Shown in pieces: positions 1 to 64,000 of a stretch of 64,000 nt of DNA. How positions within the stretch are numbered: position 1 is the first letter of the stretch; each line of letters starts with the position of its first letter. The DNA is from Dehalococcoidia bacterium (GTDB lineage: Bacteria; Chloroflexota; Dehalococcoidia; GIF9; AB-539-J10): contig WJOY01000027.1 of assembly GCA_009619075.1 (NCBI GenBank), forward strand, positions 662-64,661, read 5' to 3'. A model generated the notes under the pieces. It was not told the DNA's origin. It did no database searches and worked only from the letters and a program-made list of their open reading frames with translations. The translations under genes were made by a program, and so were the position numbers.

Positions 1-21
1 CCAGCTCAATTTACTTTTCAT
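1..21 (-). CDS. first 7 codons of an unidentified CDS running off the left edge
   Basis: Reverse complement reads AGGAGG (27-32), a 5 nt spacer, then ATGAAAAGTAAATTGAGCTGG. Too short to name. Confidence 0.3.
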
Positions 22-238
22 ACGGACCTCCTATTTACCGCAAAATGAATTAAAGGATTATTGCTCAATCAATCTCAACTGTCAAGGGCGATGACAAAAT
101 AAGCAAAATAAACAATATAGCCAAAGGTGAAATGGGGTAACTGCAAAAAAATCATAATAAAGTCCACAAAACTATTGACAAAATCTAACCCTTGTTGATA
201 ACATAGTATTACATAGTAAAACAAAAGGAGGTGTTTAT

Positions 239-1654
239 ATGGAAGCCATAATGGCGGCATTAGGCTGGTTTAATGGAATTGTGTGGGGACCACCAATGAT
301 GGTCATGATAGTGGGGACAGGCCTGTATATCACGGCTAGAATCTCCGGAAGGCAGTTTAGCAAGCTTGGTTATTCAATAAAGATGTTCTTTAGTGGTTGG
401 AGAGGGAAGGAAAAAGGTGAAGTGACAAAAGGAGATATTACTCCTTTTCAATCGTTAACAGTAGCTATAACCGGTACGGTGGGAAATGGTAACATTGCTG
501 GTGTAGCCACGGCCCTAGCTATGGGTGGTCCCGGAGCGGTATTTTGGATGTGGATCACCGCCCTTGTTGGAATGGCGACTAAATTCGCTGAAGCCTCATT
601 AGCAGTTAAAAGTAGAGTAGTAGATGCAGATGGCACTATTCTTGGCGGTCCATTTCTGACCATAGAAAGGCTAATAGGAGCAAAGTGGAAATGGTTAGCC
701 ATATTGTTTGCTCTTTTTGGGGCAATAGCTGCTTTTGGAATTGGTAACGCAGTTCAGACTAATAGTATGGCTCTGGTTTTGAACGAGTACTATCATGTCC
801 CCTTTATGGCCACTGGCACTACTTTAGCTATTCTTATTGGCCTGGTAGTTGTCGGCGGAATTAAGAGAATTGGAAGAGTGGCTGAATACTTGGCTCCCTG
901 GATGTGCGTCGTTTATATAATTGGAGCCGTAATTATACTGCTTATTAATATTACTGCAATACCGGCAGCAATTGGAGAGATATTTAAACATGCTTTCACT
1001 CCTCGTGCTGGCTTTGGTGCATTTGCCGGTGCTACGGTAATGATGTCAATGAGATACGGTGTGGCTCGGGGTATATTCTCTAATGAGGCTGGTTTAGGCA
1101 CCGGTGGTCTTTCTCATAGCCCAACTACAATACCTATACCAGCTCGCCAGGGAACCTTTGGCTTCTTTGAAGTTTTTCTTGATACCATACTAGTTTGTAC
1201 CATGACCGCTTTGGTAATTCTAACGACCGGCGCTCTGGGAACAGGCTATACCAGCACGGCTTTAACTGCCTGGGGTTTCCAATCAGTCCTTGGTGGTGCT
1301 GGTGTCGCTGTAACAGCTATGGGTTCCCTTCTCTTTGGTTATTCCACCCTGCTTGCCTGGTATTATTATGGTTCACAGTGTGGTCGTTATTTATTTGGCA
1401 AAAAGATTTCGCCAGGGGCTGTAAAGAAGTTTAAGTTGGGATATGGAGTGGCATGGATAGTATTCGCCTTTATGGGTGGAATATGGAAGGTTGACTTCGT
1501 CTGGCTGCTCACCGATACTCTCAATGGTGCCATGGCCATACCTAGCCTGATAGCGCTTCTTATCCTGGGTGGTCTGGTAGGCAAAATGGCCAGAGATTAC
1601 TTCGTAGAAGGCAAGGAAGAGTATACGCCTGAGGTACATATAGAAGAGTTGTGA
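239..1654 (+). CDS. alanine/glycine:cation symporter (AGCS family)
   Basis: 471 aa polytopic protein. The blocks GPPMMVMIVGTGLYITARISGRQF and GDITPFQSLTVAITGTVGNGNIAGVATA are typical of AGCS transporters. A strong SD (AAAGGAGG) precedes the ATG. Confidence 0.85.
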   Translation: MEAIMAALGWFNGIVWGPPMMVMIVGTGLYITARISGRQFSKLGYSIKMFFSGWRGKEKGEVTKGDITPFQSLTVAITGTVGNGNIAGVATALAMGGPGAVFWMWITALVGMATKFAEASLAVKSRVVDADGTILGGPFLTIERLIGAKWKWLAILFALFGAIAAFGIGNAVQTNSMALVLNEYYHVPFMATGTTLAILIGLVVVGGIKRIGRVAEYLAPWMCVVYIIGAVIILLINITAIPAAIGEIFKHAFTPRAGFGAFAGATVMMSMRYGVARGIFSNEAGLGTGGLSHSPTTIPIPARQGTFGFFEVFLDTILVCTMTALVILTTGALGTGYTSTALTAWGFQSVLGGAGVAVTAMGSLLFGYSTLLAWYYYGSQCGRYLFGKKISPGAVKKFKLGYGVAWIVFAFMGGIWKVDFVWLLTDTLNGAMAIPSLIALLILGGLVGKMARDYFVEGKEEYTPEVHIEEL

Positions 1655-1684
1655 TTAAGTAGAGGAAAAATCATGGCCTAATTA

Positions 1685-1722
1685 AATAAGCCCCTTCTTT
1701 TAAGAAGGGGCTTATTTAATTT
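1685..1722 (+). terminator. rho-independent terminator after the symporter gene
   Basis: 13 bp stem AATAAGCCCCTTC (1685-1697) pairs with GAAGGGGCTTATT (1704-1716). The loop is TTTTAA and a T-rich tail follows. Confidence 0.6.
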
Positions 1723-1820
1723 AAGACTGGGGCCGGTTTTACCCGGCATAAAGATTTTGATAAATAGCAAACTAAAGGCTAATCTGAATAATGGAAAGTA
1801 TAATATAAAAAGGAGGAGAA

Positions 1821-2207
1821 ATGGCAGCTAAGGTTATCGAAGGTTTTTATTATACTCAAACTGATGAGTGGCTGAAGGTGGAAGATAACGTAGGGACGGT
1901 AGGAATTACTGATTATGCCCAGGATAAGCTTGGCGATATTGTCTACCTTGAGAAAACGGAGAGGGGGAAGAAAGTAAAACAAACTGAAACGCTTACGGCC
2001 ATTGAATCGGTAAAAGCGGCATCTGACATCTACGCCCCTATCTCAGGAGAGGTAATCGAGGTAAATGAAAAAGTTATTGCGGATAGTTCCATTATCAATA
2101 AAGAGCCCTACGGAGAAGGATGGATTGCCAAGATAAGGATTGAGAATGCTGATGAATTGAAGAATCTTATGGGAGCTAAAGAATACTCACAGTATAGAGA
2201 AGAGTAG
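1821..2207 (+). CDS. gcvH: glycine cleavage system H protein
   Basis: 128 aa with the lipoyl-lysine block ESVKAASDIYAPISGEV. SD GGAGGAG lies upstream. Confidence 0.95.
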   Translation: MAAKVIEGFYYTQTDEWLKVEDNVGTVGITDYAQDKLGDIVYLEKTERGKKVKQTETLTAIESVKAASDIYAPISGEVIEVNEKVIADSSIINKEPYGEGWIAKIRIENADELKNLMGAKEYSQYREE

Positions 2208-2216
2208 AGGTGCAGT

Positions 2217-3560
2217 ATGAGATATATTCCAAGTACTGAAGAGCAGAAAAAAGAGATGCTGAAAGAGATTGGCGTCTCTTCTTTTGAAGAGTTAATTGAA
2301 GCTATTCCCGCTGGTTTTCGGTTTAAAGGAAGGTTAAATGTCCCGGAGGCAATTTCAGAAGCTGAGCTGGAAGAAAAGATTTACCAGATTGCCAAGAAAA
2401 ACTCAGATTTTTTCTTAATGAAACCCCTTATTGGAGCGGGTGCTTACAGGCATCATGTTCCTGAGGCAGGAAAATTTCTCTTGCAAAGAGAAGAATTTTG
2501 GACCTGTTATACACCATATCAACCTGAACTTAGTCAAGGCACCCTGCAGTCAATATTTGAGTTTCAGACATATATTGCCAGACTTACCAAAATGGATGTC
2601 GTAATACCTTCTATCTATGATGGTGCTTCGGCAACTGCCGAAGCGGCATTAATGTCCTTCAGGTTAACGCATAGAAATAAAATTATTATTTCAGCATTAC
2701 TTCATCCTCATTATAAAGAAACTGTTAAGACATACATAGCACCACACGAGCCAGAAATTGTCGAATTGCCACATAAGGATGGTTTAGTTGATATTGATGG
2801 GCTGAAGAAATTAGTTGATGATGATGTTGCTTCTGTTATCGTTCAAAATCCTAATTTCTTTGGTGGCATAGAGAAGCTAGCTGAAATCTGCGAGCTTGTT
2901 CATTCTAAGAATGCTTTATTAATAAATGCCATTGCTGAAAGCATGTCGCTGGGGGTTTTAAAAGCTCCTGGGGAAGTGGGGGCTGATATCGTAGCCGGGG
3001 AGGCTCAATCATTTGGCATGGACTTGAATTACGGCGGTCCTTATAATGCTTACCTGGCAACTAGGAAACAATTCCTCAGGCAGCTTCCCGGAAGAATTAT
3101 TGGTGAAACAAGAGATTTAGATGGTAAGCGTGTTTTCGTGATGACCATGCGCGCCAGAGAGCAAGATATAAGGAGAGAGAAGGCGACTTCTAATATTTGT
3201 ACTAACCATTTTTTAAACGCTACCGCAGCCAATATTTATCTTTCTCTTATGGGAACAGAAGGGCTTTACAAAGTTTCTCTTCTTAACACCAAGGCTGCTC
3301 ACTATTTGGAAAACTTGTTATTGAAATCGGGGAAATTTGAAAAGGTTTTCGACTATCCCTTCTATAATGAGTTTTTGCTAAAGAGCAAAGACAGTGTGCC
3401 TACTTTAAATAAAAAACTGCTAGAGAACAATTTCATTCCTCCTCTGGAAGTAAGCAAATTCTATAAAGAGGAAAGGTTTAAGGATGTTTTGCTTTTTGCC
3501 GTAACCGAAGTATTGTGTAGAGAAGATTTGAACCGTGTGGTTGAAATTCTTGCGGAATAA
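2217..3560 (+). CDS. gcvPA: glycine dehydrogenase (decarboxylating) subunit 1
   Basis: 447 aa with the YTPYQPELSQGTLQ block of the split P-protein N-terminal subunit. It sits between gcvH and gcvPB. Confidence 0.95.
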   Translation: MRYIPSTEEQKKEMLKEIGVSSFEELIEAIPAGFRFKGRLNVPEAISEAELEEKIYQIAKKNSDFFLMKPLIGAGAYRHHVPEAGKFLLQREEFWTCYTPYQPELSQGTLQSIFEFQTYIARLTKMDVVIPSIYDGASATAEAALMSFRLTHRNKIIISALLHPHYKETVKTYIAPHEPEIVELPHKDGLVDIDGLKKLVDDDVASVIVQNPNFFGGIEKLAEICELVHSKNALLINAIAESMSLGVLKAPGEVGADIVAGEAQSFGMDLNYGGPYNAYLATRKQFLRQLPGRIIGETRDLDGKRVFVMTMRAREQDIRREKATSNICTNHFLNATAANIYLSLMGTEGLYKVSLLNTKAAHYLENLLLKSGKFEKVFDYPFYNEFLLKSKDSVPTLNKKLLENNFIPPLEVSKFYKEERFKDVLLFAVTEVLCREDLNRVVEILAE

Positions 3561-3572
3561 GGAGGAATAAAG

Positions 3573-5072
3573 ATGAAATTAATATTTGAGAAAAGCGTAA
3601 AGGCTAGAGATGGTTATTCCCTGCCCAAAGATTTATTCGACGAGGTAAACACTAAAGATTGCATACCTGAGTATGCAGTTAGCGATAGCAAAAAGGTGCT
3701 TAGTGAAGTTTCCGAGGTTGATGTTATTCGGCACTTCACCAAGCTTTCCAAGTTTAATTACGGCGTTGATGATGGCTTATACCCATTGGGGTCATGTACC
3801 ATGAAATATAACCCTAAAGTTACCGAGAAACTAGCATCGCTAGATAACTTTATCTACGCCCATCCATTAGCTCCTGAAGAGACTGTTCAAGGTTGTTTAG
3901 AGCTAATGTACGATTTAAACAAGCTACTTTGTGAAGTAACGGGCGTCGACCAATATACTATGGCTCCTGCTGCTGGTGCACATGGTGAATTAACTGGTGT
4001 TCTCATTATGAGGCAGCATTTTGTCGATCATGATGATAAAAGGCATAAGCTATTAGTGCCTGATTCTGCCCATGGTACCAATCCAGCTTCTGCTACAATG
4101 GGTGGTTTTAAAATGATAGAACTAAAGTCAAACGAAAGGGGGACGGTTGACATCAGACGGCTTGAGGAGCTAATGGATGAAGATACCGCAGGATTAATGC
4201 TGAACGATCCTAATACAGTTGGGTTATATGATGAAGGGATGCAGGATATTGAAAGCATTGTGCATGGTAAGGGCGGATTGCTTTATTATGATGGTGCCAA
4301 CCTGAATGCCTCATTTGAAATTGTCAGACCTGGAGATGCCGGTTTTGATATAGTCCATCTCAATCTGCACAAAACATTTTCTACCCCACACGGAGGTGGT
4401 GGCCCAGGTTCAGGAATTATCGGAGTAAAGGAATTTCTTATTCCGTATCTTCCTACACCTATAGTTGCTTTTGACGGGGAGAAATATTACTTCTCGGACG
4501 TGGGAGAAAAAAGCATCGGTAGGGTGAGGGCATTTTGGGGTAATTTTCTCGTGCTGATTAAGAGTTATGCCTGGATTCTTTCTATGGGGCCAGACGGGCT
4601 TCGTAATGTCTCAGAAACAAGTGTTATCAATGCCAACTATGTGCTGGCTAAGTTAAAGAAATATTATCGACCGGCATATGATCGCTATTGTGGGCACGAA
4701 TGTGTGCTTACAGGAAGAGACTATAAGAAGTATGGGATAAAAACTTTGGATATTGCCAAGAGATTAATGGATTATGGTTTTCACCCACCAACAATCTATT
4801 TCCCTCACTTTGAGCCTTACGCTGAGGAAACAATAATGGTAGAACCACCCGAATCCGAAAGTAAGGAAGTGATTGATGAATTCATTGATGCCATGATCAA
4901 AATTTCTAACGAGGCGAAGACAAATCCTGATTTATTAACAGGTGCACCGCATAACACCCGTATAAGGAGAGTAGATGACGTACTGGCAGTAAAGAGACCA
5001 ATCTTGAATTACGGCGATGAGCTGAAACTTAAAGATGAATTGAAATATAAAGATGAAGATATTAATTTTTAG
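3573..5072 (+). CDS. gcvPB: glycine dehydrogenase (decarboxylating) subunit 2
   Basis: 499 aa with the PLP-lysine block HLNLHKTFSTPHGGGGPG. Confidence 0.95.
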   Translation: MKLIFEKSVKARDGYSLPKDLFDEVNTKDCIPEYAVSDSKKVLSEVSEVDVIRHFTKLSKFNYGVDDGLYPLGSCTMKYNPKVTEKLASLDNFIYAHPLAPEETVQGCLELMYDLNKLLCEVTGVDQYTMAPAAGAHGELTGVLIMRQHFVDHDDKRHKLLVPDSAHGTNPASATMGGFKMIELKSNERGTVDIRRLEELMDEDTAGLMLNDPNTVGLYDEGMQDIESIVHGKGGLLYYDGANLNASFEIVRPGDAGFDIVHLNLHKTFSTPHGGGGPGSGIIGVKEFLIPYLPTPIVAFDGEKYYFSDVGEKSIGRVRAFWGNFLVLIKSYAWILSMGPDGLRNVSETSVINANYVLAKLKKYYRPAYDRYCGHECVLTGRDYKKYGIKTLDIAKRLMDYGFHPPTIYFPHFEPYAEETIMVEPPESESKEVIDEFIDAMIKISNEAKTNPDLLTGAPHNTRIRRVDDVLAVKRPILNYGDELKLKDELKYKDEDINF

Positions 5073-5085
5073 TTAGGAGGCGGAT

Positions 5086-6201
5086 ATGGAAGAGTTGTTA
5101 TTGACCCCTCTTCATGAGGAACACCTAAAGTTAAAGGCGAGGATGATCCCATTTGATGGTTTTGATATGCCGGTGCAATATACAAGCATTATTGAAGAGC
5201 ACTTTGCTGTAAGAGAAAAAGTAGGCATCTTTGATGTCTCCCATATGGGGGAGATTGAATTACGGGGCAAAGATGCGCTTCCTTTCACCGACTACATTGT
5301 AACGAATTCAGTAATGAAGATGAGAGATGGAGATATAAAGTACTCTCCATTGTGTTATCCCGATGGTGGCCAGGTGGACGATCTTTTTGTCTACAAAGTA
5401 GAGGATGATTTCGTATTATTGGTTGTCAATGCATCTCCTAACTATTCCGTGAAGGATTTCACTTGGATTTCACAGCAAAAGGGAGGCTTTGATGTAGAAA
5501 TTTCGAATAAGAGCCCAGACTACGGAGAAGTAGCAGTACAGGGACCTATATCAGAAAAATTGATGGGGCCTTTGGTAAAAGGAGATATGCCCCTTAAAGA
5601 ACTGAAGCGTTTTAAATTTATGTATGGGGAGTTGTTTGGTAAAAAGATTCTTATTTCGCATACAGGTTACACGGGAGAGGATGGCTTCGAAGTTTACTCT
5701 AAGGCAAAAGACATTGTAGACATCTGGAATGGTATTCTTGAAGAAGGTGAAAGGTTTGGCATAAAACCTGCAGGATTAGGAGCAAGAGACACAACAAGGT
5801 TTGAGGTTTGCTACTGGCTTTATGGCAATGATATTGATGAAACAATAAATCCGCTCGAAACAGGTCAGGGGTGGGCAGTAAAATTTGACAAGGATAAGTT
5901 CATCGGCAAAAAGGCGCTTCTTAAAGTAAAAGAGAGGGGAATTAGCCGGAATCTTGCTGGTCTTTATATTCCCGCAGGTGGTATTCCCAGACATAAGATG
6001 GAAGTGAGGAAAGACGGAAAGAAGATTGGATACATCACCTCAGGGAGTTACTGTCCTTCTCTAAAGAAGGTATATGCGTGGGCCATCATTGATCTGCCTT
6101 ATACCGAGAAAGGCAGTAAAGTAAATGTTGTTATCAGGGATAAAGAAGTGGAAGCTGAGGTTGTTGATACGCCTTTTGTCAAACCAGTTAATAAAAGGTA
6201 A
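5086..6201 (+). CDS. gcvT: aminomethyltransferase (glycine cleavage T protein)
   Basis: 371 aa with the blocks FDVSHMGEIELRG and HTGYTGEDGFE. Confidence 0.95.
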   Translation: MEELLLTPLHEEHLKLKARMIPFDGFDMPVQYTSIIEEHFAVREKVGIFDVSHMGEIELRGKDALPFTDYIVTNSVMKMRDGDIKYSPLCYPDGGQVDDLFVYKVEDDFVLLVVNASPNYSVKDFTWISQQKGGFDVEISNKSPDYGEVAVQGPISEKLMGPLVKGDMPLKELKRFKFMYGELFGKKILISHTGYTGEDGFEVYSKAKDIVDIWNGILEEGERFGIKPAGLGARDTTRFEVCYWLYGNDIDETINPLETGQGWAVKFDKDKFIGKKALLKVKERGISRNLAGLYIPAGGIPRHKMEVRKDGKKIGYITSGSYCPSLKKVYAWAIIDLPYTEKGSKVNVVIRDKEVEAEVVDTPFVKPVNKR

Positions 6202-6240
6202 AGGAATTGCAGAACCAAAAGAAGCTGTTTAGAAACTAGT

Positions 6241-6280
6241 GATTGAGGTTTGTCCTGAGCGAAGCGAAGGATTGAGGAGC
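6241..6280. repeat. solo copy of the AGCGAAGCGAAG-type repeat word
   Basis: TGTCCTGAGCGAAGCGAAGGATTGAGG in the gcvT-lpdA spacer. The same word family occurs at 11438, 12199, 21734, 22125, 33938, 34958 and 59275. Confidence 0.7.
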
Positions 6281-6392
6281 TTTTCGGAAGTTTTTCAAGC
6301 TGAGAAAATTTAATCTTTATTTAGTTTGCCTTACCTTAAACGAGATAGCTAACCTAGGTAAGAAACCAATTCTTTAGGCAAAGCAGTAAGCG

Positions 6393-7787
6393 ATGGAAAC
6401 TGAATATGATGTCACCATAATCGGCGGCGGCCCGGGGGGATACGTAGCAGCTATTTATGCCTCCCAGCTAGGAGCGAGGGTAGCTTTGGTGGAAAAGGAT
6501 CGCCTCGGTGGTACATGCCTCAATCGTGGTTGTATCCCGACAAAGTCATTGCTTAGAAGTGCCGAGGTACTACAGCAGGCTAGGAGAGCGAGTGAGTTTG
6601 GCCTGGAGATTGACCATGTTGAGGTGAATTTGTCCCAGATTATTGCTCGCAAGAATAATATAGTAGATGGGCTGTTAGCTGGAATTAACCACCTAACGCT
6701 GGCTGGTAACATAAGTATTTACAAGGGTGCGGGGTGCATTGTGTCTCCCACGTTAGTGAAGGTAAACGATGAGGAGATTCCAACCAAGAGGATCATTATC
6801 GCCACAGGCTCGGAGACTGCTTCACTTCCTATCCCCGGTTTAGACCTCCCAGGGGTGGTTACTACTGATGAGATACTAGACGTGATCAAACTCCCCAAAA
6901 GCCTGATAGTCATCGGGGGAAACGTCGTGGGCGTGGAATTTGCCACCATTTTCAATGCCTTTGGCACTAAGGTGACTATCCTCGAGATGCGACCCTTCCT
7001 CCTGGAGTCAGTTGACCTGGAGATCAGCCAACGTTTTGCCCAAATCCTAAGGAGACAAGGCATTACGATCATAACTAGCGCTACAGTCAAGGCAATAAGG
7101 CAGGAAGGGACAATGACTAAAGTGGTCTGGGACACACTGGAGGGAGAACGAGGAATCGAGGCGCAAATGGTTCTCATGGCTACTGGGCGTTCCCCCTATA
7201 CTGAAGGACTGGACTTAACTGAACTAGGGATGAAGATGAAAAGACGAGCTATCGCGGTGAACGATAGACTGGAAACAAATATCCCTAATATTTACGCTAT
7301 CGGAGACGTAATTGGCGGGCATATGCTAGCTCATGTTGCCTCCTACGAGGGGAAGATTGCTGTAGAGAATGCTCTTGGTCACTCTCGCCAGGTAGACTAC
7401 CAAGCTGTTCCTATTTGTGTCTTCACCCAGCCTGAGATAGCAGGTGTTGGCTTGACCGAAAATGAAGCCAAAACTAGGGAGCTTTCTTATAAAGTGAGTA
7501 GCTTCCCTTTTAGCGCCTGTGGCCGTGCTCATACTATGAGGGAAACGATGGGCATTGTTAAGATGGTTTGCGAAGCAGAAAGTGGAAGGGTACTGGGGAT
7601 GCACATCATGGGGCCTCATGCTGACGATCTGATAGCAGAAGGCGTGCTGGCAGTCAAATGTGGCCTCACAGCCAAAGATATCGCCGACACCATGCATGCT
7701 CACCCCACACTGCCTGAGGCAGTGCTGGAAGCGGCTTTAGGACAGTTGGATGGCTCGGTTCACTTTCAAACTAAACAGGCTGGCTAA
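6393..7787 (+). CDS. lpdA: dihydrolipoyl dehydrogenase (L protein / E3)
   Basis: 464 aa with a GGGPGGYVAA FAD fold, the redox disulfide GGTCLNRGCIPTK and C-terminal HAHPTLPEA. Confidence 0.9.
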   Translation: METEYDVTIIGGGPGGYVAAIYASQLGARVALVEKDRLGGTCLNRGCIPTKSLLRSAEVLQQARRASEFGLEIDHVEVNLSQIIARKNNIVDGLLAGINHLTLAGNISIYKGAGCIVSPTLVKVNDEEIPTKRIIIATGSETASLPIPGLDLPGVVTTDEILDVIKLPKSLIVIGGNVVGVEFATIFNAFGTKVTILEMRPFLLESVDLEISQRFAQILRRQGITIITSATVKAIRQEGTMTKVVWDTLEGERGIEAQMVLMATGRSPYTEGLDLTELGMKMKRRAIAVNDRLETNIPNIYAIGDVIGGHMLAHVASYEGKIAVENALGHSRQVDYQAVPICVFTQPEIAGVGLTENEAKTRELSYKVSSFPFSACGRAHTMRETMGIVKMVCEAESGRVLGMHIMGPHADDLIAEGVLAVKCGLTAKDIADTMHAHPTLPEAVLEAALGQLDGSVHFQTKQAG

Positions 7788-7807
7788 ACTCGAATTCGTA
7801 GGGGATT

Positions 7808-8509
7808 TTGGAATCAAAGAAGTCTTACCAAGCTTATTACTTGGGGGTGGTGGCATACCCGGTTGCCTTCAAATTGCAGCAAAGGTTGGTAGAGGCGCGA
7901 GCTAAGGGAATCAATCCTGATGTGCTGCTGCTCCTCCAGCACCCCCCAGTTTTCACCATAGGACGCTTTAGAGGAGAAGAGGACATAATTGTTCCCCCAG
8001 AGAGGCTGGCTCAAGAGGGGATAGATGTCTTTCACATCGGTAGGGGAGGAGGCATCAGCTACCATGGCCCAGGACAGCTTATAGGCTATCCTATTCTCAG
8101 TCTTGAAGAAAACGGGCTTGGTGTGCGTCAATATGTCTGGAAACTAGAGTCAGTTATCATTAACTTGCTACATTCTCTTGGTATCCGAGGTCATCGGATT
8201 AGCAAGTATCCTGGCGTCTGGGTGAATGTGAAAAAAGTTTGTTCTATAGGGGTGAGGGTTAACCATGGTATTACTATGCATGGTTTTGCTCTTAATGTAG
8301 ATACGGACCTACGGTATTTCGAATATATAAACCCTTGTGGCATGAAAAAGGCGGAAATAATGACCTCTATTTCAAAAATATTGGGGTATCCTATAGAGGT
8401 CGAATCCATCATAGGGGGGTTGCTTCATTCCTTTTCAGATATATTTGGTTTCGAATATAAACAGGAGGTCGATAGATGTCCAGTTATGCTAGATGCCCTG
8501 AGTGGCTAA
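7808..8509 (+). CDS. lipB: lipoyl(octanoyl) transferase
   Basis: 233 aa with a TTG start. Blocks are RGGGISYHGPGQL and KKVCSIGVR. Confidence 0.9.
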   Translation: MESKKSYQAYYLGVVAYPVAFKLQQRLVEARAKGINPDVLLLLQHPPVFTIGRFRGEEDIIVPPERLAQEGIDVFHIGRGGGISYHGPGQLIGYPILSLEENGLGVRQYVWKLESVIINLLHSLGIRGHRISKYPGVWVNVKKVCSIGVRVNHGITMHGFALNVDTDLRYFEYINPCGMKKAEIMTSISKILGYPIEVESIIGGLLHSFSDIFGFEYKQEVDRCPVMLDALSG

Positions 8510-9366
8510 AGCTAAAACCTCTGGATTCCACCATACTGACCAAAATGAGGAAGCTCACTCAGGGGCTAAAGCTGCATACCATCTGCGAAAGTGCTCGCTG
8601 CCCCAACCGGACAGAATGCTTTGCTCAAGGCACAGCCACATTTATGATCTTGGGGGATATTTGTACTCGCAACTGCACCTTTTGTGCCGTAAAGCACGGA
8701 AAGCCTGAAGCTCCCGACCCAGAAGAACCAGAGCATATCGTGTCAGCAGTCAAGAAATTGGGGCTACGCTATGTAGTCATTACTTCTGTTTGCCGCGATG
8801 ACCTCCCTGACGGAGGTGCAGTGCAGTTTGCTCAGGCTATAAGAGCCCTACACCGCCATAACTCAGGTATAGGGGTTGAGGTGCTCATTCCCGATTTTCG
8901 AGGTTCCCTATCGGCGCTGGAGAAAGTGATTGCTGCCCAGCCTACCGTCTTGAACCATAATGTAGAGACAGTCCCCCGGCTCTATGCAGAGGTGCGACCT
9001 CAGGCGAAATATCACCGTTCCTTGGAGCTTTTAAAGAGGGCGAAATCCTTGGATAGGGGACTTTTGACCAAATCAGGGCTCATGTTAGGGTTGGGGGAAA
9101 GGGAGAATGAGGTGATAGAGGTTATGGAGGATCTAAGGGAAGTTGGGTGCGATTCTATCACTCTGGGGCAGTACCTGAGGCCTTCCCTGAAACATCACGG
9201 GGTGGTAAGATATGTTACTCCTGATGAGTTTGCCCAATATGAGGCTATCGCGAGGAAAATGGGGTTCTTAGGCGTGGCGTCGGGGCCGCTGGTGCGTAGC
9301 TCCTTCAATGCTACTGCCCTTTTTAATGAGGTAAGATTATGTGGAAGCACAAACCATTCCATATGA
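8476..9366 (+). CDS. lipA: lipoyl synthase
   Basis: 296 aa. It has the auxiliary cluster motif CESARCPNRTEC and the radical-SAM motif CTRNCTFCAV. It overlaps the lipB end by 34 nt. Confidence 0.95.
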   Translation: MSSYARCPEWLKLKPLDSTILTKMRKLTQGLKLHTICESARCPNRTECFAQGTATFMILGDICTRNCTFCAVKHGKPEAPDPEEPEHIVSAVKKLGLRYVVITSVCRDDLPDGGAVQFAQAIRALHRHNSGIGVEVLIPDFRGSLSALEKVIAAQPTVLNHNVETVPRLYAEVRPQAKYHRSLELLKRAKSLDRGLLTKSGLMLGLGERENEVIEVMEDLREVGCDSITLGQYLRPSLKHHGVVRYVTPDEFAQYEAIARKMGFLGVASGPLVRSSFNATALFNEVRLCGSTNHSI

Positions 9367-9460
9367 GTTATCTGTTTACTCATGGTAAGCCTTGCCCACC
9401 GATGAAACTTGTCTTAAACTGAGGGGGAGGCTTTATATGGGGCAGTTATAAACATGAAAG

Positions 9461-9469
9461 TGTTATAAT
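9461..9469 (+). promoter_or_regulatory. possible extended -10 element (TGTTATAAT) upstream of rsfS
   Basis: TG-n-TATAAT lies at 9461-9469. No good -35 was seen. Confidence 0.3.
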
Positions 9470-9523
9470 ATAAGTAAAGGAGGATAATTCTTTCTGGAGG
9501 CTGAAGAGCTAGCGAAGTTAGCT

Positions 9524-9838
9524 ATGGAAGCTGCTTCTGAGAAGCAGGCAAGTGATATTGTGATGCTTGACGTGAGAGGGTTATGCTCCTTTGCCGATTA
9601 TTTCGTTATTTGTAGTGGAGAAAGTGACCGTCAGATAGAGGCCATTTGGCGAGGCATTGATGAAGTACTGAGGAGCAAAGGCGTTATACCCCATCATAAA
9701 GAGGGCGCTCCCGATTCAGGTTGGCTCCTTGGTGATTTTGAGGCGGTTATTGTTCATATATTTGGTTCTGCTGAGCGGGATTATTATCAACTAGATAAGC
9801 TGTGGGACAAAGCAATTCCCGTGGTTAGAATCCAATAA
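9524..9838 (+). CDS. rsfS: ribosome silencing factor RsfS
   Basis: 104 aa from the first ATG, with blocks DIVMLDV, ADYFVICSG and DYYQLDKLW. The frame is open back to 9488 (FFLEAEELAKLA), with an SD at 9476-9483. A CTG start at 9494 is therefore possible. Confidence 0.85.
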   Translation: MEAASEKQASDIVMLDVRGLCSFADYFVICSGESDRQIEAIWRGIDEVLRSKGVIPHHKEGAPDSGWLLGDFEAVIVHIFGSAERDYYQLDKLWDKAIPVVRIQ

Positions 9839-9848
9839 ATAGTGACTA

Positions 9849-10322
9849 TTAGCCAGCCCATCTATCAATATCTTTGTGATAGTCAAAAATTTCTTCCGCT
9901 GAGAAGAAGAGATTTATTTCCTTAGAGGCATTCTCTACTGAGTCGGAGCCGTGGATTAGATTATGCTCAATATCGAGGCCGAAGTCACCCCTGATGGTGC
10001 CAGGGAGAGCTTTAGCTGGATCAGTTTCACCCATTGTTTGCCTTATTATCTCCACAGCATCTTTTCCCTGAAAAACAAGGGCGATGATAGGGCTAGAGGT
10101 AATGAAATTAACCAATTCATTAAAGAAGGCTTTGTCTTTATGAATGGCGTAGTGACGTTGAGCCAGGGTTTTATCCATTTGTAACATTTTCATAGCTACA
10201 ATTTTGAGCCCCCTTCTTTCAAGGCGGGAAATTATTTCCCCGGCTAATCCTCTTTGTATGGCATCGGGTTTAATGAGCACCAAGCTTCTCTGTTCGTTGG
10301 GATTGCTTTGCTTCGCTTGCAA
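9849..10322 (-). CDS. ndk: nucleoside diphosphate kinase
   Basis: 157 aa with the blocks RSLVLIKPDA and NLIHGSDS (active-site His). Confidence 0.95.
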   Translation of the reverse strand: MQAKQSNPNEQRSLVLIKPDAIQRGLAGEIISRLERRGLKIVAMKMLQMDKTLAQRHYAIHKDKAFFNELVNFITSSPIIALVFQGKDAVEIIRQTMGETDPAKALPGTIRGDFGLDIEHNLIHGSDSVENASKEINLFFSAEEIFDYHKDIDRWAG

Positions 10323-10335
10323 TGTCAGTTCCTCT

Positions 10336-11397
10336 TTACACCCTTCGGATTAGGGTAATTAAATCTATATCTTCCAGAGAATTAACTATTTTATCAGCCT
10401 CCCCAAGGTTTTGTTTGGGATGGGTGTTGGTTACCGCTAGACATCTCATTCCAGCAGCTTTAGCTGCTTTAACGCCGAAGGGGGAGTCTTCAATTACAAT
10501 GCAATCCTTGGGCTCCGCCCCCAACTTCTCCGCAGCTAAAAGAGATATCTGGGGACTGGGCTTACTTTCCGCTACTTCCCTACCAGAAACAATACAATCG
10601 AAAATTCCCTCGAGGTTAAGTTCGCTATTGAGCAAATCGATGTTTTCCTTTGGCGCTGAAGAAACGAGGACTTGCTTGAAGTTTCCCTTCTTAATCGTAT
10701 TTAGTAGCTTGATTACCCCGGGAAATGGCTTGATATTTCCCTTTGCCTTCTCTCGAAAACTTGCCTCCTTTTCCTGCACTATGCTTTCAACATTTTCCTC
10801 TGACAATCCTTCTCCGAGAACGTTACGAATTATGAAGTCATTTCTAATGCCAAAAAACTTGGTAAAATCTTTTTTGGTAAAGTTTACTCCCCTCTTGGCG
10901 AAGGTTTCCTGCCAGGCAGCAAAGTGAAATGAACCAGAATTAGCAATAACCCCATCCATGTCCCAGAGGACTGTCTTTTTTGATCGCCTCCATACGTAGA
11001 ACAAAGAGCTGCCTTCAGCTATAACTGTGTTATCTTTAAGGGCAAGCACTCCCTTGGTTTCCACTAGTCTTCTTGTCAATTTGGTGACCCAGGCGGAGAT
11101 TTGGATTGGCTCATTGATGAGGGCTACTTGTTTGAATCTCACCTCGCTTTTAGCAGTAACGCCAAAATCAATGCCGCAGCAGAGGATGACGTAAGCAGTT
11201 ACTTCATCAAGGAGGGTATAGAGAATACCCGCATGAGTTACATTATCCCAGCCTTGGTGGTATTCTCCCGGGGTGAACTCTGCCCTGACCCTTTCTCCAT
11301 CGTAAACAGGTTTCAGCTTTAACCCTATGGGATTATCTTCGCCACAGCCAAAGCAAAGCCTGGTTGAATACGCCACATCTAATTTTGGAATTTGCAC
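10336..11397 (-). CDS. fusion protein: PaaI/hotdog-type thioesterase domain plus HAD-IA hydrolase domain
   Basis: 353 aa. The N-terminal ~135 aa (CFGCGEDNPIGLKL, HAGILYTLLDEV) look like a PaaI-family hotdog fold. The C-terminal part has HAD motifs: DMDGVI, SSAP and a late EDS block. Confidence 0.75.
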   Translation of the reverse strand: MQIPKLDVAYSTRLCFGCGEDNPIGLKLKPVYDGERVRAEFTPGEYHQGWDNVTHAGILYTLLDEVTAYVILCCGIDFGVTAKSEVRFKQVALINEPIQISAWVTKLTRRLVETKGVLALKDNTVIAEGSSLFYVWRRSKKTVLWDMDGVIANSGSFHFAAWQETFAKRGVNFTKKDFTKFFGIRNDFIIRNVLGEGLSEENVESIVQEKEASFREKAKGNIKPFPGVIKLLNTIKKGNFKQVLVSSAPKENIDLLNSELNLEGIFDCIVSGREVAESKPSPQISLLAAEKLGAEPKDCIVIEDSPFGVKAAKAAGMRCLAVTNTHPKQNLGEADKIVNSLEDIDLITLIRRV

Positions 11398-11437
11398 TTC
11401 CCTTTCTCCTTTCGTTCGGTTTCGTTAGCTAAAGCCC

Positions 11438-11476
11438 ATTGTCATTCTGAGCCCTTCGCTTCACTCAGGGTGACAG
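11438..11476. repeat. hairpin copy of the GTCATTCTGAGC repeat
   Basis: GTCATTCTGAG (11441-11451) pairs with CTCAGGGTGAC (11464-11474). Two of the pairs are G-U pairs in a plus-sense RNA. The element overlaps the 3' end of tsaB. Confidence 0.75.
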
Positions 11477-12158
11477 AGGGATACCTTTTTTTGGGTTTCG
11501 TTATATGGGGAGGGCGAAGATATAAAGGTTGCAAGGTAGCCAGGTCATCTTGCTCTCCTTTGCTTAATCTTTGCCAACCTAGCATGGCTAAAGAGCCAGC
11601 TCGAGACAATGTAGAAGTTTGCGGTATTATAGCTCGCTGGCCCAACTTCTGTTGTATTTCATTTACCATATCAGGCGGGATTTCACCACAAAAAAGCGTC
11701 TTTTGGCGTATCCGTCGGCATAAAGTATCGAGCGTAGTTAAATGTTCCTCTTCTAAACATCGCCACTCGTTATTCTTTTGTTGATAGAAGGCAGTAGCAA
11801 TTTCCTCACGACCGGCCTTATGGATAGGAGACAATGGCAAGCCGGTATAAGCAAAAGGATAAGCTTCGGCTTCCAAGGTACTTATACCAAGCAAAGGAAT
11901 GGCTAAGGAGAAGGCTAGCCCCTTGGCTGTGCCTATCCCCACCCGTAGCCCGTTGAAGCTCCCCGGACCTTTAGCTACGATGATGGCTTCTATAGAGTTC
12001 GGCTTTGCCTTAGCTTGTTTTAGCAGATGAACCAAATTGGGCAGCAATTCTACAGTGTGGTTTTGGGCTGATTCCCAGGTTAGCTCGGTTAGAATTTCAC
12101 CCTTATGAGATAAAGCAATGCTAGCGGTATTAGAAGAAGTATCTATAGCTAACTCCAT
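11442..12158 (-). CDS. tsaB: tRNA t6A37 biosynthesis protein TsaB
   Basis: 238 aa with MELAIDTSSNTASIAL and GPGSFNGLRVG. The last ~11 codons and the stop lie in the repeat at 11438-11476. Confidence 0.85.
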   Translation of the reverse strand: MELAIDTSSNTASIALSHKGEILTELTWESAQNHTVELLPNLVHLLKQAKAKPNSIEAIIVAKGPGSFNGLRVGIGTAKGLAFSLAIPLLGISTLEAEAYPFAYTGLPLSPIHKAGREEIATAFYQQKNNEWRCLEEEHLTTLDTLCRRIRQKTLFCGEIPPDMVNEIQQKLGQRAIIPQTSTLSRAGSLAMLGWQRLSKGEQDDLATLQPLYLRPPHITKPKKRYPSVTLSEAKGSE

Positions 12159-12198
12159 ACCTTTTCCTTATTTAGAGCAATTATTTAACACTCCCTTC

Positions 12199-12375
12199 TG
12201 TCATTCTGAGCCCTTCGCTCCTTGTCGTTCTAAGGGAGCGAAGCGACCCAAGAATCTCCTCTTCACTTCGTTCAAAGCTTCGGCTCACCAGGATAAACTC
12301 CACGAAGAATCTCACACCACTCAGGACAGGCTCCGCGAAGAATCTAGAGACCCTTCACTTTGTTCAGGGTGACAG
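12199..12375. repeat. composite cluster of GTCATTCTGAGC / AGCGAAGCGA / CGAAGAATCT words
   Basis: The outer inverted pair is TGTCATTCTGAG (12199-12210) and TTCAGGGTGACA (12364-12375). Several internal copies of GAAGAATCT and GGACAGGCTCCG are present. Confidence 0.75.
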
Positions 12376-12860
12376 TTAAACACCTTACTTAAAGTCGATT
12401 TAAGCTGTTTTACTAATTCTAAGTAGTGCTCACCCCTAGGTTTAAGGCTAATAGCGCGTTGTGTTTCACAATTGGAGACGTAGTTTAATTCTATAAGCAA
12501 ATTGTTCTGGGGTAGTACTTGTAGCCCCTTTTCTGCCCATTCAACTACGGAGACTCCATCGCCATAGAAGTATTCCTCTAGCCCCAGGTCAGCAATTTCG
12601 CCAATATGGTCGAGGCGATAGAAATCAACATGGTATAGGGGAAGCCTACCATGGTACTCCCTGACTATGACGAAAGATGGACTGAAAGCGTACTCCTTTG
12701 TGCCTAATCCATATGCCATGCCCTGGACAAGGCAAGTTTTGCCTGTTCCTAAATCACCCACAAGAAGAAAAATATCGCCTCTTTGAGCTAGCTTGCCTAG
12801 GTAGTTTCCTAGAAGCTGAGTTTGCTCTGGGCTATGCGATTTCACCTTTAGGAGATTCAT
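12321..12860 (-). CDS. tsaE: tRNA t6A37 biosynthesis ATPase TsaE
   Basis: P-loop GDLGTGKT and HVDFYRL. The start is taken at MNLLKVKSH (ATG at 12858-12860) rather than the longest ORF start at 12902. The C-terminal ~18 aa are encoded by the 12199-12375 repeat cluster. Confidence 0.85.
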   Translation of the reverse strand: MNLLKVKSHSPEQTQLLGNYLGKLAQRGDIFLLVGDLGTGKTCLVQGMAYGLGTKEYAFSPSFVIVREYHGRLPLYHVDFYRLDHIGEIADLGLEEYFYGDGVSVVEWAEKGLQVLPQNNLLIELNYVSNCETQRAISLKPRGEHYLELVKQLKSTLSKVFNCHPEQSEGSLDSSRSLS

Positions 12861-13860
12861 CCCGGAAGTGCTCCCAGCCCCCCTTTTTAAGGGGGATAAC
12901 ATTTCCTTTGCTATTTAGCAAAGTCACTCGATTTGGCAACGTTTCTTCTACTATGTCACCGATTACAGTCACGGGACAATTTAGAGCCTGTCTGACTTTG
13001 TCCATAATAGTCTTGTTAGCGGTAAAAAGCAGTTCATAGTCCTCTCCCCCATATAGAGCTAACTCACGATAGGTTGGGAAATTAACCTTGACTAGTGGAT
13101 GTGTGGGCACTTGCTCCATTCTTATTTTGGCACTGACCTTGCTAGCTTGGCAAATGTGGTCAAGGTCAGCAATCAATCCGTCGCTTATATCTATGGTAGT
13201 CTTGACTCTCTGCTCGACTAAGATCTGTCCCTCTTTTACTCTAGGCGTAGGTTGAAGATGACCACGTCTCAAGATACTGGTTGTTTCAGGGTCTAAGCTC
13301 ATTTTCCCCTTAAACATTTCCAGGCCAGCTGCTGATAATCCTAGCCATCCTGTGACAGCTATTTGCTCACCGGGTGTTGCTGTTGACCTCTTAAGTATCG
13401 ATTTGCCTTTTGAGTGGCCTAGGACAGCGATAGTGATAACTATATTAGGGGCGGCAGCAAGGTTGCCACCGACTATAGCTACCCCAAATTCTGTGGCGAG
13501 ACATGCCATGCTATAGCAAAATTTGGTGATATTTTCTACCTCAAGTTCACCAGGTGCTGCTAGAGAGATTAAGGCATATTTGGGAATGCCACCCATAGCG
13601 GCTATATCGCTTAAATTTACCGCCAGCGCCTTCCAACCTAATTCCTCCCATGTAACGGTGTTTAGGTCGAAGTGTATACCTTGGACTAAACTATCTGTGG
13701 TAGCCAACTGGATGCGGTTATCACTTTGCCACGCCGCCGCATCATCACCAATGCCAACCAAGAGTTGCTGCCAGGAAGCTTGTTGAGGATTCTTGAATTT
13801 ATTAGTGATGTTACGTATGAGGTTGATTATACCGAATTCTCCCAGCTCCAATAGCTTCAT
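12832..13860 (-). CDS. thiL: thiamine-monophosphate kinase
   Basis: 342 aa PurM/AIR-synthase-like protein with GDDAAAW, DISDGL and GGEDYELLF blocks. Confidence 0.9.
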   Translation of the reverse strand: MKLLELGEFGIINLIRNITNKFKNPQQASWQQLLVGIGDDAAAWQSDNRIQLATTDSLVQGIHFDLNTVTWEELGWKALAVNLSDIAAMGGIPKYALISLAAPGELEVENITKFCYSMACLATEFGVAIVGGNLAAAPNIVITIAVLGHSKGKSILKRSTATPGEQIAVTGWLGLSAAGLEMFKGKMSLDPETTSILRRGHLQPTPRVKEGQILVEQRVKTTIDISDGLIADLDHICQASKVSAKIRMEQVPTHPLVKVNFPTYRELALYGGEDYELLFTANKTIMDKVRQALNCPVTVIGDIVEETLPNRVTLLNSKGNVIPLKKGGWEHFRDESPKGEIA

Positions 13861-13936
13861 CCTTGAAATTATAGCACTGGCTTTATCGTGACCTCAACTT
13901 TAACAATTTGGCTGGTAAATGCTATAGTTTGCTCCC

Positions 13937-14671
13937 ATGAAGTATGCCATTCTTGGTGATATTCATGCTAATTTAGCTGCTTTCGAAGCTGTGCTTGAGG
14001 ACATTGAAGCTAAAGGGGGATTTGATGAGATATGGTGTCTAGGAGACATAGTGGGATATGGTCCTGAACCTCATGCTTGCATTGCGCTTTTGCGGCGGTG
14101 CAAACATATCTCTGTTGCTGGCAATCACGATTGGGCTGCTATTGGCAAGATTGATACCTTAGATTTTAACCTGGACGCTGCCCAAGCTTGCCAGTGGACA
14201 GCACAGCAGCTAACTGCCGAGGATGTAAATTACTTACAGAACCTCGCTATTAAATTAAGGCGAGACGACTTTACTCTGGTTCACGGGAGTCCCCGTCAGC
14301 CCGTCTGGGAATATCTGCTATCGGTGAATGCCGCTCGTGATAATTTTGGCTATTTTGATACCAATTTCTGCCTCGTGGCGCACTCTCACGTGCCATTAAT
14401 TTTTGGGCAGAATAAAGATGGCAAATGTTTTGCGGCAAAAACTCCTAGTGTACTAAGATTGAGATCTGAAAACCGTCGCTTAATTATTAATCCTGGTGGT
14501 GTGGGACAGCCTCGCGATGGCGACCCCAGAGCGAGTTATGCTCTCTATGACAGTGAGGCTCAAATCATGTATCATTGGCGTGTTAGTTATGATATAACTG
14601 TTACCCAAAAGAAAATGATGGAGCACAAATTGCCTTTACCACTGGTTCTTCGCTTAAATTATGGTTATTAG
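13937..14671 (+). CDS. metallophosphoesterase family protein
   Basis: 244 aa with calcineurin-like motifs GDIHAN, GDIVGYGP, GNHD and HSH. Confidence 0.8.
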   Translation: MKYAILGDIHANLAAFEAVLEDIEAKGGFDEIWCLGDIVGYGPEPHACIALLRRCKHISVAGNHDWAAIGKIDTLDFNLDAAQACQWTAQQLTAEDVNYLQNLAIKLRRDDFTLVHGSPRQPVWEYLLSVNAARDNFGYFDTNFCLVAHSHVPLIFGQNKDGKCFAAKTPSVLRLRSENRRLIINPGGVGQPRDGDPRASYALYDSEAQIMYHWRVSYDITVTQKKMMEHKLPLPLVLRLNYGY

Positions 14672-14697
14672 CATGCTATAATGGGGTGAATCTAACA

Positions 14698-14985
14698 ATG
14701 CGTAATTACGAATTAGTGATTGTAATTAGCCCTGAGGTTGACGGAGAAGAGTTGCCCAAGGTGGTGGAAAAAGTGAATCGGTTTATTAGCGACAGAAATG
14801 GGATTGTGGAGGAGACAGAGCAGCGGGGGAGAAGGAAGTTAGCTTATCCGATAAAGAAATTTATGGAAGGTGATTACATTTTGACTCGCTTCAAGTTAGA
14901 GCCGAAATTGGTTAAGGCACTCGAAGCAGATCTTGCAGCTTCCGAAGAAATTCTACGGCAGCTTATAGTGAAAGTGGGTGATTGA
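14698..14985 (+). CDS. rpsF: 30S ribosomal protein S6
   Basis: MRNYELVIVISPEV is the canonical S6 N-terminus. The longest ORF starts at a GTG at 14686. Confidence 0.9.
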   Translation: MRNYELVIVISPEVDGEELPKVVEKVNRFISDRNGIVEETEQRGRRKLAYPIKKFMEGDYILTRFKLEPKLVKALEADLAASEEILRQLIVKVGD

Positions 14986-14986
14986 T

Positions 14987-15397
14987 ATGGCAAGCTTAAG
15001 CAAAGTAATACTCATTGGCAATTTAGGTAGTGATCCTGAGATGAGGTTTACACCTAATGGCAAAGCGGTTACCTCTTTTCGCCTAGCTACTAATTATCGT
15101 TACACTACTTCTGCAGGGGAGAGCAGGGAGGAAACCGATTGGTTTAGAATTAGTGTTTTTGGCAAGCAAGCTGAGCAATGCAATCAATTCTTAACTAAAG
15201 GAAGGCAGGTTTATGTCGAAGGAAGATTGCACGCGCGCAACTGGCAAGGCCAAGATGGGCAGATGCGCACTAGCCTTGAGGTAACTGCAAATCGGGTGCT
15301 TTTTCTTGGTCAGCGAGCTTTGGCTCCTCTTCCAGAAGAGGGCGAGCTTGAACCTGAGGACATACCTTTTGAGCAGAGTGAAGGAATTGGAAGTTGA
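14987..15397 (+). CDS. ssb: single-stranded DNA-binding protein
   Basis: [19 protein letters not shown]-terminus with an acidic tail DIPF. It lies in the rpsF-ssb-rpsR arrangement. Confidence 0.9.
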
Positions 15398-15672
15398 TTA
15401 ATCGTAGGAGAGCGAGAAAACCAAGAAATTATATTCCCAGGCCAGCAATTTGCCCCTTTTGTACTGAAAAAATAAATATAGATTACAAGAATGTTTCTAT
15501 GCTGTCTCAATATATTTCCGGTCGTGGCAAGATTGAATCACGGCGGAGAACCAGGGCTTGTGCTAAGCACCAGCGCCGTTTGGCACATGCTATAAAGAGG
15601 GCTCGATTTTTAGCTCTATTACCTTATGCCCCGAGCCATATTTGGAAGACGGGTGGTGTAGGTCTACGTTAA
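15394..15672 (+). CDS. rpsR: 30S ribosomal protein S18
   Basis: 92 aa with [14 protein letters not shown] and YISGRGKI blocks. It has a TTG start overlapping the ssb stop. Confidence 0.85.
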
Positions 15673-15693
15673 TAGGTGTCATGAAGGAACTGC

Positions 15694-15834
15694 ATGCCAA
15701 AACGTACTTACCAGCCAAAGAAAATTTCTCGCAGACGTAAATTGGGCTTCCGTGCCCGAATGGCTTCTCGTGGTGGGCGGGAGGTGCTTAAGGCGAGACG
15801 TCTTAAGGGGCGATGGAGGTTGACTCCAGTTTAG
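15694..15834 (+). CDS. rpmH: 50S ribosomal protein L34
   Basis: Not in the ORF track because it is under 60 aa. My translation is [46 protein letters not shown], the canonical L34 sequence, directly upstream of rnpA. Confidence 0.9.
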
Positions 15835-15843
15835 TTACATTTC

Positions 15844-16206
15844 ATGAGGGGGCCTTGGGCTTTAACTAAGCGAGCACAGTATGCTCTAGTTTACCAGCAA
15901 GGGAGCACATATATAGATAGTTTAATTGTGATGAAAGCACTGCCTAACGGATTGAACTTGAGTAGATATGGCTTTTCTGTAACTAAGAAGGTGGGTAAGG
16001 CAGTACAACGCAATCGTTTGAAGAGGTTGCTTAGAGAAATAATACATTTGCAATTGGTAAAGCCGGGATGGGACATCGTCTTTGTCGTTCGTCGAGAGGC
16101 AGTTACTGCTGACTACCATCAACTGGAAAAGGCAGTAATTAAGTTGCTAACCCAAGCAAAGCTAATTACAAAGGGTGATGAAACAGCTAGCGCTAAAGTT
16201 AATTAA
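15844..16206 (+). CDS. rnpA: ribonuclease P protein component
   Basis: 120 aa basic protein with the RNR-type block [18 protein letters not shown], in the rpmH-rnpA context. Confidence 0.9.
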
Positions 16207-16387
16207 ATTATATCAGGCGACGATATCAGAGGTTACCCCTCATTCTTGCCGCTTCCAGCCAACATGCTCGCACTACGCCTGCGAGGCGATTAAGAGGTAT
16301 GGATTTATCAAAGGTAGCTGGCTAGTAGTTAAGAGGTTAGCTCGATGCAATCCTTTCTCTAAAGGTGGTTATGACCCTGTGCCTTAG
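16175..16387 (+). CDS. yidD: membrane protein insertion efficiency factor YidD
   Basis: 70 aa with [15 protein letters not shown] and [14 protein letters not shown]. Confidence 0.9.
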
Positions 16388-16409
16388 TTATGGGTTCTAA
16401 TGTATTGCA

Positions 16410-17579
16410 ATGAGGATTAAAATATTAATTTTCCTTGGCATTTTTTGTTTCCTTGCCTTAAGCGCTGGTGGTTGTCTGGGAGGACAACAAAAGCCTCTAG
16501 GATTCTCTGGAGTTATTTCTTATGATGGAATTCTCTATTTAGGTTCCACAGATGGCAAAATAGTGGCAGTAAACCCCTCAGCTCGAAATCAGGAAATGTC
16601 GTTCCCCTCTTCCGATGGGGAGTGGTCTTTTGCTATTACTATGCCCTCTAAAGGCATATCATGTGGCCCCTCATCTGTGCCAGTCAATATATATGGCACA
16701 CCTGTTGTAGTTGATGGCTTGGTCTGTATTGGCACCTATAATGGTAAGGTCTTGATGATGAGCCCTTCAGCCAGGAGCCAGAATTTAGACTTTCCCCAGC
16801 TGAGGAGTAGTGAGTGGGCTTACCCTAGGACCGAGGATGGAATTGAGCCTATTGTAGGTAGTCCTGTGGCAGCCGATGATACTGTCTATGTGTGCAGTTC
16901 AGATGGCAGGGTCTATGCTTTGGATATGACCTATGGTGATGAAAAGTGGAAATCTGACCCATTGGGTGACAAGTTGTGGATAACGCCAGTGGTAGAAGAG
17001 GAAACTGTGTATGTGAGTACCTTTGACGGGCATATTTATGCTTTATCAGCTAAGGATGGTAGCCTATTGCCTTGGGCTTTCGAAGCGGAAGCGGGATTTG
17101 TCTCTTCTCCAGTGCTTTATGAAAACACTATATTTGCTGGTTCATTTGACCGTAATCTATATGCGGTAAGGGTAGGCGATAATGAGCCATTGTGGAAATT
17201 CCCTGGAGATAATTGGTTTTGGGCTGCTCCCGTGGTAGCCAATGGTGTTGTTTATGCTGGCTGCCTCGATGGCAAAGTTTATGCTATTGACTCGAAGACG
17301 GGTAACGAATTGTGGGAATTTGATGCTGGAAGTCCCATTGTTTCTTCACCAGCCTTAGCAGATGATTTGCTGGTGGTAGCTTGTGACTCAGGCGAGGTGT
17401 ATGCGCTTGATATATTTAATGGTAAGCTGATTAATGAAGTATCCATCGATGCTCCCATTCAGGGGGCTCTTTGCATCCAGGAAGGCATAGTCTATATCCG
17501 TGCCCAGGATAACTGTCTATACGCTATGGATGTGGGCAAGGGGAAAACAAACTGGAGATTCCCTCTGACAATTAAGTAA
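16410..17579 (+). CDS. PQQ-like beta-propeller repeat lipoprotein
   Basis: 389 aa. It has a signal peptide with a lipobox-like LSAGGC and repeated DG-[KRH]-[IV]YA[LVI]D motifs (GKIVAVN, GRVYALD, GHIYALS, GKVYAID, GEVYALD). Confidence 0.75.
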   Translation: MRIKILIFLGIFCFLALSAGGCLGGQQKPLGFSGVISYDGILYLGSTDGKIVAVNPSARNQEMSFPSSDGEWSFAITMPSKGISCGPSSVPVNIYGTPVVVDGLVCIGTYNGKVLMMSPSARSQNLDFPQLRSSEWAYPRTEDGIEPIVGSPVAADDTVYVCSSDGRVYALDMTYGDEKWKSDPLGDKLWITPVVEEETVYVSTFDGHIYALSAKDGSLLPWAFEAEAGFVSSPVLYENTIFAGSFDRNLYAVRVGDNEPLWKFPGDNWFWAAPVVANGVVYAGCLDGKVYAIDSKTGNELWEFDAGSPIVSSPALADDLLVVACDSGEVYALDIFNGKLINEVSIDAPIQGALCIQEGIVYIRAQDNCLYAMDVGKGKTNWRFPLTIK

Positions 17580-17590
17580 GATTTGCAATT

Positions 17591-18358
17591 ATGACATACT
17601 TGTGGAATTTAATTATAGTTGACCCAATGCTTAATGGCTTGATTGCTTTATCAAGCCTTCTACCTAAAGCAGTGGAGTTTGGTTTGGCCATTATTATCCT
17701 TACTATTGTGGTTCGTTTGATACTCACGCCGCTTACCTTAAGACAACTCAAGTCTACTAAAGCTATGCAAAGCATGCAGCCCAAGATTCAGGAGCTGCAA
17801 AAGAAATATGCCAAGAATAAACAGAAACTTCAGCAAGAGATGATGAAAGTCTATAAAGAGGCGGGAGTGAACCCTATAAGTTGTATGTGGCCTATGCTAG
17901 TTCAGCTTCCTTTCTGGATTGCTCTTTATCAATCTATTATGAGAGCCCTGGCTACCACGCCGGAGAACTTACTGGATCTATCTCGACATCTTTATTTCTG
18001 GCAGATAGCGAATCAGGCACTTCCCTTAAATAGTCATTTTTTGTGGCTTGATTTAGGTCAGACTGACAATTATTTAATCCTACCCATTCTAGTTGGCGTC
18101 TCGATGTGGGTGCAGCAGAAAATGACCACTGCACCATCTACTGACCCAAGCCAGCAATCCATGAGTCGTATGATGACATTAATGATGCCGTTTATGTTTG
18201 GTATACTTTGCATGATGTTTCCCAGTGGTTTAGCTCTCTTTTGGCTGGTTTCCACTGTGATTGGTATTGCGACTCAATATTTCATTGGTGGTGGCTGGGG
18301 TTACTTAAGATCTTCCACCGCTAGGCAATCAATGCCAAGGCAGAGAGACAAGTGGTGA
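17591..18358 (+). CDS. yidC: membrane protein insertase YidC (short form)
   Basis: 255 aa with blocks LAIIILTIVVRLILTPLT, MQPKIQELQKKY and MFPSGLALFWLVS. Confidence 0.9.
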   Translation: MTYLWNLIIVDPMLNGLIALSSLLPKAVEFGLAIIILTIVVRLILTPLTLRQLKSTKAMQSMQPKIQELQKKYAKNKQKLQQEMMKVYKEAGVNPISCMWPMLVQLPFWIALYQSIMRALATTPENLLDLSRHLYFWQIANQALPLNSHFLWLDLGQTDNYLILPILVGVSMWVQQKMTTAPSTDPSQQSMSRMMTLMMPFMFGILCMMFPSGLALFWLVSTVIGIATQYFIGGGWGYLRSSTARQSMPRQRDKW

Positions 18359-18418
18359 GCAAGGTAAAAACGACATTAAGTTGCATGGAAGCAAATTGCT
18401 AAAGTGAGAACTTAAAAG

Positions 18419-19045
18419 ATGGAAGAGTTGGAGATAACTGCCAAGACAGTAGAGCAGGCAACTGAGGAGGCAGAAAAGCGGCTGGGGATAGGGCGTGATC
18501 AATTTGAAACAGTGGTTGTTAAAGAGGGCAAATCGGGAATTTTTAGGGGCGAAGGAGCCTTAATCAGAGTAAAACCACTAGTTCCGCTGGAAAAAGATAT
18601 AGTCAGAGTAGCTATAGAGGTGTTGGAGAACTTGCTGGGGTTAATGGAGGTAACAGGTGCTATTAAAGCCTCATCTGGTGAGATACCAATAGCTTTGGAT
18701 ATTGAGGGTGATGATTTAGGTATTTTGATTGGGCGACGAGGTCAGACTTTAGCTTGCTTGCAATACATCGTTAGGCTCATAGTAGCGGGACGGTTAGAGG
18801 CTTGGTTGCCATTAAGTATTGATATTTGTGGGTATAAAAAACACCGCCGTGATTCTTTGCAAAAGCTGGCCTTAAGGTTGGCAGAGCAGGTAAAATTAAG
18901 ACACCGAGCTATGACTTTGGAGCCAATGCCTTCTGATGAGCGTCGTGTCATTCATCTAGCTTTGGCTGATCATCCTGATGTTGTCACTCACAGTGTAGGA
19001 GAGGGCGAAGATAGAAAAGTAGTTATTCTGCTGAAACGAGGCTAG
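18419..19045 (+). CDS. jag: Jag/KhpB RNA-binding protein (KH + R3H)
   Basis: 208 aa with the GILIGRRGQTL KH-like block and a C-terminal R3H block ERRVIHLAL. It follows yidC. Confidence 0.85.
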   Translation: MEELEITAKTVEQATEEAEKRLGIGRDQFETVVVKEGKSGIFRGEGALIRVKPLVPLEKDIVRVAIEVLENLLGLMEVTGAIKASSGEIPIALDIEGDDLGILIGRRGQTLACLQYIVRLIVAGRLEAWLPLSIDICGYKKHRRDSLQKLALRLAEQVKLRHRAMTLEPMPSDERRVIHLALADHPDVVTHSVGEGEDRKVVILLKRG

Positions 19046-19048
19046 CCC

Positions 19049-22000
19049 GTGTTCCGCAAAGTAAGTAGTAAGGTAAATTTTCCTCGAATGGAGCAAGACA
19101 TTCTTCGTTTTTGGAAGGAGCAGGGCATTTCTGACAAAAGCATCGAGGCAAGAAGAGGGAACCAGCATTATGTTTTCTACGAAGGTCCGCCTACAGCTAA
19201 TGGCAGTCCTGGGATTCATCATGTGCTATCCCGGTTATTTAAGGACATCATTTGTCGCTACAAGACAATGAAAGGGTATCATGTGCCACGTAAGGCAGGG
19301 TGGGATACCCATGGATTGCCTGTAGAACTGGAAGTAGAGAGTTCTCTTGGTTTCAGCAACAAGGCTCAAATTGAGCAATATGGGGTGGCTCAGTTCAACC
19401 AGAAGTGTCGGGAAAGTGTCTTTAACTACATTAAGGAATGGGAAGCCATGACTGAGCGCATTGGTCATTGGCTGGATATGAAGCATCCCTATATAACTTT
19501 GGACAATGGCTATATTGAGTCTTGCTGGTGGATAGTGAAAAAACTATGGGACAAAGGCTTGATTTATCAGGGCTATAAGGTAACGCCGCATTGTCCTAGA
19601 TGTGGCACCTCACTTAGCTCTCATGAGGTGGCTCTGGGTTACCGAGATGATGCTGAGGATCCTTCAGTTTACATAAAGTTCAAACTCTTCATCCCTTCAT
19701 TATTGAAGCGAGATTCAGTTCTTCGCTCTATTCTTAAGCCCGCGGCTTTAAGTGAGAAGCCTGCTTACTTTCTTGCCTGGACAACTACCCCTTGGACTTT
19801 GCCTGGCAACACTGCCTTAGCAGTAGCTCCTGGCGCTGAATATAGTGTGATGGAAGGGGAGCAGGATTATCTTATTCTAGCTATGCAGCTTACGGGGCGA
19901 GTTAAGTTGGAGGGCTATAAGGAAGCGGGCGTTATATTAGGTGAAGACCTCGCCCACCTTCAATATGAGCCTTTGTTTAATCCCCATGATTTTGGTGTGC
20001 ACCGTGTGAGCTTGCCTTCCCTGTATGTGCAGGAAGCCAGGAAGGATTTAACCTACCCAGTAATCAGCGCCGATTTTGTCTCCCTGGAGGAAGGCACAGG
20101 CATTGTCCATATTGCTCCCGCTTTTGGGGAGGTTGACTTCGATGCGGGAATGGATAGGGGGCTTGATTTCGTTCAACCGGTGGACTTAGAGGGAAAAGTG
20201 ACTGGCACTTATCTCTTTGCTGGTAAGTTTGTTAAGGATGCTGATCCTCTTATTCTCGACGATCTTAAATCACATGACTTACTCTACCTCAGTGAGAGAA
20301 TTATTCATACTTATCCCTTTTGCTGGAGATGTGAGACAGCACTTCTCTACTATGCTAAAAAGGCGTGGTATATCAGAACAACAGCAGCGAAGGATAGGCT
20401 TATTTCTGGCAATGCAGAGATAAACTGGTATCCCAGCCATATTAAGTATGGTCGTTTTGGTGATTGGCTGGAGAACAATGTCGATTGGGCCTTCTCCAGA
20501 GAGCGCTATTGGGGGACTCCACTTAATATTTGGTGTTGTTCTTCCTGTGGCAACTATGAATGTGTAGGTAGCGTTGATGAACTGAAAGCAATGCCTAATC
20601 TTAGAGGCTTAGATGAGCCTTTAGATTTGCATCGTCCCTTTGTTGACAGGATAACCTTTAATTGCTCTCGGTGCGGTGGTGATATGCGGCGTATTCCGGA
20701 GGTAATTGATTGCTGGTTTGATTCCGGAGCTATGCCTATTGCCCAGTGGCATTATCCCTTTGAAAATAGGGACAAGTTTGAGCAAAACTTCCCCGCTGAT
20801 TTTATTTGCGAGGCTGTTGACCAAACCCGAGGTTGGTTTTATAGCTTACATGCTATATCCACCTTGCTCTTTGAGCAGCCTTGCTTTAAGAATGTTATCT
20901 GCTTGGGACATGTTGTTGATGCCCAGGGTGAGAAGATGAGCAAGGCCAAGGGCAATGTAATTGATCCCTGGGCAGTGGTTAATGATTATGGCGCTGATGT
21001 CCTCAGGTGGTATTTGTTAGCTTCTGGGCCAGCGGAAAATATTCATCGCTTCTCTATTCAAATGGTTGCCGAGACCATGCGGAAAGTTTTGCTTACTTTA
21101 TGGAATACTTATTCCTTTTTTGTCCTCTATGCTAACATTGACCGTTTTGTTCCTCAGCCCTCAGTCCCAGCTATCTTTGCTGAGCTGGATAATTGGATTA
21201 TCTCGGAGCTTAATCGGCTTGTAGCCGAGGTAACTAAGGCGATGGATAGCTATGAGCCCACATCGGCGGCGAGGTATATTCAGAGCTTTATTGACGATCT
21301 TTCCAATTGGTATGTGAGACGAAGTCGGCGCCGATTCTGGAAAAGCGAGAACGATGCCGACAAGTTAGCAGCCTATACTACGCTGTATCAATGTCTGGTG
21401 ACCTTGTCTCAGCTTTTGGCCCCTTTCATACCGTTTATTAGTGAGGAGCTTTATCAAAATTTAGTTTGCTCTATTAATCCTGAAGCCAAAGAGAGCGTGC
21501 ACCTGACTGATTTCCCTGTAGCTGATAAAGCTAAAATCAATGATAAGCTAGATAGCGATGTCAGGTTAGCCATGAAAATAGCAAGCTTGGGTAGGGCAGC
21601 ACGGGCAAAGGTAGGGATTAAAGTGCGCCAGCCTTTAGCAAAAGCCATGGTCAAGGTGGAATCTGAAGAGGAAGGTGAAGCTTTAGGCAAGTTAGCCACT
21701 GAAATAGAAGAAGAGATAAATGTCAAGGAACTCGTCATTCTGAGCCCTTCGCTTCCTGTCATCCCGAGCGAAGCGAAGAATCTTGAAGAATTTTCTTTAG
21801 ACCTGCCTGGCTATAGCATAGCTAGCGATGGTAGGTATACGGTAGCTATAAGCACTGAATTGACCCCTGAACTGGCTGCGGAGGGGATAAGTAGAGAGAT
21901 TGTGCGCCGTCTTCAGAATATGCGCCGTGCGGCTAATTTCGATGTTGCTGACTATATCACCAGTTATTATCAGGCAGAAGAATCAATTGAGCGAGTAATA

Positions 22001-22162
22001 GCCGCTTTTGGTGATTATATTAAGCTGGAGACATTATCTCGGGAACTTATCGCTGGTTTCCCTCCCAATGGGGCTTATACCGAGAAATATCGCATCTCAA
22101 ATAGCGATGTTTTATTAGCAATTAAGCGAAGCCCTGAACGAAGTGAAGGAAGTGCGAGCTAA
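19049..22162 (+). CDS. ileS: isoleucine--tRNA ligase
   Basis: 1037 aa with a class I signature PTANGSPGIHHV, KMSKAKGN and a zinc-ribbon CPRCGT. It contains an in-frame repeat element at 21734-21783 and a repeat-derived tail. Confidence 0.95.
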   Translation: MFRKVSSKVNFPRMEQDILRFWKEQGISDKSIEARRGNQHYVFYEGPPTANGSPGIHHVLSRLFKDIICRYKTMKGYHVPRKAGWDTHGLPVELEVESSLGFSNKAQIEQYGVAQFNQKCRESVFNYIKEWEAMTERIGHWLDMKHPYITLDNGYIESCWWIVKKLWDKGLIYQGYKVTPHCPRCGTSLSSHEVALGYRDDAEDPSVYIKFKLFIPSLLKRDSVLRSILKPAALSEKPAYFLAWTTTPWTLPGNTALAVAPGAEYSVMEGEQDYLILAMQLTGRVKLEGYKEAGVILGEDLAHLQYEPLFNPHDFGVHRVSLPSLYVQEARKDLTYPVISADFVSLEEGTGIVHIAPAFGEVDFDAGMDRGLDFVQPVDLEGKVTGTYLFAGKFVKDADPLILDDLKSHDLLYLSERIIHTYPFCWRCETALLYYAKKAWYIRTTAAKDRLISGNAEINWYPSHIKYGRFGDWLENNVDWAFSRERYWGTPLNIWCCSSCGNYECVGSVDELKAMPNLRGLDEPLDLHRPFVDRITFNCSRCGGDMRRIPEVIDCWFDSGAMPIAQWHYPFENRDKFEQNFPADFICEAVDQTRGWFYSLHAISTLLFEQPCFKNVICLGHVVDAQGEKMSKAKGNVIDPWAVVNDYGADVLRWYLLASGPAENIHRFSIQMVAETMRKVLLTLWNTYSFFVLYANIDRFVPQPSVPAIFAELDNWIISELNRLVAEVTKAMDSYEPTSAARYIQSFIDDLSNWYVRRSRRRFWKSENDADKLAAYTTLYQCLVTLSQLLAPFIPFISEELYQNLVCSINPEAKESVHLTDFPVADKAKINDKLDSDVRLAMKIASLGRAARAKVGIKVRQPLAKAMVKVESEEEGEALGKLATEIEEEINVKELVILSPSLPVIPSEAKNLEEFSLDLPGYSIASDGRYTVAISTELTPELAAEGISREIVRRLQNMRRAANFDVADYITSYYQAEESIERVIAAFGDYIKLETLSRELIAGFPPNGAYTEKYRISNSDVLLAIKRSPERSEGSAS
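21734..21783. repeat. GTCATTCTGAGC-family element inside the ileS reading frame
   Basis: The sequence is GTCATTCTGAGCCCTTCGCTTCCTGTCATCCCGAGCGAAGCGAAGAATCT. A 9 bp stem forms between CTTCGCTTC (21747-21755) and GAAGCGAAG (21770-21778). It translates as VILSPSLPVIPSEAKNL. Confidence 0.8.
22125..22159. repeat. AGCGAAG-type repeat word forming the 3' end of ileS
   Basis: AGCGAAGCCCTGAACGAAGTGAAGGAAGTGCGAGC encodes the last residues, RSPERSEGSAS. Confidence 0.6.
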
Positions 22163-23298
22163 CTCCAGGGTGGTGGGCTTTCTTGTAGTTGTGCCCAAGT
22201 AGTTTTGGTGTCTTTGCCTTGGACAAAGGTTATTTCGACCCTCTGGCCAATTTGGCAGTCATGGATAGCTAGGATAAGGTCATCTGCATTAATTATTTCC
22301 TTGTCTTGAAACCAAATGATGACGTCTCCCTCTTTTAGTCCAGCAACATCGGCAGGACTATCTGCAACTGCCTCTACAATAAGTGCCCCTTTGTTAACGG
22401 AAAGATTGTTCACTGCAGCTACAAAAGAGTCCACGGTGTATAATCCCACTCCTAGCCAAGGGCGGGTGACATAACCCTGGTGGATTAAAGCTTGGATAAT
22501 GGCCCCGGCTTCGTTGATGCTTATGGCATAGCCCATGCCTTCTACTCCAACTGCAGCCACCTTAACGCTGGTTATACCCACCACTTCGCCTGATATATTT
22601 ACCAATGGTCCACCGCTGTTGCCTGGATTGATAGGCGCATCAGTCTGGATTAAACCACGAAGGGTATTCCCCGAAACGGCAACTGAGACATTCAGGCGGC
22701 TGACAATACCGTGGGTCGCTGTTATCCCCTCTCCTAAAGCATTGCCGATAGCCACTACCCAATCACCTACAGCAAGCAGGTCCGAATCGCCCAAGTAAGC
22801 ATAAGGCAAATCTGTTGCCTCTATCTTCAACAGTGCCAAATCAGTTAAAGCATCAGTGCCTACTATGTTAGCCGGAAAAGTTCTGCCATCAGCTAATTCC
22901 ACTTGTACCTTTTCGGCATTTTGCACCACATGGTTGTTGGTAACAATATACCCTTCATATCCCTCTTCACTACGAATTAGGAATCCAGAGCCAGCGGCAG
23001 ACTGCGCATACTCTCGCTGAAAAATATCATAAACTACCATCTTGGTGGTGACAGAGACCACAGAGGGCATTGCCTCGCTAACGACACTGCGGATATCGGG
23101 CAGTGGCTGAGCTGTTTGGCTGCTCCCTGAGGGAAATGTCCAATCAGGGTTAGTGTATTCACTCGAGTTAGCGGGTGGAGATGGAGTGGGTGGAGACTGA
23201 GCGGGTGACCATGGTAAGGGTATGGAACATCCGCTAGCACCCAAGATTAGGCTTATCAATATTAATGCTATAAAAATATGGTTAATCTTCTTTAGCAT
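22159..23298 (-). CDS. htrA: HtrA/DegP-family serine protease with PDZ domain
   Basis: 379 aa with an N-terminal signal/anchor. The catalytic triad context is TNNHVV, DLALLK and GNSGGPL, and a C-terminal PDZ domain is present. Confidence 0.9.
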   Translation of the reverse strand: MLKKINHIFIALILISLILGASGCSIPLPWSPAQSPPTPSPPANSSEYTNPDWTFPSGSSQTAQPLPDIRSVVSEAMPSVVSVTTKMVVYDIFQREYAQSAAGSGFLIRSEEGYEGYIVTNNHVVQNAEKVQVELADGRTFPANIVGTDALTDLALLKIEATDLPYAYLGDSDLLAVGDWVVAIGNALGEGITATHGIVSRLNVSVAVSGNTLRGLIQTDAPINPGNSGGPLVNISGEVVGITSVKVAAVGVEGMGYAISINEAGAIIQALIHQGYVTRPWLGVGLYTVDSFVAAVNNLSVNKGALIVEAVADSPADVAGLKEGDVIIWFQDKEIINADDLILAIHDCQIGQRVEITFVQGKDTKTTWAQLQESPPPWS

Positions 23299-23388
23299 CT
23301 TGCGCTGTGATTTATTATAGCAACTACTATCCTTGTGGTAAAAATTTTGTATCGGGGTTCATAGTTAGCGTGACTTAATTTACTACTG

Positions 23389-23739
23389 ATGGTATACTAT
23401 AAAGCGATGGCTCAATCTCATCTAGAGCAGCTACTAAGAGGTGTAGTAGAGCCTTTAATGCTCTTTATTATTGGCGAGTTGCCTATGCATGGTTATCGCA
23501 TTGCCAAGGAACTAGAGAAAAGAAGCAGTGGCTATTTTAAGCTTACGGAAAGCACCGTTTATTCTGCCTTGCGCCGTTTGGAGAGGGAGGGGTTGGTGTT
23601 AAGCTCGTGGCAACTGGTAGCCAAGAAACAGAAGCGGCGATGCTATGAGCTAACTGAGAAGGGGCGTCAAATTCTGGCTAAGAAATTAGCTGAGTGGCAA
23701 AGATTCTCTAATGCTACCAGCAAGGTTATAAGTTATTAG
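23389..23739 (+). CDS. PadR-family transcriptional regulator
   Basis: 116 aa winged-helix protein with MHGYRIAKELE and YSALRRLEREGLV. The true start may be the ATG at 23407. Confidence 0.85.
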   Translation: MVYYKAMAQSHLEQLLRGVVEPLMLFIIGELPMHGYRIAKELEKRSSGYFKLTESTVYSALRRLEREGLVLSSWQLVAKKQKRRCYELTEKGRQILAKKLAEWQRFSNATSKVISY

Positions 23740-23744
23740 CTAAA

Positions 23745-24518
23745 GTGGAAGTGCACATTCTGGGTGCCCATAATATTGAAACTAAGAAAACGCGCCTCAC
23801 CTCTTTGCTAATCGATGGATGTCTAGCTATAGATGCTGGTGGACTTACCTCCACTCTTTCCTTATCACAGCAAGAAAAAATCAAAACAGTGTTGCTCACT
23901 CACCATCATTTTGACCATATTCGGGATTTGCTTACTCTAGGTTTCAACACTGCCCTATGGAAAGGTCAAATTGAGGTTTATGCCTTGCGTTATACTCTTG
24001 ATGTTATCATTCCTTGCCTTCTTGATGGCAAAATATATGTCAACCTCCTTGAATCTCCATCTACAGAGAAGCCGCTTATAAGGCTCAATACTATTAAGCC
24101 TTATAAAAAAGAAGTTATTGCTGGATATGAGGTTTTACCGCTGCCGGTAAAACATAGCGTGCCCACAGTAGGTTATCAGATCACCTCTTCGCAGAGCAGA
24201 AGCCTATTTTATACCGGTGATACAGGTCCGGGGCTAACTGATTGCTGGCAGCATGTTTCCCCTAAACTACTTATTACTGAGGTTACGGCACCCAATGAAT
24301 TTAGTGGTGAGCTTACAAGAAGCGGCCATCTTTCCCCGCAGTCTCTAAAAGAGGAGCTTACTCAGTTTCGCCAGCTCAAGGGATATTTACCACGAGTCAT
24401 CATCATTCATATTGCGCCTCCATATGAGCAGAAGGTGAAAGAAGAAGTAGCCCAGGTAGCTGAAGAGCTGAGAGCAGACATAAGCTTGGGCTATGAAGGC
24501 CTGAAGGTTACCTTGTAA
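23745..24518 (+). CDS. MBL-fold metallo-hydrolase
   Basis: 257 aa with a GTG start and the HHHFDH metal motif. Confidence 0.8.
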   Translation: MEVHILGAHNIETKKTRLTSLLIDGCLAIDAGGLTSTLSLSQQEKIKTVLLTHHHFDHIRDLLTLGFNTALWKGQIEVYALRYTLDVIIPCLLDGKIYVNLLESPSTEKPLIRLNTIKPYKKEVIAGYEVLPLPVKHSVPTVGYQITSSQSRSLFYTGDTGPGLTDCWQHVSPKLLITEVTAPNEFSGELTRSGHLSPQSLKEELTQFRQLKGYLPRVIIIHIAPPYEQKVKEEVAQVAEELRADISLGYEGLKVTL

Positions 24519-25540
24519 TTAGGGAGTTTGCTTATAATCGTAGCTAGATCTGACCTTGAAGCTCCAATTAAGTCAATTTCGACAGTGTGTTTTGTTTTTG
24601 CTATTGCCTTGCTTACCTGTTGTGCTTGGCTATTCCCATGCATTAAATGAACAACTCCATTAACTCCCCACAGCAGACCTCCGTCGTCGCTTTCATCCTT
24701 CGTCATTTTGGTAAACGAACTCATCTGGTCAAGCAATTTCTTAACCGAACCAGCTAATGGCAAACTACCTAACCTGCCTTTTAGCCACCTGACAATATAA
24801 TGCCCTAAGCTTTCATAAAACTTCATTAGTATGTTGCCTACGATGCCATCACAGACAATGACGTTAGCCCGCTCACTGAGAACATCATTGCCTTCTATGG
24901 TGCCAATAAAATCCAAACCACTATCTCTAAGGAGTGAATAGCTCTCCTGAATCAACTTGTTGCCTTTACCCTCTTCTTGCCCAATGCTTAGGAGAGCTAC
25001 CCTGGGTTGGTTAATATTAAGTAATCTCTTGGCATAGACAGAACCTATGACTGCGAAGGAAAGCAAGTGATGTGGCTTACAATCGATATTAGCTCCACCA
25101 TCTACAAGCACTGTGTTGGGAGCAAAACCAACAAGAGGTACGCAGAGTACGGGGCGTTCTATTCCTGGCATCAGGCCGAGGGACCTAATAGCACTAACAG
25201 ATGCTGCTCCAGTAGGGCCAGCGCTGATTATAGCATCTGCCTCTCCTGTTCTTACCAGCTCTATTGCCACCGCTACAGAGGCATTAGGCTTGCGATGAAT
25301 GGCGAAAGCTGGGTGCTCGCCTTCTTTGACGACTTCGTCAGCCCTAACACAACTAATAGGGAGATAAGAAACTTCGTACTTGGCTAGCTCTCTTTTCAAG
25401 ATATCTACTGGCCCAACCAGTATGATTCCTACATCTCCCTTTCTGGCAGCCGTAACTGTCCCTTTGATTATCTCCTCAGGGGCGTAATCACCCCCCATAG
25501 TATCCACTGCTATCCTTACTGCTTTACTAGTGGTTGACAT
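24491..25540 (-). CDS. plsX: phosphate acyltransferase PlsX
   Basis: 349 aa with blocks IAVDTMGGDYAP, GPTGA and VDGGAN. Confidence 0.9.
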   Translation of the reverse strand: MSTTSKAVRIAVDTMGGDYAPEEIIKGTVTAARKGDVGIILVGPVDILKRELAKYEVSYLPISCVRADEVVKEGEHPAFAIHRKPNASVAVAIELVRTGEADAIISAGPTGAASVSAIRSLGLMPGIERPVLCVPLVGFAPNTVLVDGGANIDCKPHHLLSFAVIGSVYAKRLLNINQPRVALLSIGQEEGKGNKLIQESYSLLRDSGLDFIGTIEGNDVLSERANVIVCDGIVGNILMKFYESLGHYIVRWLKGRLGSLPLAGSVKKLLDQMSSFTKMTKDESDDGGLLWGVNGVVHLMHGNSQAQQVSKAIAKTKHTVEIDLIGASRSDLATIISKLPNYKVTFRPS

Positions 25541-25788
25541 AAAAATATATAGCTCCTTTGCAATTCCAAGACTATGGCAAGAACTCGGCTACTGCTTCAG
25601 CTATAAATGTTTTCCTCCTCTTTTTGTAGCCGTTGGTAGAATATTATACACCCTCTTTACAAATTTAGGAGAGGCAATAAAGCATATCGAAGAAATTTTT
25701 ATTGAACGCAGCGAACTCAACATTTGCAAGAGCATTCCGCCGGTTGATTAATTCTATTTGCCTTGATTTTGTTGTAACTATGTTGATG

Positions 25789-25824
25789 ATTGGTGCCATA
25801 GCAGTTAATTGCTATGGCACCAAT
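25789..25824. terminator. 15 bp perfect hairpin downstream of trpB2
   Basis: ATTGGTGCCATAGCA, loop GTTAAT, then TGCTATGGCACCAAT. There is no clear U-tract on the minus strand, so function is uncertain. Confidence 0.35.
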
Positions 25825-25832
25825 AGTTTACT

Positions 25833-27197
25833 TTAGCCTACTTTCGGCAGCTGAGCCAGAGCCTCCTTTATCTTCTCGTCAGGATACTCGTAGTCCTCGA
25901 GTTTGCCAGAAAGATAGGCATCGTAGGCAGCCATATCAACATGTCCATGTCCGCTATGAGCTAGCAGGATGGTCTTTGACTCACCAGCCTCCCTGCACTT
26001 CAGGGCTTCGTCAATGACTACCTTGATGGCGTGGTTTGGCTCTGGGGCGCTGATGATGCCCTCAGTGCGGGCGAAGGTTATGCCAGCCTGGAAGGTGGCA
26101 AGCTGATGTTCAGCTCTGGCTTCAACTAAGCCTAGTCTCAGAAGGTGGCATATGATTGGTGCCATCCCATGATAGCGTAAGCCACCAGCGTGAATTGGAG
26201 GTGGAATAAAGCCATGTCCCAGGGTAAACATCTTGATTAGGGGGGTGAGGCCAGCTTCATCGCCAAAGTCATAGGCATAGGGCCCCTTGGTAGTGGTAGG
26301 GCAGCTTGCCGGCTCTACATTGATGATGCGCAGGTCTGGTTTTATCCCGTCAATTTTGTCTTTTACAAAGGGCAAAAACAGGCCGGCGAAGTTTGAGCCA
26401 CCGCCGATGCAGCCCACGATAATGTCCGGATAGGCATCTACCTTCTCCATCAGCCTTTTTGCTTCTAGGCCATTAACGGTTTGATGCAGTAGGACATGGT
26501 TAAGCACGCTGCCTAAGGCATAGTGAGTATCATCGCGAGAGACGGCATCCTCTACTGCCTCACTGATAGCCAGCCCCAGGCTACCGGGACAATCAGGGTC
26601 TTTTGCCAGCATAGCTCGTCCTGCCTTGGTATCCGAACTGGGACTGGGGATACATTTAGCTCCCCAGGTCTCCATCATGATGCGGCGATATGGCTTTTGG
26701 TTGTAACTAATCCTGACCATGTAGACCTTGCACTCCAGACCAAAGGTAGCACAGCCAAAGGAGAGAGCGCTGCCCCATTGACCAGCTCCAGTCTCGGTGG
26801 TGATACGCTTGGCTCCTTCTATCTTGCTATAGTAGGCCTGAGCTACAGCAGTGTTAGGTTTGTGACTCCCAGGAGGACTTGTCCCCTCATATTTATAGAA
26901 AATCTTGGCCGGCGTATCCAGGGCCTTCTCCAACCTATGTGCCCGAAATAGAGTTGTGGGCCTCCATAGCTTATAGATCTCTCGCACCTCCTCAGGGATT
27001 TCAATCCACCTTTCAGTGCTTACCTCTTGCTTGATTAATTCCATAGGGAATAGAGGAGCCAGATCATCGGGGGTTACCGGCTTTCCTGTGCCTGGGTGCA
27101 AAACTGGTGGCAGTGGCTCGGGCAAATCTGCCTGGATGTTATACCAATGAGTAGGTATTTCTTTTTCGTCGAGGGTAAACTTTGTTCTCTTATCCAT
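25833..27197 (-). CDS. trpB: TrpB2-type tryptophan synthase beta chain (stand-alone)
   Basis: 454 aa with the long N-terminal extension typical of TrpB2 and a GGGSNFAG block. No trpA is adjacent. Confidence 0.85.
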
Positions 27198-27304
27198 TTT
27201 TATCTCCTTTCTTTGTTAATTTGATTGCTTTTTAAGTTTTGCTGTTTCGGCGCCGCTGGCCGGCGCCAGAGCTGCAATGTGATAAACATGGTCAAAACCT
27301 CCTA

Positions 27305-27600
27305 CCAATAAAATAAAAAGCCTCTCGCCTAAGGGGCGAGAGGCTCAACCTTCGCGGTGCCACCCTATTTCGGTCTTACGACCATCTCTCTTTGAGTACA
27401 GCTAAAAATACTAGCGATACCCTGGGCTGTGATAACGCTACCCTTTGCGACAAAGCCTACTAAGTGTAATAGCCTTTCGGTTTGCGGCTCCCAGGTCCAT
27501 TCCAACTTTGCGAAAGTATCGGCTCACACCTAACCCGACTCTCTGAACTCCGCCTCAAGCTGTACTAGTCCTGTTCTCAGCCTTTCCCCTATTTAATTTG
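27305..27600 (-). promoter_or_regulatory. T-box riboswitch leader with a Trp (UGG) specifier
   Basis: On the minus strand, stem I carries CAGAGAGTCGGGTTAGGTGTGAGCCGA. The specifier loop reads GAA-UGG-A (UGG at 27497-27499). The T-box sequence is AAATAGGGTGGCACCGCGAA (about 27351-27370). The terminator is AGCCTCTCGCC-CCTT-GGCGAGAGGCT followed by TTTTTATTTT (27311-27345). Confidence 0.85.
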
Positions 27601-27607
27601 ATGGCTT

Positions 27608-27637
27608 ATTTTTGCACAGGGTGTCTAAATTTGTCAA
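27608..27637 (-). promoter_or_regulatory. candidate sigma-70 promoter for the T-box/trpB2 transcript
   Basis: On the minus strand: TTGACA (27632-27637), an 18 nt spacer, then TGC-AAAAAT (extended -10, 27608-27616). Confidence 0.45.
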
Positions 27638-27954
27638 TAGTGAAATTTGCCCTTAATTGTTGTCACACCTCTAATAGTCAAAGTGTTCGCTGTCGGCATC
27701 AAATTTGCAGCCTAGTTAGGCAACAATTCTGCAGTAATCTGGAACATTTTTTAACTAATTCAAATCAAGGCATCCTTATCCCGGGACAGATAGAGACAGG
27801 GCAATCAGAACAGTGGAAGGTTCTTACTTCAGGAAGCTTTGCTTCCTTTGCTAATTTGACATAATTCATAGCTTGCTCAAGCTTTGCATCTTCTCCAAAT
27901 GTGTTAAAATTGTCTCAGGACAAGGGATTTTTAATATTTAAATAGAGGTGGAAT

Positions 27955-29211
27955 ATGCCCACAATCAAAAATATGTTAGCAAGAAAAGTTTTCGATAGTA
28001 GAGGAGTAGAGACTTTAGAAATTGATATTATTACAGAAAATGGTTTTGGAAGAGTAGCTGCTCCATTTGGTGCACCGGGGAGCAGGGGGAAATTTGAAGT
28101 GCCTGCTTATTCACCAGAAGGACTTAACAAATCAATAGAAATTATTGAGACCGAAATTAAACCAAAAATATTGGGATTATCTTCAACTGACCAAGAGAGA
28201 ATTGATTCAATTTTGAGGGAAATTGATGGTACGAATAATTTTAAACGAATCGGGGGAAATACCTCCTCATCCATATCCTTGGCAGTTGCCAAAGCTGCAG
28301 CTTCAGCATTAAGGATACCTTTATATAAATACCTTGCTTTAAATAATAATTTTACCTATCCATATCCTTTGGGCAACATGATTGGTGGTGGGGCACATGG
28401 TATGGGATCAGCCCCTGACATGCAAGAACATCTTGTGGCTCCTATTGGTGCTCGGAATATTGAAGAGGCAGTAACAGCTAATATTAAGGTTCATGAAAAG
28501 ATAGGTAAAGTTTTGGAAGTGAAGGATTTGAGTTTTGCCGGTGGCATGGATGACGAAAGGGCGTGGGTAGCTAATTTAACAGATGTTGAAGCCTTGGATA
28601 TTATTTATGATGTTTGCCATGAAGCAACAGAAAAAACGGGTATTAGATTTGGAATTGGGCTTGATCTGGCTGCAGACCGACTCTGGAATCCTGAAACAAA
28701 GGAATATGAATATCAGCGTGAAGGCAAAAGTAGGACTACTGAAGAACAAATAAATTTTTTATCTTCATTGATAGAAAGGTATAGTTTATTTTATGTTGAG
28801 GACGCTTTTCACAGTGATGATTATCTTTCGTTTGCAGTCTTAAATAAAAAATATGGAAAACGCTGTTTTATCTGTGCAGATGATCTTTTTGCCAGTAATC
28901 CAGAAAGGACTAAAAGGGGCATAAAGCTTAACTCTGCAAATGCGATGATTTTAAAACCTAATCAGGTTGGAACACTTACCGCTACATTGGAAACTTTTAA
29001 AATCGCTCAAGAAAATAAAGTGAAAGTTGTAGTTTCTCATCGTTCAGGCGAAACATATGATGCATCTATTGCCCATATTGCCGTAGGGTGGCAGTTAAGC
29101 ATGATTAAAACTGGAGTGTTGGGAGGTGAGAGATTAGCAAAATTAAATGAGTTATTGAGAATTAGTGAGGATTATGGCATGGCTGATTTAAGACCTTCCC
29201 CTTATTTTTAA
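27955..29211 (+). CDS. eno: divergent enolase-family protein (phosphopyruvate hydratase-like)
   Basis: 418 aa. Enolase landmarks are retained: N-terminal RKVFDSRGVETLE, metal ligand contexts LDLAAD, YVEDAF and CADDLF, plus ILKPNQVGT, SHRSGET and IKTG. The rest of the sequence is far from the usual bacterial consensus. Confidence 0.7.
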   Translation: MPTIKNMLARKVFDSRGVETLEIDIITENGFGRVAAPFGAPGSRGKFEVPAYSPEGLNKSIEIIETEIKPKILGLSSTDQERIDSILREIDGTNNFKRIGGNTSSSISLAVAKAAASALRIPLYKYLALNNNFTYPYPLGNMIGGGAHGMGSAPDMQEHLVAPIGARNIEEAVTANIKVHEKIGKVLEVKDLSFAGGMDDERAWVANLTDVEALDIIYDVCHEATEKTGIRFGIGLDLAADRLWNPETKEYEYQREGKSRTTEEQINFLSSLIERYSLFYVEDAFHSDDYLSFAVLNKKYGKRCFICADDLFASNPERTKRGIKLNSANAMILKPNQVGTLTATLETFKIAQENKVKVVVSHRSGETYDASIAHIAVGWQLSMIKTGVLGGERLAKLNELLRISEDYGMADLRPSPYF

Positions 29212-30887
29212 AAGTTGGAAATTCCCTTGGTTTGCATGACAGGTTTCGTTTTCACTGTGATTTGTTTGTTTTCTAATTGAAAGACGATGTTTTTCGACCA
29301 CCCCTCGTCTAATTCAGGATAATCTTCCCTACGGTGTGCTCCGCGTGTTTCTGTTCTCATCCTCGCAGCTAATGTAACAAATCGCCCAATCATTAGGAGA
29401 TTCACAACCTCTAAAAGCTTAGCAAGTGTTTTAAACGACCGTTCGCCCACAAGGCATAGGTTACCTATTTTGTTTTCCCTAGTCTTATCAAACGTTTGAA
29501 TAGCCTTTCGAAGTCCATCTTCGTTTCTAATAACTCCCACATACTTCCCCACGATCCCTGTGATTTCTTCCTTTACCTCGAGAGGATCAAAACCTTTGTC
29601 TCGCTTGAAAATTTCCACGATGAGATTTCTGACTAAGTTAATTTGACTTGGAGGTATAGGTGTGCTCGAGACTGAAAGTGCCCTTTTTGCTGCCCACTTA
29701 CCTGCTATTGTTCCAAAGACCTGGGTTTCTGTTAAGGCATTTCCTGCCAGACGATTGGCACCATGGATTCCAGACGCCACTTCACCGGCAGCGTAGAGCC
29801 CATGTATTCCTGTCTCACACTTCTCATTGATGACAATCCCTCCCATAAAGTGATGGGCTCCAGGGGCCCACTCATATGGCTGCCACGTAGGATCAAAATT
29901 TTCTCCAGCGCAGGCCTTCATAAATTCCCTAAACTTATATAATTCCTCTTTTGGAACACCTGATAAATCACCAAACATTCCTCCATGTGGGGTACGCCGC
30001 CCGGCCTCTATTTCTTTCTGGGCACATATCGCCATTGCGTCGCGGGTAACAAGCTCCAATTTCTCAGGATAATATTTCCTCATGTAACGTTCACACAATC
30101 CGTTATAAAATCTTCCCCCAAAGGTCACCAGCCCGTCTGCTGGAGGGGGTGTCCCTCGCATCGCTTTAGGATAAATCATACATACCCTGCTCTGTATAAA
30201 TTCCATGTCCGATAACTGGGCGCACACCTTATATGCCAGAGCATATCCATCTCCGGCGATATCAGATGGATTGGTTGTAAACGGATATAAATTCCCAGCT
30301 CCCCCGGTAGCAAGAATTACCGCTTTAGCATTTATTATTAAAATGGTATCTGTTTCGAGTTCTAAACCTACAGCACCCACAACTGCATTTTTCTCTTTGA
30401 TCAAATCAGTTATCATCACGTGACTAAGGAAATCAATACCGAGCCTCTTCACCTCCTCAATCAGCCCCTTGATATATCCTCCATGGTAAGGCTCAAGCGC
30501 TAAAACACCCCGCGGGACCGAATTGCCAGTAAACGGAAAAGGCTTGTAACACTCACCCTCCTTTTCGAATTCAGTCCTGTACCGCTCAAGATCCTTAACT
30601 CTTTCGGGTGCATGATTTACAAGTATTCTCACTAATTTTTGGTTATTCAGATAACAACCTGCACGGATCGTGTCCCTAAAGTGGCGGTCCACACTATCTT
30701 GCTTAGCAAAAGCCGCTGACATCGCCCCCATCGCAACAGTCGTACAACCAGAGGGAAAGTCTCCCTTCGAGACAATCAGAACTTTGGCACCCACATTCTG
30801 GGCTTCGATGGCAGCTCTCAACCCTGCACCACCAGCGCCCATGACTAAAACATCTGTTTCTAAGAGCCTTTCCTTTATTTCTGGCAT
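29208..30887 (-). CDS. FAD-dependent oxidoreductase, fumarate reductase/succinate dehydrogenase flavoprotein-like
   Basis: 559 aa with a DVLVMGAGGAGLRAA dinucleotide fold and C-terminal ETRGAHRREDYPELDEGW. The His for covalent FAD is replaced (GCTTVAMGAM). No Fe-S subunit is adjacent. Confidence 0.8.
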   Translation of the reverse strand: MPEIKERLLETDVLVMGAGGAGLRAAIEAQNVGAKVLIVSKGDFPSGCTTVAMGAMSAAFAKQDSVDRHFRDTIRAGCYLNNQKLVRILVNHAPERVKDLERYRTEFEKEGECYKPFPFTGNSVPRGVLALEPYHGGYIKGLIEEVKRLGIDFLSHVMITDLIKEKNAVVGAVGLELETDTILIINAKAVILATGGAGNLYPFTTNPSDIAGDGYALAYKVCAQLSDMEFIQSRVCMIYPKAMRGTPPPADGLVTFGGRFYNGLCERYMRKYYPEKLELVTRDAMAICAQKEIEAGRRTPHGGMFGDLSGVPKEELYKFREFMKACAGENFDPTWQPYEWAPGAHHFMGGIVINEKCETGIHGLYAAGEVASGIHGANRLAGNALTETQVFGTIAGKWAAKRALSVSSTPIPPSQINLVRNLIVEIFKRDKGFDPLEVKEEITGIVGKYVGVIRNEDGLRKAIQTFDKTRENKIGNLCLVGERSFKTLAKLLEVVNLLMIGRFVTLAARMRTETRGAHRREDYPELDEGWSKNIVFQLENKQITVKTKPVMQTKGISNF

Positions 30888-30890
30888 TTT

Positions 30891-32069
30891 TTACCTTTTC
30901 TCGAATTTTTCATTAAAAATATTCTTCGGAATATACGCATAACCCTTCATCAAACATCGAGCCGTTCTGTCCACGGTCGCTTTCTTAAGCACAAAAGCTC
31001 CATTTTCATTATCCACCTTACCCTCACTGATAATAATACCTGCAGGATGACCGATATGGAGCTCGCCTTTCTCAATGATTCCGCGCCGAGCTACCTGGTT
31101 TGCTATAGTGCCGGGAATCATTGCAGCTGCTACTGTGCAAATTGTTCCTGTGACAGGGTAAGTCTTATGCATTTTTTGCATGAAAAGTAGTCGAATAGAT
31201 AAGTCCATGGAATTTTCATTCACCAGTTTGCCAGTAGTCCAATCTCTATAAGATATGGGAGGAGCACAGATAGCAAAAAATGGTATATAAGGCCGTTTGC
31301 TTGTTGCCTTCCTCCAATCATCCACAAGACCGATTTTTTGTGCTGCAAAACTCCTTATCTTTTCAATTCTTGCTAGCAATTCTGCATTAGAGTCTATTTC
31401 TTGAGGCGTTTCGACACCAGTAAGGCCTAGATCTTTCGCTCGGATAAAGACCAAAGGATTAGCTGCATCAACAAGAGAAACCTCAATATCTCCTTCGTCC
31501 TCTACGTGTAGAACATCGGTAACATTTCCTGTGGGGAGAAGTTTACCCGTGATAGCCCCGGCACTATCTGAGAAATCTAAAACTATTTTTGCACCAGTTC
31601 CGGGAACTCCTGGAATAGCGTGGCTACCTTCGACTTCAGCTTTATTGCCTTTCACTGGGACCTTGGCAATAATAACGCTGTTGGTGTTTACCTGATGTAT
31701 CCTAACTGTCGTTATTGGCTCTATAGCATCCACAAGCCCTTCATCAATGGCAAAGGGGCCTACAGCCGATGAGATATTTCCGCAGTTTCCCACGTAATCA
31801 ATCATGGGCTCCACCATATTCACCTGGCCAAAAAGGTAGTCGACATTGCAATCTTCTCGGCTTGACGGTCCGATTATGGCTAACTTACTCGTTAATGGGT
31901 CGGCTCCCCCCAATCCATCGATTTCGCGGATATCGGGAGCCCCAAATATCCGTCGGATAATACGATCCCTAAGCTCCTCGTCTTTCGGAAGATCGTTTCT
32001 CATTAAAAAAATGGCCTTACTAGTACCACCACGCATAATACAACATTTGATTAACTCTTGATTTTCCAT
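30891..32069 (-). CDS. PrpF / 3-methylitaconate isomerase family protein
   Basis: 392 aa with blocks MRGGTSKAIF, EIDGLGGADPLTSKLAI and NCGNISSAVGPFAIDEGLV. Confidence 0.8.
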   Translation of the reverse strand: MENQELIKCCIMRGGTSKAIFLMRNDLPKDEELRDRIIRRIFGAPDIREIDGLGGADPLTSKLAIIGPSSREDCNVDYLFGQVNMVEPMIDYVGNCGNISSAVGPFAIDEGLVDAIEPITTVRIHQVNTNSVIIAKVPVKGNKAEVEGSHAIPGVPGTGAKIVLDFSDSAGAITGKLLPTGNVTDVLHVEDEGDIEVSLVDAANPLVFIRAKDLGLTGVETPQEIDSNAELLARIEKIRSFAAQKIGLVDDWRKATSKRPYIPFFAICAPPISYRDWTTGKLVNENSMDLSIRLLFMQKMHKTYPVTGTICTVAAAMIPGTIANQVARRGIIEKGELHIGHPAGIIISEGKVDNENGAFVLKKATVDRTARCLMKGYAYIPKNIFNEKFEKR

Positions 32070-32277
32070 TTTATTGCCTCCTTACTTTCAAAAATGGTAC
32101 CTGCTCATCAAAGCCCATTTGGGCCATTATGGCTGCAATGATTCCGCTTCCATCCGGCTTACTGCCATGGCTATAAACTTCTTGGAATGGGTAGGGGTAA
32201 GAGTAATTATCGCTTTTGCCATTCTTAGCCTCCCTCTAGAATTTCAGGGTGTTTAATTTTGCCTCAATCAGATTTTC

Positions 32278-32371
32278 GTAGTGCGACCTTTTAAGGTCGT
32301 GCACGAGGCTAAAGCCTCGCACTACATTTGTAAACAGTCGCCCAATAAATTGGGCAACTACATTTTTAAAC
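32278..32371. repeat. multi-hairpin repeat D, copy 1
   Basis: The core is GTAGTGCGACCTTTTAAGGTCGTGCACGAGGCTAAAGCCTCGCACTAC (32278-32325). It is followed by CATTTGTAAAC, a GCCCAAT/ATTGGGC hairpin and CTACATTTTTAAAC. A near-identical core lies at 60997-61044. Confidence 0.8.
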
Positions 32372-32414
32372 GGCCTAGAATCTTACACACAACGTAAGCC
32401 GCAGGTTCTTGTAG

Positions 32415-32446
32415 TAGGCCGTACAGGGCTCGAACCTGTGACCCTG
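32415..32446 (-). pseudogene. orphan tRNA 3' fragment (T-arm plus acceptor 3' strand)
   Basis: The minus strand reads CAGGGTCACAGGTTCGAGCCCTGTACGGCCTA. This gives T-stem ACAGG/CCTGT, T-loop TTCGAGC and acceptor strand ACGGCCT-A, identical to the tRNA-Lys acceptor at 32615. I found no matching 5' half or anticodon arm upstream. Confidence 0.6.
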
Positions 32447-32614
32447 CCCAAAATGTGCGAAGCGCAAAAGATAAACTTACCTTTTCCCTCAAAGAGGGGG
32501 AAATTAAGGGAATTCGTATACCCCTTGAACTTTATGAGCTATTGCATTATTATAATATGAGGCTAATTGAAGTTGCTAGGGCTAAATTAAGTTTATGGCA
32601 GGAGATTAAATGAA

Positions 32615-32687
32615 TAGGCCGTGAGGGATTCGAACCCACGACACCCTGATTAAAAGTCAGGTGCTCTGCCATCTGAGCTAACGGCCC
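32615..32687 (-). tRNA. tRNA-Lys (anticodon UUU)
   Basis: The minus strand reads GGGCCGTTAGCTCAGATGGCAGAGCACCTGACTTTTAATCAGGGTGTCGTGGGTTCGAATCCCTCACGGCCTA. The cloverleaf was folded by hand: D stem GCTC/GAGC, anticodon stem CCTGA/TCAGG, loop CTTTTAA. No CCA is encoded. Confidence 0.9.
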
Positions 32688-32717
32688 ATTGAGTGCGATT
32701 AAAAGAATATGGCTCTT

Positions 32718-32990
32718 TTACTCCGATGTCAAAAGATGGGAAATATAACACGCGAAAGCGGGATGAACATCACAAATATAACCGCCATCAGTTGCTTCAA
32801 CGGAGAAAGCTACTCTGTATGGTTTTTTGATCGGGTCACCAAATTTGCTTAAACCTGTTTCATTCCAAGGCATATTATGTCCTAATATTTCCAGGAAACC
32901 TCTTACGTCCCTCGGTTGCTCTAACACTACTTCAAAGGGAAGCTGTTGAGATAGTCCTTTTAATTGCTTTGTCTTTAGCTTTATCCGCAT
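32718..32990 (-). CDS. hypothetical protein (90 aa)
   Basis: An ORF only, with no recognisable motif. It sits between tRNA-Lys and a repeat cluster. Confidence 0.35.
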   Translation of the reverse strand: MRIKLKTKQLKGLSQQLPFEVVLEQPRDVRGFLEILGHNMPWNETGLSKFGDPIKKPYRVAFSVEATDGGYICDVHPAFACYISHLLTSE

Positions 32991-33119
32991 CGCTACTAAG
33001 AATTATACTTTGCCACGTATCCAGTGTCAACAAACTGTACTCGTCCACGTGATTAGCGACACATTGCCCTTTCTCCTTCCCATCACGAGGGTAATCCCAA
33101 GCAAGCTTGGAACAAGGGC

Positions 33120-33235
33120 CGCAAGCCCTGAGATTGCCACACCACCATACCCTGGTCGGGGACAAGCCCCGACCCTACAAAATGTAACCGTAGTGGCGGG
33201 GTTCATCCCCGCCTTTTTCTCACAATGGCATAAAA
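33120..33235. repeat. cluster of small GC hairpins (types B and C)
   Basis: Type C is GGTCGGGGACAAGCCCCGACCCTAC (33154-33178). Type B is GTAGTGGCGGGGTTCATCCCCGCC (33190-33213). Confidence 0.8.
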
Positions 33236-33294
33236 AAACTGCCCCAGGTGTCACCCATCTATCTGAACGAGATCACAAACGCCTTGTAGCCGAC

Positions 33295-33828
33295 TTATGT
33301 TCTCCGCCAACCAAGGATAGCTAAGGCCCCCAATCCTACGCCAGCGATTACCGCTCCCAGCCAGCCAAGCAGACACAGGCTGGTGACAATTGCTCCGGCA
33401 ATGACAACCCCTATAACAATGGATAGGAAGGCATACCGTAATCTTAAGCCGAGCAGGAAGGCAGCGATTGACCCAGTCCAGGCGCCAGTTATAGGGAGGG
33501 GGATGGCTACGAACAATGTCAAGCCAATTTTTTCATACTTTTCAATGGTCTTCCCTTGTCGCCTGGTGTGGCTAAAAACCCAGTTGATCACCCTTCGGCC
33601 TACCTCCACGCGGCTGACAGCCTTAGCCAACGAGTCTAAAAACAGTAAAAGGATTGGCACAGGTAGCAGATTGCCGATAACGGCTAAGCAAAAGGCTTTA
33701 TACCATGGCATATGGAACAAGTTTATAGCTATGGGCAAAGCTCCTCGCAACTCCACCACCGGCAAAGCCGATACAATTACAATTATCAGCTCCCGAGAAA
33801 TATTCCAGCTCAGGAATTCCTCAATCAT
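33295..33828 (-). CDS. small polytopic membrane protein (COG2426 / small multidrug export-like)
   Basis: 177 aa with 4-5 predicted TM helices. The PVVELRGALPIA block is the one I associate with that family; the assignment is from memory only. Confidence 0.5.
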   Translation of the reverse strand: MIEEFLSWNISRELIIVIVSALPVVELRGALPIAINLFHMPWYKAFCLAVIGNLLPVPILLLFLDSLAKAVSRVEVGRRVINWVFSHTRRQGKTIEKYEKIGLTLFVAIPLPITGAWTGSIAAFLLGLRLRYAFLSIVIGVVIAGAIVTSLCLLGWLGAVIAGVGLGALAILGWRRT

Positions 33829-33937
33829 AGCTCCTCGGCTATTATATCACCGAGGTCATCAGAATGGTCTAACGAGTCGTTAGTCACTAGTCCCCCTCCT
33901 GACTGCTGACTCGTAAGACTAGCGGCTGTGGTTGGAG

Positions 33938-34001
33938 TGCTCAGGACAGGCTCCGTGAAGGGGAAGAATCTTTAGACCCTTCGCTATCGCTCAGGGTGAC
34001 A
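33938..34001. repeat. GGACAGGCTCCG / GAAGAATCT / CAGGGTGACA repeat copy
   Basis: TGCTCAGGACAGGCTCCGTGAAGGGGAAGAATCTTTAGACCCTTCGCTATCGCTCAGGGTGACA closely parallels 12321-12375. Confidence 0.75.
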
Positions 34002-34087
34002 AGATAAATAGTTCTATATCACCAGGTATTGTTTGCCTAGCCCTTTTACTTTATAATTCCTTACCTAAACAGTGGACTTAGACTAGC

Positions 34088-34933
34088 ATGCACGTCAGCA
34101 ATCAGAAGGTTTTAATTGCCATTATTGCCATTACCTTGCTTTTATTCCCCTTGGTTGCCTTTACCAGTGGGGTCTTACGCATTATTTTTGGTCTTTGCCT
34201 TATCCTCTTCTTTCCTGGTTATACCTTACTCTCAGCGATTTTCCCCAGGAAAGGCGACCTCAGCGGCATTGAACGGGTAGCCCTGAGCTTCGGCTTGAGC
34301 ATTGCTATAGTGCCGCTTATGGGGCTGATACTCAATTATACCCCCTGGGGCATCCGGCTCTATCCTATCCTTATCGCTATTACCATTTTTATCTTTGCTG
34401 CTGCTGCCATTGCCTGGCAGCGGCAAAAGAGATTGCCATCACAGGAGCGTTTCGAAGTTATTTTCACCGTTGCATTGCCACAATGGGCCGGAATGAGCAA
34501 ATTGGATAAAGGTCTCTCCATTAGCTTGGTAGTGGCCATCGTGGCCGCTCTGGGTTGTCTGGGATATGTCATAGCCAATCCCAAGCAAGGTGAGAAATTC
34601 ACTGAGTTCTATATCCTCGGTTTGGAGGGTAAGGCGGAGAATTATCCCCAACAAGTCACAGTTGGTGAGGAAGCCAGAGTAATCCTGGGCATTGTCAACC
34701 ATGAGTATCAGCCGACAAGCTACCGTGTGGAGATAGAGATAAATGGAGTCAAGGATAAGGAAATATGCACCGGTATATTGGCTCACGAGGAGAAGTGGGA
34801 GCAAGTGGTGGGATTCACTCCAGAAGAAATGGGGGTAAAGCAGAAGGTGGAATTCTGGCTATATAAGGATGATGCTCTACAGCCCCATCTTGAACAGCCA
34901 CTTCATCTTTATATTAATGTTAACAGTAGTTAA
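34088..34933 (+). CDS. DUF1616-like membrane protein
   Basis: 281 aa. An N-terminal TM region carries FFPGYTLLSAIFPRKGDLSGIERVALSFGLSIAIVPLMGLILNYTPWGIRL, which is characteristic of DUF1616 as I recall it. A soluble C-terminal domain follows. Confidence 0.6.
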   Translation: MHVSNQKVLIAIIAITLLLFPLVAFTSGVLRIIFGLCLILFFPGYTLLSAIFPRKGDLSGIERVALSFGLSIAIVPLMGLILNYTPWGIRLYPILIAITIFIFAAAAIAWQRQKRLPSQERFEVIFTVALPQWAGMSKLDKGLSISLVVAIVAALGCLGYVIANPKQGEKFTEFYILGLEGKAENYPQQVTVGEEARVILGIVNHEYQPTSYRVEIEINGVKDKEICTGILAHEEKWEQVVGFTPEEMGVKQKVEFWLYKDDALQPHLEQPLHLYINVNSS

Positions 34934-34957
34934 ATCTCAATATTGTGTCAGAACGCT

Positions 34958-35166
34958 TTAGATTGCTTCGCTTTGCTCGCAATGACAAAAAGCCAATCGT
35001 AGTGGCGGGGTTCATCCCCGCCTCACCCCTTGGTCGGGGACCAGCCCCGACCCTACGAAGCTCATTTGCTCCACTATGTCATTGCGAGGGTGAGCCAAAG
35101 CCCCGAGCCGAAGTTGCGAGCCTAAGGCGTGGCGAACAGCGAAGGGGGAGCGACGAAGCAATCTCA
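34958..35166. repeat. composite repeat cluster (CATTGCGAG/GAAGCAATC words plus B and C hairpins)
   Basis: Components are GATTGCTTCGCTTTGCTCGCAATGAC (34961-34986), GTAGTGGCGGGGTTCATCCCCGCC (34999-35022), GGTCGGGGACCAGCCCCGACCCTAC (35032-35056) and GTCATTGCGAG...GCGACGAAGCAATC (35078-35163). Confidence 0.8.
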
Positions 35167-35204
35167 TGGCGGCCTAATTCAGGCGAAATGTTATAATCTT
35201 TGCC

Positions 35205-36377
35205 ATGTACGATGTTATTGTAGTCGGCGCTGGCCCAATAGGAAGCTTCATCGCCTCCAGATTAGCTGAGCTTGGCTATAGAGTAATCGTCTTGGAGCAA
35301 AAAGAAGGTGTGGGCGAAAACGTCTGCTGCACAGGCATCATCAGTGTTGAATGCTTTAATACCTTTAACCTCGATGCTACTATTCTTAGAGAGATGAGTT
35401 CGGCTAAGTTCTTTGCTCCATGTGGTGAATTTATCAGACTTGAGAGAGGAACCCCGCAAGCTTACATAATCGACCGTGCTAGTCTGGACAAAAGCCTGAG
35501 GGAGCGTGCTCAGCGACATAGTGCTAACTACCTTTTCTCTGCCTCGGTGGTAACTGTTACTCCTGAAACAGATTGCGTTTCGGCCACAGTTGATTATCAC
35601 GGCAAACAGAGGACATTTACTGCTCAGGCAATCATCCTGGCCTGTGGCTCTAACACCAGGCTCCCTGAAAAACTTGGATTGGGGAAAATTACTAACTTTG
35701 CTTTTGGCGCCCAGGCTGAGGTAGATACAGATATAGATGAGGTAGAGGTTCATTTTGACCAGAATCTTTCTCCCGGTTTTTTTGGCTGGCTTGTGCCCAC
35801 CAACCATGATAAGGGACTGGCGGGATTACTCGTCCCTAATGCCCCAGCTTTATATCTGAAAAATTTTCTCCATCACCTCCGGGCTCAGGGCAAGATAGCC
35901 TCAACCGAAGCCGAAATGAAGTTTGGCACAATTCCTTTAAGCACTCTACCTCGAACCTATGGTGACCGCATAATAGCAGTTGGCGACGCTGCCGGCCAGG
36001 TCAAACCTACCACTGGTGGCGGGATATACTACGGATTGTTATGCGTTGATATAGCTGCTGAATGCCTGCACCAGGCCTTTCTGGCTAATGACTTCTCCGC
36101 AGCCAGGCTTTCTTCATACGATAAGCAATGGCGAGCCAAACTTAACCGCGAGCTTCAAAGCGGCTACCGGGTGCAGCGCCTCTACAAAAAGCTCAGTAAC
36201 CGACGCATTGACTATTTATTTCGAGTAGCCCAGGATAATGGCATCCCCAGGCTTATAGCTGAGTGGCCAGACTTCTCCTTTGACTGGCACGGGCCATTCA
36301 TTGCCAAAGTATTGAAATCTCTTGCTATAGCAGCACCTCTCCAGCCAATCACACGTTTGTCAAAGCACGGCAATTAA
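35205..36377 (+). CDS. geranylgeranyl reductase family FAD-dependent oxidoreductase
   Basis: 390 aa with YDVIVVGAGPIGSFIASRLAELGYRVIVLEQ and AVGDAAGQVKPTTGGGIYYG. Confidence 0.8.
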   Translation: MYDVIVVGAGPIGSFIASRLAELGYRVIVLEQKEGVGENVCCTGIISVECFNTFNLDATILREMSSAKFFAPCGEFIRLERGTPQAYIIDRASLDKSLRERAQRHSANYLFSASVVTVTPETDCVSATVDYHGKQRTFTAQAIILACGSNTRLPEKLGLGKITNFAFGAQAEVDTDIDEVEVHFDQNLSPGFFGWLVPTNHDKGLAGLLVPNAPALYLKNFLHHLRAQGKIASTEAEMKFGTIPLSTLPRTYGDRIIAVGDAAGQVKPTTGGGIYYGLLCVDIAAECLHQAFLANDFSAARLSSYDKQWRAKLNRELQSGYRVQRLYKKLSNRRIDYLFRVAQDNGIPRLIAEWPDFSFDWHGPFIAKVLKSLAIAAPLQPITRLSKHGN

Positions 36378-36385
36378 GTTAAAGT

Positions 36386-36550
36386 ATGGCTCATAATATG
36401 AAAGAACAAAGTAAGAGCTACCAGAAACTTGTCATAATGCTTCCCACACTCAATGAAGAGGGAACTATTGGCAAGGTTATTGATGAAATCCCCAGGGCAA
36501 TGCTGGAGGAAAGAGGCTACCTAGTTAGGGTTCTAAAGGAGAGAGAATGA
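36386..36550 (+). pseudogene. 54-codon N-terminal fragment of a GT2 glycosyltransferase
   Basis: My translation is MAHNMKEQSKSYQKLVIMLPTLNEEGTIGKVIDEIPRAMLEERGYLVRVLKERE. It matches the first beta-alpha unit of GT2 enzymes (compare ISIVIPARNEKDGIEKTIRAIP at 42679) but stops before the DxD region. Its stop overlaps the next gene's start (ATGA). Confidence 0.55.
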
Positions 36551-37527
36551 TTGTGGTGCAAACTCCCCTTCGGATAAGTTTTGTAGGAGGAGGGACTGAC
36601 TTTGAGGACTTCTATGCAAACTTCGGTGGTGCTGTCCTCAGCACTGCCATCGATAAGTGCGTCTTCGTCATCGTCAAGGAAAGATTCGATGATATGATTT
36701 ATGTGAATTACTCCAGGAAAGAAATCGTAGATAGGTTTGACAAACTGGAGCATGAATTGGTAAGAGAGGCAATGAGAATAACTGGCGTAACAAAGGGAAT
36801 AGAGATCACCACTCTTGCTGATGTCCCTGCCGAGGGAACTGGGCTTGGTTCATCAAGCAGCATCACAGTTGGGTTGCTTCAGGCTCTCTTTGCCTACGGG
36901 GGAGAAATTGTGACCGCGAAAACTTTAGCTGAAGAGGCGTGCCACATAGAGATCGATATTCTTGGAAAACCTATCGGTAGGCAGGATCAATATATCGCCT
37001 CTTACGGCAACATGCGATTTATTACCTTCGGCAAGAGTGGTGTTGCGGTTGAGAAGATTGAGCCTTCGTCTGAAGACAAGAAGAGACTAAATGATAACCT
37101 TCTTCTTTTTTATACTGGTGTAACCAGGAAGTCAAGCGAAATCCTGTTAGAGCAGAAGGCAAATATAAACAGCCGCGTTGAAGTGCTCTCTGAAATGCGG
37201 AAACTAGCATTCGAGGCAAAGGATGCTATTCTCGAGAATGAGTTTGACGCATTCGGTGAGATACTGCATAAAGGTTGGGAACTAAAAAAACAGATGGCAA
37301 GCAAGGTGAGTAATTCGCTAATCGACGATATTTATGAGACGGCATGCAGAGCCGGCGCAATCGGTGGTAAGGTCACTGGAGCTGGGGGTGGTGGTTTCAT
37401 ACTCTTCTATTGTCCCAAAGATAAACAGGACGACGTTACGAGAGCGCTTAAGGGACTCAGGCAACTCCCCTTCCGTTTCCAGCAGGATGGGAGCAAGGCC
37501 ATCTTCAACTACAGGAGAAGCTGGTGA
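36547..37527 (+). CDS. hddA: GHMP kinase, D-glycero-D-manno-heptose 7-phosphate kinase-like
   Basis: 326 aa with PLRISFVGGGTD and PAEGTGLGSSSS (GHMP motif II). It clusters with gmhA, gmhB and hddC. Confidence 0.75.
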   Translation: MIVVQTPLRISFVGGGTDFEDFYANFGGAVLSTAIDKCVFVIVKERFDDMIYVNYSRKEIVDRFDKLEHELVREAMRITGVTKGIEITTLADVPAEGTGLGSSSSITVGLLQALFAYGGEIVTAKTLAEEACHIEIDILGKPIGRQDQYIASYGNMRFITFGKSGVAVEKIEPSSEDKKRLNDNLLLFYTGVTRKSSEILLEQKANINSRVEVLSEMRKLAFEAKDAILENEFDAFGEILHKGWELKKQMASKVSNSLIDDIYETACRAGAIGGKVTGAGGGGFILFYCPKDKQDDVTRALKGLRQLPFRFQQDGSKAIFNYRRSW

Positions 37528-38639
37528 AGGTTTTGGTTACTGGTGGCGCCGGCTTTATCGGCTCTCACACTGTCGATTTGCTTCTTGAAAAAGGCTATGA
37601 GGTTCGTGTTCTAGATAGCCTTGAGCCGCCAGTGCATCCTGATAAAGAGAAGCCTGATTACCTGCCCGACGATGTGGAATTTATCCTTGGTGATGTTCGA
37701 AACAAGGGTGACGTCGAGAAGGCGCTTCAAGGGATAGACTACATCTTTCACCTTGCTGCTTATCAGGGCTACCTTATTGACTTTAGCAAATTTGCCTTTA
37801 CCAATGATGGCGGCACCGCTCTGATATATGAAGCTATCGTGGAGAAAAAGCTTCCGGTAAAGAAAATAATACTGGGAAGCTCTCAATCGGTTTACGGAGA
37901 AGGGAAATACCGCTGTGCCCGACATGGCATCCGATATCCTTTTCCCCGCTCTTTAGAGCAATTGGAAAGAGGAGATTGGGAGCTAAAATGCCCCACCTGT
38001 CAACAACCGATGCAGCCTCTCCCCACCGATGAATCCAGGGCTAGCCCCCATAATCAATATGCTGTTTCCAAATATTGCCAAGAGCTTTATGCCTTAACCC
38101 TGGGAAAAAGATTTGGCATTCCCACTGTGGTGCTTCGCTACAGCATCACCCAGGGCCCACGCCAGAGCTTCTACAATGCTTACTCCGGTATCCTGCGCAT
38201 CTTTGCCACCAGGTTGCTCCACAACCTTCCCCCTATTATTTATGAAGATGGTGAGCAACTTAGGGATTATGTTTATGTTGGAGATGTGGTGGTAGCGAAT
38301 ATTTTAGCCATGGAAAGCGAGACCGCAAATTACGAGGTTTACAATATTGGTGGAAGTGAAATCCTTTCTGTGTCAGAGTATGCTAAGCTTGTTTCGAATG
38401 TTATGGGTAAAAATGTCACGCCTCGAGTACCTGGCGAGTTCCGCTTTGGCGATGTAAGGCATATTATCTCTGACATCTCTAAGATAAAGAAGCTGGGCTG
38501 GCAGCCACAAACCTCCGTTGAGCAAGTTGCCCGGGAATATATTGATTGGGCAAGGAAACAACCTGAGGTCTCAGATTACTATGCTGAGGCTGAGAAAGTG
38601 ATGAAGCAAGAAGGTGTGCTCAAAGCCGTTAGGAGTTAG
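37524..38639 (+). CDS. NAD-dependent epimerase/dehydratase (extended SDR) with Cys/His insert
   Basis: 371 aa with VTGGAGFIGSH and YAVSKYCQE (YxxxK). It carries the insert CARHG...KCPTCQQ. Confidence 0.8.
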   Translation: MKVLVTGGAGFIGSHTVDLLLEKGYEVRVLDSLEPPVHPDKEKPDYLPDDVEFILGDVRNKGDVEKALQGIDYIFHLAAYQGYLIDFSKFAFTNDGGTALIYEAIVEKKLPVKKIILGSSQSVYGEGKYRCARHGIRYPFPRSLEQLERGDWELKCPTCQQPMQPLPTDESRASPHNQYAVSKYCQELYALTLGKRFGIPTVVLRYSITQGPRQSFYNAYSGILRIFATRLLHNLPPIIYEDGEQLRDYVYVGDVVVANILAMESETANYEVYNIGGSEILSVSEYAKLVSNVMGKNVTPRVPGEFRFGDVRHIISDISKIKKLGWQPQTSVEQVAREYIDWARKQPEVSDYYAEAEKVMKQEGVLKAVRS

Positions 38640-38730
38640 GGATTGGAGACTAGGGACTAGGGATTAGGAGCTAGGGATTAGGAGCTAGGGATTAGGGACT
38701 AGGGATTAGGAGCTAGGGACTAGGACACAG
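38629..38730. repeat. simple-sequence linker S1 (CTAGGGA / TTAGGAG words)
   Basis: GTTAGGAGTTAGGGATTGGAGACTAGGGACTAGGGATTAGGAGCTAGGGATTAGGAGCTAGGGATTAGGGACTAGGGATTAGGAGCTAGGGACTAGGACACAGGACAT. TAG occurs in all three frames. Confidence 0.85.
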
Positions 38731-38742
38731 GACATAAAAGCG

Positions 38743-39318
38743 ATGAATCAAGAATATGTCGAGATTATAAAAAAATATCTTTCCGCAGTTAGTGCTACTT
38801 TGGCCAAGCTCCCCGTGGAGGGAATCGCCCAGCTTGTTGAACTACTTGAGCAAGCGCGGGTGAACAGGAAGAGAATCTATACCTTCGGCAACGGTGGCTC
38901 AGCCGCTACCGCCTCGCATTTTGCCTCCGACCTGGCAAAGGGGGCAATCTCTAAAGGAAAGCCCAGAATAAAAGCCTTTGCCTTGACTGATAATGTCCCC
39001 CTTCTCTCTGCTTGGGCAAATGATACTGCCTATGAAAACGTCTTTGCTGAGCAACTGGAGAATTTCATTGAGATGGGAGACATTGCTATAGGCATATCAG
39101 GCAGCGGCAATTCTCAAAATGTGCTTAATGGTGTGAAAGTGGCAAAGGCTAAAGGCGCTACCACCATTGGGTTTATCGGCTTTGATGGGGGGGAACTCAA
39201 GGACCTGGTTGACTTAGCCATTATCGTTCCCAACCACAATATGGAACAAGTCGAGGACATCCACCTTCTCATGGAACATGTTATCACCACTTGCTTAAGA
39301 AATTCGAGTCAGACATAG
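38743..39318 (+). CDS. gmhA: phosphoheptose isomerase (SIS domain)
   Basis: 191 aa with blocks GNGGSAATASHFASDL and ISGSGNS. Confidence 0.85.
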   Translation: MNQEYVEIIKKYLSAVSATLAKLPVEGIAQLVELLEQARVNRKRIYTFGNGGSAATASHFASDLAKGAISKGKPRIKAFALTDNVPLLSAWANDTAYENVFAEQLENFIEMGDIAIGISGSGNSQNVLNGVKVAKAKGATTIGFIGFDGGELKDLVDLAIIVPNHNMEQVEDIHLLMEHVITTCLRNSSQT

Positions 39319-39343
39319 GACTTATGACGTAGGACATAAAATA

Positions 39344-40477
39344 ATGAACATTTTGGTCACCGGCGGCGCAGGATATGTAGGAAGCGTGGTAGCTGAGGAA
39401 CTGCTTCAGCAGGGCTATCAGGTCATTATTTTAGATAACCTTCAGCAGGGGCACAAGGAAGCAATTCTCCCCGGAGCTGAGTTTGTCATCGCCGATATTT
39501 GCGGAGCTCAGCATCTTGAGGATGTTTTTCACCGATTTAAAATTGGTGCTGTAATGCACATGGCGGCCGAGACTGTGGTGGAATATTCTATGACTGACCC
39601 CAAAAGGTATTTCCAGAATAACGTCGTCGGCGGACTAAACCTTCTTGATGCTATGCTGAAGCACGGGGTCTACAAATTTGTCTTTTCCTCGAGTGCCGCG
39701 GTTTACGGAGACCCTAAGAGCATTCCTATCGAGGAAGACCACCCCAAGCTTCCTGTAAATAGCTATGGTGAATCCAAGCTCATGTTTGAGCATATCTTAG
39801 AATGGTATGGCAGGGCGTATGGGCTCAAGTATGTTTCTTTGAGATACTTCAATGCTGCCGGAGCAACCGAGCTTCTGGGGGAAGACCACCGCCCTGAAAC
39901 TCACCTGATCCCCAATGTCCTCAAAGCTGCTCTCCTCCAACCCCCAATCTCCAATCCCCAGCCCCAGGGGCTAGGGACTAGGGGTTCGGGATTTGTCTCC
40001 ATATTCGGCACAGATTATCCCACAAAAGATGGAAGCTGCATTCGGGATTATGTTCATGTAATAGACATCGCTCAGGCACACATCCTGGCACTGCAAAAAC
40101 TCAATCAGGTCGAGGAGTCCTCAGTCCTCAGTCCTAAGTCAGGGAGGGGATGCGGGACATCGGATGTAGGACCTAGGACGTCGGACATAGGACATAGGAC
40201 TACGGGGTTGGGCTGGAAGGCTGGGGTTTACAACCTGGGTAATGGAGAAGGGTACTCTGTGCTTGAGGTAGTAGAAGCAGCGAGAAAGGTCACCCACGCA
40301 GAAATCCCTGTCAAAATCTCTCCCAAGCGAGCAGGAGACCCGGCAGTTCTGGTGGCAAGCTCACACAGGGCTAAAGAGGAGCTTGGATGGAGGCCTAAAT
40401 TCCCTCAGCTTGAGGCTATAATTGAAAGCGCCTGGAAATGGATGAGGAAGCACCCAGAGGGGTATTCTGGGGTCTAG
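39344..40477 (+). CDS. galE: UDP-glucose 4-epimerase-like SDR with two in-frame simple-sequence insertions
   Basis: 377 aa with VTGGAGYVGS, YGESKLMFE and CIRDYVHVIDIAQAH. The extra segments are encoded at 39936-39993 and 40109-40212. Confidence 0.85.
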   Translation: MNILVTGGAGYVGSVVAEELLQQGYQVIILDNLQQGHKEAILPGAEFVIADICGAQHLEDVFHRFKIGAVMHMAAETVVEYSMTDPKRYFQNNVVGGLNLLDAMLKHGVYKFVFSSSAAVYGDPKSIPIEEDHPKLPVNSYGESKLMFEHILEWYGRAYGLKYVSLRYFNAAGATELLGEDHRPETHLIPNVLKAALLQPPISNPQPQGLGTRGSGFVSIFGTDYPTKDGSCIRDYVHVIDIAQAHILALQKLNQVEESSVLSPKSGRGCGTSDVGPRTSDIGHRTTGLGWKAGVYNLGNGEGYSVLEVVEAARKVTHAEIPVKISPKRAGDPAVLVASSHRAKEELGWRPKFPQLEAIIESAWKWMRKHPEGYSGV

Positions 40478-40500
40478 GGTCTAGGGACTAGGGTTAGGAT
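40469..40500. repeat. G-rich arm upstream of four-helix-bundle gene 1
   Basis: GGGGTCTAGGGTCTAGGGACTAGGGTTAGGA. It overlaps the galE stop. Confidence 0.75.
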
Positions 40501-40503
40501 GTC

Positions 40504-40872
40504 ATGTTAGAATGGCAAAATCTGGAGGTTTGGAAGGAGGCACATAGGCTGACGCTGGAAGTGTACCACTTGGCTCAAGAGCTCCCTGATAAAGAGCGCT
40601 TTAGATTGAGTGACCAGATGTGTCGTTGTGCTTCCTCGGTGGCGGCGAACATTGTAGAGGGGCATGCCAGGCACAGTAGGCGAGAGTACATCCAGTTCCT
40701 TTACGTAGCTAGGGGCTCGGCTGAGGAATTACGCTACCACCTGTTACTTGCCAAAGACCTGGGCTACCTCAAAGATGGGAGGTATAGCGAGTTGGATAAG
40801 GCATACATCCAAGTATCTAAGATGCTTAATGCCCTTATCTCGTCACTCAGGAGTAAGGATGCCAACTCTTAA
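40504..40872 (+). CDS. four-helix-bundle protein (23S rRNA intervening-sequence protein / Avd-like family)
   Basis: 122 aa. LEVWKEAHRLTLEVYHL, SSVAANIVEGHARHSRREYIQFLYVARGSAEELRYHLLLAKDLGY is the family pattern (TIGR02436/PF05635), recognised from memory. Confidence 0.8.
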   Translation: MLEWQNLEVWKEAHRLTLEVYHLAQELPDKERFRLSDQMCRCASSVAANIVEGHARHSRREYIQFLYVARGSAEELRYHLLLAKDLGYLKDGRYSELDKAYIQVSKMLNALISSLRSKDANS

Positions 40873-40928
40873 CCCCCAGTCCCCAATCCCCAATCTCCAA
40901 TCCCCAATCTCCAGTCCCCAGTCCCCAA
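40872..40928. repeat. C-rich arm downstream of four-helix-bundle gene 1
   Basis: ACCCCCAGTCCCCAATCCCCAATCTCCAATCCCCAATCTCCAGTCCCCAGTCCCCAA. It is complementary in words to 40469-40500 and to S1. Confidence 0.75.
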
Positions 40929-41662
40929 TGAAAGCCATGATATTAGCTGCCGGCGAGGGCATGAGACTCCGCCCCCTCACACTGGAGACCCCAAAGATTC
41001 TTTTGCCTATTGAGGGGACTCCCCTAATTCAATACACTTTAGCTTGGCTTAAGAGCCATGGCATCTCTGAGGTGGCCATAAATCTTCATCACCTGGGAGA
41101 GAAGATAAAAGATTTTCTCGGCGATGGTTCTAAGTTTGGAGTCAGAATTTGTTACTCACCTGAGGAAAAGCTTCTAGGCACTGCTGGAGGTGTAAAGAAA
41201 ATGGAGAAGTTCTTTGACGGCACCTTTGCTGTTGTCTATGGCGATGTTCTCACTGATTTCAATCTTTCAGCTATGGCTAATTACCATAAAGAAAAGAAAG
41301 CTCTAGGCACGCTTGCCCTGTTTCAAGCTCCCAACCCCTGGCAGGCAGGCATCGTGGAGATAGATAAACAGGGAAGGCTCTTAAGATTCAGGGAGAAGCC
41401 GCCTCGTGGCTCGGAGTCAGGGAATCTATCAAGTGGCGGTGTATATATTCTGGAAAAGGACATCCTTAGCTACATTCTGGGTGAAGGCTTTTGCGACTTT
41501 GGCTATGACGTCTTTCCCAAGCTCGTAGAACTCGCTCTCCCTCTTTATGGCTACATCTTGGAGCCGCAGGATTACCTTATTGACATCGGCACCCCTGAAA
41601 AATATCATAAAGCACAAGAAATTTGGCAGCGAGTCCTAAGTCCAAAGTCAGTAAGTCAATAA
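40928..41662 (+). CDS. hddC: sugar-phosphate nucleotidyltransferase, D-glycero-D-manno-heptose 1-phosphate guanylyltransferase-like
   Basis: The start is taken at MKAMILAAGEGMRLRPLT (G-x-G-x-R motif). The longer ORF from 40748 reads through the C-rich arm and overlaps the previous gene. Confidence 0.8.
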   Translation: MKAMILAAGEGMRLRPLTLETPKILLPIEGTPLIQYTLAWLKSHGISEVAINLHHLGEKIKDFLGDGSKFGVRICYSPEEKLLGTAGGVKKMEKFFDGTFAVVYGDVLTDFNLSAMANYHKEKKALGTLALFQAPNPWQAGIVEIDKQGRLLRFREKPPRGSESGNLSSGGVYILEKDILSYILGEGFCDFGYDVFPKLVELALPLYGYILEPQDYLIDIGTPEKYHKAQEIWQRVLSPKSVSQ

Positions 41663-41667
41663 GTCAA
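41632..41667. repeat. left arm of four-helix-bundle cassette 2 (GTCCTAAGTC words)
   Basis: AGTCCTAAGTCCAAAGTCAGTAAGTCAATAAGTCAA. It forms the last codons of hddC. Confidence 0.7.
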
Positions 41668-41686
41668 GGGAAGCTGCGACATAAAC

Positions 41687-42079
41687 ATGAAGATAGAGAG
41701 GTTTGAAGATATCGATGCCTGGAAAGAGTCCAGAAAGCTCGTGAACATGGTTTACGATATTTCAAGCAATGGGGAATTCTCAAAAAATTTCTATCTGCGG
41801 GACCAGATTCGCAGTGCTTCTGTCTCTGTAATGTCCAACATTGCTGAGGGCTTCGATCGAAGCTCTGACAAAGAATTTACCCAGTTTCTTGTGATGGCGA
41901 GAGCTTCAGCTTCTGAAGTCAAAAGCCAGCTATATGTAGCTCTAGATAGAGGTTATATAGAGAATGAGGAGTTCAAGACAATCTACGAACAGGCAACCAA
42001 TGTGATAAATTTAATCAACGGCTTCATTCGTTATCTTAAAAAACCTCGAACGACACACGACACAGGACATAGGACATAG
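41687..42079 (+). CDS. four-helix-bundle protein (23S rRNA IVS / Avd-like family)
   Basis: 130 aa with IDAWKESRKLVNMVYDI, SVSVMSNIAEGFDRSSDKEFTQFLVMARASASEVKSQLYVALDRGY. Confidence 0.8.
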   Translation: MKIERFEDIDAWKESRKLVNMVYDISSNGEFSKNFYLRDQIRSASVSVMSNIAEGFDRSSDKEFTQFLVMARASASEVKSQLYVALDRGYIENEEFKTIYEQATNVINLINGFIRYLKKPRTTHDTGHRT

Positions 42080-42083
42080 GACG
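42047..42083. repeat. right arm of cassette 2 (GGACATAGGAC words)
   Basis: CGAACGACACACGACACAGGACATAGGACATAGGACG. UAGGAC is complementary to GUCCUA in the left arm. Confidence 0.7.
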
Positions 42084-42650
42084 ATGACCAAAGCAGTCTT
42101 CCTTGACCGTGACGGCACCACTGCCAGGGATGTCCACTACTGTCGCAAGCCGGAGGACTTCGAGCTCCTCCCCACTGTCCCTGAAGCTATAAGGCTCCTA
42201 AATGAAAATGGCTTCAAAGTTGTGGTAATCACTAACCAGTCAGGAATTGCCCGAGGTTATTTTACTGAGGAGACCCTGGCTCAGATTCATCAAAAGATGA
42301 CGGGTGAGCTGGCAAAATATGGCGCCTGGGTGGATGCCATCTACTATTGCCCTCATCATCCTGACGATGGCTGTGAGTGCCGCAAGCCGAAGACAGCTCT
42401 TTTCCACAAGGCAGCAGAGGAACTCAATATTGATTTCAAGCTTTCCTATGTGGTCGGTGACATGCAGATGGATATAGATGCTGGCAAAGCCCTGGGCTGC
42501 AAAACAGTTCTGGTAACCACCGGTCCCCAGCCCCTAGTCTCTAGTCCTAAGTCTCCAGTCTCTAGTCCCCAGCCCCCAATCGCCTCTCCCGACTACACTG
42601 CCCGAAATCTTCTTGAATCAGCACGATGGATAGTAGATAATAGGGGATAG
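42084..42650 (+). CDS. gmhB: D,D-heptose 1,7-bisphosphate phosphatase (HAD-IIIA) with C-terminal simple-sequence insertion
   Basis: 188 aa with FLDRDGT, the Zn site CxH...CxC (YCPHHPDDGCECRKP) and VGDMQMDIDAG. The insertion is encoded at 42523-42580. Confidence 0.85.
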   Translation: MTKAVFLDRDGTTARDVHYCRKPEDFELLPTVPEAIRLLNENGFKVVVITNQSGIARGYFTEETLAQIHQKMTGELAKYGAWVDAIYYCPHHPDDGCECRKPKTALFHKAAEELNIDFKLSYVVGDMQMDIDAGKALGCKTVLVTTGPQPLVSSPKSPVSSPQPPIASPDYTARNLLESARWIVDNRG

Positions 42651-42678
42651 AGCTAACGTAGGACGTAGGACTTTGAAC

Positions 42679-43365
42679 ATGAAAACAATCAGCATTGTAA
42701 TCCCTGCCCGAAATGAGAAGGATGGAATTGAAAAAACAATACGAGCTATCCCCAAGGGCGAGCTTGAAAAGATGGGCTATGAAGTCCAAATCCTGGTGGT
42801 GGACAATGACTCGAACGACGGAACCGGAGAGCTGGCAAAGAAAGCTGGTGCAGATGTTGTTTTTGAGCCGAGGCTAGGTTATGGAAGTGCTTATAAAGCC
42901 GGCTTTGCTCACGCCAAAGGGGATATTATCGCCACTGCCGATGCTGACATGACCTACCCGGTAGAAGATATTCCCAAGTTCATTAAACTTAGCGAGGAAC
43001 AGAATTTAGACTTCATCACTACTGATCGATATGCTTACATGGAAAAAGGTGCTATGTCATCCCAGCATAGACTGGGCAATGCCATCTTGAATCTTGCTGC
43101 AAGACTTCTTTTCCAAATAGGTTTAAAGGATTCTCAATCTGGCATGTGGGTTTTTAGGAAAGATCTCCTAAATAAAGCAGTGTTGAAGGCTAATTCTATG
43201 GCTCTATCCGAGGAGCTTAAAATTGAAGCTATCTATTTCCTCCGATGCAATTGGAGGGAATTTCCCATTCAATACCGGGTCCGAGTGGGTAAAGCTAAAT
43301 TAAAAACCTGGAAAGACGGCTTTGGAAATCTGTTTTATTTGATAAAGAAGAGAATAGTTCGCTAA
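42679..43365 (+). CDS. GT2 glycosyltransferase (polyprenol-phosphate sugar synthase-like)
   Basis: ISIVIPARNEKDGIEKTI, VVDNDSNDGT, and DADMTYP (DxD). The ORF track starts at a TTG at 42673; the ATG at 42679 is preferred. Confidence 0.85.
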   Translation: MKTISIVIPARNEKDGIEKTIRAIPKGELEKMGYEVQILVVDNDSNDGTGELAKKAGADVVFEPRLGYGSAYKAGFAHAKGDIIATADADMTYPVEDIPKFIKLSEEQNLDFITTDRYAYMEKGAMSSQHRLGNAILNLAARLLFQIGLKDSQSGMWVFRKDLLNKAVLKANSMALSEELKIEAIYFLRCNWREFPIQYRVRVGKAKLKTWKDGFGNLFYLIKKRIVR

Positions 43366-43377
43366 AATTTGGAGATA

Positions 43378-43618
43378 TTGAGTAGGCCAAAAACTTCCTA
43401 GAATATCGTGGAAACAGTGTGAAAAGGCTTTCAAAAGGGCTGGCTGGTATGAAGTTAAGCGGACTGGTGACCACCATCATTACGCCCATCCTACAAAGCT
43501 AGGATTGGTTACCATTCTGGAGCGTTCTACTCTGGCGATGCCTTTACTCAAGAGCATTCTGAGGCAAGCTGACTTGAGTAACGAAGAATTTATCAAGCTA
43601 CTTCACAAGAGGAGGTGA
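43378..43618 (+). pseudogene. hicA: hicA-family toxin gene interrupted by a +1 frameshift in an A5 run
   Basis: From 43382 the frame reads VGQKLPRISWKQCEKAFKRAGWYEVKRTGDHHHYAHPTKLGLVTILERSTLAMPLLKSILRQADLSNEEFIKLLHKRR with no start codon. A TTG at 43378 in the neighbouring frame gives MSRPK and joins it if one A of AAAAA (43389-43393) is removed. Confidence 0.6.
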
Positions 43619-43622
43619 AAAA

Positions 43623-43841
43623 ATGCCGAGAGAATATGAATACACGGTCATTTTAGAGTATGATGAAGAAATTGACGAGTACGCTGCCTTAGTACCTGCC
43701 TTACCCGGATGCACCAGCCAGGGTAAGACCTCGGAGGAGGCCTTAGCCAATGTGCGGGAAGCTATCCGAGGTCATATAGAAGCACTGCGCCAGCTAGGAC
43801 GTGAGGTACCCGTTGAAGACCGTGTAAAAGTGGCCGTATGA
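43623..43841 (+). CDS. hicB: HicB-family antitoxin (UPF0150-like)
   Basis: 72 aa with YAALVPALPGCTSQGKTSEEALANVREAI. Confidence 0.8.
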   Translation: MPREYEYTVILEYDEEIDEYAALVPALPGCTSQGKTSEEALANVREAIRGHIEALRQLGREVPVEDRVKVAV

Positions 43842-43883
43842 AACAAACTTGAAGAAATTCGATGAACTTTAGAACCTGGAACC

Positions 43884-44576
43884 ATGAACCAAACTCAAAA
43901 AACTCAAACAACTCTCATTGTTCCCGCCTATAACGAAGAGGATGGGCTTCCCATTGTGATGGAGAAGATATTCAAAGTCATTAATGGAAGCTATGAGGTG
44001 ATAGTTGTGGATGATGGCTCAACCGACAGAACCTCAGAGGTTGCCTCCCAATTCTCCTGCCGGGCTATAAGACACGAAGTAAATCGAGGCAAAGGTGAAG
44101 CTCTTAAAACTGGCATCAAAAATGCCGTAAGCGACAATATCATCTGGACAGATGCCGACGATACCTATCCCGTGGAACTTATCCCTCAGATGGTAGAAGC
44201 CTTAGATAGCTATGATGTGGTAGTCTGCTCCAGAAAATATGGCCGGGGGAATATCCCCCGCTTTAACCGCCTTGGCAATTGGCTCTTTCGCACCCTAATA
44301 AGGAATATTTATGGCTTCAAGCCTTATGACCCCTGCACCGGGCTCTATGGAGCCAAAAAGTGCCATCTTGAGAGGATGAACCTCTCGTCCAAACGCTTTG
44401 CCATTGAGCCTGAAATCTCCATCAAAGGAAGCCGCATGAAACTTAGAATGCTGGAAATTCCCATAGAATATAAAGCCAGGGTCGGGAGTGCCAAACTCAA
44501 CGCTATAAAAGTAGGCTTTGAAGACCTCTGGACCATTTTAAAATTTATCTTCTGGAGAGAGAATAGATACTCATAG
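43884..44576 (+). CDS. GT2 glycosyltransferase (polyprenol-phosphate sugar synthase-like)
   Basis: 230 aa with LIVPAYNEEDGL, VVDDGSTDRT and DADDTYP. Confidence 0.85.
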   Translation: MNQTQKTQTTLIVPAYNEEDGLPIVMEKIFKVINGSYEVIVVDDGSTDRTSEVASQFSCRAIRHEVNRGKGEALKTGIKNAVSDNIIWTDADDTYPVELIPQMVEALDSYDVVVCSRKYGRGNIPRFNRLGNWLFRTLIRNIYGFKPYDPCTGLYGAKKCHLERMNLSSKRFAIEPEISIKGSRMKLRMLEIPIEYKARVGSAKLNAIKVGFEDLWTILKFIFWRENRYS

Positions 44577-44665
44577 ATACTTGTAGAGATTAAGAGATTG
44601 GAGATTGGGTGATTAAATGGAGATTAACAGAAACTTATAGAGATTAGGAGATTGATAGAAATCGG
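44558..44665. repeat. left arm of four-helix-bundle cassette 3 (GAGATT words)
   Basis: ...TAGAGATTAAGAGATTGGAGATTGGGTGATTAAATGGAGATTAACAGAAACTTATAGAGATTAGGAGATTGATAGAAATC. Confidence 0.75.
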
Positions 44666-44673
44666 GAAATGCC

Positions 44674-45123
44674 ATGACTTACGATAAATCTCAGCCAACT
44701 ACAACAAGTCTCAAGGGGATAAACTCGTTTGAAGACCTTGAAGTCTGGCAAATGGGCAAGGATATTGTTATGAAGATTTACCACTTAACCAAAGACTTTC
44801 CTAAACAAGAATCATTTGGGCTAACTTCACAGATGAGAGAGTCAGCTCTTTCTGTTCCTGCCAACATTGCTGAAGGTTTCGGCCGTTATCATTATATGGA
44901 CAAGGCTAAGTTTTACCTTAATGCCAGAGGCTCGCTCTATGAGCTTAAAAGCCATCTCCTCATTGCCCAGGAGCTTGGATACTTTAATGAATCTCTACCA
45001 GTCTCAACTAATATCAGTAAATCTCAGTCAATTACCAGTCTCTTTAACATGATTGACAACCTAAGCCTAAAGCTTAACAATCTCATCACCGCAACTAGAA
45101 AATTAAGCAAGGGGGCTCAGTGA
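44674..45123 (+). CDS. four-helix-bundle protein (23S rRNA IVS / Avd-like family)
   Basis: 149 aa with LEVWQMGKDIVMKIYHLT, SALSVPANIAEGFGRYHYMDKAKFYLNARGSLYELKSHLLIAQELGY. Confidence 0.8.
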   Translation: MTYDKSQPTTTSLKGINSFEDLEVWQMGKDIVMKIYHLTKDFPKQESFGLTSQMRESALSVPANIAEGFGRYHYMDKAKFYLNARGSLYELKSHLLIAQELGYFNESLPVSTNISKSQSITSLFNMIDNLSLKLNNLITATRKLSKGAQ

Positions 45124-45176
45124 GCCAATGAATCTCAATGAATCTCCACCAATCTCAATTAATCTCGAATCTCTAA
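45124..45176. repeat. right arm of cassette 3 (AATCTC words)
   Basis: GCCAATGAATCTCAATGAATCTCCACCAATCTCAATTAATCTCGAATCTCTAAAGG. It is the reverse complement in words of 44558-44665 and encodes the N-terminus of the next GT2. Confidence 0.75.
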
Positions 45177-46201
45177 AGGTTTCGGTCATCATCTGCTGCT
45201 ACACTATGGAGCGCCTTAACGACATAAAAGAGGCAGTGGAATCAGTCCTTAACCAGACATTAAAGCCACACGAGGTAATATTAGCCATAGACCACAACAA
45301 AGAACTTTTTAGGAAACTTGTAGAGACTTATAGAGATTCAATAGAGATTCGTAGAAAGTTTCCCAATCTCAATGGGTCTCAACCAATTTCAATTAAAATC
45401 GTCCTCAACACTGGCGCTCCCGGTATTTCAGTAACAAGGAATTTAGGAATTCGCACAGCTACCGGACACTTCATTGCCTTTATGGATGATGATGCCATAG
45501 CTGATAAAAACTGGTTGGAGATTCTTATAAGAAACCTTTCGCAAAATCCTTCAGCGGCGGTAATAGGGGGTAAGTGCATCCTTATTTGGCCTAAAGAGAA
45601 GCGCCCTCTCTGGTTTGCTGAGGAGCTTGATTGGATTGTAGGGGGGACTTATAAGGGGATGCCTGTATCTTCAAATGGGCAAATACGAAACGTCTCAGGC
45701 TGTAATATGCTTGCCACAAAGGAGCTTTTTGAAAAAGCAGGCCTTTTCAGCACCAGGATAGGAGCAGTAGCTGGGTTTCTTAGAGGAGCGGAAGAGGCAG
45801 AGATGTGCTTGAGACTCAAAAAGGCTTTTCCTGAGAAGCCCATTTTGTATGAGCCGGAAGCCATCGTACATCACAAAGTTCACCTTCATCGCTTAACTTT
45901 AGGGTATATCATCAGGCGTTCCTTCGATGAAGGTTTCAGCAAAGCCAAAGTCCAAAAACTCCACCGACGAACTCTGTCAACCCAACAAACTCTAGACTCT
46001 CGACTCAGGACTTTCGACTCAGGACTTTCGACTGAACATTCCTACCTCCGCTACCTCTTCTTCACCTCCATCCCCGAAAGGCTGAGGCACTTTTACCAAA
46101 AAAGTAGCTTTCTTCAAGCAGCCACCATTATAATAAGCATAGCTGCCACAGGCGCTGGTTATCTCATAGGAAAGATAAAAACCCAGAACTTAGAACCTTG
46201 A
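45128..46201 (+). CDS. GT2 glycosyltransferase with C-terminal TM helix and internal simple-sequence insertions
   Basis: 357 aa with VSVIICCYT, ISVTRNLGIRTATG and FMDDDA. Insertions are encoded at 45319-45400 and 45988-46037. Confidence 0.8.
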   Translation: MNLNESPPISINLESLKVSVIICCYTMERLNDIKEAVESVLNQTLKPHEVILAIDHNKELFRKLVETYRDSIEIRRKFPNLNGSQPISIKIVLNTGAPGISVTRNLGIRTATGHFIAFMDDDAIADKNWLEILIRNLSQNPSAAVIGGKCILIWPKEKRPLWFAEELDWIVGGTYKGMPVSSNGQIRNVSGCNMLATKELFEKAGLFSTRIGAVAGFLRGAEEAEMCLRLKKAFPEKPILYEPEAIVHHKVHLHRLTLGYIIRRSFDEGFSKAKVQKLHRRTLSTQQTLDSRLRTFDSGLSTEHSYLRYLFFTSIPERLRHFYQKSSFLQAATIIISIAATGAGYLIGKIKTQNLEP

Positions 46202-46220
46202 ACGTAGAACATAGAAAGAG

Positions 46221-46279
46221 GAACAATTATAATAAGCATAATAGGCACCGGGACAGGTTATCTAGTAGGAAAGGCAAAC
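46221..46279. repeat. degenerate duplicate of the GT2 gene 3' tail (copy 2)
   Basis: ACAATTATAATAAGCATAATAGGCACCGGGACAGGTTATCTAGTAGGAAAGGCAAAC aligns with ACCATTATAATAAGCATAGCTGCCACAGGCGCTGGTTATCTCATAGGAAAGATAAAAAC at 46124-46181. Confidence 0.7.
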
Positions 46280-47023
46280 ATGATTGGATTTTTGAAGGCG
46301 GGTAACGCTAGAGAATCAGGCCTGGAAATTGTTTTAAACCAACTGGAAGCATTGTCTATATCAAGTGGGTTGCACACTAAGAAAGAAAAGCGATTACTGT
46401 GGGATTTAGCTAAGTGCAAAGGGGCGGGTGCCATCGTAGAAATAGGAAGCTTTGAAGGTTATTCTACCATTATCTTGGCTAAAAGCTTAAATGGCTTTGG
46501 TTGTGTATATGCCATTGACCCACATACAGGCAAACTATGTGATAGCGATGAAATTAAGTCGTCCCTTAGGTGCGATACCTGGACTCGGTTCAATCAAAAC
46601 ATTCAAGATACTGAGGTTTTTTCGATGGTTCGTCCTATAAAATTAAAAAGTGAAGAGGCTGTAGTAGGTTGGGATAATCCGTTAAAACTCCTTTGGATTG
46701 ATGGCTCTCATAGATATGAGGATGTGAAGAAGGATTTCTTGCTTTGGTATCCTTATCTGTTACTTGGTGGAGTAGTTGTTTTCCACGATTGTTGGATTGC
46801 GGGTGTGCGTAGAGTCATAGTTAATCATCTCCTTCGGAACCGTCTCTTTGGCGAGTTTGAATTTACTCCGTGTTGTATGTTCCGTGCGACTTATCTAGGC
46901 AAGGAGCATGGATTATATCTACAGAGAAGCTTCTGGCGCTTAGTTTTTTGGTTAAGAGGCGCTATTGAGGAGAAGTACGCATTAAGGAAGTGGCTGTTAC
47001 ACTTGCTAAGGTGGTTAAGCTGA
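46280..47023 (+). CDS. class I SAM-dependent methyltransferase (Methyltransf_24-like)
   Basis: 247 aa with IVEIGSFEGYSTIILA, and LLWIDGSHRYEDV. Confidence 0.7.
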   Translation: MIGFLKAGNARESGLEIVLNQLEALSISSGLHTKKEKRLLWDLAKCKGAGAIVEIGSFEGYSTIILAKSLNGFGCVYAIDPHTGKLCDSDEIKSSLRCDTWTRFNQNIQDTEVFSMVRPIKLKSEEAVVGWDNPLKLLWIDGSHRYEDVKKDFLLWYPYLLLGGVVVFHDCWIAGVRRVIVNHLLRNRLFGEFEFTPCCMFRATYLGKEHGLYLQRSFWRLVFWLRGAIEEKYALRKWLLHLLRWLS

Positions 47024-47060
47024 TGTTTAACTAGCTATATCAATGTTTAACCGCCAAACT

Positions 47061-47115
47061 GTTGCTACTGGTGCAGGCTATTTCATGGGAAAGATAAAAA
47101 CCTAGAACTTAGAAC
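47061..47115. repeat. third copy of the GT2 3' tail
   Basis: GTTGCTACTGGTGCAGGCTATTTCATGGGAAAGATAAAAACCTAGAACTTAGAAC versus GCTGCCACAGGCGCTGGTTATCTCATAGGAAAGATAAAAACCCAGAACTTAGAAC at 46142-46196. About 45 of 54 positions match by eye. Confidence 0.75.
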
Positions 47116-47116
47116 A

Positions 47117-48835
47117 TTGGATATGGAATTCAGGCAACTAACATCGCACTGGTCGGCAAAGCAAATTTCAATCTTGTTGACCATAATTGCCTTGATACTC
47201 TGGGCTCATAGCATCACTCAAGCCAAGCTCAACATTGGTTTCTATGGCCTTATCCATAGTTTTCCTCTTACCTTCTTTGTAGCTCTGGGTATTCTTACCA
47301 TCGCCTCAGCTATTCTCTGGGTCTCTAAAGAAAGTCACCAAAAGCTGCTGTTATTGCAACTATTGCTATTAATTACAGCTCTTTGGTTAGTCCCCTTGCT
47401 AATAGGCACGCGCCCTTTCTGCGGCGATGCATATAGAAATTTGTGGCTAATCACTGAGATTACAGAACGAGGAAAACTTTTTGATTACATGTATCTTTTT
47501 TGGCCAGGAGCTTTCCTCCTTTTCCCTACGATGGCCAAGCTGGCCTCTATAAGCTTTGGCTCAATAATGAATATTTCTTCATTTTTTATGCAACTGCTTT
47601 ATCTTTTGCCCCTATATGTCTTCTTGAGGAACATCCTTGGCGAAGCCCGAATTAATTATTGCTGGGCTGGGCTCTGGATTTTCTCTCTTGCTAATTGGAT
47701 TGAAGAAGGATATTTTAGCCCAAGTGGCACCGCTTACTTCTTACTGCTAGTACTACTCGCCTTGGTAACCGCTCCTTCCTTTTGGGAAAGAAGCGCTAAA
47801 TCTGTTGTGCTTCTATCATTGGCGATCGTCACTTTTGCTGCACTAGCAATCACCCATTTGCTTACCTCCCTTGCCGCCTTATGCATTCTTGCTGTCCTAT
47901 GTGCTGTAAAGAGAAATAAAAGAGTAGCACCTGTTGTAGCAGTTTGTTTTCTTCTTGTAATATCCTGGGACATTATTGGCACTGGAGGTTATATGACCAA
48001 GCAAATCACATCTCAGCCTCTTGTCACTACTGTTAGCACAACACCACCGGGCGAGACAACACCACCGGGCGAGACAACACCACCGGGCGAGACAACACCA
48101 CCAAGCGAGGTAACACCTGGGATACTTACCTTCGACCCTAGACCGCTAGTAGAGCAGCAAGTCACCGGACATATAGCAGGTAGTGAGTCCCACATCACCG
48201 TGGTTAGGCTAAGGATATTATTTTCAGCGCTAATTGCTGCATTAGCACTTGGTGGTGCTATCCTTCTTTTAGTTAGAAAAAAATTTCGTGCTGCTATTCC
48301 CATCATAGCTATTGCCTTAGCCCCTATACTGCTTTTTCCTATTAGTGGTTATTGTTATCAGCCCCATTTTACTCTGCGCCTTTATTTCTTCTTGCTACCA
48401 CCTATGGCATATTTTGCCACAAACCTTTTGGATACAAGGAGAAAAGCAGTTGCTGCCATCCTGTGCCTCATATTAATTACCGCTATCCCGCTGCATATTG
48501 TAAGCCACTATGGAAACCAAGCCTTCGACTACTGGTCTCCGAGTTATATAGCTGGCTTCCGCTATGTTGACGGAGTAAAAAAGGATAGCGACTATCCCTT
48601 CGCCAAACTCAGCCAGCTTAGCTGGGAAGATAACCAATTGGTTTTTGATGACAATTTTCCAAATCAAGAGCATTACTTTGCCATCAGCCAGCATGACGAC
48701 GCCTCCTATGATTTTTTATTTAACCAGCCCCAACTTGTCGACGAAGTCTGGAATTGGCTATACAACTCAGGGGATTATGATTGTATCTATGCCAACCCAG
48801 ATTTTGACCTTTATGTGAGAGAAATCGGAAGTTAG
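47117..48835 (+). CDS. large polytopic membrane protein (possible glycan polymerase or GT-C-like) with TTPPGE repeat linker
   Basis: 572 aa with more than 10 hydrophobic segments. A central TTPPGETTPPGETTPPGETTPPSE linker is present. No family motif was recognised. An ATG at 47123 is an alternative start. Confidence 0.6.
   Translation: MDMEFRQLTSHWSAKQISILLTIIALILWAHSITQAKLNIGFYGLIHSFPLTFFVALGILTIASAILWVSKESHQKLLLLQLLLLITALWLVPLLIGTRPFCGDAYRNLWLITEITERGKLFDYMYLFWPGAFLLFPTMAKLASISFGSIMNISSFFMQLLYLLPLYVFLRNILGEARINYCWAGLWIFSLANWIEEGYFSPSGTAYFLLLVLLALVTAPSFWERSAKSVVLLSLAIVTFAALAITHLLTSLAALCILAVLCAVKRNKRVAPVVAVCFLLVISWDIIGTGGYMTKQITSQPLVTTVSTTPPGETTPPGETTPPGETTPPSEVTPGILTFDPRPLVEQQVTGHIAGSESHITVVRLRILFSALIAALALGGAILLLVRKKFRAAIPIIAIALAPILLFPISGYCYQPHFTLRLYFFLLPPMAYFATNLLDTRRKAVAAILCLILITAIPLHIVSHYGNQAFDYWSPSYIAGFRYVDGVKKDSDYPFAKLSQLSWEDNQLVFDDNFPNQEHYFAISQHDDASYDFLFNQPQLVDEVWNWLYNSGDYDCIYANPDFDLYVREIGS
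48038..48109 (+). repeat. 18 bp tandem repeat, 4 copies (ACAACACCACCGGGCGAG)
   Basis: Three perfect copies are followed by one copy with two changes. It is in frame and encodes TTPPGE x3 plus TTPPSE. Confidence 0.95.
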
Positions 48836-48837
48836 AG

Positions 48838-50007
48838 ATGCAAATCTTACAAGTAGGAACCGGTTTTGCGCCGATACCACCCAGGGGGGCCTCTGGAACG
48901 GAGAGAACCATTCATTTCCTCTCCGTTGCTTTAGCTGCCTTGGAGCATGAGGTCACGGTGCTTGATATTGTCACGGAAGACCGTGCCCCAACTCCTTATC
49001 AATTGGCTGAAGTTCCGTTGCGGTGGCAAAAAGACATTAACTTAATGACTCACATTTTGCGAGGGTTTAGTTTTCGATTGGCTTCGGGACGTGGATTAAA
49101 GGATTTGTTAAGCAAGAACAATTTTGACATTATTAACTTCCATAATCAGTTCTCGGCTCATCATATTGATTTAGCTCACCAATATAATATACCGACAGTT
49201 TATTCTTTACACAACGCCCTGTGGTATAACGATTGGGCTTGCCGTTCACAATGGCAAAGGCTTAAATTCTTCCAAGATATAAGAGCAATGCAAAAGGCAG
49301 ATGCCATCATTTGCTTCAATAACGCCACGCGTTCAAACCTGGCACGTTATTTTGGCATTGCTCCAAACAAGATAGCAGTGATATCCAACGGAATCGACGA
49401 AAAGTGGCTGACCAATGGGGAAGTGTCAGAGGAGATAAAAACTCAATATACTCCCAGCAATGAACCTATCGTCCTTAACGTAGGTCGCATTGCTCCTTAT
49501 AAAAATCAGCTCACCTTAGCCCAAGCTATTCCCCTAGTGGTGCAAAAAATACCTGAAGTGCGTTTTCTCTTTATAGGTCCAATAGCCGATAGAAGTTATT
49601 TTCACAAAGTGCAAAGAGCTATTGCTGATGCTGAAGTGGGGAACCATATAAGCTTTCTTGGGGAGATCTCATATGTTGAGCTTCCTGAATTCTACTCTCT
49701 GTGCAAAGTATTTGTTTGTCCATCAGCTTCCGAAGGAATGCCCACAGTGATACTAGAGGCGATGGCAAAAGGTAAGCCAGTAGTGGCGTCAGATATTGAG
49801 CCATTTCGTGAAGCACTGCCTGAAGGGGTTGGTATAACCGTGCCCACTTTTGACCACGAGGCTTTAGCAAAGGTTATCATAAATTTATTGAAAAATGAGC
49901 AACTTCGGAAAGAAATGGGGCAGCGGGCAAAAGAGCATGTTCGGCTTAATTATACCTGGCAGAATGTAGCAAGGATAACAGCACAAGTTTACCAAGGGGT
50001 AATATGA
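48838..50007 (+). CDS. GT4-family glycosyltransferase
   Basis: 389 aa with the C-terminal E-x7-E region PSASEGMPTVILEAMAKGKPVVASD. Confidence 0.85.
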   Translation: MQILQVGTGFAPIPPRGASGTERTIHFLSVALAALEHEVTVLDIVTEDRAPTPYQLAEVPLRWQKDINLMTHILRGFSFRLASGRGLKDLLSKNNFDIINFHNQFSAHHIDLAHQYNIPTVYSLHNALWYNDWACRSQWQRLKFFQDIRAMQKADAIICFNNATRSNLARYFGIAPNKIAVISNGIDEKWLTNGEVSEEIKTQYTPSNEPIVLNVGRIAPYKNQLTLAQAIPLVVQKIPEVRFLFIGPIADRSYFHKVQRAIADAEVGNHISFLGEISYVELPEFYSLCKVFVCPSASEGMPTVILEAMAKGKPVVASDIEPFREALPEGVGITVPTFDHEALAKVIINLLKNEQLRKEMGQRAKEHVRLNYTWQNVARITAQVYQGVI

Positions 50008-50774
50008 AGAATTTTCGTATAAAGACATTGAAAGATGGTAGGACAATGTTAAATTTAGGTTGTGGACCTAAGACAAACTGGGAGTGGAACAACATAGATT
50101 TCTCTCCTTATGCCACTTTAGCACGCCACAGAACGTTCGCAAGAATCCTACTAAAGGTTAGTATTTTAGATAAGGAAAGATACCTTATGTCGGTCAAAAT
50201 CGACCCCGATATAATCCGTTGGGATTTACGCAATGGGATTCCATTTGAAGATGAGACATTTGATGTTGTTTATCATTCCCACTTCTTAGAGCATCTTGAT
50301 AGAGGGTTAGCTCTTCCATTCTTAAGGGAGTGCTATCGGGTTCTGAAGAGAAATAGCATTATCAGGGTAGTTGTACCTAGTCTTGAAGCTATGGTTAATG
50401 ACTATATTGCTTCCATCTCTGCTTTAGAAAGTGGGGATGAAACTAGCTTTACTGCACACGAAGAAGCAGTTCGAGAGCTTATCGAACCAATGGTTTATCG
50501 GGAGCATCCTACCACGAGGCAGCAGTCGGTTTTGCAAAGAATAGTGGAGCGAGTTGTAAGAGGGAATGCAAGAAAGGCTGGTGAATTACATCGGTGGATA
50601 TATGATTCTTATACCCTAGGAGCACTGCTACTGAGTGTCGGTTTCTCCGACGTTGAAGCTGAAGATGCATTTACGAGTAGGATTGAGAACTTCAATTCTT
50701 TTTGCCTTGATTTAAATGAAGACGGTAGTGTATACAAATCGGGTTCACTTTGGATGGAAGCTGTGAAAAAGTGA
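50004..50774 (+). CDS. SAM-dependent methyltransferase
   Basis: 256 aa with MLNLGCGPK and FDVVYHSHFLEHL. Confidence 0.75.
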   Translation: MKNFRIKTLKDGRTMLNLGCGPKTNWEWNNIDFSPYATLARHRTFARILLKVSILDKERYLMSVKIDPDIIRWDLRNGIPFEDETFDVVYHSHFLEHLDRGLALPFLRECYRVLKRNSIIRVVVPSLEAMVNDYIASISALESGDETSFTAHEEAVRELIEPMVYREHPTTRQQSVLQRIVERVVRGNARKAGELHRWIYDSYTLGALLLSVGFSDVEAEDAFTSRIENFNSFCLDLNEDGSVYKSGSLWMEAVKK

Positions 50775-50825
50775 GGAGAACAGCCCAAGTTTATAATACT
50801 CTCAAGAAGAGAATTACTTAGAACA

Positions 50826-52043
50826 ATGAAACATAATCAGCAGAGGAACACAAATATCCTTCTTATCGGGACTGCTTTATCATATAATCAAGGAACAGCA
50901 GCCCAAGCTTTAAGTGCATACAGGTCTCTAAAGGAGTTTAATCCCAGTTCAAGGTTCACATTGATATCTCCTTATCCATCATCTGACTCTAAGCAATGTG
51001 CCAAATATGGCATTAACATGATTAATGGCTCACTGGCAAGATTGCTATTTCATTTTCCTTCCATATTACGAGAATATAAGAGAGCCGATGTTATTATATC
51101 GCTTCATGGCGATTCTTATAGCGACGATTATCATGCTTTTGATATTCCATGGTTGCCTTCATCTTTCCTCCCCTGGGCTCAGATCTTCTGGGGTATTCTA
51201 CTAAGAAAACCAGTAGTAATCTATCCCCAATCTATAGGACCTTTCAAAACTAGGTTGACTAGGTTCTTGGCAAGGGTTGCACTTAATAAAACTAGAGTCA
51301 TAATGGCAAGAGGACAAATAACTTATGAATATCTTAGAGGGATTGGCATTGATGAAGCACGAATGCATTTAGTTGTGGATTCAGCTTTTCTCCTGGAGCC
51401 ATCTCCTCCCGAAAGAGTAGAGGAAATATTATCAACTGAGAATATCAATAAGAACACTGCCCCTCTCATTGGGATGTCAATTAGTCAATCAATTATTCAA
51501 TTTTCTGGGTTTAAGGAAAGGGGGGAAAGAAGGGGTTCGTATATAACATTGATGGCGCAGGTAGTGGATTACTTGGTTAATAAGCTAGACGCTACAATAG
51601 TATTTGTGCCTTCCGTTATAGGTCCGTCAAAGGAGCTGGATGATAGAATCATAGGGCATGAGGTATTTAGCAAAGTGAAACACAAAGACAGAGTTATTAA
51701 AATTACTAATGAATATACACCCGAGGAGTTTAGGGGGGTAGTTGGGCATTGTGATTTATTCATTGGCGCTAGGATGCATGCCAATATTGCTGCTCTTTCA
51801 ATGCATGTTCCCACTATAGCAATTGGGTTTAGTCATAAAACACCTGAAATCATGATGTCTGTGGGCCAGGACAAGTACATTTGTGACATTAAGGGCGTAA
51901 CATTTGAAGAATTGGTGTCAAAAATTGATGATGCTTGGCATAATAGAGAAAAGATAAGAGAAGATTTAGAATCTAGTGTAAAGGTAATGCGTGAAAATTT
52001 GATATCTACCATTGGTCTAATTAAACAGCTCTTGTCTGATTGA
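50826..52043 (+). CDS. polysaccharide pyruvyl transferase family protein
   Basis: 405 aa with HGDSYSDDY and IGARMHANIAALSMHVPTIAIGFSHKT, resembling WcaK/CsaB-type enzymes. Confidence 0.75.
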   Translation: MKHNQQRNTNILLIGTALSYNQGTAAQALSAYRSLKEFNPSSRFTLISPYPSSDSKQCAKYGINMINGSLARLLFHFPSILREYKRADVIISLHGDSYSDDYHAFDIPWLPSSFLPWAQIFWGILLRKPVVIYPQSIGPFKTRLTRFLARVALNKTRVIMARGQITYEYLRGIGIDEARMHLVVDSAFLLEPSPPERVEEILSTENINKNTAPLIGMSISQSIIQFSGFKERGERRGSYITLMAQVVDYLVNKLDATIVFVPSVIGPSKELDDRIIGHEVFSKVKHKDRVIKITNEYTPEEFRGVVGHCDLFIGARMHANIAALSMHVPTIAIGFSHKTPEIMMSVGQDKYICDIKGVTFEELVSKIDDAWHNREKIREDLESSVKVMRENLISTIGLIKQLLSD

Positions 52044-52069
52044 TAAAGTTAAGGGAAGCAGACAGCCTG

Positions 52070-52882
52070 TTACTTTTCAGCGAGGATCTCTACTTGAGGG
52101 GCAAGGAGGCTGGCTAAATGGGGAATATGCAACCACTGGAAAACTTTGGCTATGAAACGTCTCTTTTTCGGTAAAATTACATCGGAGTTTTTTATCTTTT
52201 CTGTCGTGAGATTTCTGACGTTTTTGATATTTGCTTCCTTTAGCACCCTTAGGATTGAATATAGTGTTGTATAATTGAGGCTATAAAGGTATGAGCTTTC
52301 TTTCCTTCTAATTCTTAGGATTAGCTTACCAAGTTTCTTAGGGCACAAGGGGATCCACATGATCCGATAATGTCCCTCATAAGGAAAAAGATAATTTGGC
52401 GTGGTTATATACAGCAAGCCTCGTGATTTCAAAACCCTGACCATCTCTTTAATAATAGCAGCAGGGTTTTGTGTATGCTCTAAAACTTGATGACAAGTCA
52501 CAATGTCAAAAACATCATCCCTAAAGGGCAGTTTTTCACCTGTACCTACGCACAACATTTTTCTCATTCCATTCAGTTTGAGATATATTTTGCAAAGCTC
52601 AATCCGTGACTGGTCAGGTTCTATTCCTAATGTCGTTGCTCCTGCCTTATTAGCAAATACGATAAACCCCCCAAAACCACTGCCCACATCCAATATCCTT
52701 TTGTGCCTTAGCTGGGTATACCTCTCTAGTTCTTCTACTCTATCTTTTCCATCTTTCCCCACTATTTTCTCTTTAATCACTTGTTTTTTAATCAAACTTG
52801 ACCACCCCAATTGATCCCCAAGCTCTTCATAGTATCTTTCGATTCTCTCTTTAAATTCCAACTTCAAAGCTTCAATGCTCAC
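52070..52882 (-). CDS. class I SAM-dependent methyltransferase
   Basis: 270 aa with ILDVGSGFGGF and FDIVTCHQVLEH. Confidence 0.8.
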   Translation of the reverse strand: MSIEALKLEFKERIERYYEELGDQLGWSSLIKKQVIKEKIVGKDGKDRVEELERYTQLRHKRILDVGSGFGGFIVFANKAGATTLGIEPDQSRIELCKIYLKLNGMRKMLCVGTGEKLPFRDDVFDIVTCHQVLEHTQNPAAIIKEMVRVLKSRGLLYITTPNYLFPYEGHYRIMWIPLCPKKLGKLILRIRRKESSYLYSLNYTTLYSILRVLKEANIKNVRNLTTEKIKNSDVILPKKRRFIAKVFQWLHIPHLASLLAPQVEILAEK

Positions 52883-52891
52883 AGCTCATAT

Positions 52892-54226
52892 CTAACCTAA
52901 TATCCTTTCTCGTAGTCTTGGCGGCAGTATGCGATATACCACAAATCTCAGGAGACTCATGAAAAGGGATTTTATTGAGTCTGCAATATGCAACAATCCC
53001 CACAGATGTCGCTTCGAGCTGAAATACGCTCCTATGTAGCACAGCGCGCCTTGTGGGTAAGCCACAGCCCTTGGCTTTGGTACCACTGGATTATAAGCAG
53101 GAGTTTCCTTCCTAAGCAATTCGAACAGAGACATCCGTGCCTTTACGGACTTCTTCCGGTACAAACTTCCTCGTTGAGCTTGTATCACCTGATTTTCAGT
53201 TATTATGGTTATCTCTATCCTCTTCTTTGCTAATGCTTTTTGGAGGAGCTTCTCCCCTACTTTAGTCCTAGACCCAATCAATGATTTGCCTATCTGCTCG
53301 CCTTTCAGTTCCCGCAACCAAGCATCGCCAAACGAAATATCTGCTAATTCACAATTTTGATCATAACACAGCATACAGCGCTTCGGATAAAAAAGAGACC
53401 CAAAGCTACTGCTATTCCAATATTCAGGAATAGAAAGGCAATTACCATCTTTCAGATTGATTCTCATCGTCACCCCGACACCTCCACCTCGGTAATTGAG
53501 TACTTCAATATCTTCCGTTTTAACCTTCATTTTATGGAGGATATACTTAGTGGCTATAAAGGAAGGGGTATGATTACAGAAAAGTCCGAGATGCAAAACT
53601 ACTTTGCTTTCTAACTTTTTATTGACCGCTTCAGCCTTCCTCACTCCATGAATATGACAGGGAAGCCCGACAACGGCAAATTTTTCGCCCTCTTTAGCCT
53701 TAAGGATTTCCTTTAATGCAACGTTAGCTGGCACCGGGCAATACTTGGATTTGGAGGCAGAGACAACCTCCTCTCTGGTTCTAGCAATGAAGGGCTCTGG
53801 TTCTAAAGGTTTATCTTTCTTCATTCTGGTAACCAAAGCACCATCAATTATCCCTTCCTCTAGGGCAAAAATCAGTAGCGCAGTTACCAAGCCACCAGAG
53901 GCAGAGTTGTACCTAATATCATAGTCAGTGGCGTGCCCAATATAGCAATTAAGGTAGGTTCCCAGAAGGATATCCTCGGGCTCCTTGCCAAAGATATTCA
54001 GGTTTAACTGTTTAAAATCAACGCTATGTCCCGGGCAGACGTCAAAGCAGAGTCCGCATTCAGTGCACCTTTCTTTATCTAGTTTAGGAACATAAATCCC
54101 CTTACGATGGTCTATGGCCAATTCAATAGCATCTTGCGGGCAAATACCGACACAGGTGCCGCAACCTGTACAGAGGCTAGCTTTAACTACCGATTCAATG
54201 GTCTTTTCGGTTTCAGTTTCTGACAT
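52892..54226 (-). CDS. FrhB/FdhB-like (coenzyme F420 hydrogenase beta-type) protein with 2x[4Fe-4S] ferredoxin domain
   Basis: 444 aa with CTGCGTCVGICP and CTECGLCFDVCP, followed by an FrhB-like body (VVGLPCHIHG). Confidence 0.75.
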   Translation of the reverse strand: MSETETEKTIESVVKASLCTGCGTCVGICPQDAIELAIDHRKGIYVPKLDKERCTECGLCFDVCPGHSVDFKQLNLNIFGKEPEDILLGTYLNCYIGHATDYDIRYNSASGGLVTALLIFALEEGIIDGALVTRMKKDKPLEPEPFIARTREEVVSASKSKYCPVPANVALKEILKAKEGEKFAVVGLPCHIHGVRKAEAVNKKLESKVVLHLGLFCNHTPSFIATKYILHKMKVKTEDIEVLNYRGGGVGVTMRINLKDGNCLSIPEYWNSSSFGSLFYPKRCMLCYDQNCELADISFGDAWLRELKGEQIGKSLIGSRTKVGEKLLQKALAKKRIEITIITENQVIQAQRGSLYRKKSVKARMSLFELLRKETPAYNPVVPKPRAVAYPQGALCYIGAYFSSKRHLWGLLHIADSIKSLFMSLLRFVVYRILPPRLRERILG

Positions 54227-54247
54227 GGCTAATCCTCCGTAAAAGTC

Positions 54248-55570
54248 TCAGTGAGTTTCAATTTGTCGTCTCCAAAGCTTGCAACCCGTTACGACTGCCA
54301 CCACTGCCTGACTCACAAGCCAGGCAATGCCCGCCCCTATAATTCCCATTCGGGGTAGCAAAACATGACTTAATGCCAAAGTAGCGACTGCTATAAAGGC
54401 GCTTAAACCTATGACGCCTTTCATCTTCATCTCTACCCTTTTTATGCTGAAGTAAATATAATTTAAACTTACCGGAAGGGCAGAGATGGCTAAAATCCTG
54501 AGAAGCCTGGTGGCATTCTCAGAGTAGACGGCGCCAAAGAAAAGAAGAATCTTGTCTCCTAAAAAGAAGATTATAATTATCGCCGGGATGAGGAGAAAAA
54601 GGATAAGCCTTAAACTTCTTTTGATATCACTAGCTAACCTTTCCTCATTATGTGAACCCTCGGCAAGTAGTGAAAATGATGCAGCCAGGGGAATCATAAA
54701 CAATACACTTGCAATGGCCCGAGCGATGTAAAAGTAGGCATTTTGCTCAGCTCCAAGTAGGTTTACCACCATGAGAGGAAGAACATAAGTGGGAATTGCC
54801 CAAAGTATATTGGCGGCATAGTTGACAAAGGAAAAGTGCATCATATCGTTTATTGCCTGTCTCCTTATAGTAGGCACAGGGCGATAGCCAGCCTGAACTT
54901 TAGGGAGGAAAAGAAAAATGCCAATTGCTACCGCTACTGATGCAGCAATTCCCCAGGAGGCAAAGATGCCGAAGGTATGGAAGAGCGCTGCTAGAGCTAC
55001 AAGCGGGATAAATCTCAAAAGACCAAAGGTTAAGCCCTGTGCCAGGGCAAAGCCTGCTTTGCGTTTAGCGACAAACGTTTGCTGCGTAAAGCTCTGAAAA
55101 GTAATGGCACCAGCAAAGATTATAAAGGCAGCAAAAAATACCGGGTGCTCTCGAATCGGAAGCAGCGCTGGCGACCAGAAAGGAAGTCCAGCGAGGAAGA
55201 TGAGGGATAGGGCTATCGAGGTAAGCCCGCCTATGGTAAAGCAGGAATTTATCATGTCTCTGCTCTTCTCGCCGGCTTTAGGCAAAAAGCGAATAAGCCC
55301 ATAGGTAAGCCCCAAGGTAGAGAGCACAGCCAGCAAACTCATTGCTGAGATAGCTGCCGAGGCGAGCCCAACACCTTCCACGGGATAAAGCCTGGCGGCT
55401 ACTGCCCAGAAGAAGAAGCCGGTGAGGGCGAGGATGGCGGAGTTGAGCATAAGGTAGACCGCATTGCGGTAAAGGGAAATGCCATAAAGCGACTTAAGCC
55501 CTTCCCTGGGGGAGCGGACAATTCCTAAGGCATCAAGGAAGGTTGCCCTGATGAACGAAAGCGGTTTCAT
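54248..55570 (-). CDS. wzx: Wzx-like oligosaccharide flippase (MOP superfamily)
   Basis: 440 aa with about 12-14 TM segments, in a polysaccharide-biosynthesis context. Confidence 0.75.
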   Translation of the reverse strand: MKPLSFIRATFLDALGIVRSPREGLKSLYGISLYRNAVYLMLNSAILALTGFFFWAVAARLYPVEGVGLASAAISAMSLLAVLSTLGLTYGLIRFLPKAGEKSRDMINSCFTIGGLTSIALSLIFLAGLPFWSPALLPIREHPVFFAAFIIFAGAITFQSFTQQTFVAKRKAGFALAQGLTFGLLRFIPLVALAALFHTFGIFASWGIAASVAVAIGIFLFLPKVQAGYRPVPTIRRQAINDMMHFSFVNYAANILWAIPTYVLPLMVVNLLGAEQNAYFYIARAIASVLFMIPLAASFSLLAEGSHNEERLASDIKRSLRLILFLLIPAIIIIFFLGDKILLFFGAVYSENATRLLRILAISALPVSLNYIYFSIKRVEMKMKGVIGLSAFIAVATLALSHVLLPRMGIIGAGIAWLVSQAVVAVVTGCKLWRRQIETH

Positions 55571-55630
55571 CGTCCTAAATCCTATGTCCTAGGTTCAATG
55601 TTCTAGGGTTGGGCTCTAACCTCAACCTCG

Positions 55631-56317
55631 CTATGCTAGGTCTTCCACACTGCCTATGTCAATCCAGGATTCAGTGAAGGGGTAGGCGTGGACTTCATCC
55701 TTATCTATCAGGTAAGCAATAAAACTGCCCAGGTTATCTCTTTTGCCCCGCTGGCAATATTGGTGGAGGAGGGGAAATATCCGCTGAGGGAAGATGTAGC
55801 AGGCGGTAGCAACAAGGCTTGACTTGGGCTTGGCTGGCTTTTCCTGGAATTCAGCTATCCTGTGCCCATCTAGTTGCACCACGCCAAACTGGCTGGCCTT
55901 ACCTTTGTTGCCTATATCGTAAACAGCTACCAGAGTATGTTTGCCATCATATCTGGCTATGAATTGAGCCAAAGCGAACTCAAAATAGTTATCCCCGGCG
56001 ATAACCAAGAGGTCTTCGACTATTGGCTTATTTTCAATCCAGAAGTTAAGCGAGCCAACAGCGCCTAGCTTCTGGTCCTCGCTTAAAACTTCCTCTACCA
56101 AGATTTCCACCTTTCTGTTTATTGTTCGTTGCCATTGATGAAAATCAGCCTCAAACTTCTTGTTGGTGTTAACCATGATGTCTATATTTTTGGGAATCTT
56201 ATCCACGATATGGCTTATTATCAGTTTGCCTTTATATCCCAGTAAGGCTTTTGCCCGGTTGATGGTCAAGGGATATAACCTGGTGCCAAAGCCGCCGGCA
56301 AGGATTAAACACTTCAT
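55631..56317 (-). CDS. sugar-phosphate nucleotidyltransferase
   Basis: 228 aa with MKCLILAGGFGTRLYPLT. It overlaps the aglB-like gene end by 4 nt. Confidence 0.8.
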   Translation of the reverse strand: MKCLILAGGFGTRLYPLTINRAKALLGYKGKLIISHIVDKIPKNIDIMVNTNKKFEADFHQWQRTINRKVEILVEEVLSEDQKLGAVGSLNFWIENKPIVEDLLVIAGDNYFEFALAQFIARYDGKHTLVAVYDIGNKGKASQFGVVQLDGHRIAEFQEKPAKPKSSLVATACYIFPQRIFPLLHQYCQRGKRDNLGSFIAYLIDKDEVHAYPFTESWIDIGSVEDLA

Positions 56318-58659
56318 TGGACATACTCAAATATTTTTACCGCTGGCTTGCCTTGCCATTTCTGTGCTGAGGTATAAACCAGCTGGTAATGCGTCATTTC
56401 TTCCAGGGGCACAGGGCTGGTAAAGGGGTCTGTGCCTACTATTTTATAATTTCCCAATTCCTGGCTTGAGATGTAAGCTTCGGCCTCTTCATAGGTAGAA
56501 AAGGATTCTGAGCCGGTGATTTCTTTATACCACACTCCCTCCCGGCTCAGCTTTTCCTCATAGGAAATTACTAATGTTTCTTCGGGAACCACAGCTTTGC
56601 CATCGAAGTTATAAAGCCTGACAACCATAGAACGATAGTAAGCGGGATAAAAGAGGTTTAGTGGCTTTAACTCGCCGCCTTGAACTGGCTGGTAGTAAGT
56701 TTCGTAGAACTCATCCTGGCTGCTGCCAGCCCATGTTGGCATGGCATAGAATTTCGTGGTGGGCATGGCATCATCGATTATGACATATTTTGAGTCTAGC
56801 TGGTCTATTATCTGGCTGGACGCATCCTCATCCTGAGAGAGGAAGTAGTAACTAGTTTGCTCGGCACGCCAGCCCCCGCCTGGGTTTTGATTGGCTGGGC
56901 GGTAGGCAACACGGGCTATCCAGTGACCATAATCCCACCAGGATAGGACACCATAGGCAGTTTCAGGATATTTAAAGCTATGTCTTGGCGGATATAGCTC
57001 ATAATAGAAATCAGGGTCACCGAAGGGCTCGGGGCTGTTATCCTTGAGCCACTCAAGCGAGCTATACCAGGCACGGTCGATGAGAGATGGCTCCTGGGCA
57101 AGGGCCTTAGCTTTTCCAATATTCGGAAAAAAGACCAAGAAGAAGACAACCACTCCGGCCACAATCACCCTTATCCAGGTGGCTCTGCGCTGCCGCAGTG
57201 TCTTTTCTCTTGCCCTCGCTTCAGTTTTTCTTTTTTTCTTGACTTTCTTGACCACTTCGACTACCGCTGCAGGCGGGGCAAGCAATTCTTTTAAGCCAGC
57301 AAAGTCCAGGATTCTCCAAGAGAAATATCCGGTGAGCAAGGCAGCATTTATGGCGAAATAGTAACTGAAGCGGCGCTGACTCAAAACTGCTGCCAGCATG
57401 ATGATGCTCCACACCAGGAATAGCGTTTTATCAGTGCTTTCTTCTTTGATATTGCGGTAAATGAGCCAGCCGAGTGAAATGAAGGAGATGAAGAAGGCGG
57501 TGGTAAAGTTGAACCAGGCTATCTGAAAAGAGAAACTGCCATAGGGAAAGAGAAGAGGATGCACCTCCAGAACAGTCAGCATGGCTCCGCCCGGGATGAA
57601 GACGCCAAAAAATATGCTGAACATGGAATGAAACAAAGAGGGATTGATGGCATAGAAAACAGCAAAGCCAATTCCAGCAAGTCCAAATAGTACTAAGGGG
57701 TAGTAGGCAGGCTTTATGGCTTTATATGTCAGAAGATAGGAAATACCTCTCAAGGCTATGGGTGACAGTATGGCAACCAGGAACGAGGCATGATAGATAG
57801 AAGTTAGTCCGCCTCTAGATAGAAAGGGGAGAACCATTATGAAAGAGATAAGGAAAGTCAGGAAGCCGATGATACAGAGGTAATCAGTTGATTTATGCCT
57901 CAGATGGTCTATGATGAATTGAATTACCAGCCAGGTGAAGATAATAAAGACAACCAATAGACCACCTACCCAGGTGAGAAGATAGATGCCGAGGAAGATG
58001 CCAGCTAATAAAGTGTAAATGAGGGGCTTGGTAATGACTGACCAGTTTCTGTTTACCAGATGACCAAATGATATATTCCTTTCCCTGGCTTGTTTAAGGG
58101 CTAGAATCAAAAACAATATGGTCACAGTGGTAAACAAACTCTCGGCTACGTGGTGGTCGGTGAAGCCAAGGAGGGAGCGATTCAAAAACTCGCCGGGCAA
58201 GAGGGCAAGCAAGGCAGCCGATAGCAAGCCCACCCAGCGGTTAAACAGTTCCTTGCCAATGAAATACACCGGAATGAGTGTCAGGGTGCCCAGGACAGGC
58301 GGGATATAGGCGCCAACGACATCTATAGTATGCTGGGTTGGCGAACCCAGGCCAACCAGCCAGGCACTGCCAGCAACAAGCCAGTCAAAAAATGGCATGG
58401 ATGCCCAGGCACCACCGTCAGGATAATAGATATATGGGTCGTAATGTATCAAGTGAGGGAAATGGTGGACTAGATTATCCACCAATCTCATGTGATACCA
58501 GGGGTCAACACCTTTGAACCAGACTGAGCCATTGACGAAAACCTGGTCGTAGGGCAGAGCTATGCGTATGTATAATGAGATGCCACAGAGAATGAGCAGG
58601 ACTATGCCAGCTATGGCTGCAGGAGGGAGTTTGCCTTTCTGACTTAGTTGCGCACTCAC
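56314..58659 (-). CDS. aglB: STT3/AglB-type oligosaccharyltransferase
   Basis: 781 aa with about 13 TM segments and a C-terminal soluble domain. Motifs are WWDYG (codons at 56926-56940), N-terminal GVDPWYHMRLVDN (compare the eukaryotic DPYFNYR loop), GFTDHHVAES and TVLE (TIXE-like). Confidence 0.85.
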   Translation of the reverse strand: MSAQLSQKGKLPPAAIAGIVLLILCGISLYIRIALPYDQVFVNGSVWFKGVDPWYHMRLVDNLVHHFPHLIHYDPYIYYPDGGAWASMPFFDWLVAGSAWLVGLGSPTQHTIDVVGAYIPPVLGTLTLIPVYFIGKELFNRWVGLLSAALLALLPGEFLNRSLLGFTDHHVAESLFTTVTILFLILALKQARERNISFGHLVNRNWSVITKPLIYTLLAGIFLGIYLLTWVGGLLVVFIIFTWLVIQFIIDHLRHKSTDYLCIIGFLTFLISFIMVLPFLSRGGLTSIYHASFLVAILSPIALRGISYLLTYKAIKPAYYPLVLFGLAGIGFAVFYAINPSLFHSMFSIFFGVFIPGGAMLTVLEVHPLLFPYGSFSFQIAWFNFTTAFFISFISLGWLIYRNIKEESTDKTLFLVWSIIMLAAVLSQRRFSYYFAINAALLTGYFSWRILDFAGLKELLAPPAAVVEVVKKVKKKRKTEARAREKTLRQRRATWIRVIVAGVVVFFLVFFPNIGKAKALAQEPSLIDRAWYSSLEWLKDNSPEPFGDPDFYYELYPPRHSFKYPETAYGVLSWWDYGHWIARVAYRPANQNPGGGWRAEQTSYYFLSQDEDASSQIIDQLDSKYVIIDDAMPTTKFYAMPTWAGSSQDEFYETYYQPVQGGELKPLNLFYPAYYRSMVVRLYNFDGKAVVPEETLVISYEEKLSREGVWYKEITGSESFSTYEEAEAYISSQELGNYKIVGTDPFTSPVPLEEMTHYQLVYTSAQKWQGKPAVKIFEYVQ

Positions 58660-58722
58660 TTAACTACCTCTCAAACAAGATTTTACCACTTCTTAACGCT
58701 GTCTTGGCCAATTGAAGGTCGT

Positions 58723-58935
58723 TTATGCATATATGAGCTTGCCTTTAGGAATTGGTATTTCTCGCCCCAGTGTTCTTGCAGTTTCTATCCATTCAGAAAT
58801 AGTCACCTGAATATTTTTCAGCGCTTTTTCATAAGTCGCCCCATCGGCCATGCATCCCGGGAGTTCAGGGACCTCAGCTATATATGCTTCATCCTCCTCA
58901 CTCCAATAAACAATCACCTCATACTTATACATCAT
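58723..58935 (-). CDS. hicB: HicB-family antitoxin
   Basis: 70 aa with YIAEVPELPGCMADGATYEKALKNIQVTI. Confidence 0.8.
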   Translation of the reverse strand: MMYKYEVIVYWSEEDEAYIAEVPELPGCMADGATYEKALKNIQVTISEWIETARTLGREIPIPKGKLIYA

Positions 58936-59185
58936 CGCCCTCCTTATGAAGTTTATATCTTAGGATTATACTCCTTACTTGTTTAACCTGGTATGCCTTG
59001 GCTCTGCCATCTTTTAAAGGTTGTAAGTTTATGATTTCTACAACGCCAGCCTTGGTAAAAATATGATGGTCACCTTTGATTCGCTCGTTAAATCCCAGGC
59101 TCAAAATGAGGTTTCTTAACTCGCTAAATCTAATGTTTTTATCAGAAAGACCGGTTAGTACTTTGTCTAAAATCCTCTTGTCCAT
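58925..59185 (-). CDS. hicA: HicA-family toxin
   Basis: 86 aa with LSLGFNERIKGDHHIF. It overlaps hicB by 11 nt. Confidence 0.7.
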   Translation of the reverse strand: MDKRILDKVLTGLSDKNIRFSELRNLILSLGFNERIKGDHHIFTKAGVVEIINLQPLKDGRAKAYQVKQVRSIILRYKLHKEGDDV

Positions 59186-59274
59186 TGCCTTTCCTTAGTC
59201 AGCTAGCAAGCCAACATAGCCAGCGCCGATAACGATGATATCCATTATTCACATTATAGGCAAGCTAATAGGGA

Positions 59275-59472
59275 TAAAGCAATCTTTGGTAGAGGCGGGG
59301 ATGAACCCCGCCACTACGAAGGGAGATTGCCACGCGGAGCCTGTCCTGAGCTAGATTCTTCGATCGCTCCGCTCCCTCAGAATGACACAAAGTGGAGGGC
59401 TCAGAATGACAGGAAGCGAAGGGCTCGCAATGACAAGAAGCCATCTGGCGGGGATGAACCCCACCACTACTA
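59275..59472. repeat. composite repeat cluster abutting tRNA-Gly
   Basis: GGCGGGGATGAACCCCGCCACTAC (59294-59317), GAGCCTGTCCTGAG, CTCAGAATGACA twice, AGCGAAGGGCTCGCAATGACA and GGCGGGGATGAACCCCACCACTAC (59447-59470). These are reverse-orientation copies of the words at 33120-35166. Confidence 0.8.
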
Positions 59473-59490
59473 TGAGGGTAAAAACAAGAA

Positions 59491-59562
59491 AGCGGGTGAT
59501 GGGATTCGAACCCACGACGTCTTGCTTGGGAAGCAAGCACTCTACCGCTGAGTTACACCCGC
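59491..59562 (-). tRNA. tRNA-Gly (anticodon CCC)
   Basis: The minus strand reads GCGGGTGTAACTCAGCGGTAGAGTGCTTGCTTCCCAAGCAAGACGTCGTGGGTTCGAATCCCATCACCCGCT. The anticodon stem is CTTGC/GCAAG and the loop is TTCCCAA. Confidence 0.9.
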
Positions 59563-59662
59563 AATTAAATATATTATCAAACTAGAGGGGTGTCGGTGTC
59601 AAGGATGGCAAAAAAATTGGCTTATTGACCACCATTCAACATATAGTATAATAGGATTTGCT

Positions 59663-60706
59663 ATGACACAAATAAAAGCCGGCATTATAAATGTTAGCGG
59701 ATATGTGGGAAGTGAGTTAGCTCGCTTGCTCCATCAACATCCTCAAGTAGAGCTCAAGTCGGTTACCGGGCGAGGTGCCGCAGGTCAAAAGCTGGGTGAT
59801 GTTTTCCCGCATCTTGCCGATACTGGCCATTTAATAAAAACTGAGCTCGATAGCGATATCGACATTGCCTTCTCAGCGATGCCGCATAAAGCCAGTGTCG
59901 GTGTAGTGCCATCTTTGCTAAGGCAAGGCATCAAGGTTATCGATGTTAGCGCTGATTTCAGGCTAAAGAGTGCCGCTGAATATCCCAAATGGTATGGTTT
60001 CGACCATCCATCACCTGGACTACTACAGGAGGCAGTTTATGGCTTGCCTGAGCTGCACGGAGGGGAGATTGCCTCAGCATCTCTGGTGGCTAATCCTGGT
60101 TGCTATAGCACCGGCGCTATCCTGGCATTAGCACCAGTGGTTAAGGAGGGGCTCATTTACACTGATGTGATAATTGACAGCAAATCGGGTATCTCCGGTG
60201 CTGGTAGAACCCCGAGCCTGGCTACCCACTATTCTGAAGCCAATGAGAATACATGTGCTTATTCCCTTGAGGGTCATCGCCACCTACCTGAAATAGAACA
60301 AGAACTGAGAGGATTAAATCCTGGGCTTTCCTTATTGATAACCTTTGTGCCTCACCTGGTGCCAATGACCCGAGGGATATTAAGTTCTTGCTATGCCAAA
60401 TTAAAAGGTGGTAAACTAGCTGAGAGTGTCAAGGCTGAAGAAGAGCTGCAGCAGCTCTATCAGGAATTTTATAAAAATGCCCCCTTTGTTCGGGTAACAG
60501 ATAAGCCTCCGCAGACCAAACATGCTTGGGGAAATAACTTTTGCCTTATTTACCCTACTATCGATTTAAAGACCGGGAGGCTCATAGTTATTAGCTGCCT
60601 TGATAATCTAGTGAAGGGTGGGGCAGGGCAAGCTGTTCAGAATATGAATTTGATGTTTAATTTACCTGAGACAACTGGCCTTGAAGCTCTAGCTATTTGC
60701 CCTTAG
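59663..60706 (+). CDS. argC: N-acetyl-gamma-glutamyl-phosphate reductase
   Basis: 347 aa with GYVGSELARLL and the active-site block LVANPGCYSTG. Confidence 0.9.
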   Translation: MTQIKAGIINVSGYVGSELARLLHQHPQVELKSVTGRGAAGQKLGDVFPHLADTGHLIKTELDSDIDIAFSAMPHKASVGVVPSLLRQGIKVIDVSADFRLKSAAEYPKWYGFDHPSPGLLQEAVYGLPELHGGEIASASLVANPGCYSTGAILALAPVVKEGLIYTDVIIDSKSGISGAGRTPSLATHYSEANENTCAYSLEGHRHLPEIEQELRGLNPGLSLLITFVPHLVPMTRGILSSCYAKLKGGKLAESVKAEEELQQLYQEFYKNAPFVRVTDKPPQTKHAWGNNFCLIYPTIDLKTGRLIVISCLDNLVKGGAGQAVQNMNLMFNLPETTGLEALAICP

Positions 60707-60715
60707 AATGTTCTT

Positions 60716-60788
60716 GCCCCCATCGTCTAGTGGACTAGGACGTCAGCCTTTCAAGCTGAAGACAGGGGTTCGAATTCCCTTGGGGGCA
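60716..60788 (+). tRNA. tRNA-Glu (anticodon UUC)
   Basis: GCCCCCATCGTCTAGTGGACTAGGACGTCAGCCTTTCAAGCTGAAGACAGGGGTTCGAATTCCCTTGGGGGCA. The anticodon stem is TCAGC/GCTGA and the loop is CTTTCAA. Confidence 0.9.
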
Positions 60789-60996
60789 GTTTAACCTTTA
60801 GCGGTAACTTTCACGAAATACTAGTTCAGAGAGTTCCTTCCTGGGCGGTGTTTTTGCCTCTTTTGCAGGGTAACCTAAGGGAGTCATCTCAACTACGACT
60901 ATATTATGAGATCGGGTTTATAATGCCGAATGCTACGCCTTGTTTTTATTGCTTCAAGCACCTCCATTAGCCTTTTACCTACTTCCCAAGATTCTC

Positions 60997-61054
60997 GTAG
61001 TGCGACCCTTTAGGGTCGTGCACGAGGCTAAAGCCTCGCACTACATTTTTAAAC
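60997..61054. repeat. multi-hairpin repeat D, copy 2
   Basis: GTAGTGCGACCCTTTAGGGTCGTGCACGAGGCTAAAGCCTCGCACTAC followed by ATTTTTAAAC. It has the same orientation as the copy at 32278. Confidence 0.8.
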
Positions 61055-61068
61055 ACCCGCTATTTAAG

Positions 61069-61731
61069 TCATTCCTTCCAAGCGCCTTCACCGATAAGTG
61101 GCACAAAATAACAGGCACCAAGGTTCTCCACTTTGTTTCCTTCCTTGTCTTTGCTAATCTTCATCAGTTCTTGTTGCCAGTGAGAGCCTACCGGAATTAT
61201 CAATCGGCCACCCCATGATAGTTGTCCCAACAGGATTTGAGGAATGGAAGGAGCACCAGCAGAAACTATAATAGCATCATAGGGCGCATCTTCCAGCCAA
61301 CCCAGGGGCTTACCAGCGCTGTGAACTTCAACATTGGAGTAGCCAAGTTTTTCCAAAACTCGCTTAGCCGATTCTGCTAGCGCAGGTATAATTTCTACAG
61401 TAACTACTTGCTTGGCTAGCTCGGCTAATACAGCCGCTTCGTAGCCACTTCCTGTACCTAGCTCCAAGACCTTTTCGTCACCTTTAAGCTCTAGGGCCTG
61501 TATCATCAGAGCTACAATGAAAGGTTGGGAAATGGTTTGCCCAAAACCAATGCTTAACGGCCTATCCTCATAAGCGGCATGATAATACTCTTGAGGCACG
61601 AAGGCTTCACGTGGAACACGCTTCATGGCTTCAACCACACGCTTATCGGCAATCTCCCAAGTGAGATGTTTGATTAGCGCGGCTTTGGCTTTCTCTAAGT
61701 CCATGCCGGTCATGACAAAAAAATTAGCCAA
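61069..61731 (-). CDS. pcm: protein-L-isoaspartate O-methyltransferase
   Basis: 220 aa with blocks TISQPFIVALM and VLELGTGSGYEAA. Confidence 0.9.
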   Translation of the reverse strand: MANFFVMTGMDLEKAKAALIKHLTWEIADKRVVEAMKRVPREAFVPQEYYHAAYEDRPLSIGFGQTISQPFIVALMIQALELKGDEKVLELGTGSGYEAAVLAELAKQVVTVEIIPALAESAKRVLEKLGYSNVEVHSAGKPLGWLEDAPYDAIIVSAGAPSIPQILLGQLSWGGRLIIPVGSHWQQELMKISKDKEGNKVENLGACYFVPLIGEGAWKE

Positions 61732-61969
61732 GGATAAAGGATAGCACTACAAGGACCAGAATTATCGCTCCGGCAAGGATACCGATGCGTCGTAGCTCAG
61801 GCATCAAGTATTGATAGTGTTTTGCAGGATCTTTGACCTCAGGAGATACCTTACCGGCTAATTGAACTTGGGCAGTTACTGGCTTGAGTGGTTGGGAATA
61901 CTTCCTCTGTGTTTCTTGTGCTAACTTGGCACGGTGTTTCGCTTTAGCACGACGCGATTTCTTAGGCAT
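61724..61969 (-). CDS. small membrane-anchored protein, basic N-terminus
   Basis: 81 aa with a Lys/Arg-rich N-terminus and a single C-terminal TM (IGILAGAIILVLVVLSFILG). It overlaps the pcm start by 8 nt. No family was recognised. Confidence 0.45.
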   Translation of the reverse strand: MPKKSRRAKAKHRAKLAQETQRKYSQPLKPVTAQVQLAGKVSPEVKDPAKHYQYLMPELRRIGILAGAIILVLVVLSFILG

Positions 61970-61975
61970 TATTCA

Positions 61976-62830
61976 CTACCTCGGTGAGGACGAGGACTGC
62001 TTGTAGATTCTAGTACTGGAAATATAGGCATGGCCTAAAGCTCGCTGGATGGATTGAAGGTCAGCACCACTTTGTAGTTTGCGTGCCGCGAAGCTATGAC
62101 GCAAGGTCTGCGGCGTAATCTTAGCACTAAGCCCAGCTTTAGAAGCATGGTTTTTAACAATCTGCCAAAATCCCTGCCGGGTAAGCCGACCACCACGCCG
62201 ATTGAGAAATAGCGCCTTTTCCTTTTCATCATATAATAAATCAAGTCTATCATTCTCAAGGAAATTTCTTAATATCTGGTTTATATGGTGGTCAAAGGGG
62301 ATCCGCCTTTTGGAGCTACCATGGGCACAGTGTACACAAGAGCGCTCCAAGTCAATATCCTTCACGTTTAGAGATACTAGCTCACTAGCACGTAAACCAG
62401 TAGCGTAAAGCAATTCTAGCATCACCACATCTCTCTTGGCTTCTGGAGTGGATAGTTTTTTTGGCTCTGCCAGCAAACAGCGATACTCAGACGAAGACAA
62501 AAATTTAGGCGGATGCTTGCTAACTCGGGGAGAAATTAAATTCTGTGTTGGATTCTCTCTTAGCTTGCCTGAATCAACCATAAATTTAAAAAAAGACTTG
62601 GCCGAGGCTACCTTGCGAGCTACTGTAGCCGTGGAGTAGCTCCTTTCCCTGAGGTTAAGCAGATAGCTCTTTAAAAGCTCGCCAGTTGACTTAATTATTC
62701 CTTTTGCCCTCTCTGCTTCAGTGTAAGCCATTAGCTGGTTCAAATCATTACGATAAGCAGCCAGGGTACTCTGTGAGCATTTTTTCTTCTTAGCTAGATA
62801 CTCAAGGAAAGCCTTAATATCTTCCTTCAT
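61976..62830 (-). CDS. tyrosine recombinase, XerC/XerD-like
   Basis: 284 aa with an N-terminal SAM-like domain (AFLEYLAKKKKCSQSTLAAYRNDL). Catalytic contexts are ATGLRASEL, TLRHSFA and LGHAYISSTRIY. Confidence 0.85.
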   Translation of the reverse strand: MKEDIKAFLEYLAKKKKCSQSTLAAYRNDLNQLMAYTEAERAKGIIKSTGELLKSYLLNLRERSYSTATVARKVASAKSFFKFMVDSGKLRENPTQNLISPRVSKHPPKFLSSSEYRCLLAEPKKLSTPEAKRDVVMLELLYATGLRASELVSLNVKDIDLERSCVHCAHGSSKRRIPFDHHINQILRNFLENDRLDLLYDEKEKALFLNRRGGRLTRQGFWQIVKNHASKAGLSAKITPQTLRHSFAARKLQSGADLQSIQRALGHAYISSTRIYKQSSSSPR

Positions 62831-62900
62831 TAAATATTATTTTAGCATAACTGAGACTTTTTTTGTCTGCATCCAAGTCTCCTGTTACAATAAATTTACT

Positions 62901-64000
62901 GTGAAAATACAATTAGAAGAACAACTAAAGGCTTTACCGACAAGCCCGGGAGTTTACTTATTCAAGGATGACCTGGGTAAGGTTATTTATGTAGGTAAGG
63001 CGGCCAATATTAGCAATCGAGTAAAAAGTTATTTTGGTGCCTTTGGTAGCTTGTCATCAAAAATTCAGCAGTTGGTGTTGAAGGTAAATGACCTCGAGTT
63101 TATGGTTACGGACTCTGAGCAAGAAGCACTTATCTTAGAATGCAATCTGATAAAGAAATATCACCCGAGGTACAATGTGCGCCTTAAAGACGATAAGACC
63201 TTCCCCTACCTTAAGATAGATATTAGTGAAGATTGGCCAAGTGTTTACATCACCCGCCGTTTTAAAAATGATGGAGCCAGGTACTTTGGGCCTTTTGCTA
63301 GTGCTGGGTCAGTACGTAAAACCTTGCGGCTGGTAAAGAAAATCTTTCCCTTTCGCTCTTGTACCAGGTCCATCGATGGCACAGATAAGCGACCTTGTCT
63401 CGACTATTATATTCACCGCTGCCTTGGGCCATGCATTGGCGCGGTGAATAAACAGGAATACCGGGAGGTAATAAACCAAGTTATTTTATTTTTGCAAGGT
63501 AAACAGGAGCTGGTGCTTCATGAACTAAGCAACAAGATGAGAGCATCGGCCCAGCAACTTCAATTTGAAAAGGCGGCTTTGCTCCGTGACCAAATTCTGG
63601 CAATAGAGAGAGTCATAGAGGGGCAGAGGATTGCTATCGCATTGAAGGGCGAGCAAGATGTCATTGCTATGGTGCAAAATGGGGGGCAGGCTTACGTGGA
63701 AGTCTTTTTTGTTCGCAATAACAAGCTTATTGGCCGTGACTATTTCATCATGGAAGGCATCCATGATGAAATGCCCGGTCAAATAATGGCAAGTTTCGTA
63801 AAGCAATATTATGCCTCAGCTTCCTATATACCATCAGTAATATTACTTCAATATCCCGTGGACGAAATGTCAGTACTGGCTGAATGGCTTAAGGAACGAA
63901 GGGGAGGAAGCGTGAAACTTCAAGTGCCACAGCGAGGAGCTAAAAAACGGCTAGTAAGTATGGTAGCTGAAAACGCCGATAAAGGTTTGCTATTGGCTAA
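62901..64000 (+). CDS. uvrC: excinuclease ABC subunit C, 5' part (runs off the right edge)
   Basis: GTG start. My translation begins VKIQLEEQLKALPTSPGVYLFKDDLGKVIYVGKAANISNRVKSYF (GIY-YIG domain). It continues with KYHPRYNVRLKDDKTFPYL and the UVR block LQFEKAALLRDQILAIERV. The frame is open to position 64000. Confidence 0.9.
   Translation, partial: MKIQLEEQLKALPTSPGVYLFKDDLGKVIYVGKAANISNRVKSYFGAFGSLSSKIQQLVLKVNDLEFMVTDSEQEALILECNLIKKYHPRYNVRLKDDKTFPYLKIDISEDWPSVYITRRFKNDGARYFGPFASAGSVRKTLRLVKKIFPFRSCTRSIDGTDKRPCLDYYIHRCLGPCIGAVNKQEYREVINQVILFLQGKQELVLHELSNKMRASAQQLQFEKAALLRDQILAIERVIEGQRIAIALKGEQDVIAMVQNGGQAYVEVFFVRNNKLIGRDYFIMEGIHDEMPGQIMASFVKQYYASASYIPSVILLQYPVDEMSVLAEWLKERRGGSVKLQVPQRGAKKRLVSMVAENADKGLLLA

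Follow-up and report, generated by a model that had tools for sequence, protein, structure and literature searches.

Inverted heptamer blocks in two loops of a galE-like epimerase, probable translated relatives of rRNA intervening sequences

Results

The galE-like gene in the stretch of DNA analysed here (64 kb, the window), which comes from an uncultured subsurface bacterium, carries two extra blocks made of inverted heptamer arrays. The blocks are probably ORF-less, translated members of a class of heptamer-hairpin elements of the type of the rRNA intervening sequences (IVS), tolerated in two surface loops of the enzyme; on this reading, IVS-type elements, which have been little studied, also colonise protein-coding genes. 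Close relatives differ in whether they have the blocks and in the word family used, in-frame stop codons have been removed from the coding copies by minimal substitutions, and the four-helix-bundle (4HB) genes of many phyla, like those next to galE, specifically sit between inverted heptamer arrays.

The galE gene and its two blocks

The window protein is 377 aa long, compared to a baseline of 325-326 aa in 120 orthologs, and both blocks were found to be insertions relative to GalE: in alignments to the solved structures 2c20 and 8wxk, query residues ~198-217 and ~259-289 fell into gaps, and internal insertions in the 120 orthologs were limited to two places, behind reference residues ~199-201 and ~238-242 (sites 1 and 2). 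An earlier, sequence-only reading of this DNA had described the blocks, their translations and the conservation of the reading frame correctly, and had called for a structure alignment. The blocks lie between a helix and the next strand, where solved GalEs have few residues; an AlphaFold2 model from a 36-sequence alignment (mean pLDDT 52.7) was used for the order of helices and strands alone. The two in-frame insertions do lie where that reading had put them, while their limits, given as 39936-39993 and 40109-40212, had to be redrawn from empty alleles to those of Table 1. As it had noted, the gene looks intact, with neither the NAD nor the YxxxK motif lost. The ORF scores 393 bits against the TIGR01179 GalE model (cutoff 262) and retains GxxGxxG, the SSS motif and YGESK with the YxxxK catalytic residues, and a pseudogene was rejected as a reading. 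An assembly artefact was ruled out, since independent reassembly of the source runs gave a sequence identical to the window over 38595-40356. Homologues of GalE and of STT3, at 61-67% identity, bear the NCBI name 'Dehalococcoidia bacterium'.

Table 1. Coordinates of galE, its insertions and the neighbouring heptamer elements in the window
Feature	Position	Strand	Description
galE-like UDP-glucose 4-epimerase ORF, carries both insertions	39344..40477	+	377 aa; PF01370; TIGR01179; 2c20 E=2.4e-94
Insertion 1 block	39935..40000	+	66 nt in place of 21-nt native loop; read as LQPPISNPQPQGLGTRGSGFVS
Insertion 1 C-rich arm	39939..39965	+	CCCCAAT-type heptamers
Insertion 1 G-rich arm	39967..39993	+	GGGGCTA GGGACTA GGGGTTC GGGATT
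Insertion 2 block	~40099..40227	+	in place of 24 nt; net +105 nt; read as ...NQVEESSVLSPKSGRGCGTSDVGPRTSDIGHRTTGLGWKAG
Insertion 2 left arm	40116..40140	+	GTCCTCA x3.6
Insertion 2 right arm	40154..40201	+	GGACATA x6.6; period 21 fits better
Cassette 1	40463..40929	+	G-arm 40463-40498; 4HB gene 40504-40872 (PF05635); C-arm 40871-40929
Cassette 2	41631..42083	+	GTCC-type arm 41631-41669; 4HB gene 41687-42079; GGAC-type arm 42044-42083
Cassette 3	44556..45172	+	GAGATTG arrays 44556-44660; 4HB gene 44674-45123; CAATCTC arrays 45126-45172
Third gene-less hairpin, candidate insertion	45316..45390	+	TAGAGATTC x3 / CAATCTC-type; in frame in GT2 gene 45128-46201
Lone C-type heptamer array	42523..42585	+	in frame near GmhB-like phosphatase C-terminus (PQPLVSSPKSPVSSPQPPIA)
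Intergenic G-type heptamer array	38637..38725	+	TAGGGAT/TAGGGAC/TAGGAGC; stops in all frames; non-coding comparator

Insertion 1 brings a net gain of 45 nt over empty alleles, which read DKN(S/N)PVS at this site (L003, L007). Its two arms, 27 nt each and 1 nt apart, are 74% complementary; in the correct register, 29 positions comprise 21 Watson-Crick pairs, 2 G:T and 4 A:C. The word CCCCAAT/CCCCAGT is that of STRR1. In insertion 2, the arrays are separated by the 13-nt spacer AGGGAGGGGATGC and the best arm pairing covers 25 nt at 76%. The empty state of this site is seen in a metagenome contig (X7), in which 40098 is joined to 40228 via 24 nt of native loop.

Because the unit is 7 nt long, the reading frame passes through all three phases of the repeat, and stop-avoiding substitutions are needed in coding copies. 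TAG was changed to TCG at precisely three in-phase junctions and retained at six that are out of phase. The substituted positions are 39986 in the G-arm of insertion 1 and 40160 and 40181 in the right arm of insertion 2, the latter in the two units with T at codon position 1. Sequences of L090, L091 and L006, which between them cover three word families, follow this rule too. Among the ways in which repeats have become coding sequence here are the avoidance of stops at every third unit, start and stop codons supplied by repeat units, and a GmhA-GalE fusion. The TAG stop codon of galE lies within the first unit of the left arm of cassette 1, with its last unit, CCCCAAT followed by G, the same cassette gives the following gene its ATG at 40928, and the right arm of cassette 3 encodes the predicted N-terminus of the glycosyltransferase that comes after it.

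Heptamer arrays and 4HB genes

All three 4HB genes of the window belong to PF05635/TIGR02436, annotated as "23S rRNA IVS protein"; PADLOC gave no match. As the earlier reading had proposed, the insertion words are the heptamer words of the adjoining cassette arms, and together with the hairpin in the GT2 gene there are three cases in the window in which an in-gene hairpin and the adjacent cassette share a word family. The same match was found in L006 and L090 (GTTCAAG family), while in L102 the in-frame word differs from that of the adjacent cassette. With 24-nt arms, at least 75% match and a loop of at most 40 nt, the window holds 11 hairpins versus 0-1 in shuffles, three of which (39965, 40140, 45336) are heptamer hairpins in coding sequence. 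A GT2 from L003, with which the GT2 gene holding the third of these was compared, proved only distantly related.

A cross-phylum sample of 80 4HB loci, picked by similarity to heptamer-armed cassettes, so that the estimate may be biased, showed 3.0 period-7 arrays per kb within 150 nt of the gene versus 0.04-0.23 per kb farther out, an enrichment of 13- to 80-fold, or ~20-fold when compared to the pooled outer bins. Periods 5, 6, 8 and 9 were not enriched near these 80 genes. Flanking inverted repeats exceeded the 95th percentile of shifted controls at 61 of 75 loci, and two-sided arrays were reverse-complementary in 25 of 29. Every locus uses a heptamer word of its own, which makes a conserved trans-acting recognition site unlikely.

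Filled and empty alleles

Among the 120 orthologs, site 1 was without insertion in 88, with a CCCC-type block in 20 and a GTTCAAG-type block in 9, the remainder being two other states and one remnant. At each of the two loops, unrelated heptamer families have come in three times or more. Empty alleles were recovered both from close relatives and from populations in metagenomes, as the presence/absence comparison proposed earlier had envisaged: some metagenome contigs are without insertion 2, some without cassette 1, and some carry other heptamer families at both galE sites. The 4HB cassettes are likewise present or absent at two intergenic slots across syntenic loci. An exact search with the central 21 nt of insertion 1 gave no match in metagenome_contigs, a collection evidently lacking even the known relatives.

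These alleles bear on the possibility that the blocks were born in place, by 7-nt replication slippage followed by a fold-back template switch, the resemblance of their arms to those of the cassettes then reflecting a mutational process shared by the lineage or region. Heptamers are an over-represented class of long simple-sequence repeats in bacteria (PMC4692102, PMC4679880), and copy number does vary between metagenome populations, with changes of +14 nt in intergenic cassette arms. A word particular to each 4HB locus is what arrays generated in place would give, the empty site 2 includes one GTTCAAG/TTGAAC-family unit (ATTGAAC), and L007 has arrays without cassettes. Several features of the alleles nevertheless speak against birth in place, which we consider rather unlikely. 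Unrelated heptamer families occupy the same site on nearly identical backbones: P0004, with a CCCC-type block, and P0010, with one of GTTC-type, have backbones that are 97.3% identical, and each is ~95% identical to empty alleles. The DNA boundaries at site 1 are alike for both families, and the flanks of L005 equal those of the empty allele L007 as far as the block edge. Backbones that have diverged carry the same ~60-nt block, alike in its boundaries and non-repeat parts; the right end of the site-2 block, GLGW(K/E)AG, is common to the window, L090 and L091, whose backbones are 65% identical, with 6.6 right-arm copies in the window versus ~4 in L091. Furthermore, heptamer arrays are confined to 8 kb holding the three 4HB genes, the other 56 kb of the window containing none. 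Since galE alleles are recombination mosaics, the presence of one insert on several backbones is no proof of repeated insertion.

Relation of the blocks to the cassettes

The sequence-only reading had taken the blocks for empty copies or excision scars of cassettes, in other words former 4HB cassettes minus their gene. Long inverted repeats promote the deletion of intervening DNA, and insertion 2 and the GT2-gene hairpin have identical words and arm order to cassette 2 and the word family and arm order of cassette 3, respectively. Site 1 of P0024 reads LQSPVP and looks like a partial remnant, and ORF-less and ORF-bearing insertions coexist in rRNA (10.1101/2024.02.27.582315). This origin is nonetheless quite improbable on the evidence of arm order, gene breakage, free hairpins and footprints. 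The order of insertion 1 is C-arm/G-arm, unchanged when read on the other strand, whereas cassette 1 is built as G-arm, gene, C-arm; deletion of the gene cannot convert one into the other, and the idea of a scar is therefore unsupported. A full cassette with its stop-terminated 4HB gene would have truncated the enzyme, and none of the 120 orthologs contains a cassette or cassette fragment inside galE. Gene-less hairpins of the GTCC/GGAC type were found at 51 metagenome loci using a degenerate pattern, with unrelated loops, and for only 2 of the 51 did the fetched DNA include a 4HB gene. Finally, alignments of filled and empty alleles showed neither target-site duplication nor footprint; instead, 21-24 nt of native loop had been replaced.

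Conservation and RNA folding

The CCCC-type block at site 1 measures exactly 66 nt in six loci of 65-100% protein identity, so that copy-number change was absent among them, and it is kept without a nearby 4HB gene in L088, L089, L005 and L001. There it behaves like an old loop, inherited vertically or by recombination, and not like an active element. Its fixed length and the retention of 18-22 Watson-Crick pairs out of 29 over 35% protein divergence, with some restoring changes, would also fit a structure selected by the host, in which the hairpins or a G-quadruplex in insertion 1 control stability, RNase III processing or translation speed of the galE mRNA in its operon. IVS stems are substrates of RNase III (PMC4990558), and the four G-tracts of the insertion 1 G-arm (GGGGCTAGGGACTAGGGGTTCGGG) form a G-quadruplex-type motif similar to the GGGGAYT repeats that adopt G4 in vitro (PMC4692102). 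We attribute little probability to such a regulatory role. Coding constraint alone can account for the conservation, site 1 is empty in most orthologs, and the sense RNA folded no better than dinucleotide shuffles (z of -0.9 for insertion 1 and -1.6 for insertion 2), in contrast to the antisense RNA (-3.4 and -3.6). Where the arms mismatch, the sense strand has A:C, which makes pairing poorer in the mRNA than in its antisense. Over 82 cassettes, arm pairing was not biased between sense and antisense (40 vs 41, p=0.63; duplexfold energies were large throughout, making this a weak test), and thus gave no evidence for RNA-strand-specific selection. Insertion 2 has no G-tracts, nor do most heptamer words, for which reason a G-quadruplex was rejected as a general explanation. 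A single RNA run from a related sample had 0 reads on the region.

Removal of the blocks after transcription or translation, as for an intron, IVS or intein, to yield a mature enzyme without them is extremely improbable: IVS of the same anatomy are excised from rRNA (PMC4990558), but this excision leaves the RNA unligated, no Rfam family (rRNA included) matched within 38000-46500, intein and intron motifs are absent, the Pfam matches of the galE protein are all epimerase/dehydratase-type families with no intein among them, and strict frame keeping and stop-avoiding substitutions would be unnecessary in blocks that are removed.

Discussion

If the galE blocks are IVS-type elements, as we think probable, the hairpins would have entered the gene as DNA, perhaps through template switching or recombination seeded by the nearby arms, or else through a trans-acting activity possibly involving the 4HB protein. 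The cassettes contain no transposase or recombinase, and intermediates of movement were not seen. Only in-frame, stop-free copies in permissive surface loops would have survived, and homologous recombination among galE alleles may since have spread or removed them. The blocks would now be transcribed and translated, as a Pro/Ser/Gln-rich and then a Gly/Arg/Thr-rich loop, and are likely selfish or neutral passengers and not functional parts of the enzyme. In the RNA, the arms could pair into an imperfect stem, a possible RNase III substrate as in rRNA IVS.

More tentatively, 4HB (S23p/Avd-like) genes with their inverted heptamer arrays may form one cross-phylum class of selfish elements, of which the classical 23S IVS would be the rRNA-resident subset. 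The 7-nt arrays might then be made or maintained via an activity tied to the 4HB protein, and gene-less hairpins might be non-autonomous derivatives with a local spread that extends into coding sequence, where they create new surface loops, starts and stops, and gene fusions.

The rRNA intervening sequences and the very large TIGR02436/PF05635 family have raised questions of function and origin since ~1990. At the present locus, the same gene-plus-heptamer-stem unit lies outside rRNA and is present or absent between close relatives, with gene-less copies domesticated in loops of an enzyme. Filled and empty alleles of one operon and three cognate protein/repeat pairs within 6 kb make it a tractable system in which to ask what the 4HB protein binds, how the 7-nt arrays arise and their complementarity is kept up, and whether those in mRNA are targets of RNase III processing. 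The locus is also an example of how repeats with units other than triplets can turn into coding sequence, and for the annotation of metagenome-assembled genomes it is relevant that such insertions inflate protein lengths.

Comparison with known systems

Repeats within ORFs that add protein segments are known from Borgs, whose fast-evolving ORF repeats add disordered Pro/Ser/Thr-rich segments (PMC9879509); the Borg repeats described there are tandem and direct, whereas those of galE are 7-nt units in inverted pairs. The tandem 7-nt units themselves recall the bacterial heptamer repeats STRR (CCCCA[A/G]T, cyanobacteria), GGGGAYT/GGGAATC (Nostoc, Xanthomonas) and TAACTGA (Beggiatoaceae), which vary in copy number and lie mainly between co-directional genes near stop or start codons (PMC4692102, PMC4679880). 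Those reports concern single direct arrays in non-coding DNA, without inverted pairs, a 4HB link or coding copies.

In their position, in frame at structurally permissive sites, the galE blocks resemble intragenic MITE-like elements (ERIC, BOX, Correia) and the Rickettsia palindromic elements (RPEs), which, according to the account of Ogata et al. 2000 given in PMC10969869, are found in frame in housekeeping and metabolic genes, are compatible with the fold and add a peptide. RPE families, however, are 100-150 bp long with a conserved consensus, while here 7-nt arrays are found whose word varies by family; moreover, neither a consensus element nor a target duplication was found for the blocks, and there is a link to a specific small gene, that of the 4HB protein.

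A further likeness is to IVS. In Coxiella, the 23S IVS combines an S23p ORF and heptameric tandem repeats with a stem of terminal inverted repeats that RNase III cuts; the arm preceding the ORF is made of tandem heptamers, in numbers that vary by strain. S23p/4HB ORFs are also borne by the IVS of Leptospira, Xanthomonas and Brucella, those of Salmonella are ORF-less, and the sporadic distribution suggests horizontal spread (PMC4990558). The galE blocks and cassettes share with them terminal inverted repeats with the potential for a long stem and arms of tandem heptamers in variable copy number, and the PF05635/TIGR02436 ORF is present in the three cassettes, whereas the galE blocks have only their 1-nt and 13-nt spacers. 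They differ in location, being placed between and inside the genes of a sugar-nucleotide operon and not in helix 25 or 45 of 23S rRNA, and in that their gene-less copies stand in a translated frame.

Two heptamer hairpins lie in frame within galE

The galE-like ORF belongs to a heptose/sugar-nucleotide operon (GHMP kinase, epimerase, GmhA-like SIS, GalE, nucleotidyltransferase, GmhB-like phosphatase and glycosyltransferases) of an uncultured subsurface bacterium; homologues at 61-67% identity carry the NCBI name 'Dehalococcoidia bacterium'. It scored 393 bits against TIGR01179 (cutoff 262), also matched PF01370 and aligned to solved GalEs with E=2e-94, and the catalytic and NAD motifs were invariant across the ortholog alignment. 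The sequence-only reading had described hairpin blocks at 39936-39993 (insertion 1, site 1) and 40109-40212 (insertion 2, site 2), a description that matches the window sequence, and had regarded both as additions to GalE. In alignments to 2c20 and 8wxk, gaps do indeed fall precisely on query ~198-217, which follows the HLIPNVLKAAL helix, and ~259-289, which precedes the YNLGNG strand. The 27-nt arms of insertion 1 are 74% complementary with 1 nt between them; set in the correct register they form 21 Watson-Crick pairs over 29 positions, with two G:T and four A:C.

Coordinates of the galE ORF, its two hairpin blocks and the four-helix-bundle (4HB) genes of the neighbouring cassettes
Feature	Position	Size or repeat	Matches
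GalE ORF	39344-40477	377 aa	TIGR01179, PF01370, solved GalE structures
Insertion 1, C-rich arm	39939-39965		
Insertion 1, G-rich arm	39967-39993		
Insertion 2, left arm	40116-40140	GTCCTCA x3.6	
Insertion 2, spacer	between left and right arms	13 nt	
Insertion 2, right arm	40154-40201	GGACATA x6.6	
Cassette 1 4HB gene	40504-40872		PF05635/TIGR02436
Cassette 2 4HB gene	41687-42079		PF05635/TIGR02436
Cassette 3 4HB gene	44674-45123		PF05635/TIGR02436

Hairpins of comparable quality numbered 11 in the 64-kb window versus 0-1 in shuffled sequence, and three of the 11 were heptamer hairpins within coding sequence (at 39965, 40140 and 45336). An assembly artefact could be ruled out for the galE blocks, because Logan contigs of the source runs span 38595-40356 with zero differences. 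As RNA, the sense strand gave no better folds than dinucleotide shuffles did (z -0.9 and -1.6), and the antisense strand folded better (z -3.4 and -3.6); the difference comes from mismatches that read as A:C on the sense strand.

Filled and empty galE alleles

Across 120 GalE orthologs, internal length differences occurred only at sites 1 and 2, where they had been located beforehand; repeat-encoded N- and C-terminal extensions also occurred. Short native loops were found in 88 of the 120 proteins (325-326 aa). Site 1 held a CCCC/GGGG block in 20, a GTTCAAG/CTTGAAC block in nine, a third block type in two and a remnant, LQSPVP, in one. Site 2, with at least three unrelated block types, was filled only where site 1 was filled too (14/14). 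Two orthologs with different site 1 families (P0004, CCCC-type, and P0010, GTTC-type) share 97.3% identity outside the sites, and each is ~95% identical to empty alleles. At the DNA level the native loop segment of ~21 nt that is replaced is the same for both families. No target duplication was seen at the block ends when filled and empty DNA were compared, and between locus L005 and the empty allele L007 the flanks match as far as the block edge.

The galE alleles are recombination mosaics (window versus L003, L005 and L007), so that blocks can be spread or lost through recombination. Between the window galE and the empty L003 allele, adjacent 60-nt windows alternate between 75% and 98-100% identity, such switches indicating frequent homologous recombination within the gene cluster. 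In metagenomes, one contig joined 40098 to 40228 via native loop sequence, insertion 2 being absent, others carried different families at both galE sites, and a contig without cassette 1 was found; cassette arms showed +14-nt changes in these populations.

Adaptation of the blocks to the reading frame

A 7-nt unit cycles through three codon phases per three units, so that a stop-bearing unit needs a change every third unit. In insertion 2 the junction TAGGA reads TCGGA at 40160 and 40181, where its T occupies codon position 1, and is retained at the other four junctions. Insertion 1 retains CTAGGG at phases 1 and 2 and has TTCGGG at phase 0. The same phase rule governs TAG to TCG changes in L091 and L090 and, in L090, L091 and L006, the TGA of the GTTCAAG family. 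The remaining two frames of each galE block contain stops, and intergenic heptamer arrays have them in every frame. An intact ORF by definition has no in-frame stops; the informative point is that the galE blocks read as minimally edited versions of stop-containing intergenic words.

Relation to the 4HB cassettes

All period-7 arrays of the 64-kb window lie within 38.6-46.2 kb, around the 4HB genes, each of the three being bracketed by inverted heptamer arrays. As had been proposed, the galE blocks use the words of neighbouring cassettes, insertion 1 those of cassette 1 and insertion 2 those of cassette 2. The cassette 3 word family recurs in a gene-less hairpin (45316-45390) inside the coding gene of a GT2 glycosyltransferase. 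In L006 and L090 a GTTCAAG-type block at site 1 adjoins a 4HB cassette with GTTCAAG-type arms. Among syntenic loci, cassettes are present or absent at two intergenic slots. The first (slot 1) is empty or contains a type-1 4HB gene, a type-2 4HB gene or a HicBA pair, within constant boundaries (GG(G/C)TAT to ATGAAAGCCATG).

Relatives of the window 4HB proteins were scanned in one genome per species, giving 80 loci (Nitrospirota, Patescibacteria, Proteobacteria, Planctomycetota, Bacteroidota, Bacillota, Cyanobacteria and others). Flanking inverted repeats exceeded the 95th percentile of shifted controls in 61 of 75 loci, an estimate that may be biased by the choice of loci for similarity to heptamer-flanked cassettes. 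Within 150 nt of the 4HB gene, period-7 arrays had a density of 3.0 per kb, versus 0.04-0.23 per kb beyond, and periods 5, 6, 8 and 9 showed no enrichment beside 4HB genes in the same scan. Two-sided arrays were reverse complements in 25 of 29 cases, 15 of them perfect. Each locus had its own word (e.g. TGAGTTA, TAGGGGC, TGGTGAA, TTCAGTT), and gene-less hairpins occur beside these cassettes too. Upstream of the 4HB genes, arm words read on the sense strand of the gene were rich in G (33%) and poor in C (15%), which suggests that the purine-rich arm has a preferred orientation with respect to the gene; cassette 2 of the window departs from this pattern.

A metagenome scan for GTCC/GGAC hairpins returned 51 loci, mostly non-coding. 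It also revealed an in-frame GTCCTAA/TTAGGAC hairpin (VLSPQSKVLSLQSSDLGLRT) in a ~340-aa HEHAH-motif protein (L102, 8400-8459), a family also present in L125, L128, L130 and L134, from a soil or sediment metagenome lineage. The L102 4HB gene lies ~570 nt downstream (9000-9620) with GTGAAAC/GTTTCAC arrays, a word that does not match that of the hairpin.

Other arrays and cassettes in the region

The galE stop TAG (40475-40477) is the first TAG of the cassette 1 left arm, and the ATG of the downstream nucleotidyltransferase (40928-40930) is made by the last right-arm unit, CCCCAAT+G; cassette 1 therefore supplies its neighbours' stop and start signals. The GmhB-like ORF (42084-42650) carries a single in-frame C-type array near its C-terminus (42523-42585, PQPLVSSPKSPVSSPQPPIA), with arrays of differing lengths at the same place in L002, L003, L005 and L007. 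In the GT2 glycosyltransferase (45128-46201) the N-terminus (MNLNESPPISINLES) is encoded by the cassette 3 right arm, a 14-nt unit (GACTTTCGACTCAG) is repeated at 45989-46033 and an AGAACNT array lies at the C-terminal end (46185-46216). C-type arrays lie in frame within the nucleotidyltransferases of L002 (8067-8191, up to ~125 nt) and L003 (6156-6184) and are absent from the window copy. The ortholog P0025 (499 aa) is a GmhA(SIS)-GalE fusion with a heptamer-encoded linker (...MENLERRT); a stop-free intergenic array therefore fused neighbouring genes.

HicA/HicB-like toxin-antitoxin pairs lie between glycosyltransferase genes (window 43390-43841, L001 7052-7485, L002 10366-10825). The L001 pair, beside which no heptamer arms were found, sits in exactly the slot, and within the boundaries, occupied by 4HB cassettes in the window and in L002, L006 and L090, a hotspot for small cassettes of differing kinds. 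Tandem repeats of 18 nt (x4.4, ACAACACCACCGGGCGAG, 48038-48117, 93% matches) in the ORF 47117-48835 (572 aa) and of 24 nt (x2.5, 59376-59435) have triplet-compatible periods and are unrelated to the heptamer system. Three genes of archaeal type lie on the minus strand: one for an archaeosortase-A-associated STT3/AglB oligosaccharyltransferase (56314-58659; TIGR04154, 667 bits), one for a TfrA-like subunit of thiol:fumarate reductase and one for an F420-hydrogenase beta-like protein (the latter two at 29208-30887 and 52892-54226).

Origin of the blocks

On the best-supported reading, the galE blocks belong, as ORF-less members, to the class of heptamer-hairpin element that carries 4HB genes; they would be fixed in a pair of permissive loops and translated. 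A local origin by slippage and fold-back copying is possible and carries lower weight, as does a host-selected regulatory role. At site 1 the CCCC block keeps a length of exactly 66 nt across six loci (65-100% protein identity), among them loci without a nearby 4HB gene. The sequence-only reading had offered scars of excised cassettes. Such an origin is unlikely, especially for insertion 1, because its C-then-G arm order cannot derive from the G-gene-C arrangement of cassette 1. Removal of the blocks from the transcript or the protein is likewise unlikely.

Comparison with known systems

In Coxiella burnetii's 23S rRNA intervening sequence (IVS), two or three tandem GACAGAT heptamers, their number strain-dependent, precede the S23p ORF, and older proposals of IVSs as mobile elements are cited in the same study (PMC4990558). 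The G-rich heptamers of Nostoc and Xanthomonas and the TAACTGA of Beggiatoaceae were reported as intergenic direct repeats and, unlike the window arrays, without a link to 4HB genes (PMC4692102, PMC4679880). For palindromic elements in frame, Rickettsia is a classic case (reviewed in PMC10969869). Within incomplete literature coverage, we found no paper that describes inverted heptamer arrays as a general feature on both sides of PF05635 genes and none that reports heptamer hairpins in frame in enzymes. In summary, precedents exist for each ingredient: for IVSs that combine S23p with heptamers, for palindromic elements in frame and for heptamer repeats. What appear to be new variations are their combination, the mRNA-coding location and the repeated occupation of two loops by different families; the link across phyla between 4HB genes and inverted 7-nt arrays also appears to be new.

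Follow-up and report, generated by a model that had tools for sequence, protein, structure and literature searches.

Textbooks describe N-linked glycosylation in bacteria as the PglB-dependent system of Campylobacterota and certain Desulfobacterota. The locus analysed here, from a contig assigned to Dehalococcoidia, an abundant lineage of the subsurface and of marine sediments, raises the question whether a bacterium encodes an intact oligosaccharyltransferase of the archaeal type, from where the gene came and which glycan its product would transfer. A preliminary description of the 64-kb window (the whole stretch of DNA that was analysed) had proposed that a 781-residue protein encoded at 56314-58659 is an oligosaccharyltransferase of the STT3/AglB type and not of the PglB type. 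The features identified in the current analysis are collected in Table 1. Taken as a whole, the sequence comparisons make it quite probable that the product of the gene, referred to here as aglB, is a catalytically competent oligosaccharyltransferase of the AglB type that consists of a single subunit and belongs to the euryarchaeal 'Methanotecta' subfamily (TIGR04154), in a Dehalococcoidia host, with an archaeal origin and with the glycan route proposed below.

Table 1. Features of the aglB locus, with positions counted from the first letter of the window
Position	Strand	Feature	Evidence or score
56314..58659	-	aglB, predicted euryarchaeal-type oligosaccharyltransferase (STT3/AglB family, GT-C), 781 aa	ORF call, HMM and PDB matches
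58504..58506	-	D52 codon = AfAglB-L D47, first DXD motif, metal ligand	alignment; invariant in 42 homologues; PMC8342417
58150..58158	-	D168-H169-H170 codons = AfAglB-L D161-H162-H163, second DXD motif, metal ligands	alignment; invariant
57565..57576	-	TVLE, aa 362-365 = TIXE motif T357-I-A-E360, external loop 5	alignment; E365 invariant
57370..57372	-	R430 codon = AfAglB-L R426, beside lipid phosphate	alignment; invariant
56926..56940	-	WWDYG, aa 574-578 = AfAglB-L 550-554, Ser/Thr(+2) pocket	alignment
56740..56781	-	variant DK motif, kinked helix: D629/D630 <AMPTT> K636 FYA M640, compared with AfAglB-L D611..E613<>K618..M622	alignment; PMC3703281
55631..56317	-	sugar-1-phosphate nucleotidyltransferase, 228 aa	4-nt overlap with aglB stop
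54248..55570	-	Wzx/AglR-like polysaccharide flippase	Polysacc_synt
52892..54226	-	FrhB/FdhB-like Fe-S flavoprotein	
52070..52882	-	SAM-dependent methyltransferase	
50826..52043	+	polysaccharide pyruvyl transferase	PS_pyruv_trans
50004..50774	+	methyltransferase	
48838..50007	+	GT4 glycosyltransferase	
47117..48835	+	572-aa polytopic membrane protein	TPPGET repeat
46280..47023	+	methyltransferase	Methyltransf_24
45128..46201	+	GT2	best NCBIfam match haloarchaeal AglG, 203 bits (below cut-off 440)
43884..44576	+	DPM1-type GT2	best matches Dol-P hexose transferase and AglJ, 111 bits each (below cut-offs)
42673..43365	+	second DPM1/AglJ-like GT2	
42084..42650	+	GmhB heptose-1,7-bisphosphate phosphatase	190 bits (above cut-off 178)
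40748..41662	+	sugar-1-P nucleotidyltransferase (ManC/HddC-like)	
39344..40477	+	GalE UDP-glucose 4-epimerase	393 bits (above cut-off 262)
38743..39318	+	GmhA-like sedoheptulose-7-P isomerase	127 bits (below cut-off)
37524..38639	+	NAD-dependent sugar epimerase/dehydratase	
36547..37527	+	GHMP kinase	best match HddA heptose-7-P kinase, 155 bits (below cut-off)
35205..36377	+	geranylgeranyl-reductase-family (GGR) flavoprotein	TIGR02032, 196.8 bits (above cut-off 158.8)
34088..34933	+	DUF1616 membrane protein	

Family assignment of the AglB protein

The ORF call, on the minus strand, is identical in extent to the protein described earlier. The gene is the first of a minus-strand operon and starts with GTG, a start supported by the agreement of the encoded N-terminus with the consensus of 41 homologues. 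The protein scores above the gathering cut-offs of the Pfam families STT3 (PF02516, 98.1 bits, cut-off 24.5) and AglB_core-like (PF22627, 82.6 bits, cut-off 27). The NCBIfam subfamily TIGR04154, named 'oligosaccharyl transferase, archaeosortase A system-associated', covers residues 19-781 with 666.7 bits (E-value 5.8e-200, curated cut-off 450); a match to an archaeosortase family was not found among those ORFs of the 64-kb window that were compared with Pfam. Among the solved structures the best relative is AglB-L of Archaeoglobus fulgidus (E-value 1e-76 over query residues 20-655), and the match rises to 5e-102 with a profile query; human STT3A/B reach only about 1e-11 and Pyrococcus AglB 0.007. 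PglB structures gave no match at E<=1 with either the single sequence or the profile, including those of Campylobacter lari and C. jejuni, and the MI motif of PglB is absent. By the Pfam, NCBIfam and PDB scores the family assignment is far beyond chance; the protein does not group with GT-C enzymes other than oligosaccharyltransferases and is thus confirmed as a predicted oligosaccharyltransferase of the STT3/AglB family.

Residues from about 20 to 520 align near-continuously to the 13 transmembrane region of A. fulgidus AglB-L, with gaps in the loop between TM12 and TM13. An AF2 model of low pLDDT (52.6), from which the geometry is not readable, has a helix count compatible with about 13. The cytoplasmic loop that precedes the last transmembrane helix is strongly basic (KKVKKKRK).

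Conservation of catalytic and sequon-reading residues

Forty-two homologues sharing 60-78% identity with the query have been aligned. Residues D52, D168, H169, H170, E365, R429, R430, W574, W575, D576, Y577, D629 and K636 are invariant among them, and G578 and M640 are conserved in at least 90%. The alignment is a clear record of purifying selection on the predicted catalytic and sequon-binding residues. Most of the functional positions of A. fulgidus AglB-L align column for column (D52, D168/H170, E365, R430, WWDYG 574-578 and K636/M640), the exceptions being the phosphate-proximal His81, which is replaced by Ala86, and E613, the first DK signature, in whose column A631 stands. The roles of D47, D161, H163, E360, R426, WWDYG and K618 in the archaeal enzyme have been described (PMC8342417, PMC3703281).

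The motifs that had been read from the sequence before are recovered at the same places: the first-loop motif DPWYHMR at residue 52, where G-V-D52 aligns to G-N-D47 of the archaeal enzyme, GFTDHH at residue 165, TVLE at residue 362, and WWDYG at residue 574, whose nucleotide positions are reproduced exactly. The candidate DK region noted downstream of WWDYG, at residue 627 (IIDDAMPTTKFYAM), could be refined. In the variant DK motif of A. fulgidus AglB-L the counterparts of K636 and M640 are K618 and M622, pointing to a pocket of the Lys type. Judged by the alignment, the DK region of the bacterial protein is a variant DK motif with insertion, in agreement with the phylogeny; this variant is known from Archaeoglobi, Halobacteria and Methanomicrobia (PMC3703281). 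It is uncertain which residue corresponds to the first acidic DK signature: A631 takes the place of E613, and two acidic residues precede it, the invariant D629 at a distance of two and D630 directly before it. The predicted enzyme retains the metal-binding triad D52/D168/H170, the TIXE glutamate E365 and the phosphate-proximal R430, and its WWDYG motif and Lys-type DK pocket would read the Ser/Thr at +2 of N-X-S/T.

The closest solved enzyme (AF_0380; PDB 3WAJ, 5GMY, 7E9S) has in common with the bacterial protein the GxD first motif, the D-H-H and TIXE motifs, the equivalent of R426, WWDYG and the variant DK motif with insertion and K...M spacing. The overall similarity is moderate, with Archaeoglobus sequences about 30% identical in a genome scan. 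The bacterial AglB is about 90 residues shorter (781 against 868 in native AglB-L; the crystallised chains of 875 include extra residues) and differs also in the replacement of His81, in its basic loop and in its host. Campylobacter PglB shares with it the superfamily, the predicted reaction type and a bacterial host, and differs by an Ile-type pocket formed by the MI motif, the equivalent position being Lys here (PMC3703281).

An AglB homologue could also have been repurposed, delivering its glycan to a non-protein acceptor such as a lipid or wall polymer, or mainly hydrolysing lipid-linked oligosaccharide (LLO) with release of free glycans. Oligosaccharyltransferases do possess LLO-hydrolysing activity (PMC8342417), His81 is not conserved, and the 64-kb window shows no recognisable acceptor, be it an S-layer protein, an archaellin or a PGF-CTERM protein. 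In the sole solved structure of a bacterial archaellum, that of Chloroflexota, densities have been read as likely O-glycans and not N-glycans (Nat Microbiol 2025, PMC12488501); that filament is a different machine, the paper does not mention AglB, and archaellum genes are absent from the 64-kb window. Against such repurposing stand the elements that read the sequon, namely WWD within WWDYG, the Lys of the DK motif and the backbone clamp of TIXE; their invariance in 42 homologues would be difficult to understand if N-X-S/T peptides were no longer the substrate. We regard repurposing as improbable.

Bacterial context of the locus

The contig carries rnpA-yidC-jag, ssb, plsX, a T-box and tRNAs, so that the bacterial flanking genes named in the preliminary description (T-box, RnpA, YidC, tRNAs) are all found, and markers of bacteria occur both before and after aglB. 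A Dehalococcoidia MAG at NCBI encodes a protein 99% identical to the IleRS of the contig. The GC content is even across the window, and a sharp break at the glycan cluster is absent. The gene order xerC-81aa-pcm-argC-aglB-nucleotidyltransferase-flippase recurs in independent Dehalococcoidia assemblies from ENA and NCBI (L086, L087), in which uvrC is also part of the shared order with xerC, pcm and argC. Other homologues adjoin leuA/leuB, ribosomal protein genes, glnA or purL, and Dehalococcoidia contigs of 100-560 kb are among those with ribosomal protein and leu genes as neighbours.

An archaeal, chimeric or mis-binned contig would turn the bacterial context into an assembly artefact. Some short contigs with homologues, binned to other phyla, do look unreliable: one assigned to Verrucomicrobiota (L034, 3.6 kb), one assigned to Thermodesulfobacteriota (L047, 3.4 kb), which groups with Methanosarcina despite its bin, and L064. 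For the contig analysed here the flanking genes, the even GC, the repeated gene order and the homologues on long contigs effectively refute an artefact, which is extremely improbable. The contig is bacterial and not chimeric.

Distribution and origin

A total of 1817 homologues have been detected at E<=1e-10. In a scan of genome contigs all the matches at 43-70% identity belong to Dehalococcoidia or Chloroflexota MAGs; the next nearest are AglB proteins of Methanocellales, ANME-1 (Methanophagales), Syntrophoarchaeum and Methanosarcinales (39-44%), all of which belong to TIGR04154. For most of these archaeal proteins the alignment ends near query residue 690, and they have different C-terminal units. 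A neighbour-joining tree, which carries no bootstrap values, places the Dehalococcoidia clade beside the ANME-1/Syntrophoarchaeum clade, followed by Methanocellales. The step from 43-70% within Dehalococcoidia and Chloroflexota to 39-44% in archaea points to an old transfer from archaea to bacteria, and aglB was apparently gained long ago from methanogen-related archaea. The ancestor of a large Dehalococcoidia clade would have acquired the gene from relatives of Methanocellales, ANME-1 or Syntrophoarchaeum, followed by vertical inheritance at a stable site between xerC-pcm-argC and the nucleotidyltransferase and flippase genes, where aglB would head a hypervariable glycan-gene island. Whether there was only one transfer is uncertain, given the long branches of L026, L034, L066 and L078. 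In a published parallel case, Dehalococcoidia and Anaerolineae received the archaellum from Methanotecta (PMC12488501).

Gene neighbourhood and proposed glycan pathway

The pair of aglB and the 228-residue nucleotidyltransferase, which has an NCBIfam match to AglF, is kept in three relatives (L086, L087, L088), and in the first two the flippase also follows on the 3' side. By its position the FrhB/FdhB-like flavoprotein might be guessed to partner the pyruvyl transferase. The operon on the plus strand (34088-52043) runs towards that of aglB and is not co-transcribed with it; the two have one flippase between them. The DUF1616 protein, the GGR homologue, the GT2s resembling polyprenol-phosphate sugar synthases and the Wzx flippase, named earlier as neighbours, have all been found.

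Comparison of sequences indicates that the neighbouring genes resemble the Agl pathway of Euryarchaeota. The GT2s of the AglJ/Dol-P-hexose type score 108-111 bits against NCBIfam cut-offs of 325-375; these are their best matches, yet below the equivalog level. One of them (43884..44576) is 27% identical to a GT2 adjoining a Methanocellales aglB. As in the Agl system of Haloferax volcanii (AglJ, AglG, AglR, AglB), GT2s best matching AglJ/Dol-P-hexose transferase and AglG occur together with a Wzx-like flippase and, by aglB, the AglF-matching nucleotidyltransferase; the GT2 scores (108-203 bits) are far under the cut-offs (325-440), and the sugars differ, with heptose and pyruvate here. The pgl locus uses the phosphoglycosyltransferase PglC and the ABC flippase PglK, whereas DPM1/AglJ-like GT2s and a Wzx-like flippase are encoded in the Dehalococcoidia cluster, in which no phosphoglycosyltransferase of the WecA/PglC type is seen.

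From this gene content, the glycan would be built in the cytoplasm on polyprenyl phosphate, initiated by an AglJ/DPM1-like GT2 and extended by the AglG-like GT2 and the GT4. It would contain D-glycero-D-manno-heptose made by a GmhA/HddA/GmhB/HddC-like route; the Pfam domain of the ManC/HddC-like protein begins at residue 62, and its true start is therefore probably near 40928. Methyl- and pyruvyltransferases would decorate the glycan, the Wzx-like protein would flip it in lipid-linked form, and AglB would move it en bloc to Asn of secreted envelope proteins, whether S-layer or other. The carrier may, speculatively, be linked through a monophosphate as in Euryarchaeota, the cluster having a DPM1-type initiator and lacking a WecA/PglC-type gene, and the neighbouring GGR-family reductase, a candidate polyprenol saturase, may saturate it in part. 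The DUF1616 protein is highly conserved in Dehalococcoidia (up to 94% identity); its gene and that of the GGR protein are not consistently beside aglB in other Dehalococcoidia contigs. They do not adjoin it at the two archaeal sister loci examined (L022, L036), where GT4/GT2 agl genes or pilus/archaellum-type genes lie beside aglB. The 572-residue membrane protein gave no match in family searches and is a candidate outside-acting GT-C or polymerase.

Most of the sugar genes between 34 and 52 kb (heptose, pyruvyl, methyl and the 572-residue protein) may instead make a separate Wzx/Wzy-type polysaccharide or secondary cell-wall polymer, AglB using a simpler lipid-linked glycan. AglB would then still be an N-oligosaccharyltransferase, and the N-glycan with heptose, methyl and pyruvyl groups would be wrong. 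The separate transcription of the converging operon fits such a polymer, as do the matches of the pyruvyl transferase to CsaB and WcaK, both polysaccharide enzymes, the 572-residue protein, which could be a Wzy-type polymerase, and the wholly different gene content 3' of aglB between relatives. However, the surroundings of aglB are just as hypervariable in archaeal agl clusters, the best matches of the GT2s are AglJ and AglG and not polysaccharide synthases, and one flippase would have to serve both operons. A separate polymer is unlikely, though a serious possibility. A heptose-containing, methylated and pyruvylated glycan on envelope proteins is plausible from the gene content; we can only infer it, because a separate polysaccharide could draw on these genes and an acceptor protein has not been identified.

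A bolder reading is that a large Dehalococcoidia clade possesses the whole euryarchaeal-style N-glycosylation route, with a DPM1/AglJ-type initiator, a dolichol-like carrier that is monophosphate-linked and saturated in part, a Wzx flippase and AglB, gained from Methanotecta in the wave of envelope genes that brought the archaellum. We consider this complete route doubtful. Peptidoglycan is weak or absent in some Dehalococcoidia; were the complete route real, S-layer or surface proteins bearing N-glycans would belong to the core of the cell envelope in these bacteria. Apart from PglB, bacteria would then have an independent second system of N-glycosylation, widespread in ecological terms, that combines a bacterial membrane with the lipid chemistry of archaea.

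Implications

Automatic naming at NCBI already covers proteins of this kind, and a literature search found no paper discussing the Dehalococcoidia AglB clade. An intact AglB of the Methanosarcinales/Methanocellales/Archaeoglobus type, with more than 1,800 detectable homologues, is embedded in a Dehalococcoidia chromosome, and glycosylation of surface proteins in this lineage of bacteria may proceed as in archaea. The locus raises the question whether dolichol-like, monophosphate-linked carriers occur in these bacteria. If the enzyme is active, AglB proteins of bacterial hosts with diverse glycan islands (heptose/pyruvate, rhamnose, sialic-acid-like, phosphonate) would be available for glyco-engineering. 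Its activity would also extend archaeal-type N-glycosylation to a major bacterial class and would support the view that Chloroflexota received more of the archaeal envelope machinery than the archaellum.

Assignment to the AglB family

The listing of open reading frames agrees exactly with the preliminary description in the limits and length of aglB, the gene of an STT3/AglB-type oligosaccharyltransferase (OST), and the WWDYG motif, on recomputation, falls where it had been placed (residues 574-578). The GTG start is supported by the agreement of the N-terminus with the consensus of 41 homologues. Recomputed positions also place DPWYHMR from residue 52, GFTDHH from residue 165, TVLE at residue 362 and IIDDAMPTTKFYAM at residue 627. 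The protein matches the Pfam families STT3 (98.1 bits) and AglB_core-like (82.6 bits) well over their gathering thresholds, and residues 19-781 match the NCBIfam family TIGR04154, entitled 'oligosaccharyl transferase, archaeosortase A system-associated', with 666.7 bits (cut-off 450). The closest solved structure is AfAglB-L, the AglB of Archaeoglobus fulgidus (3WAJ, 5GMY, 7E9S; E 1e-76 over residues 20-655). When the PDB is searched with a profile made from 42 homologues this match improves to 5e-102, human STT3A/B are recovered at ~1e-11 and Pyrococcus AglB at 0.007, and no chain of Campylobacter PglB, the bacterial N-OST, is detected at E≤1. Because of these Pfam, TIGR04154, AfAglB-L and profile results the protein is, on sequence grounds, classed as an AglB of the Archaeoglobi/Methanomicrobia type. 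Identity as PglB or as a non-OST GT-C enzyme is ruled out by the HMM and profile scores.

An AF2 model has a mean pLDDT of 52.6, a pTM of 0.34 and catalytic loops below 50; its input, a 42-sequence alignment with all rows at least 60% identical, is too shallow for a usable model.

Coordinates and annotation of features of the window
Feature	Position	Strand	Remarks
T-box leader	27329-27587	-	full-length, 101.5 bits
PLP-dependent (PALP) enzyme gene	25833-27197	-	454 aa, preceded by the T-box leader
Plus-strand operon	34088-52043	+	converges on the aglB operon
DUF1616 membrane protein	34088-34933	+	plus-strand operon
GGR-family reductase			plus-strand operon; TIGR02032, 196.8 bits (cut-off 158.8)
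HddA-like kinase			plus-strand operon
Two epimerases			plus-strand operon; one is GalE (393 bits)
GmhA-like isomerase			plus-strand operon
ManC/HddC-like nucleotidyltransferase			plus-strand operon
GmhB			plus-strand operon; 190 bits (cut-off 178)
Two DPM1-type GT2s			plus-strand operon; top matches AglJ and Dol-P-hexose transferase
GT2			plus-strand operon; top match haloarchaeal AglG, 203 bits
Two methyltransferases, GT4, pyruvyl transferase			plus-strand operon
572-aa polytopic protein	47117-48835	+	plus-strand operon; no family assignment
Exact 18-nt repeat x4.4	48038-48117		in the gene of the 572-aa protein; encodes TPPGET units
Region rich in heptamer/14-mer tandem repeats	38637-46033		mainly intergenic; units CTAGGGATTAGGAG x4.9, GGACATA x6.6, TCTAGGG x4.9, CCCCAAT x8, GACATAG x3.4; sites e.g. 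38657-38725, 40155-40200, 40466-40498, 40874-40929, 42059-42082, 45995-46033
GalE-like ORF	39344-40477		contains the GGACATA array
Three '23S rRNA-intervening-sequence protein' genes	40504-40872, 41687-42079, 44674-45123		PF05635, four-helix-bundle
aglB	56314-58659	-	781 aa
WWDYG motif of aglB	56926-56940		
Putative repetitive intergenic element	59290-59470		between tRNA-Gly and the HicA-like gene
24-nt repeat x2.5	59376-59435		within the intergenic element
tRNA-Gly	59491-59562		

Catalytic residues

Residue equivalences were taken from the HMMER alignment to AfAglB-L, the residue roles of which have been described (PMC8342417, PMC3703281). D52 corresponds to D47, the metal ligand of the first DXD motif, and T362-V-L-E365 to T357-I-A-E360, the TIXE motif that provides the catalytic Glu and the clamp of the sequon backbone. 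R430 corresponds to R426, near the lipid phosphate, and W574-G578 to the W550-G554 of the WWDYG motif. D629-D630-A-M632-P-T-T-K636-F-Y-A-M640 aligns with D611-I-E613-M-E-T-G-K618-Y-Y-A-M622, the variant DK motif with an insertion, known from Archaeoglobi, Halobacteria and Methanomicrobia (PMC3703281). D52, D168, H169, H170, E365, R429, R430, W574, W575, D576, Y577, D629 and K636 are invariant in 42 homologues of 60-78% identity. Two positions differ from AfAglB-L: His81, near the phosphate, is replaced by Ala86, and the E613 of the first DK signature by A631, with D629 and D630 two and one residues upstream.

AglB identity and catalytic competence are, in our judgement, likely, the protein being predicted to act as a functional sequon-reading N-OST on envelope proteins. 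Repurposing of the enzyme to a non-protein acceptor is unlikely, since the Ser/Thr pocket and the TIXE motif are invariant.

Bacterial context of aglB

The bacterial setting proposed in the preliminary description is borne out by bacterial genes on both sides of aglB and by conserved gene order. Upstream of the glycan cluster, the set of sugar genes that includes the aglB operon, are found the T-box leader and PlsX, and the window also encodes SSB, RnpA, YidC, Jag/KhpB, IleRS, an HtrA-type protease and glycine-cleavage and lipoate genes. Past aglB come a HicA/HicB-like pair, in which the HicA match is weak (E 0.0034), tRNA-Gly and ArgC, and further on tRNA-Glu, PCMT and a XerC/D-type recombinase. 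GC content ranges from 0.39 to 0.48 and does not shift abruptly at the glycan cluster. The IleRS, encoded at 19049-22162, has a 99% identical counterpart on a 134-kb contig that NCBI labels 'Dehalococcoidia bacterium'.

The order xerC, 81-aa ORF, pcm, (nitroreductase), argC, aglB, 228-aa nucleotidyltransferase and flippase is conserved in two independent assemblies (L086 from ENA and L087 from NCBI, GCA_000753555.1), the AglB proteins of which are 72-73% identical to that of the window. Remoter homologues (61-67% identity) lie on contigs of up to 561 kb beside bacterial housekeeping genes, namely leuB/leuA, glnA and purL, and the genes of ribosomal proteins L1, L10 and L12. An archaeal or chimeric origin of the contig is effectively refuted by this shared order and these neighbours.

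The closest AglB in the database that holds the 99% identical IleRS of a public Dehalococcoidia MAG is only 77% identical. This contrast reflects either a near-identical strain without this aglB allele or a locus that diverges much faster than housekeeping genes, like O-antigen-like loci. An exact-sequence search with the ArgC of the window recovered only a 1.2-kb contig and did not reach the aglB locus of the near-identical strain.

A short repetitive element appears to occupy the intergenic space between tRNA-Gly and the HicA-like gene. Its 24-nt repeat is bracketed by two near-identical copies of a GC-rich hairpin (GGYGGGGTTCATCCCCGCC, 1 mismatch), and it translates to pseudo-ORFs of the 'ARNDK' type, which are common in some bacterial genomes.

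Distribution and origin

A large protein database contains 1817 homologues (E≤1e-10). The top 120 are 56-78% identical and include proteins named 'oligosaccharyl transferase, archaeosortase A system-associated [Dehalococcoidia bacterium]' (e.g. MCK4403255.1, MGB6874122.1). In a collection with one genome per species all full-length matches at 43-70% identity come from MAGs of Dehalococcoidia, Dehalococcoidales or Chloroflexota. AglB proteins of Methanocellales, Methanosarcinales and ANME-1 follow at 39-44%, those of Methanosarcinaceae at 32-37% and those of Archaeoglobi, Methanomicrobiales and haloarchaea at 28-32%.

A neighbour-joining (NJ) tree of 57 sequences and 682 columns was rooted on haloarchaea rather than on PglB or STT3, and its branching order is provisional. 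Dehalococcoidia and Chloroflexota form one clade, including a 3.6-kb contig binned as Verrucomicrobiota, and the neighbours of this clade are ANME-1/Syntrophoarchaeum and then Methanocellales. Monophyly of all bacterial sequences is found in 0/100 NJ bootstraps because a 3.4-kb contig binned as Thermodesulfobacteriota (L047) lies inside Methanosarcina.

Homologues assigned to MAGs of Verrucomicrobiota (L034), Thermodesulfobacteriota (L047) and Desulfurellaceae (L064) are on contigs of just 3.4-4.7 kb, L034 being placed by NJ inside the Dehalococcoidia clade and L047 inside Methanosarcina. Mis-binning, not further transfer, probably accounts for them.

AglB has a wide distribution in Archaea, whose last common ancestor is inferred to have had it, and bacterial homologues have been noted 'within the euryarchaeal clade' (PMC4973528). 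The parsimonious reading would thus be an ancient transfer of aglB from archaea to Dehalococcoidia followed by vertical descent. Methanotecta have been inferred as donor of the Chloroflexota archaellum in a paper without mention of AglB (PMC12488501), and this donor group agrees with the one proposed for aglB.

There is no sign, in two archaeal loci, that anything beyond aglB moved together with it. DUF1616, the geranylgeranyl reductase (GGR) and the aglB-nucleotidyltransferase-flippase core are absent beside aglB in both (L022, L036), whose aglB neighbours are limited to GT4, GT2 and epimerase genes or to genes of pilus/archaellum type. The GT2 of the window is only 27% identical to the GT2 neighbouring a Methanocellales aglB.

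Glycan cluster

The aglB gene overlaps the start of the 228-aa sugar-1-phosphate nucleotidyltransferase gene by 4 nt and downstream, in the same orientation, come genes for a Wzx-type flippase, an FrhB-like Fe-S flavoprotein and a methyltransferase. The Agl-like proteins of the plus-strand operon score under the equivalog cut-offs, and their matches are therefore resemblances, not assignments. As no phosphoglycosyltransferase of WecA/PglC type is seen in the cluster and Euryarchaeota use monophosphate-type donors (PMC8342417), a monophosphate-linked carrier of the glycan is suggested. Such details of lipid and glycan are held with less confidence than the N-OST function itself. The neighbouring sugar genes could belong to a separate polysaccharide pathway, a real though less likely possibility, which would change only the predicted glycan.

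Beyond the conserved aglB core the genes differ completely among relatives, whose islands contain Rml genes, NeuB with a polysialyltransferase, PEP mutase with LicD, or aminosugar genes. Such variability is as expected of a surface-glycan island.

The DUF1616 protein is highly conserved in Dehalococcoidia, its nearest relatives being 94% identical as against 77% for AglB, and it has thousands of homologues. A strict functional link of DUF1616 to aglB is not supported: in another contig (L085) DUF1616 adjoins glmM/glmU/glmS-type genes without aglB.

Searches of Pfam, NCBIfam and the PDB return nothing for the 572-aa polytopic protein, even at E≤1-10, and it is not homologous to a 570-aa unannotated protein adjoining aglB in a related contig (L090). 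Its gene is flanked by methyltransferase and GT4 genes. It could be a new outside-acting glycosyltransferase or a polymerase.

Among the tandem repeats of the cluster, the unit CCCCAAT is also that of a cyanobacterial STRR repeat. The GalE-like ORF remains open across its GGACATA array and its GalE match is split in two stretches. PF05635 genes also occur in related Dehalococcoidia glycan islands (L086, 12510-12875; L087, 18884-19306), which hold HEPN/MNT, PIN and HicAB toxin-antitoxin-like pairs as well. The glycan islands of Dehalococcoidia seem to accumulate small selfish or defence-type modules.

Significance

Both the enzyme family and its mechanism are familiar, and proteins of this sort are already named as such by automatic annotation. 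Our literature search found no paper linking AglB or any OST to Dehalococcoidia or Chloroflexota. What makes the finding moderately interesting is the host in which it occurs, its abundance and a tie with further archaeal envelope genes that these bacteria carry.
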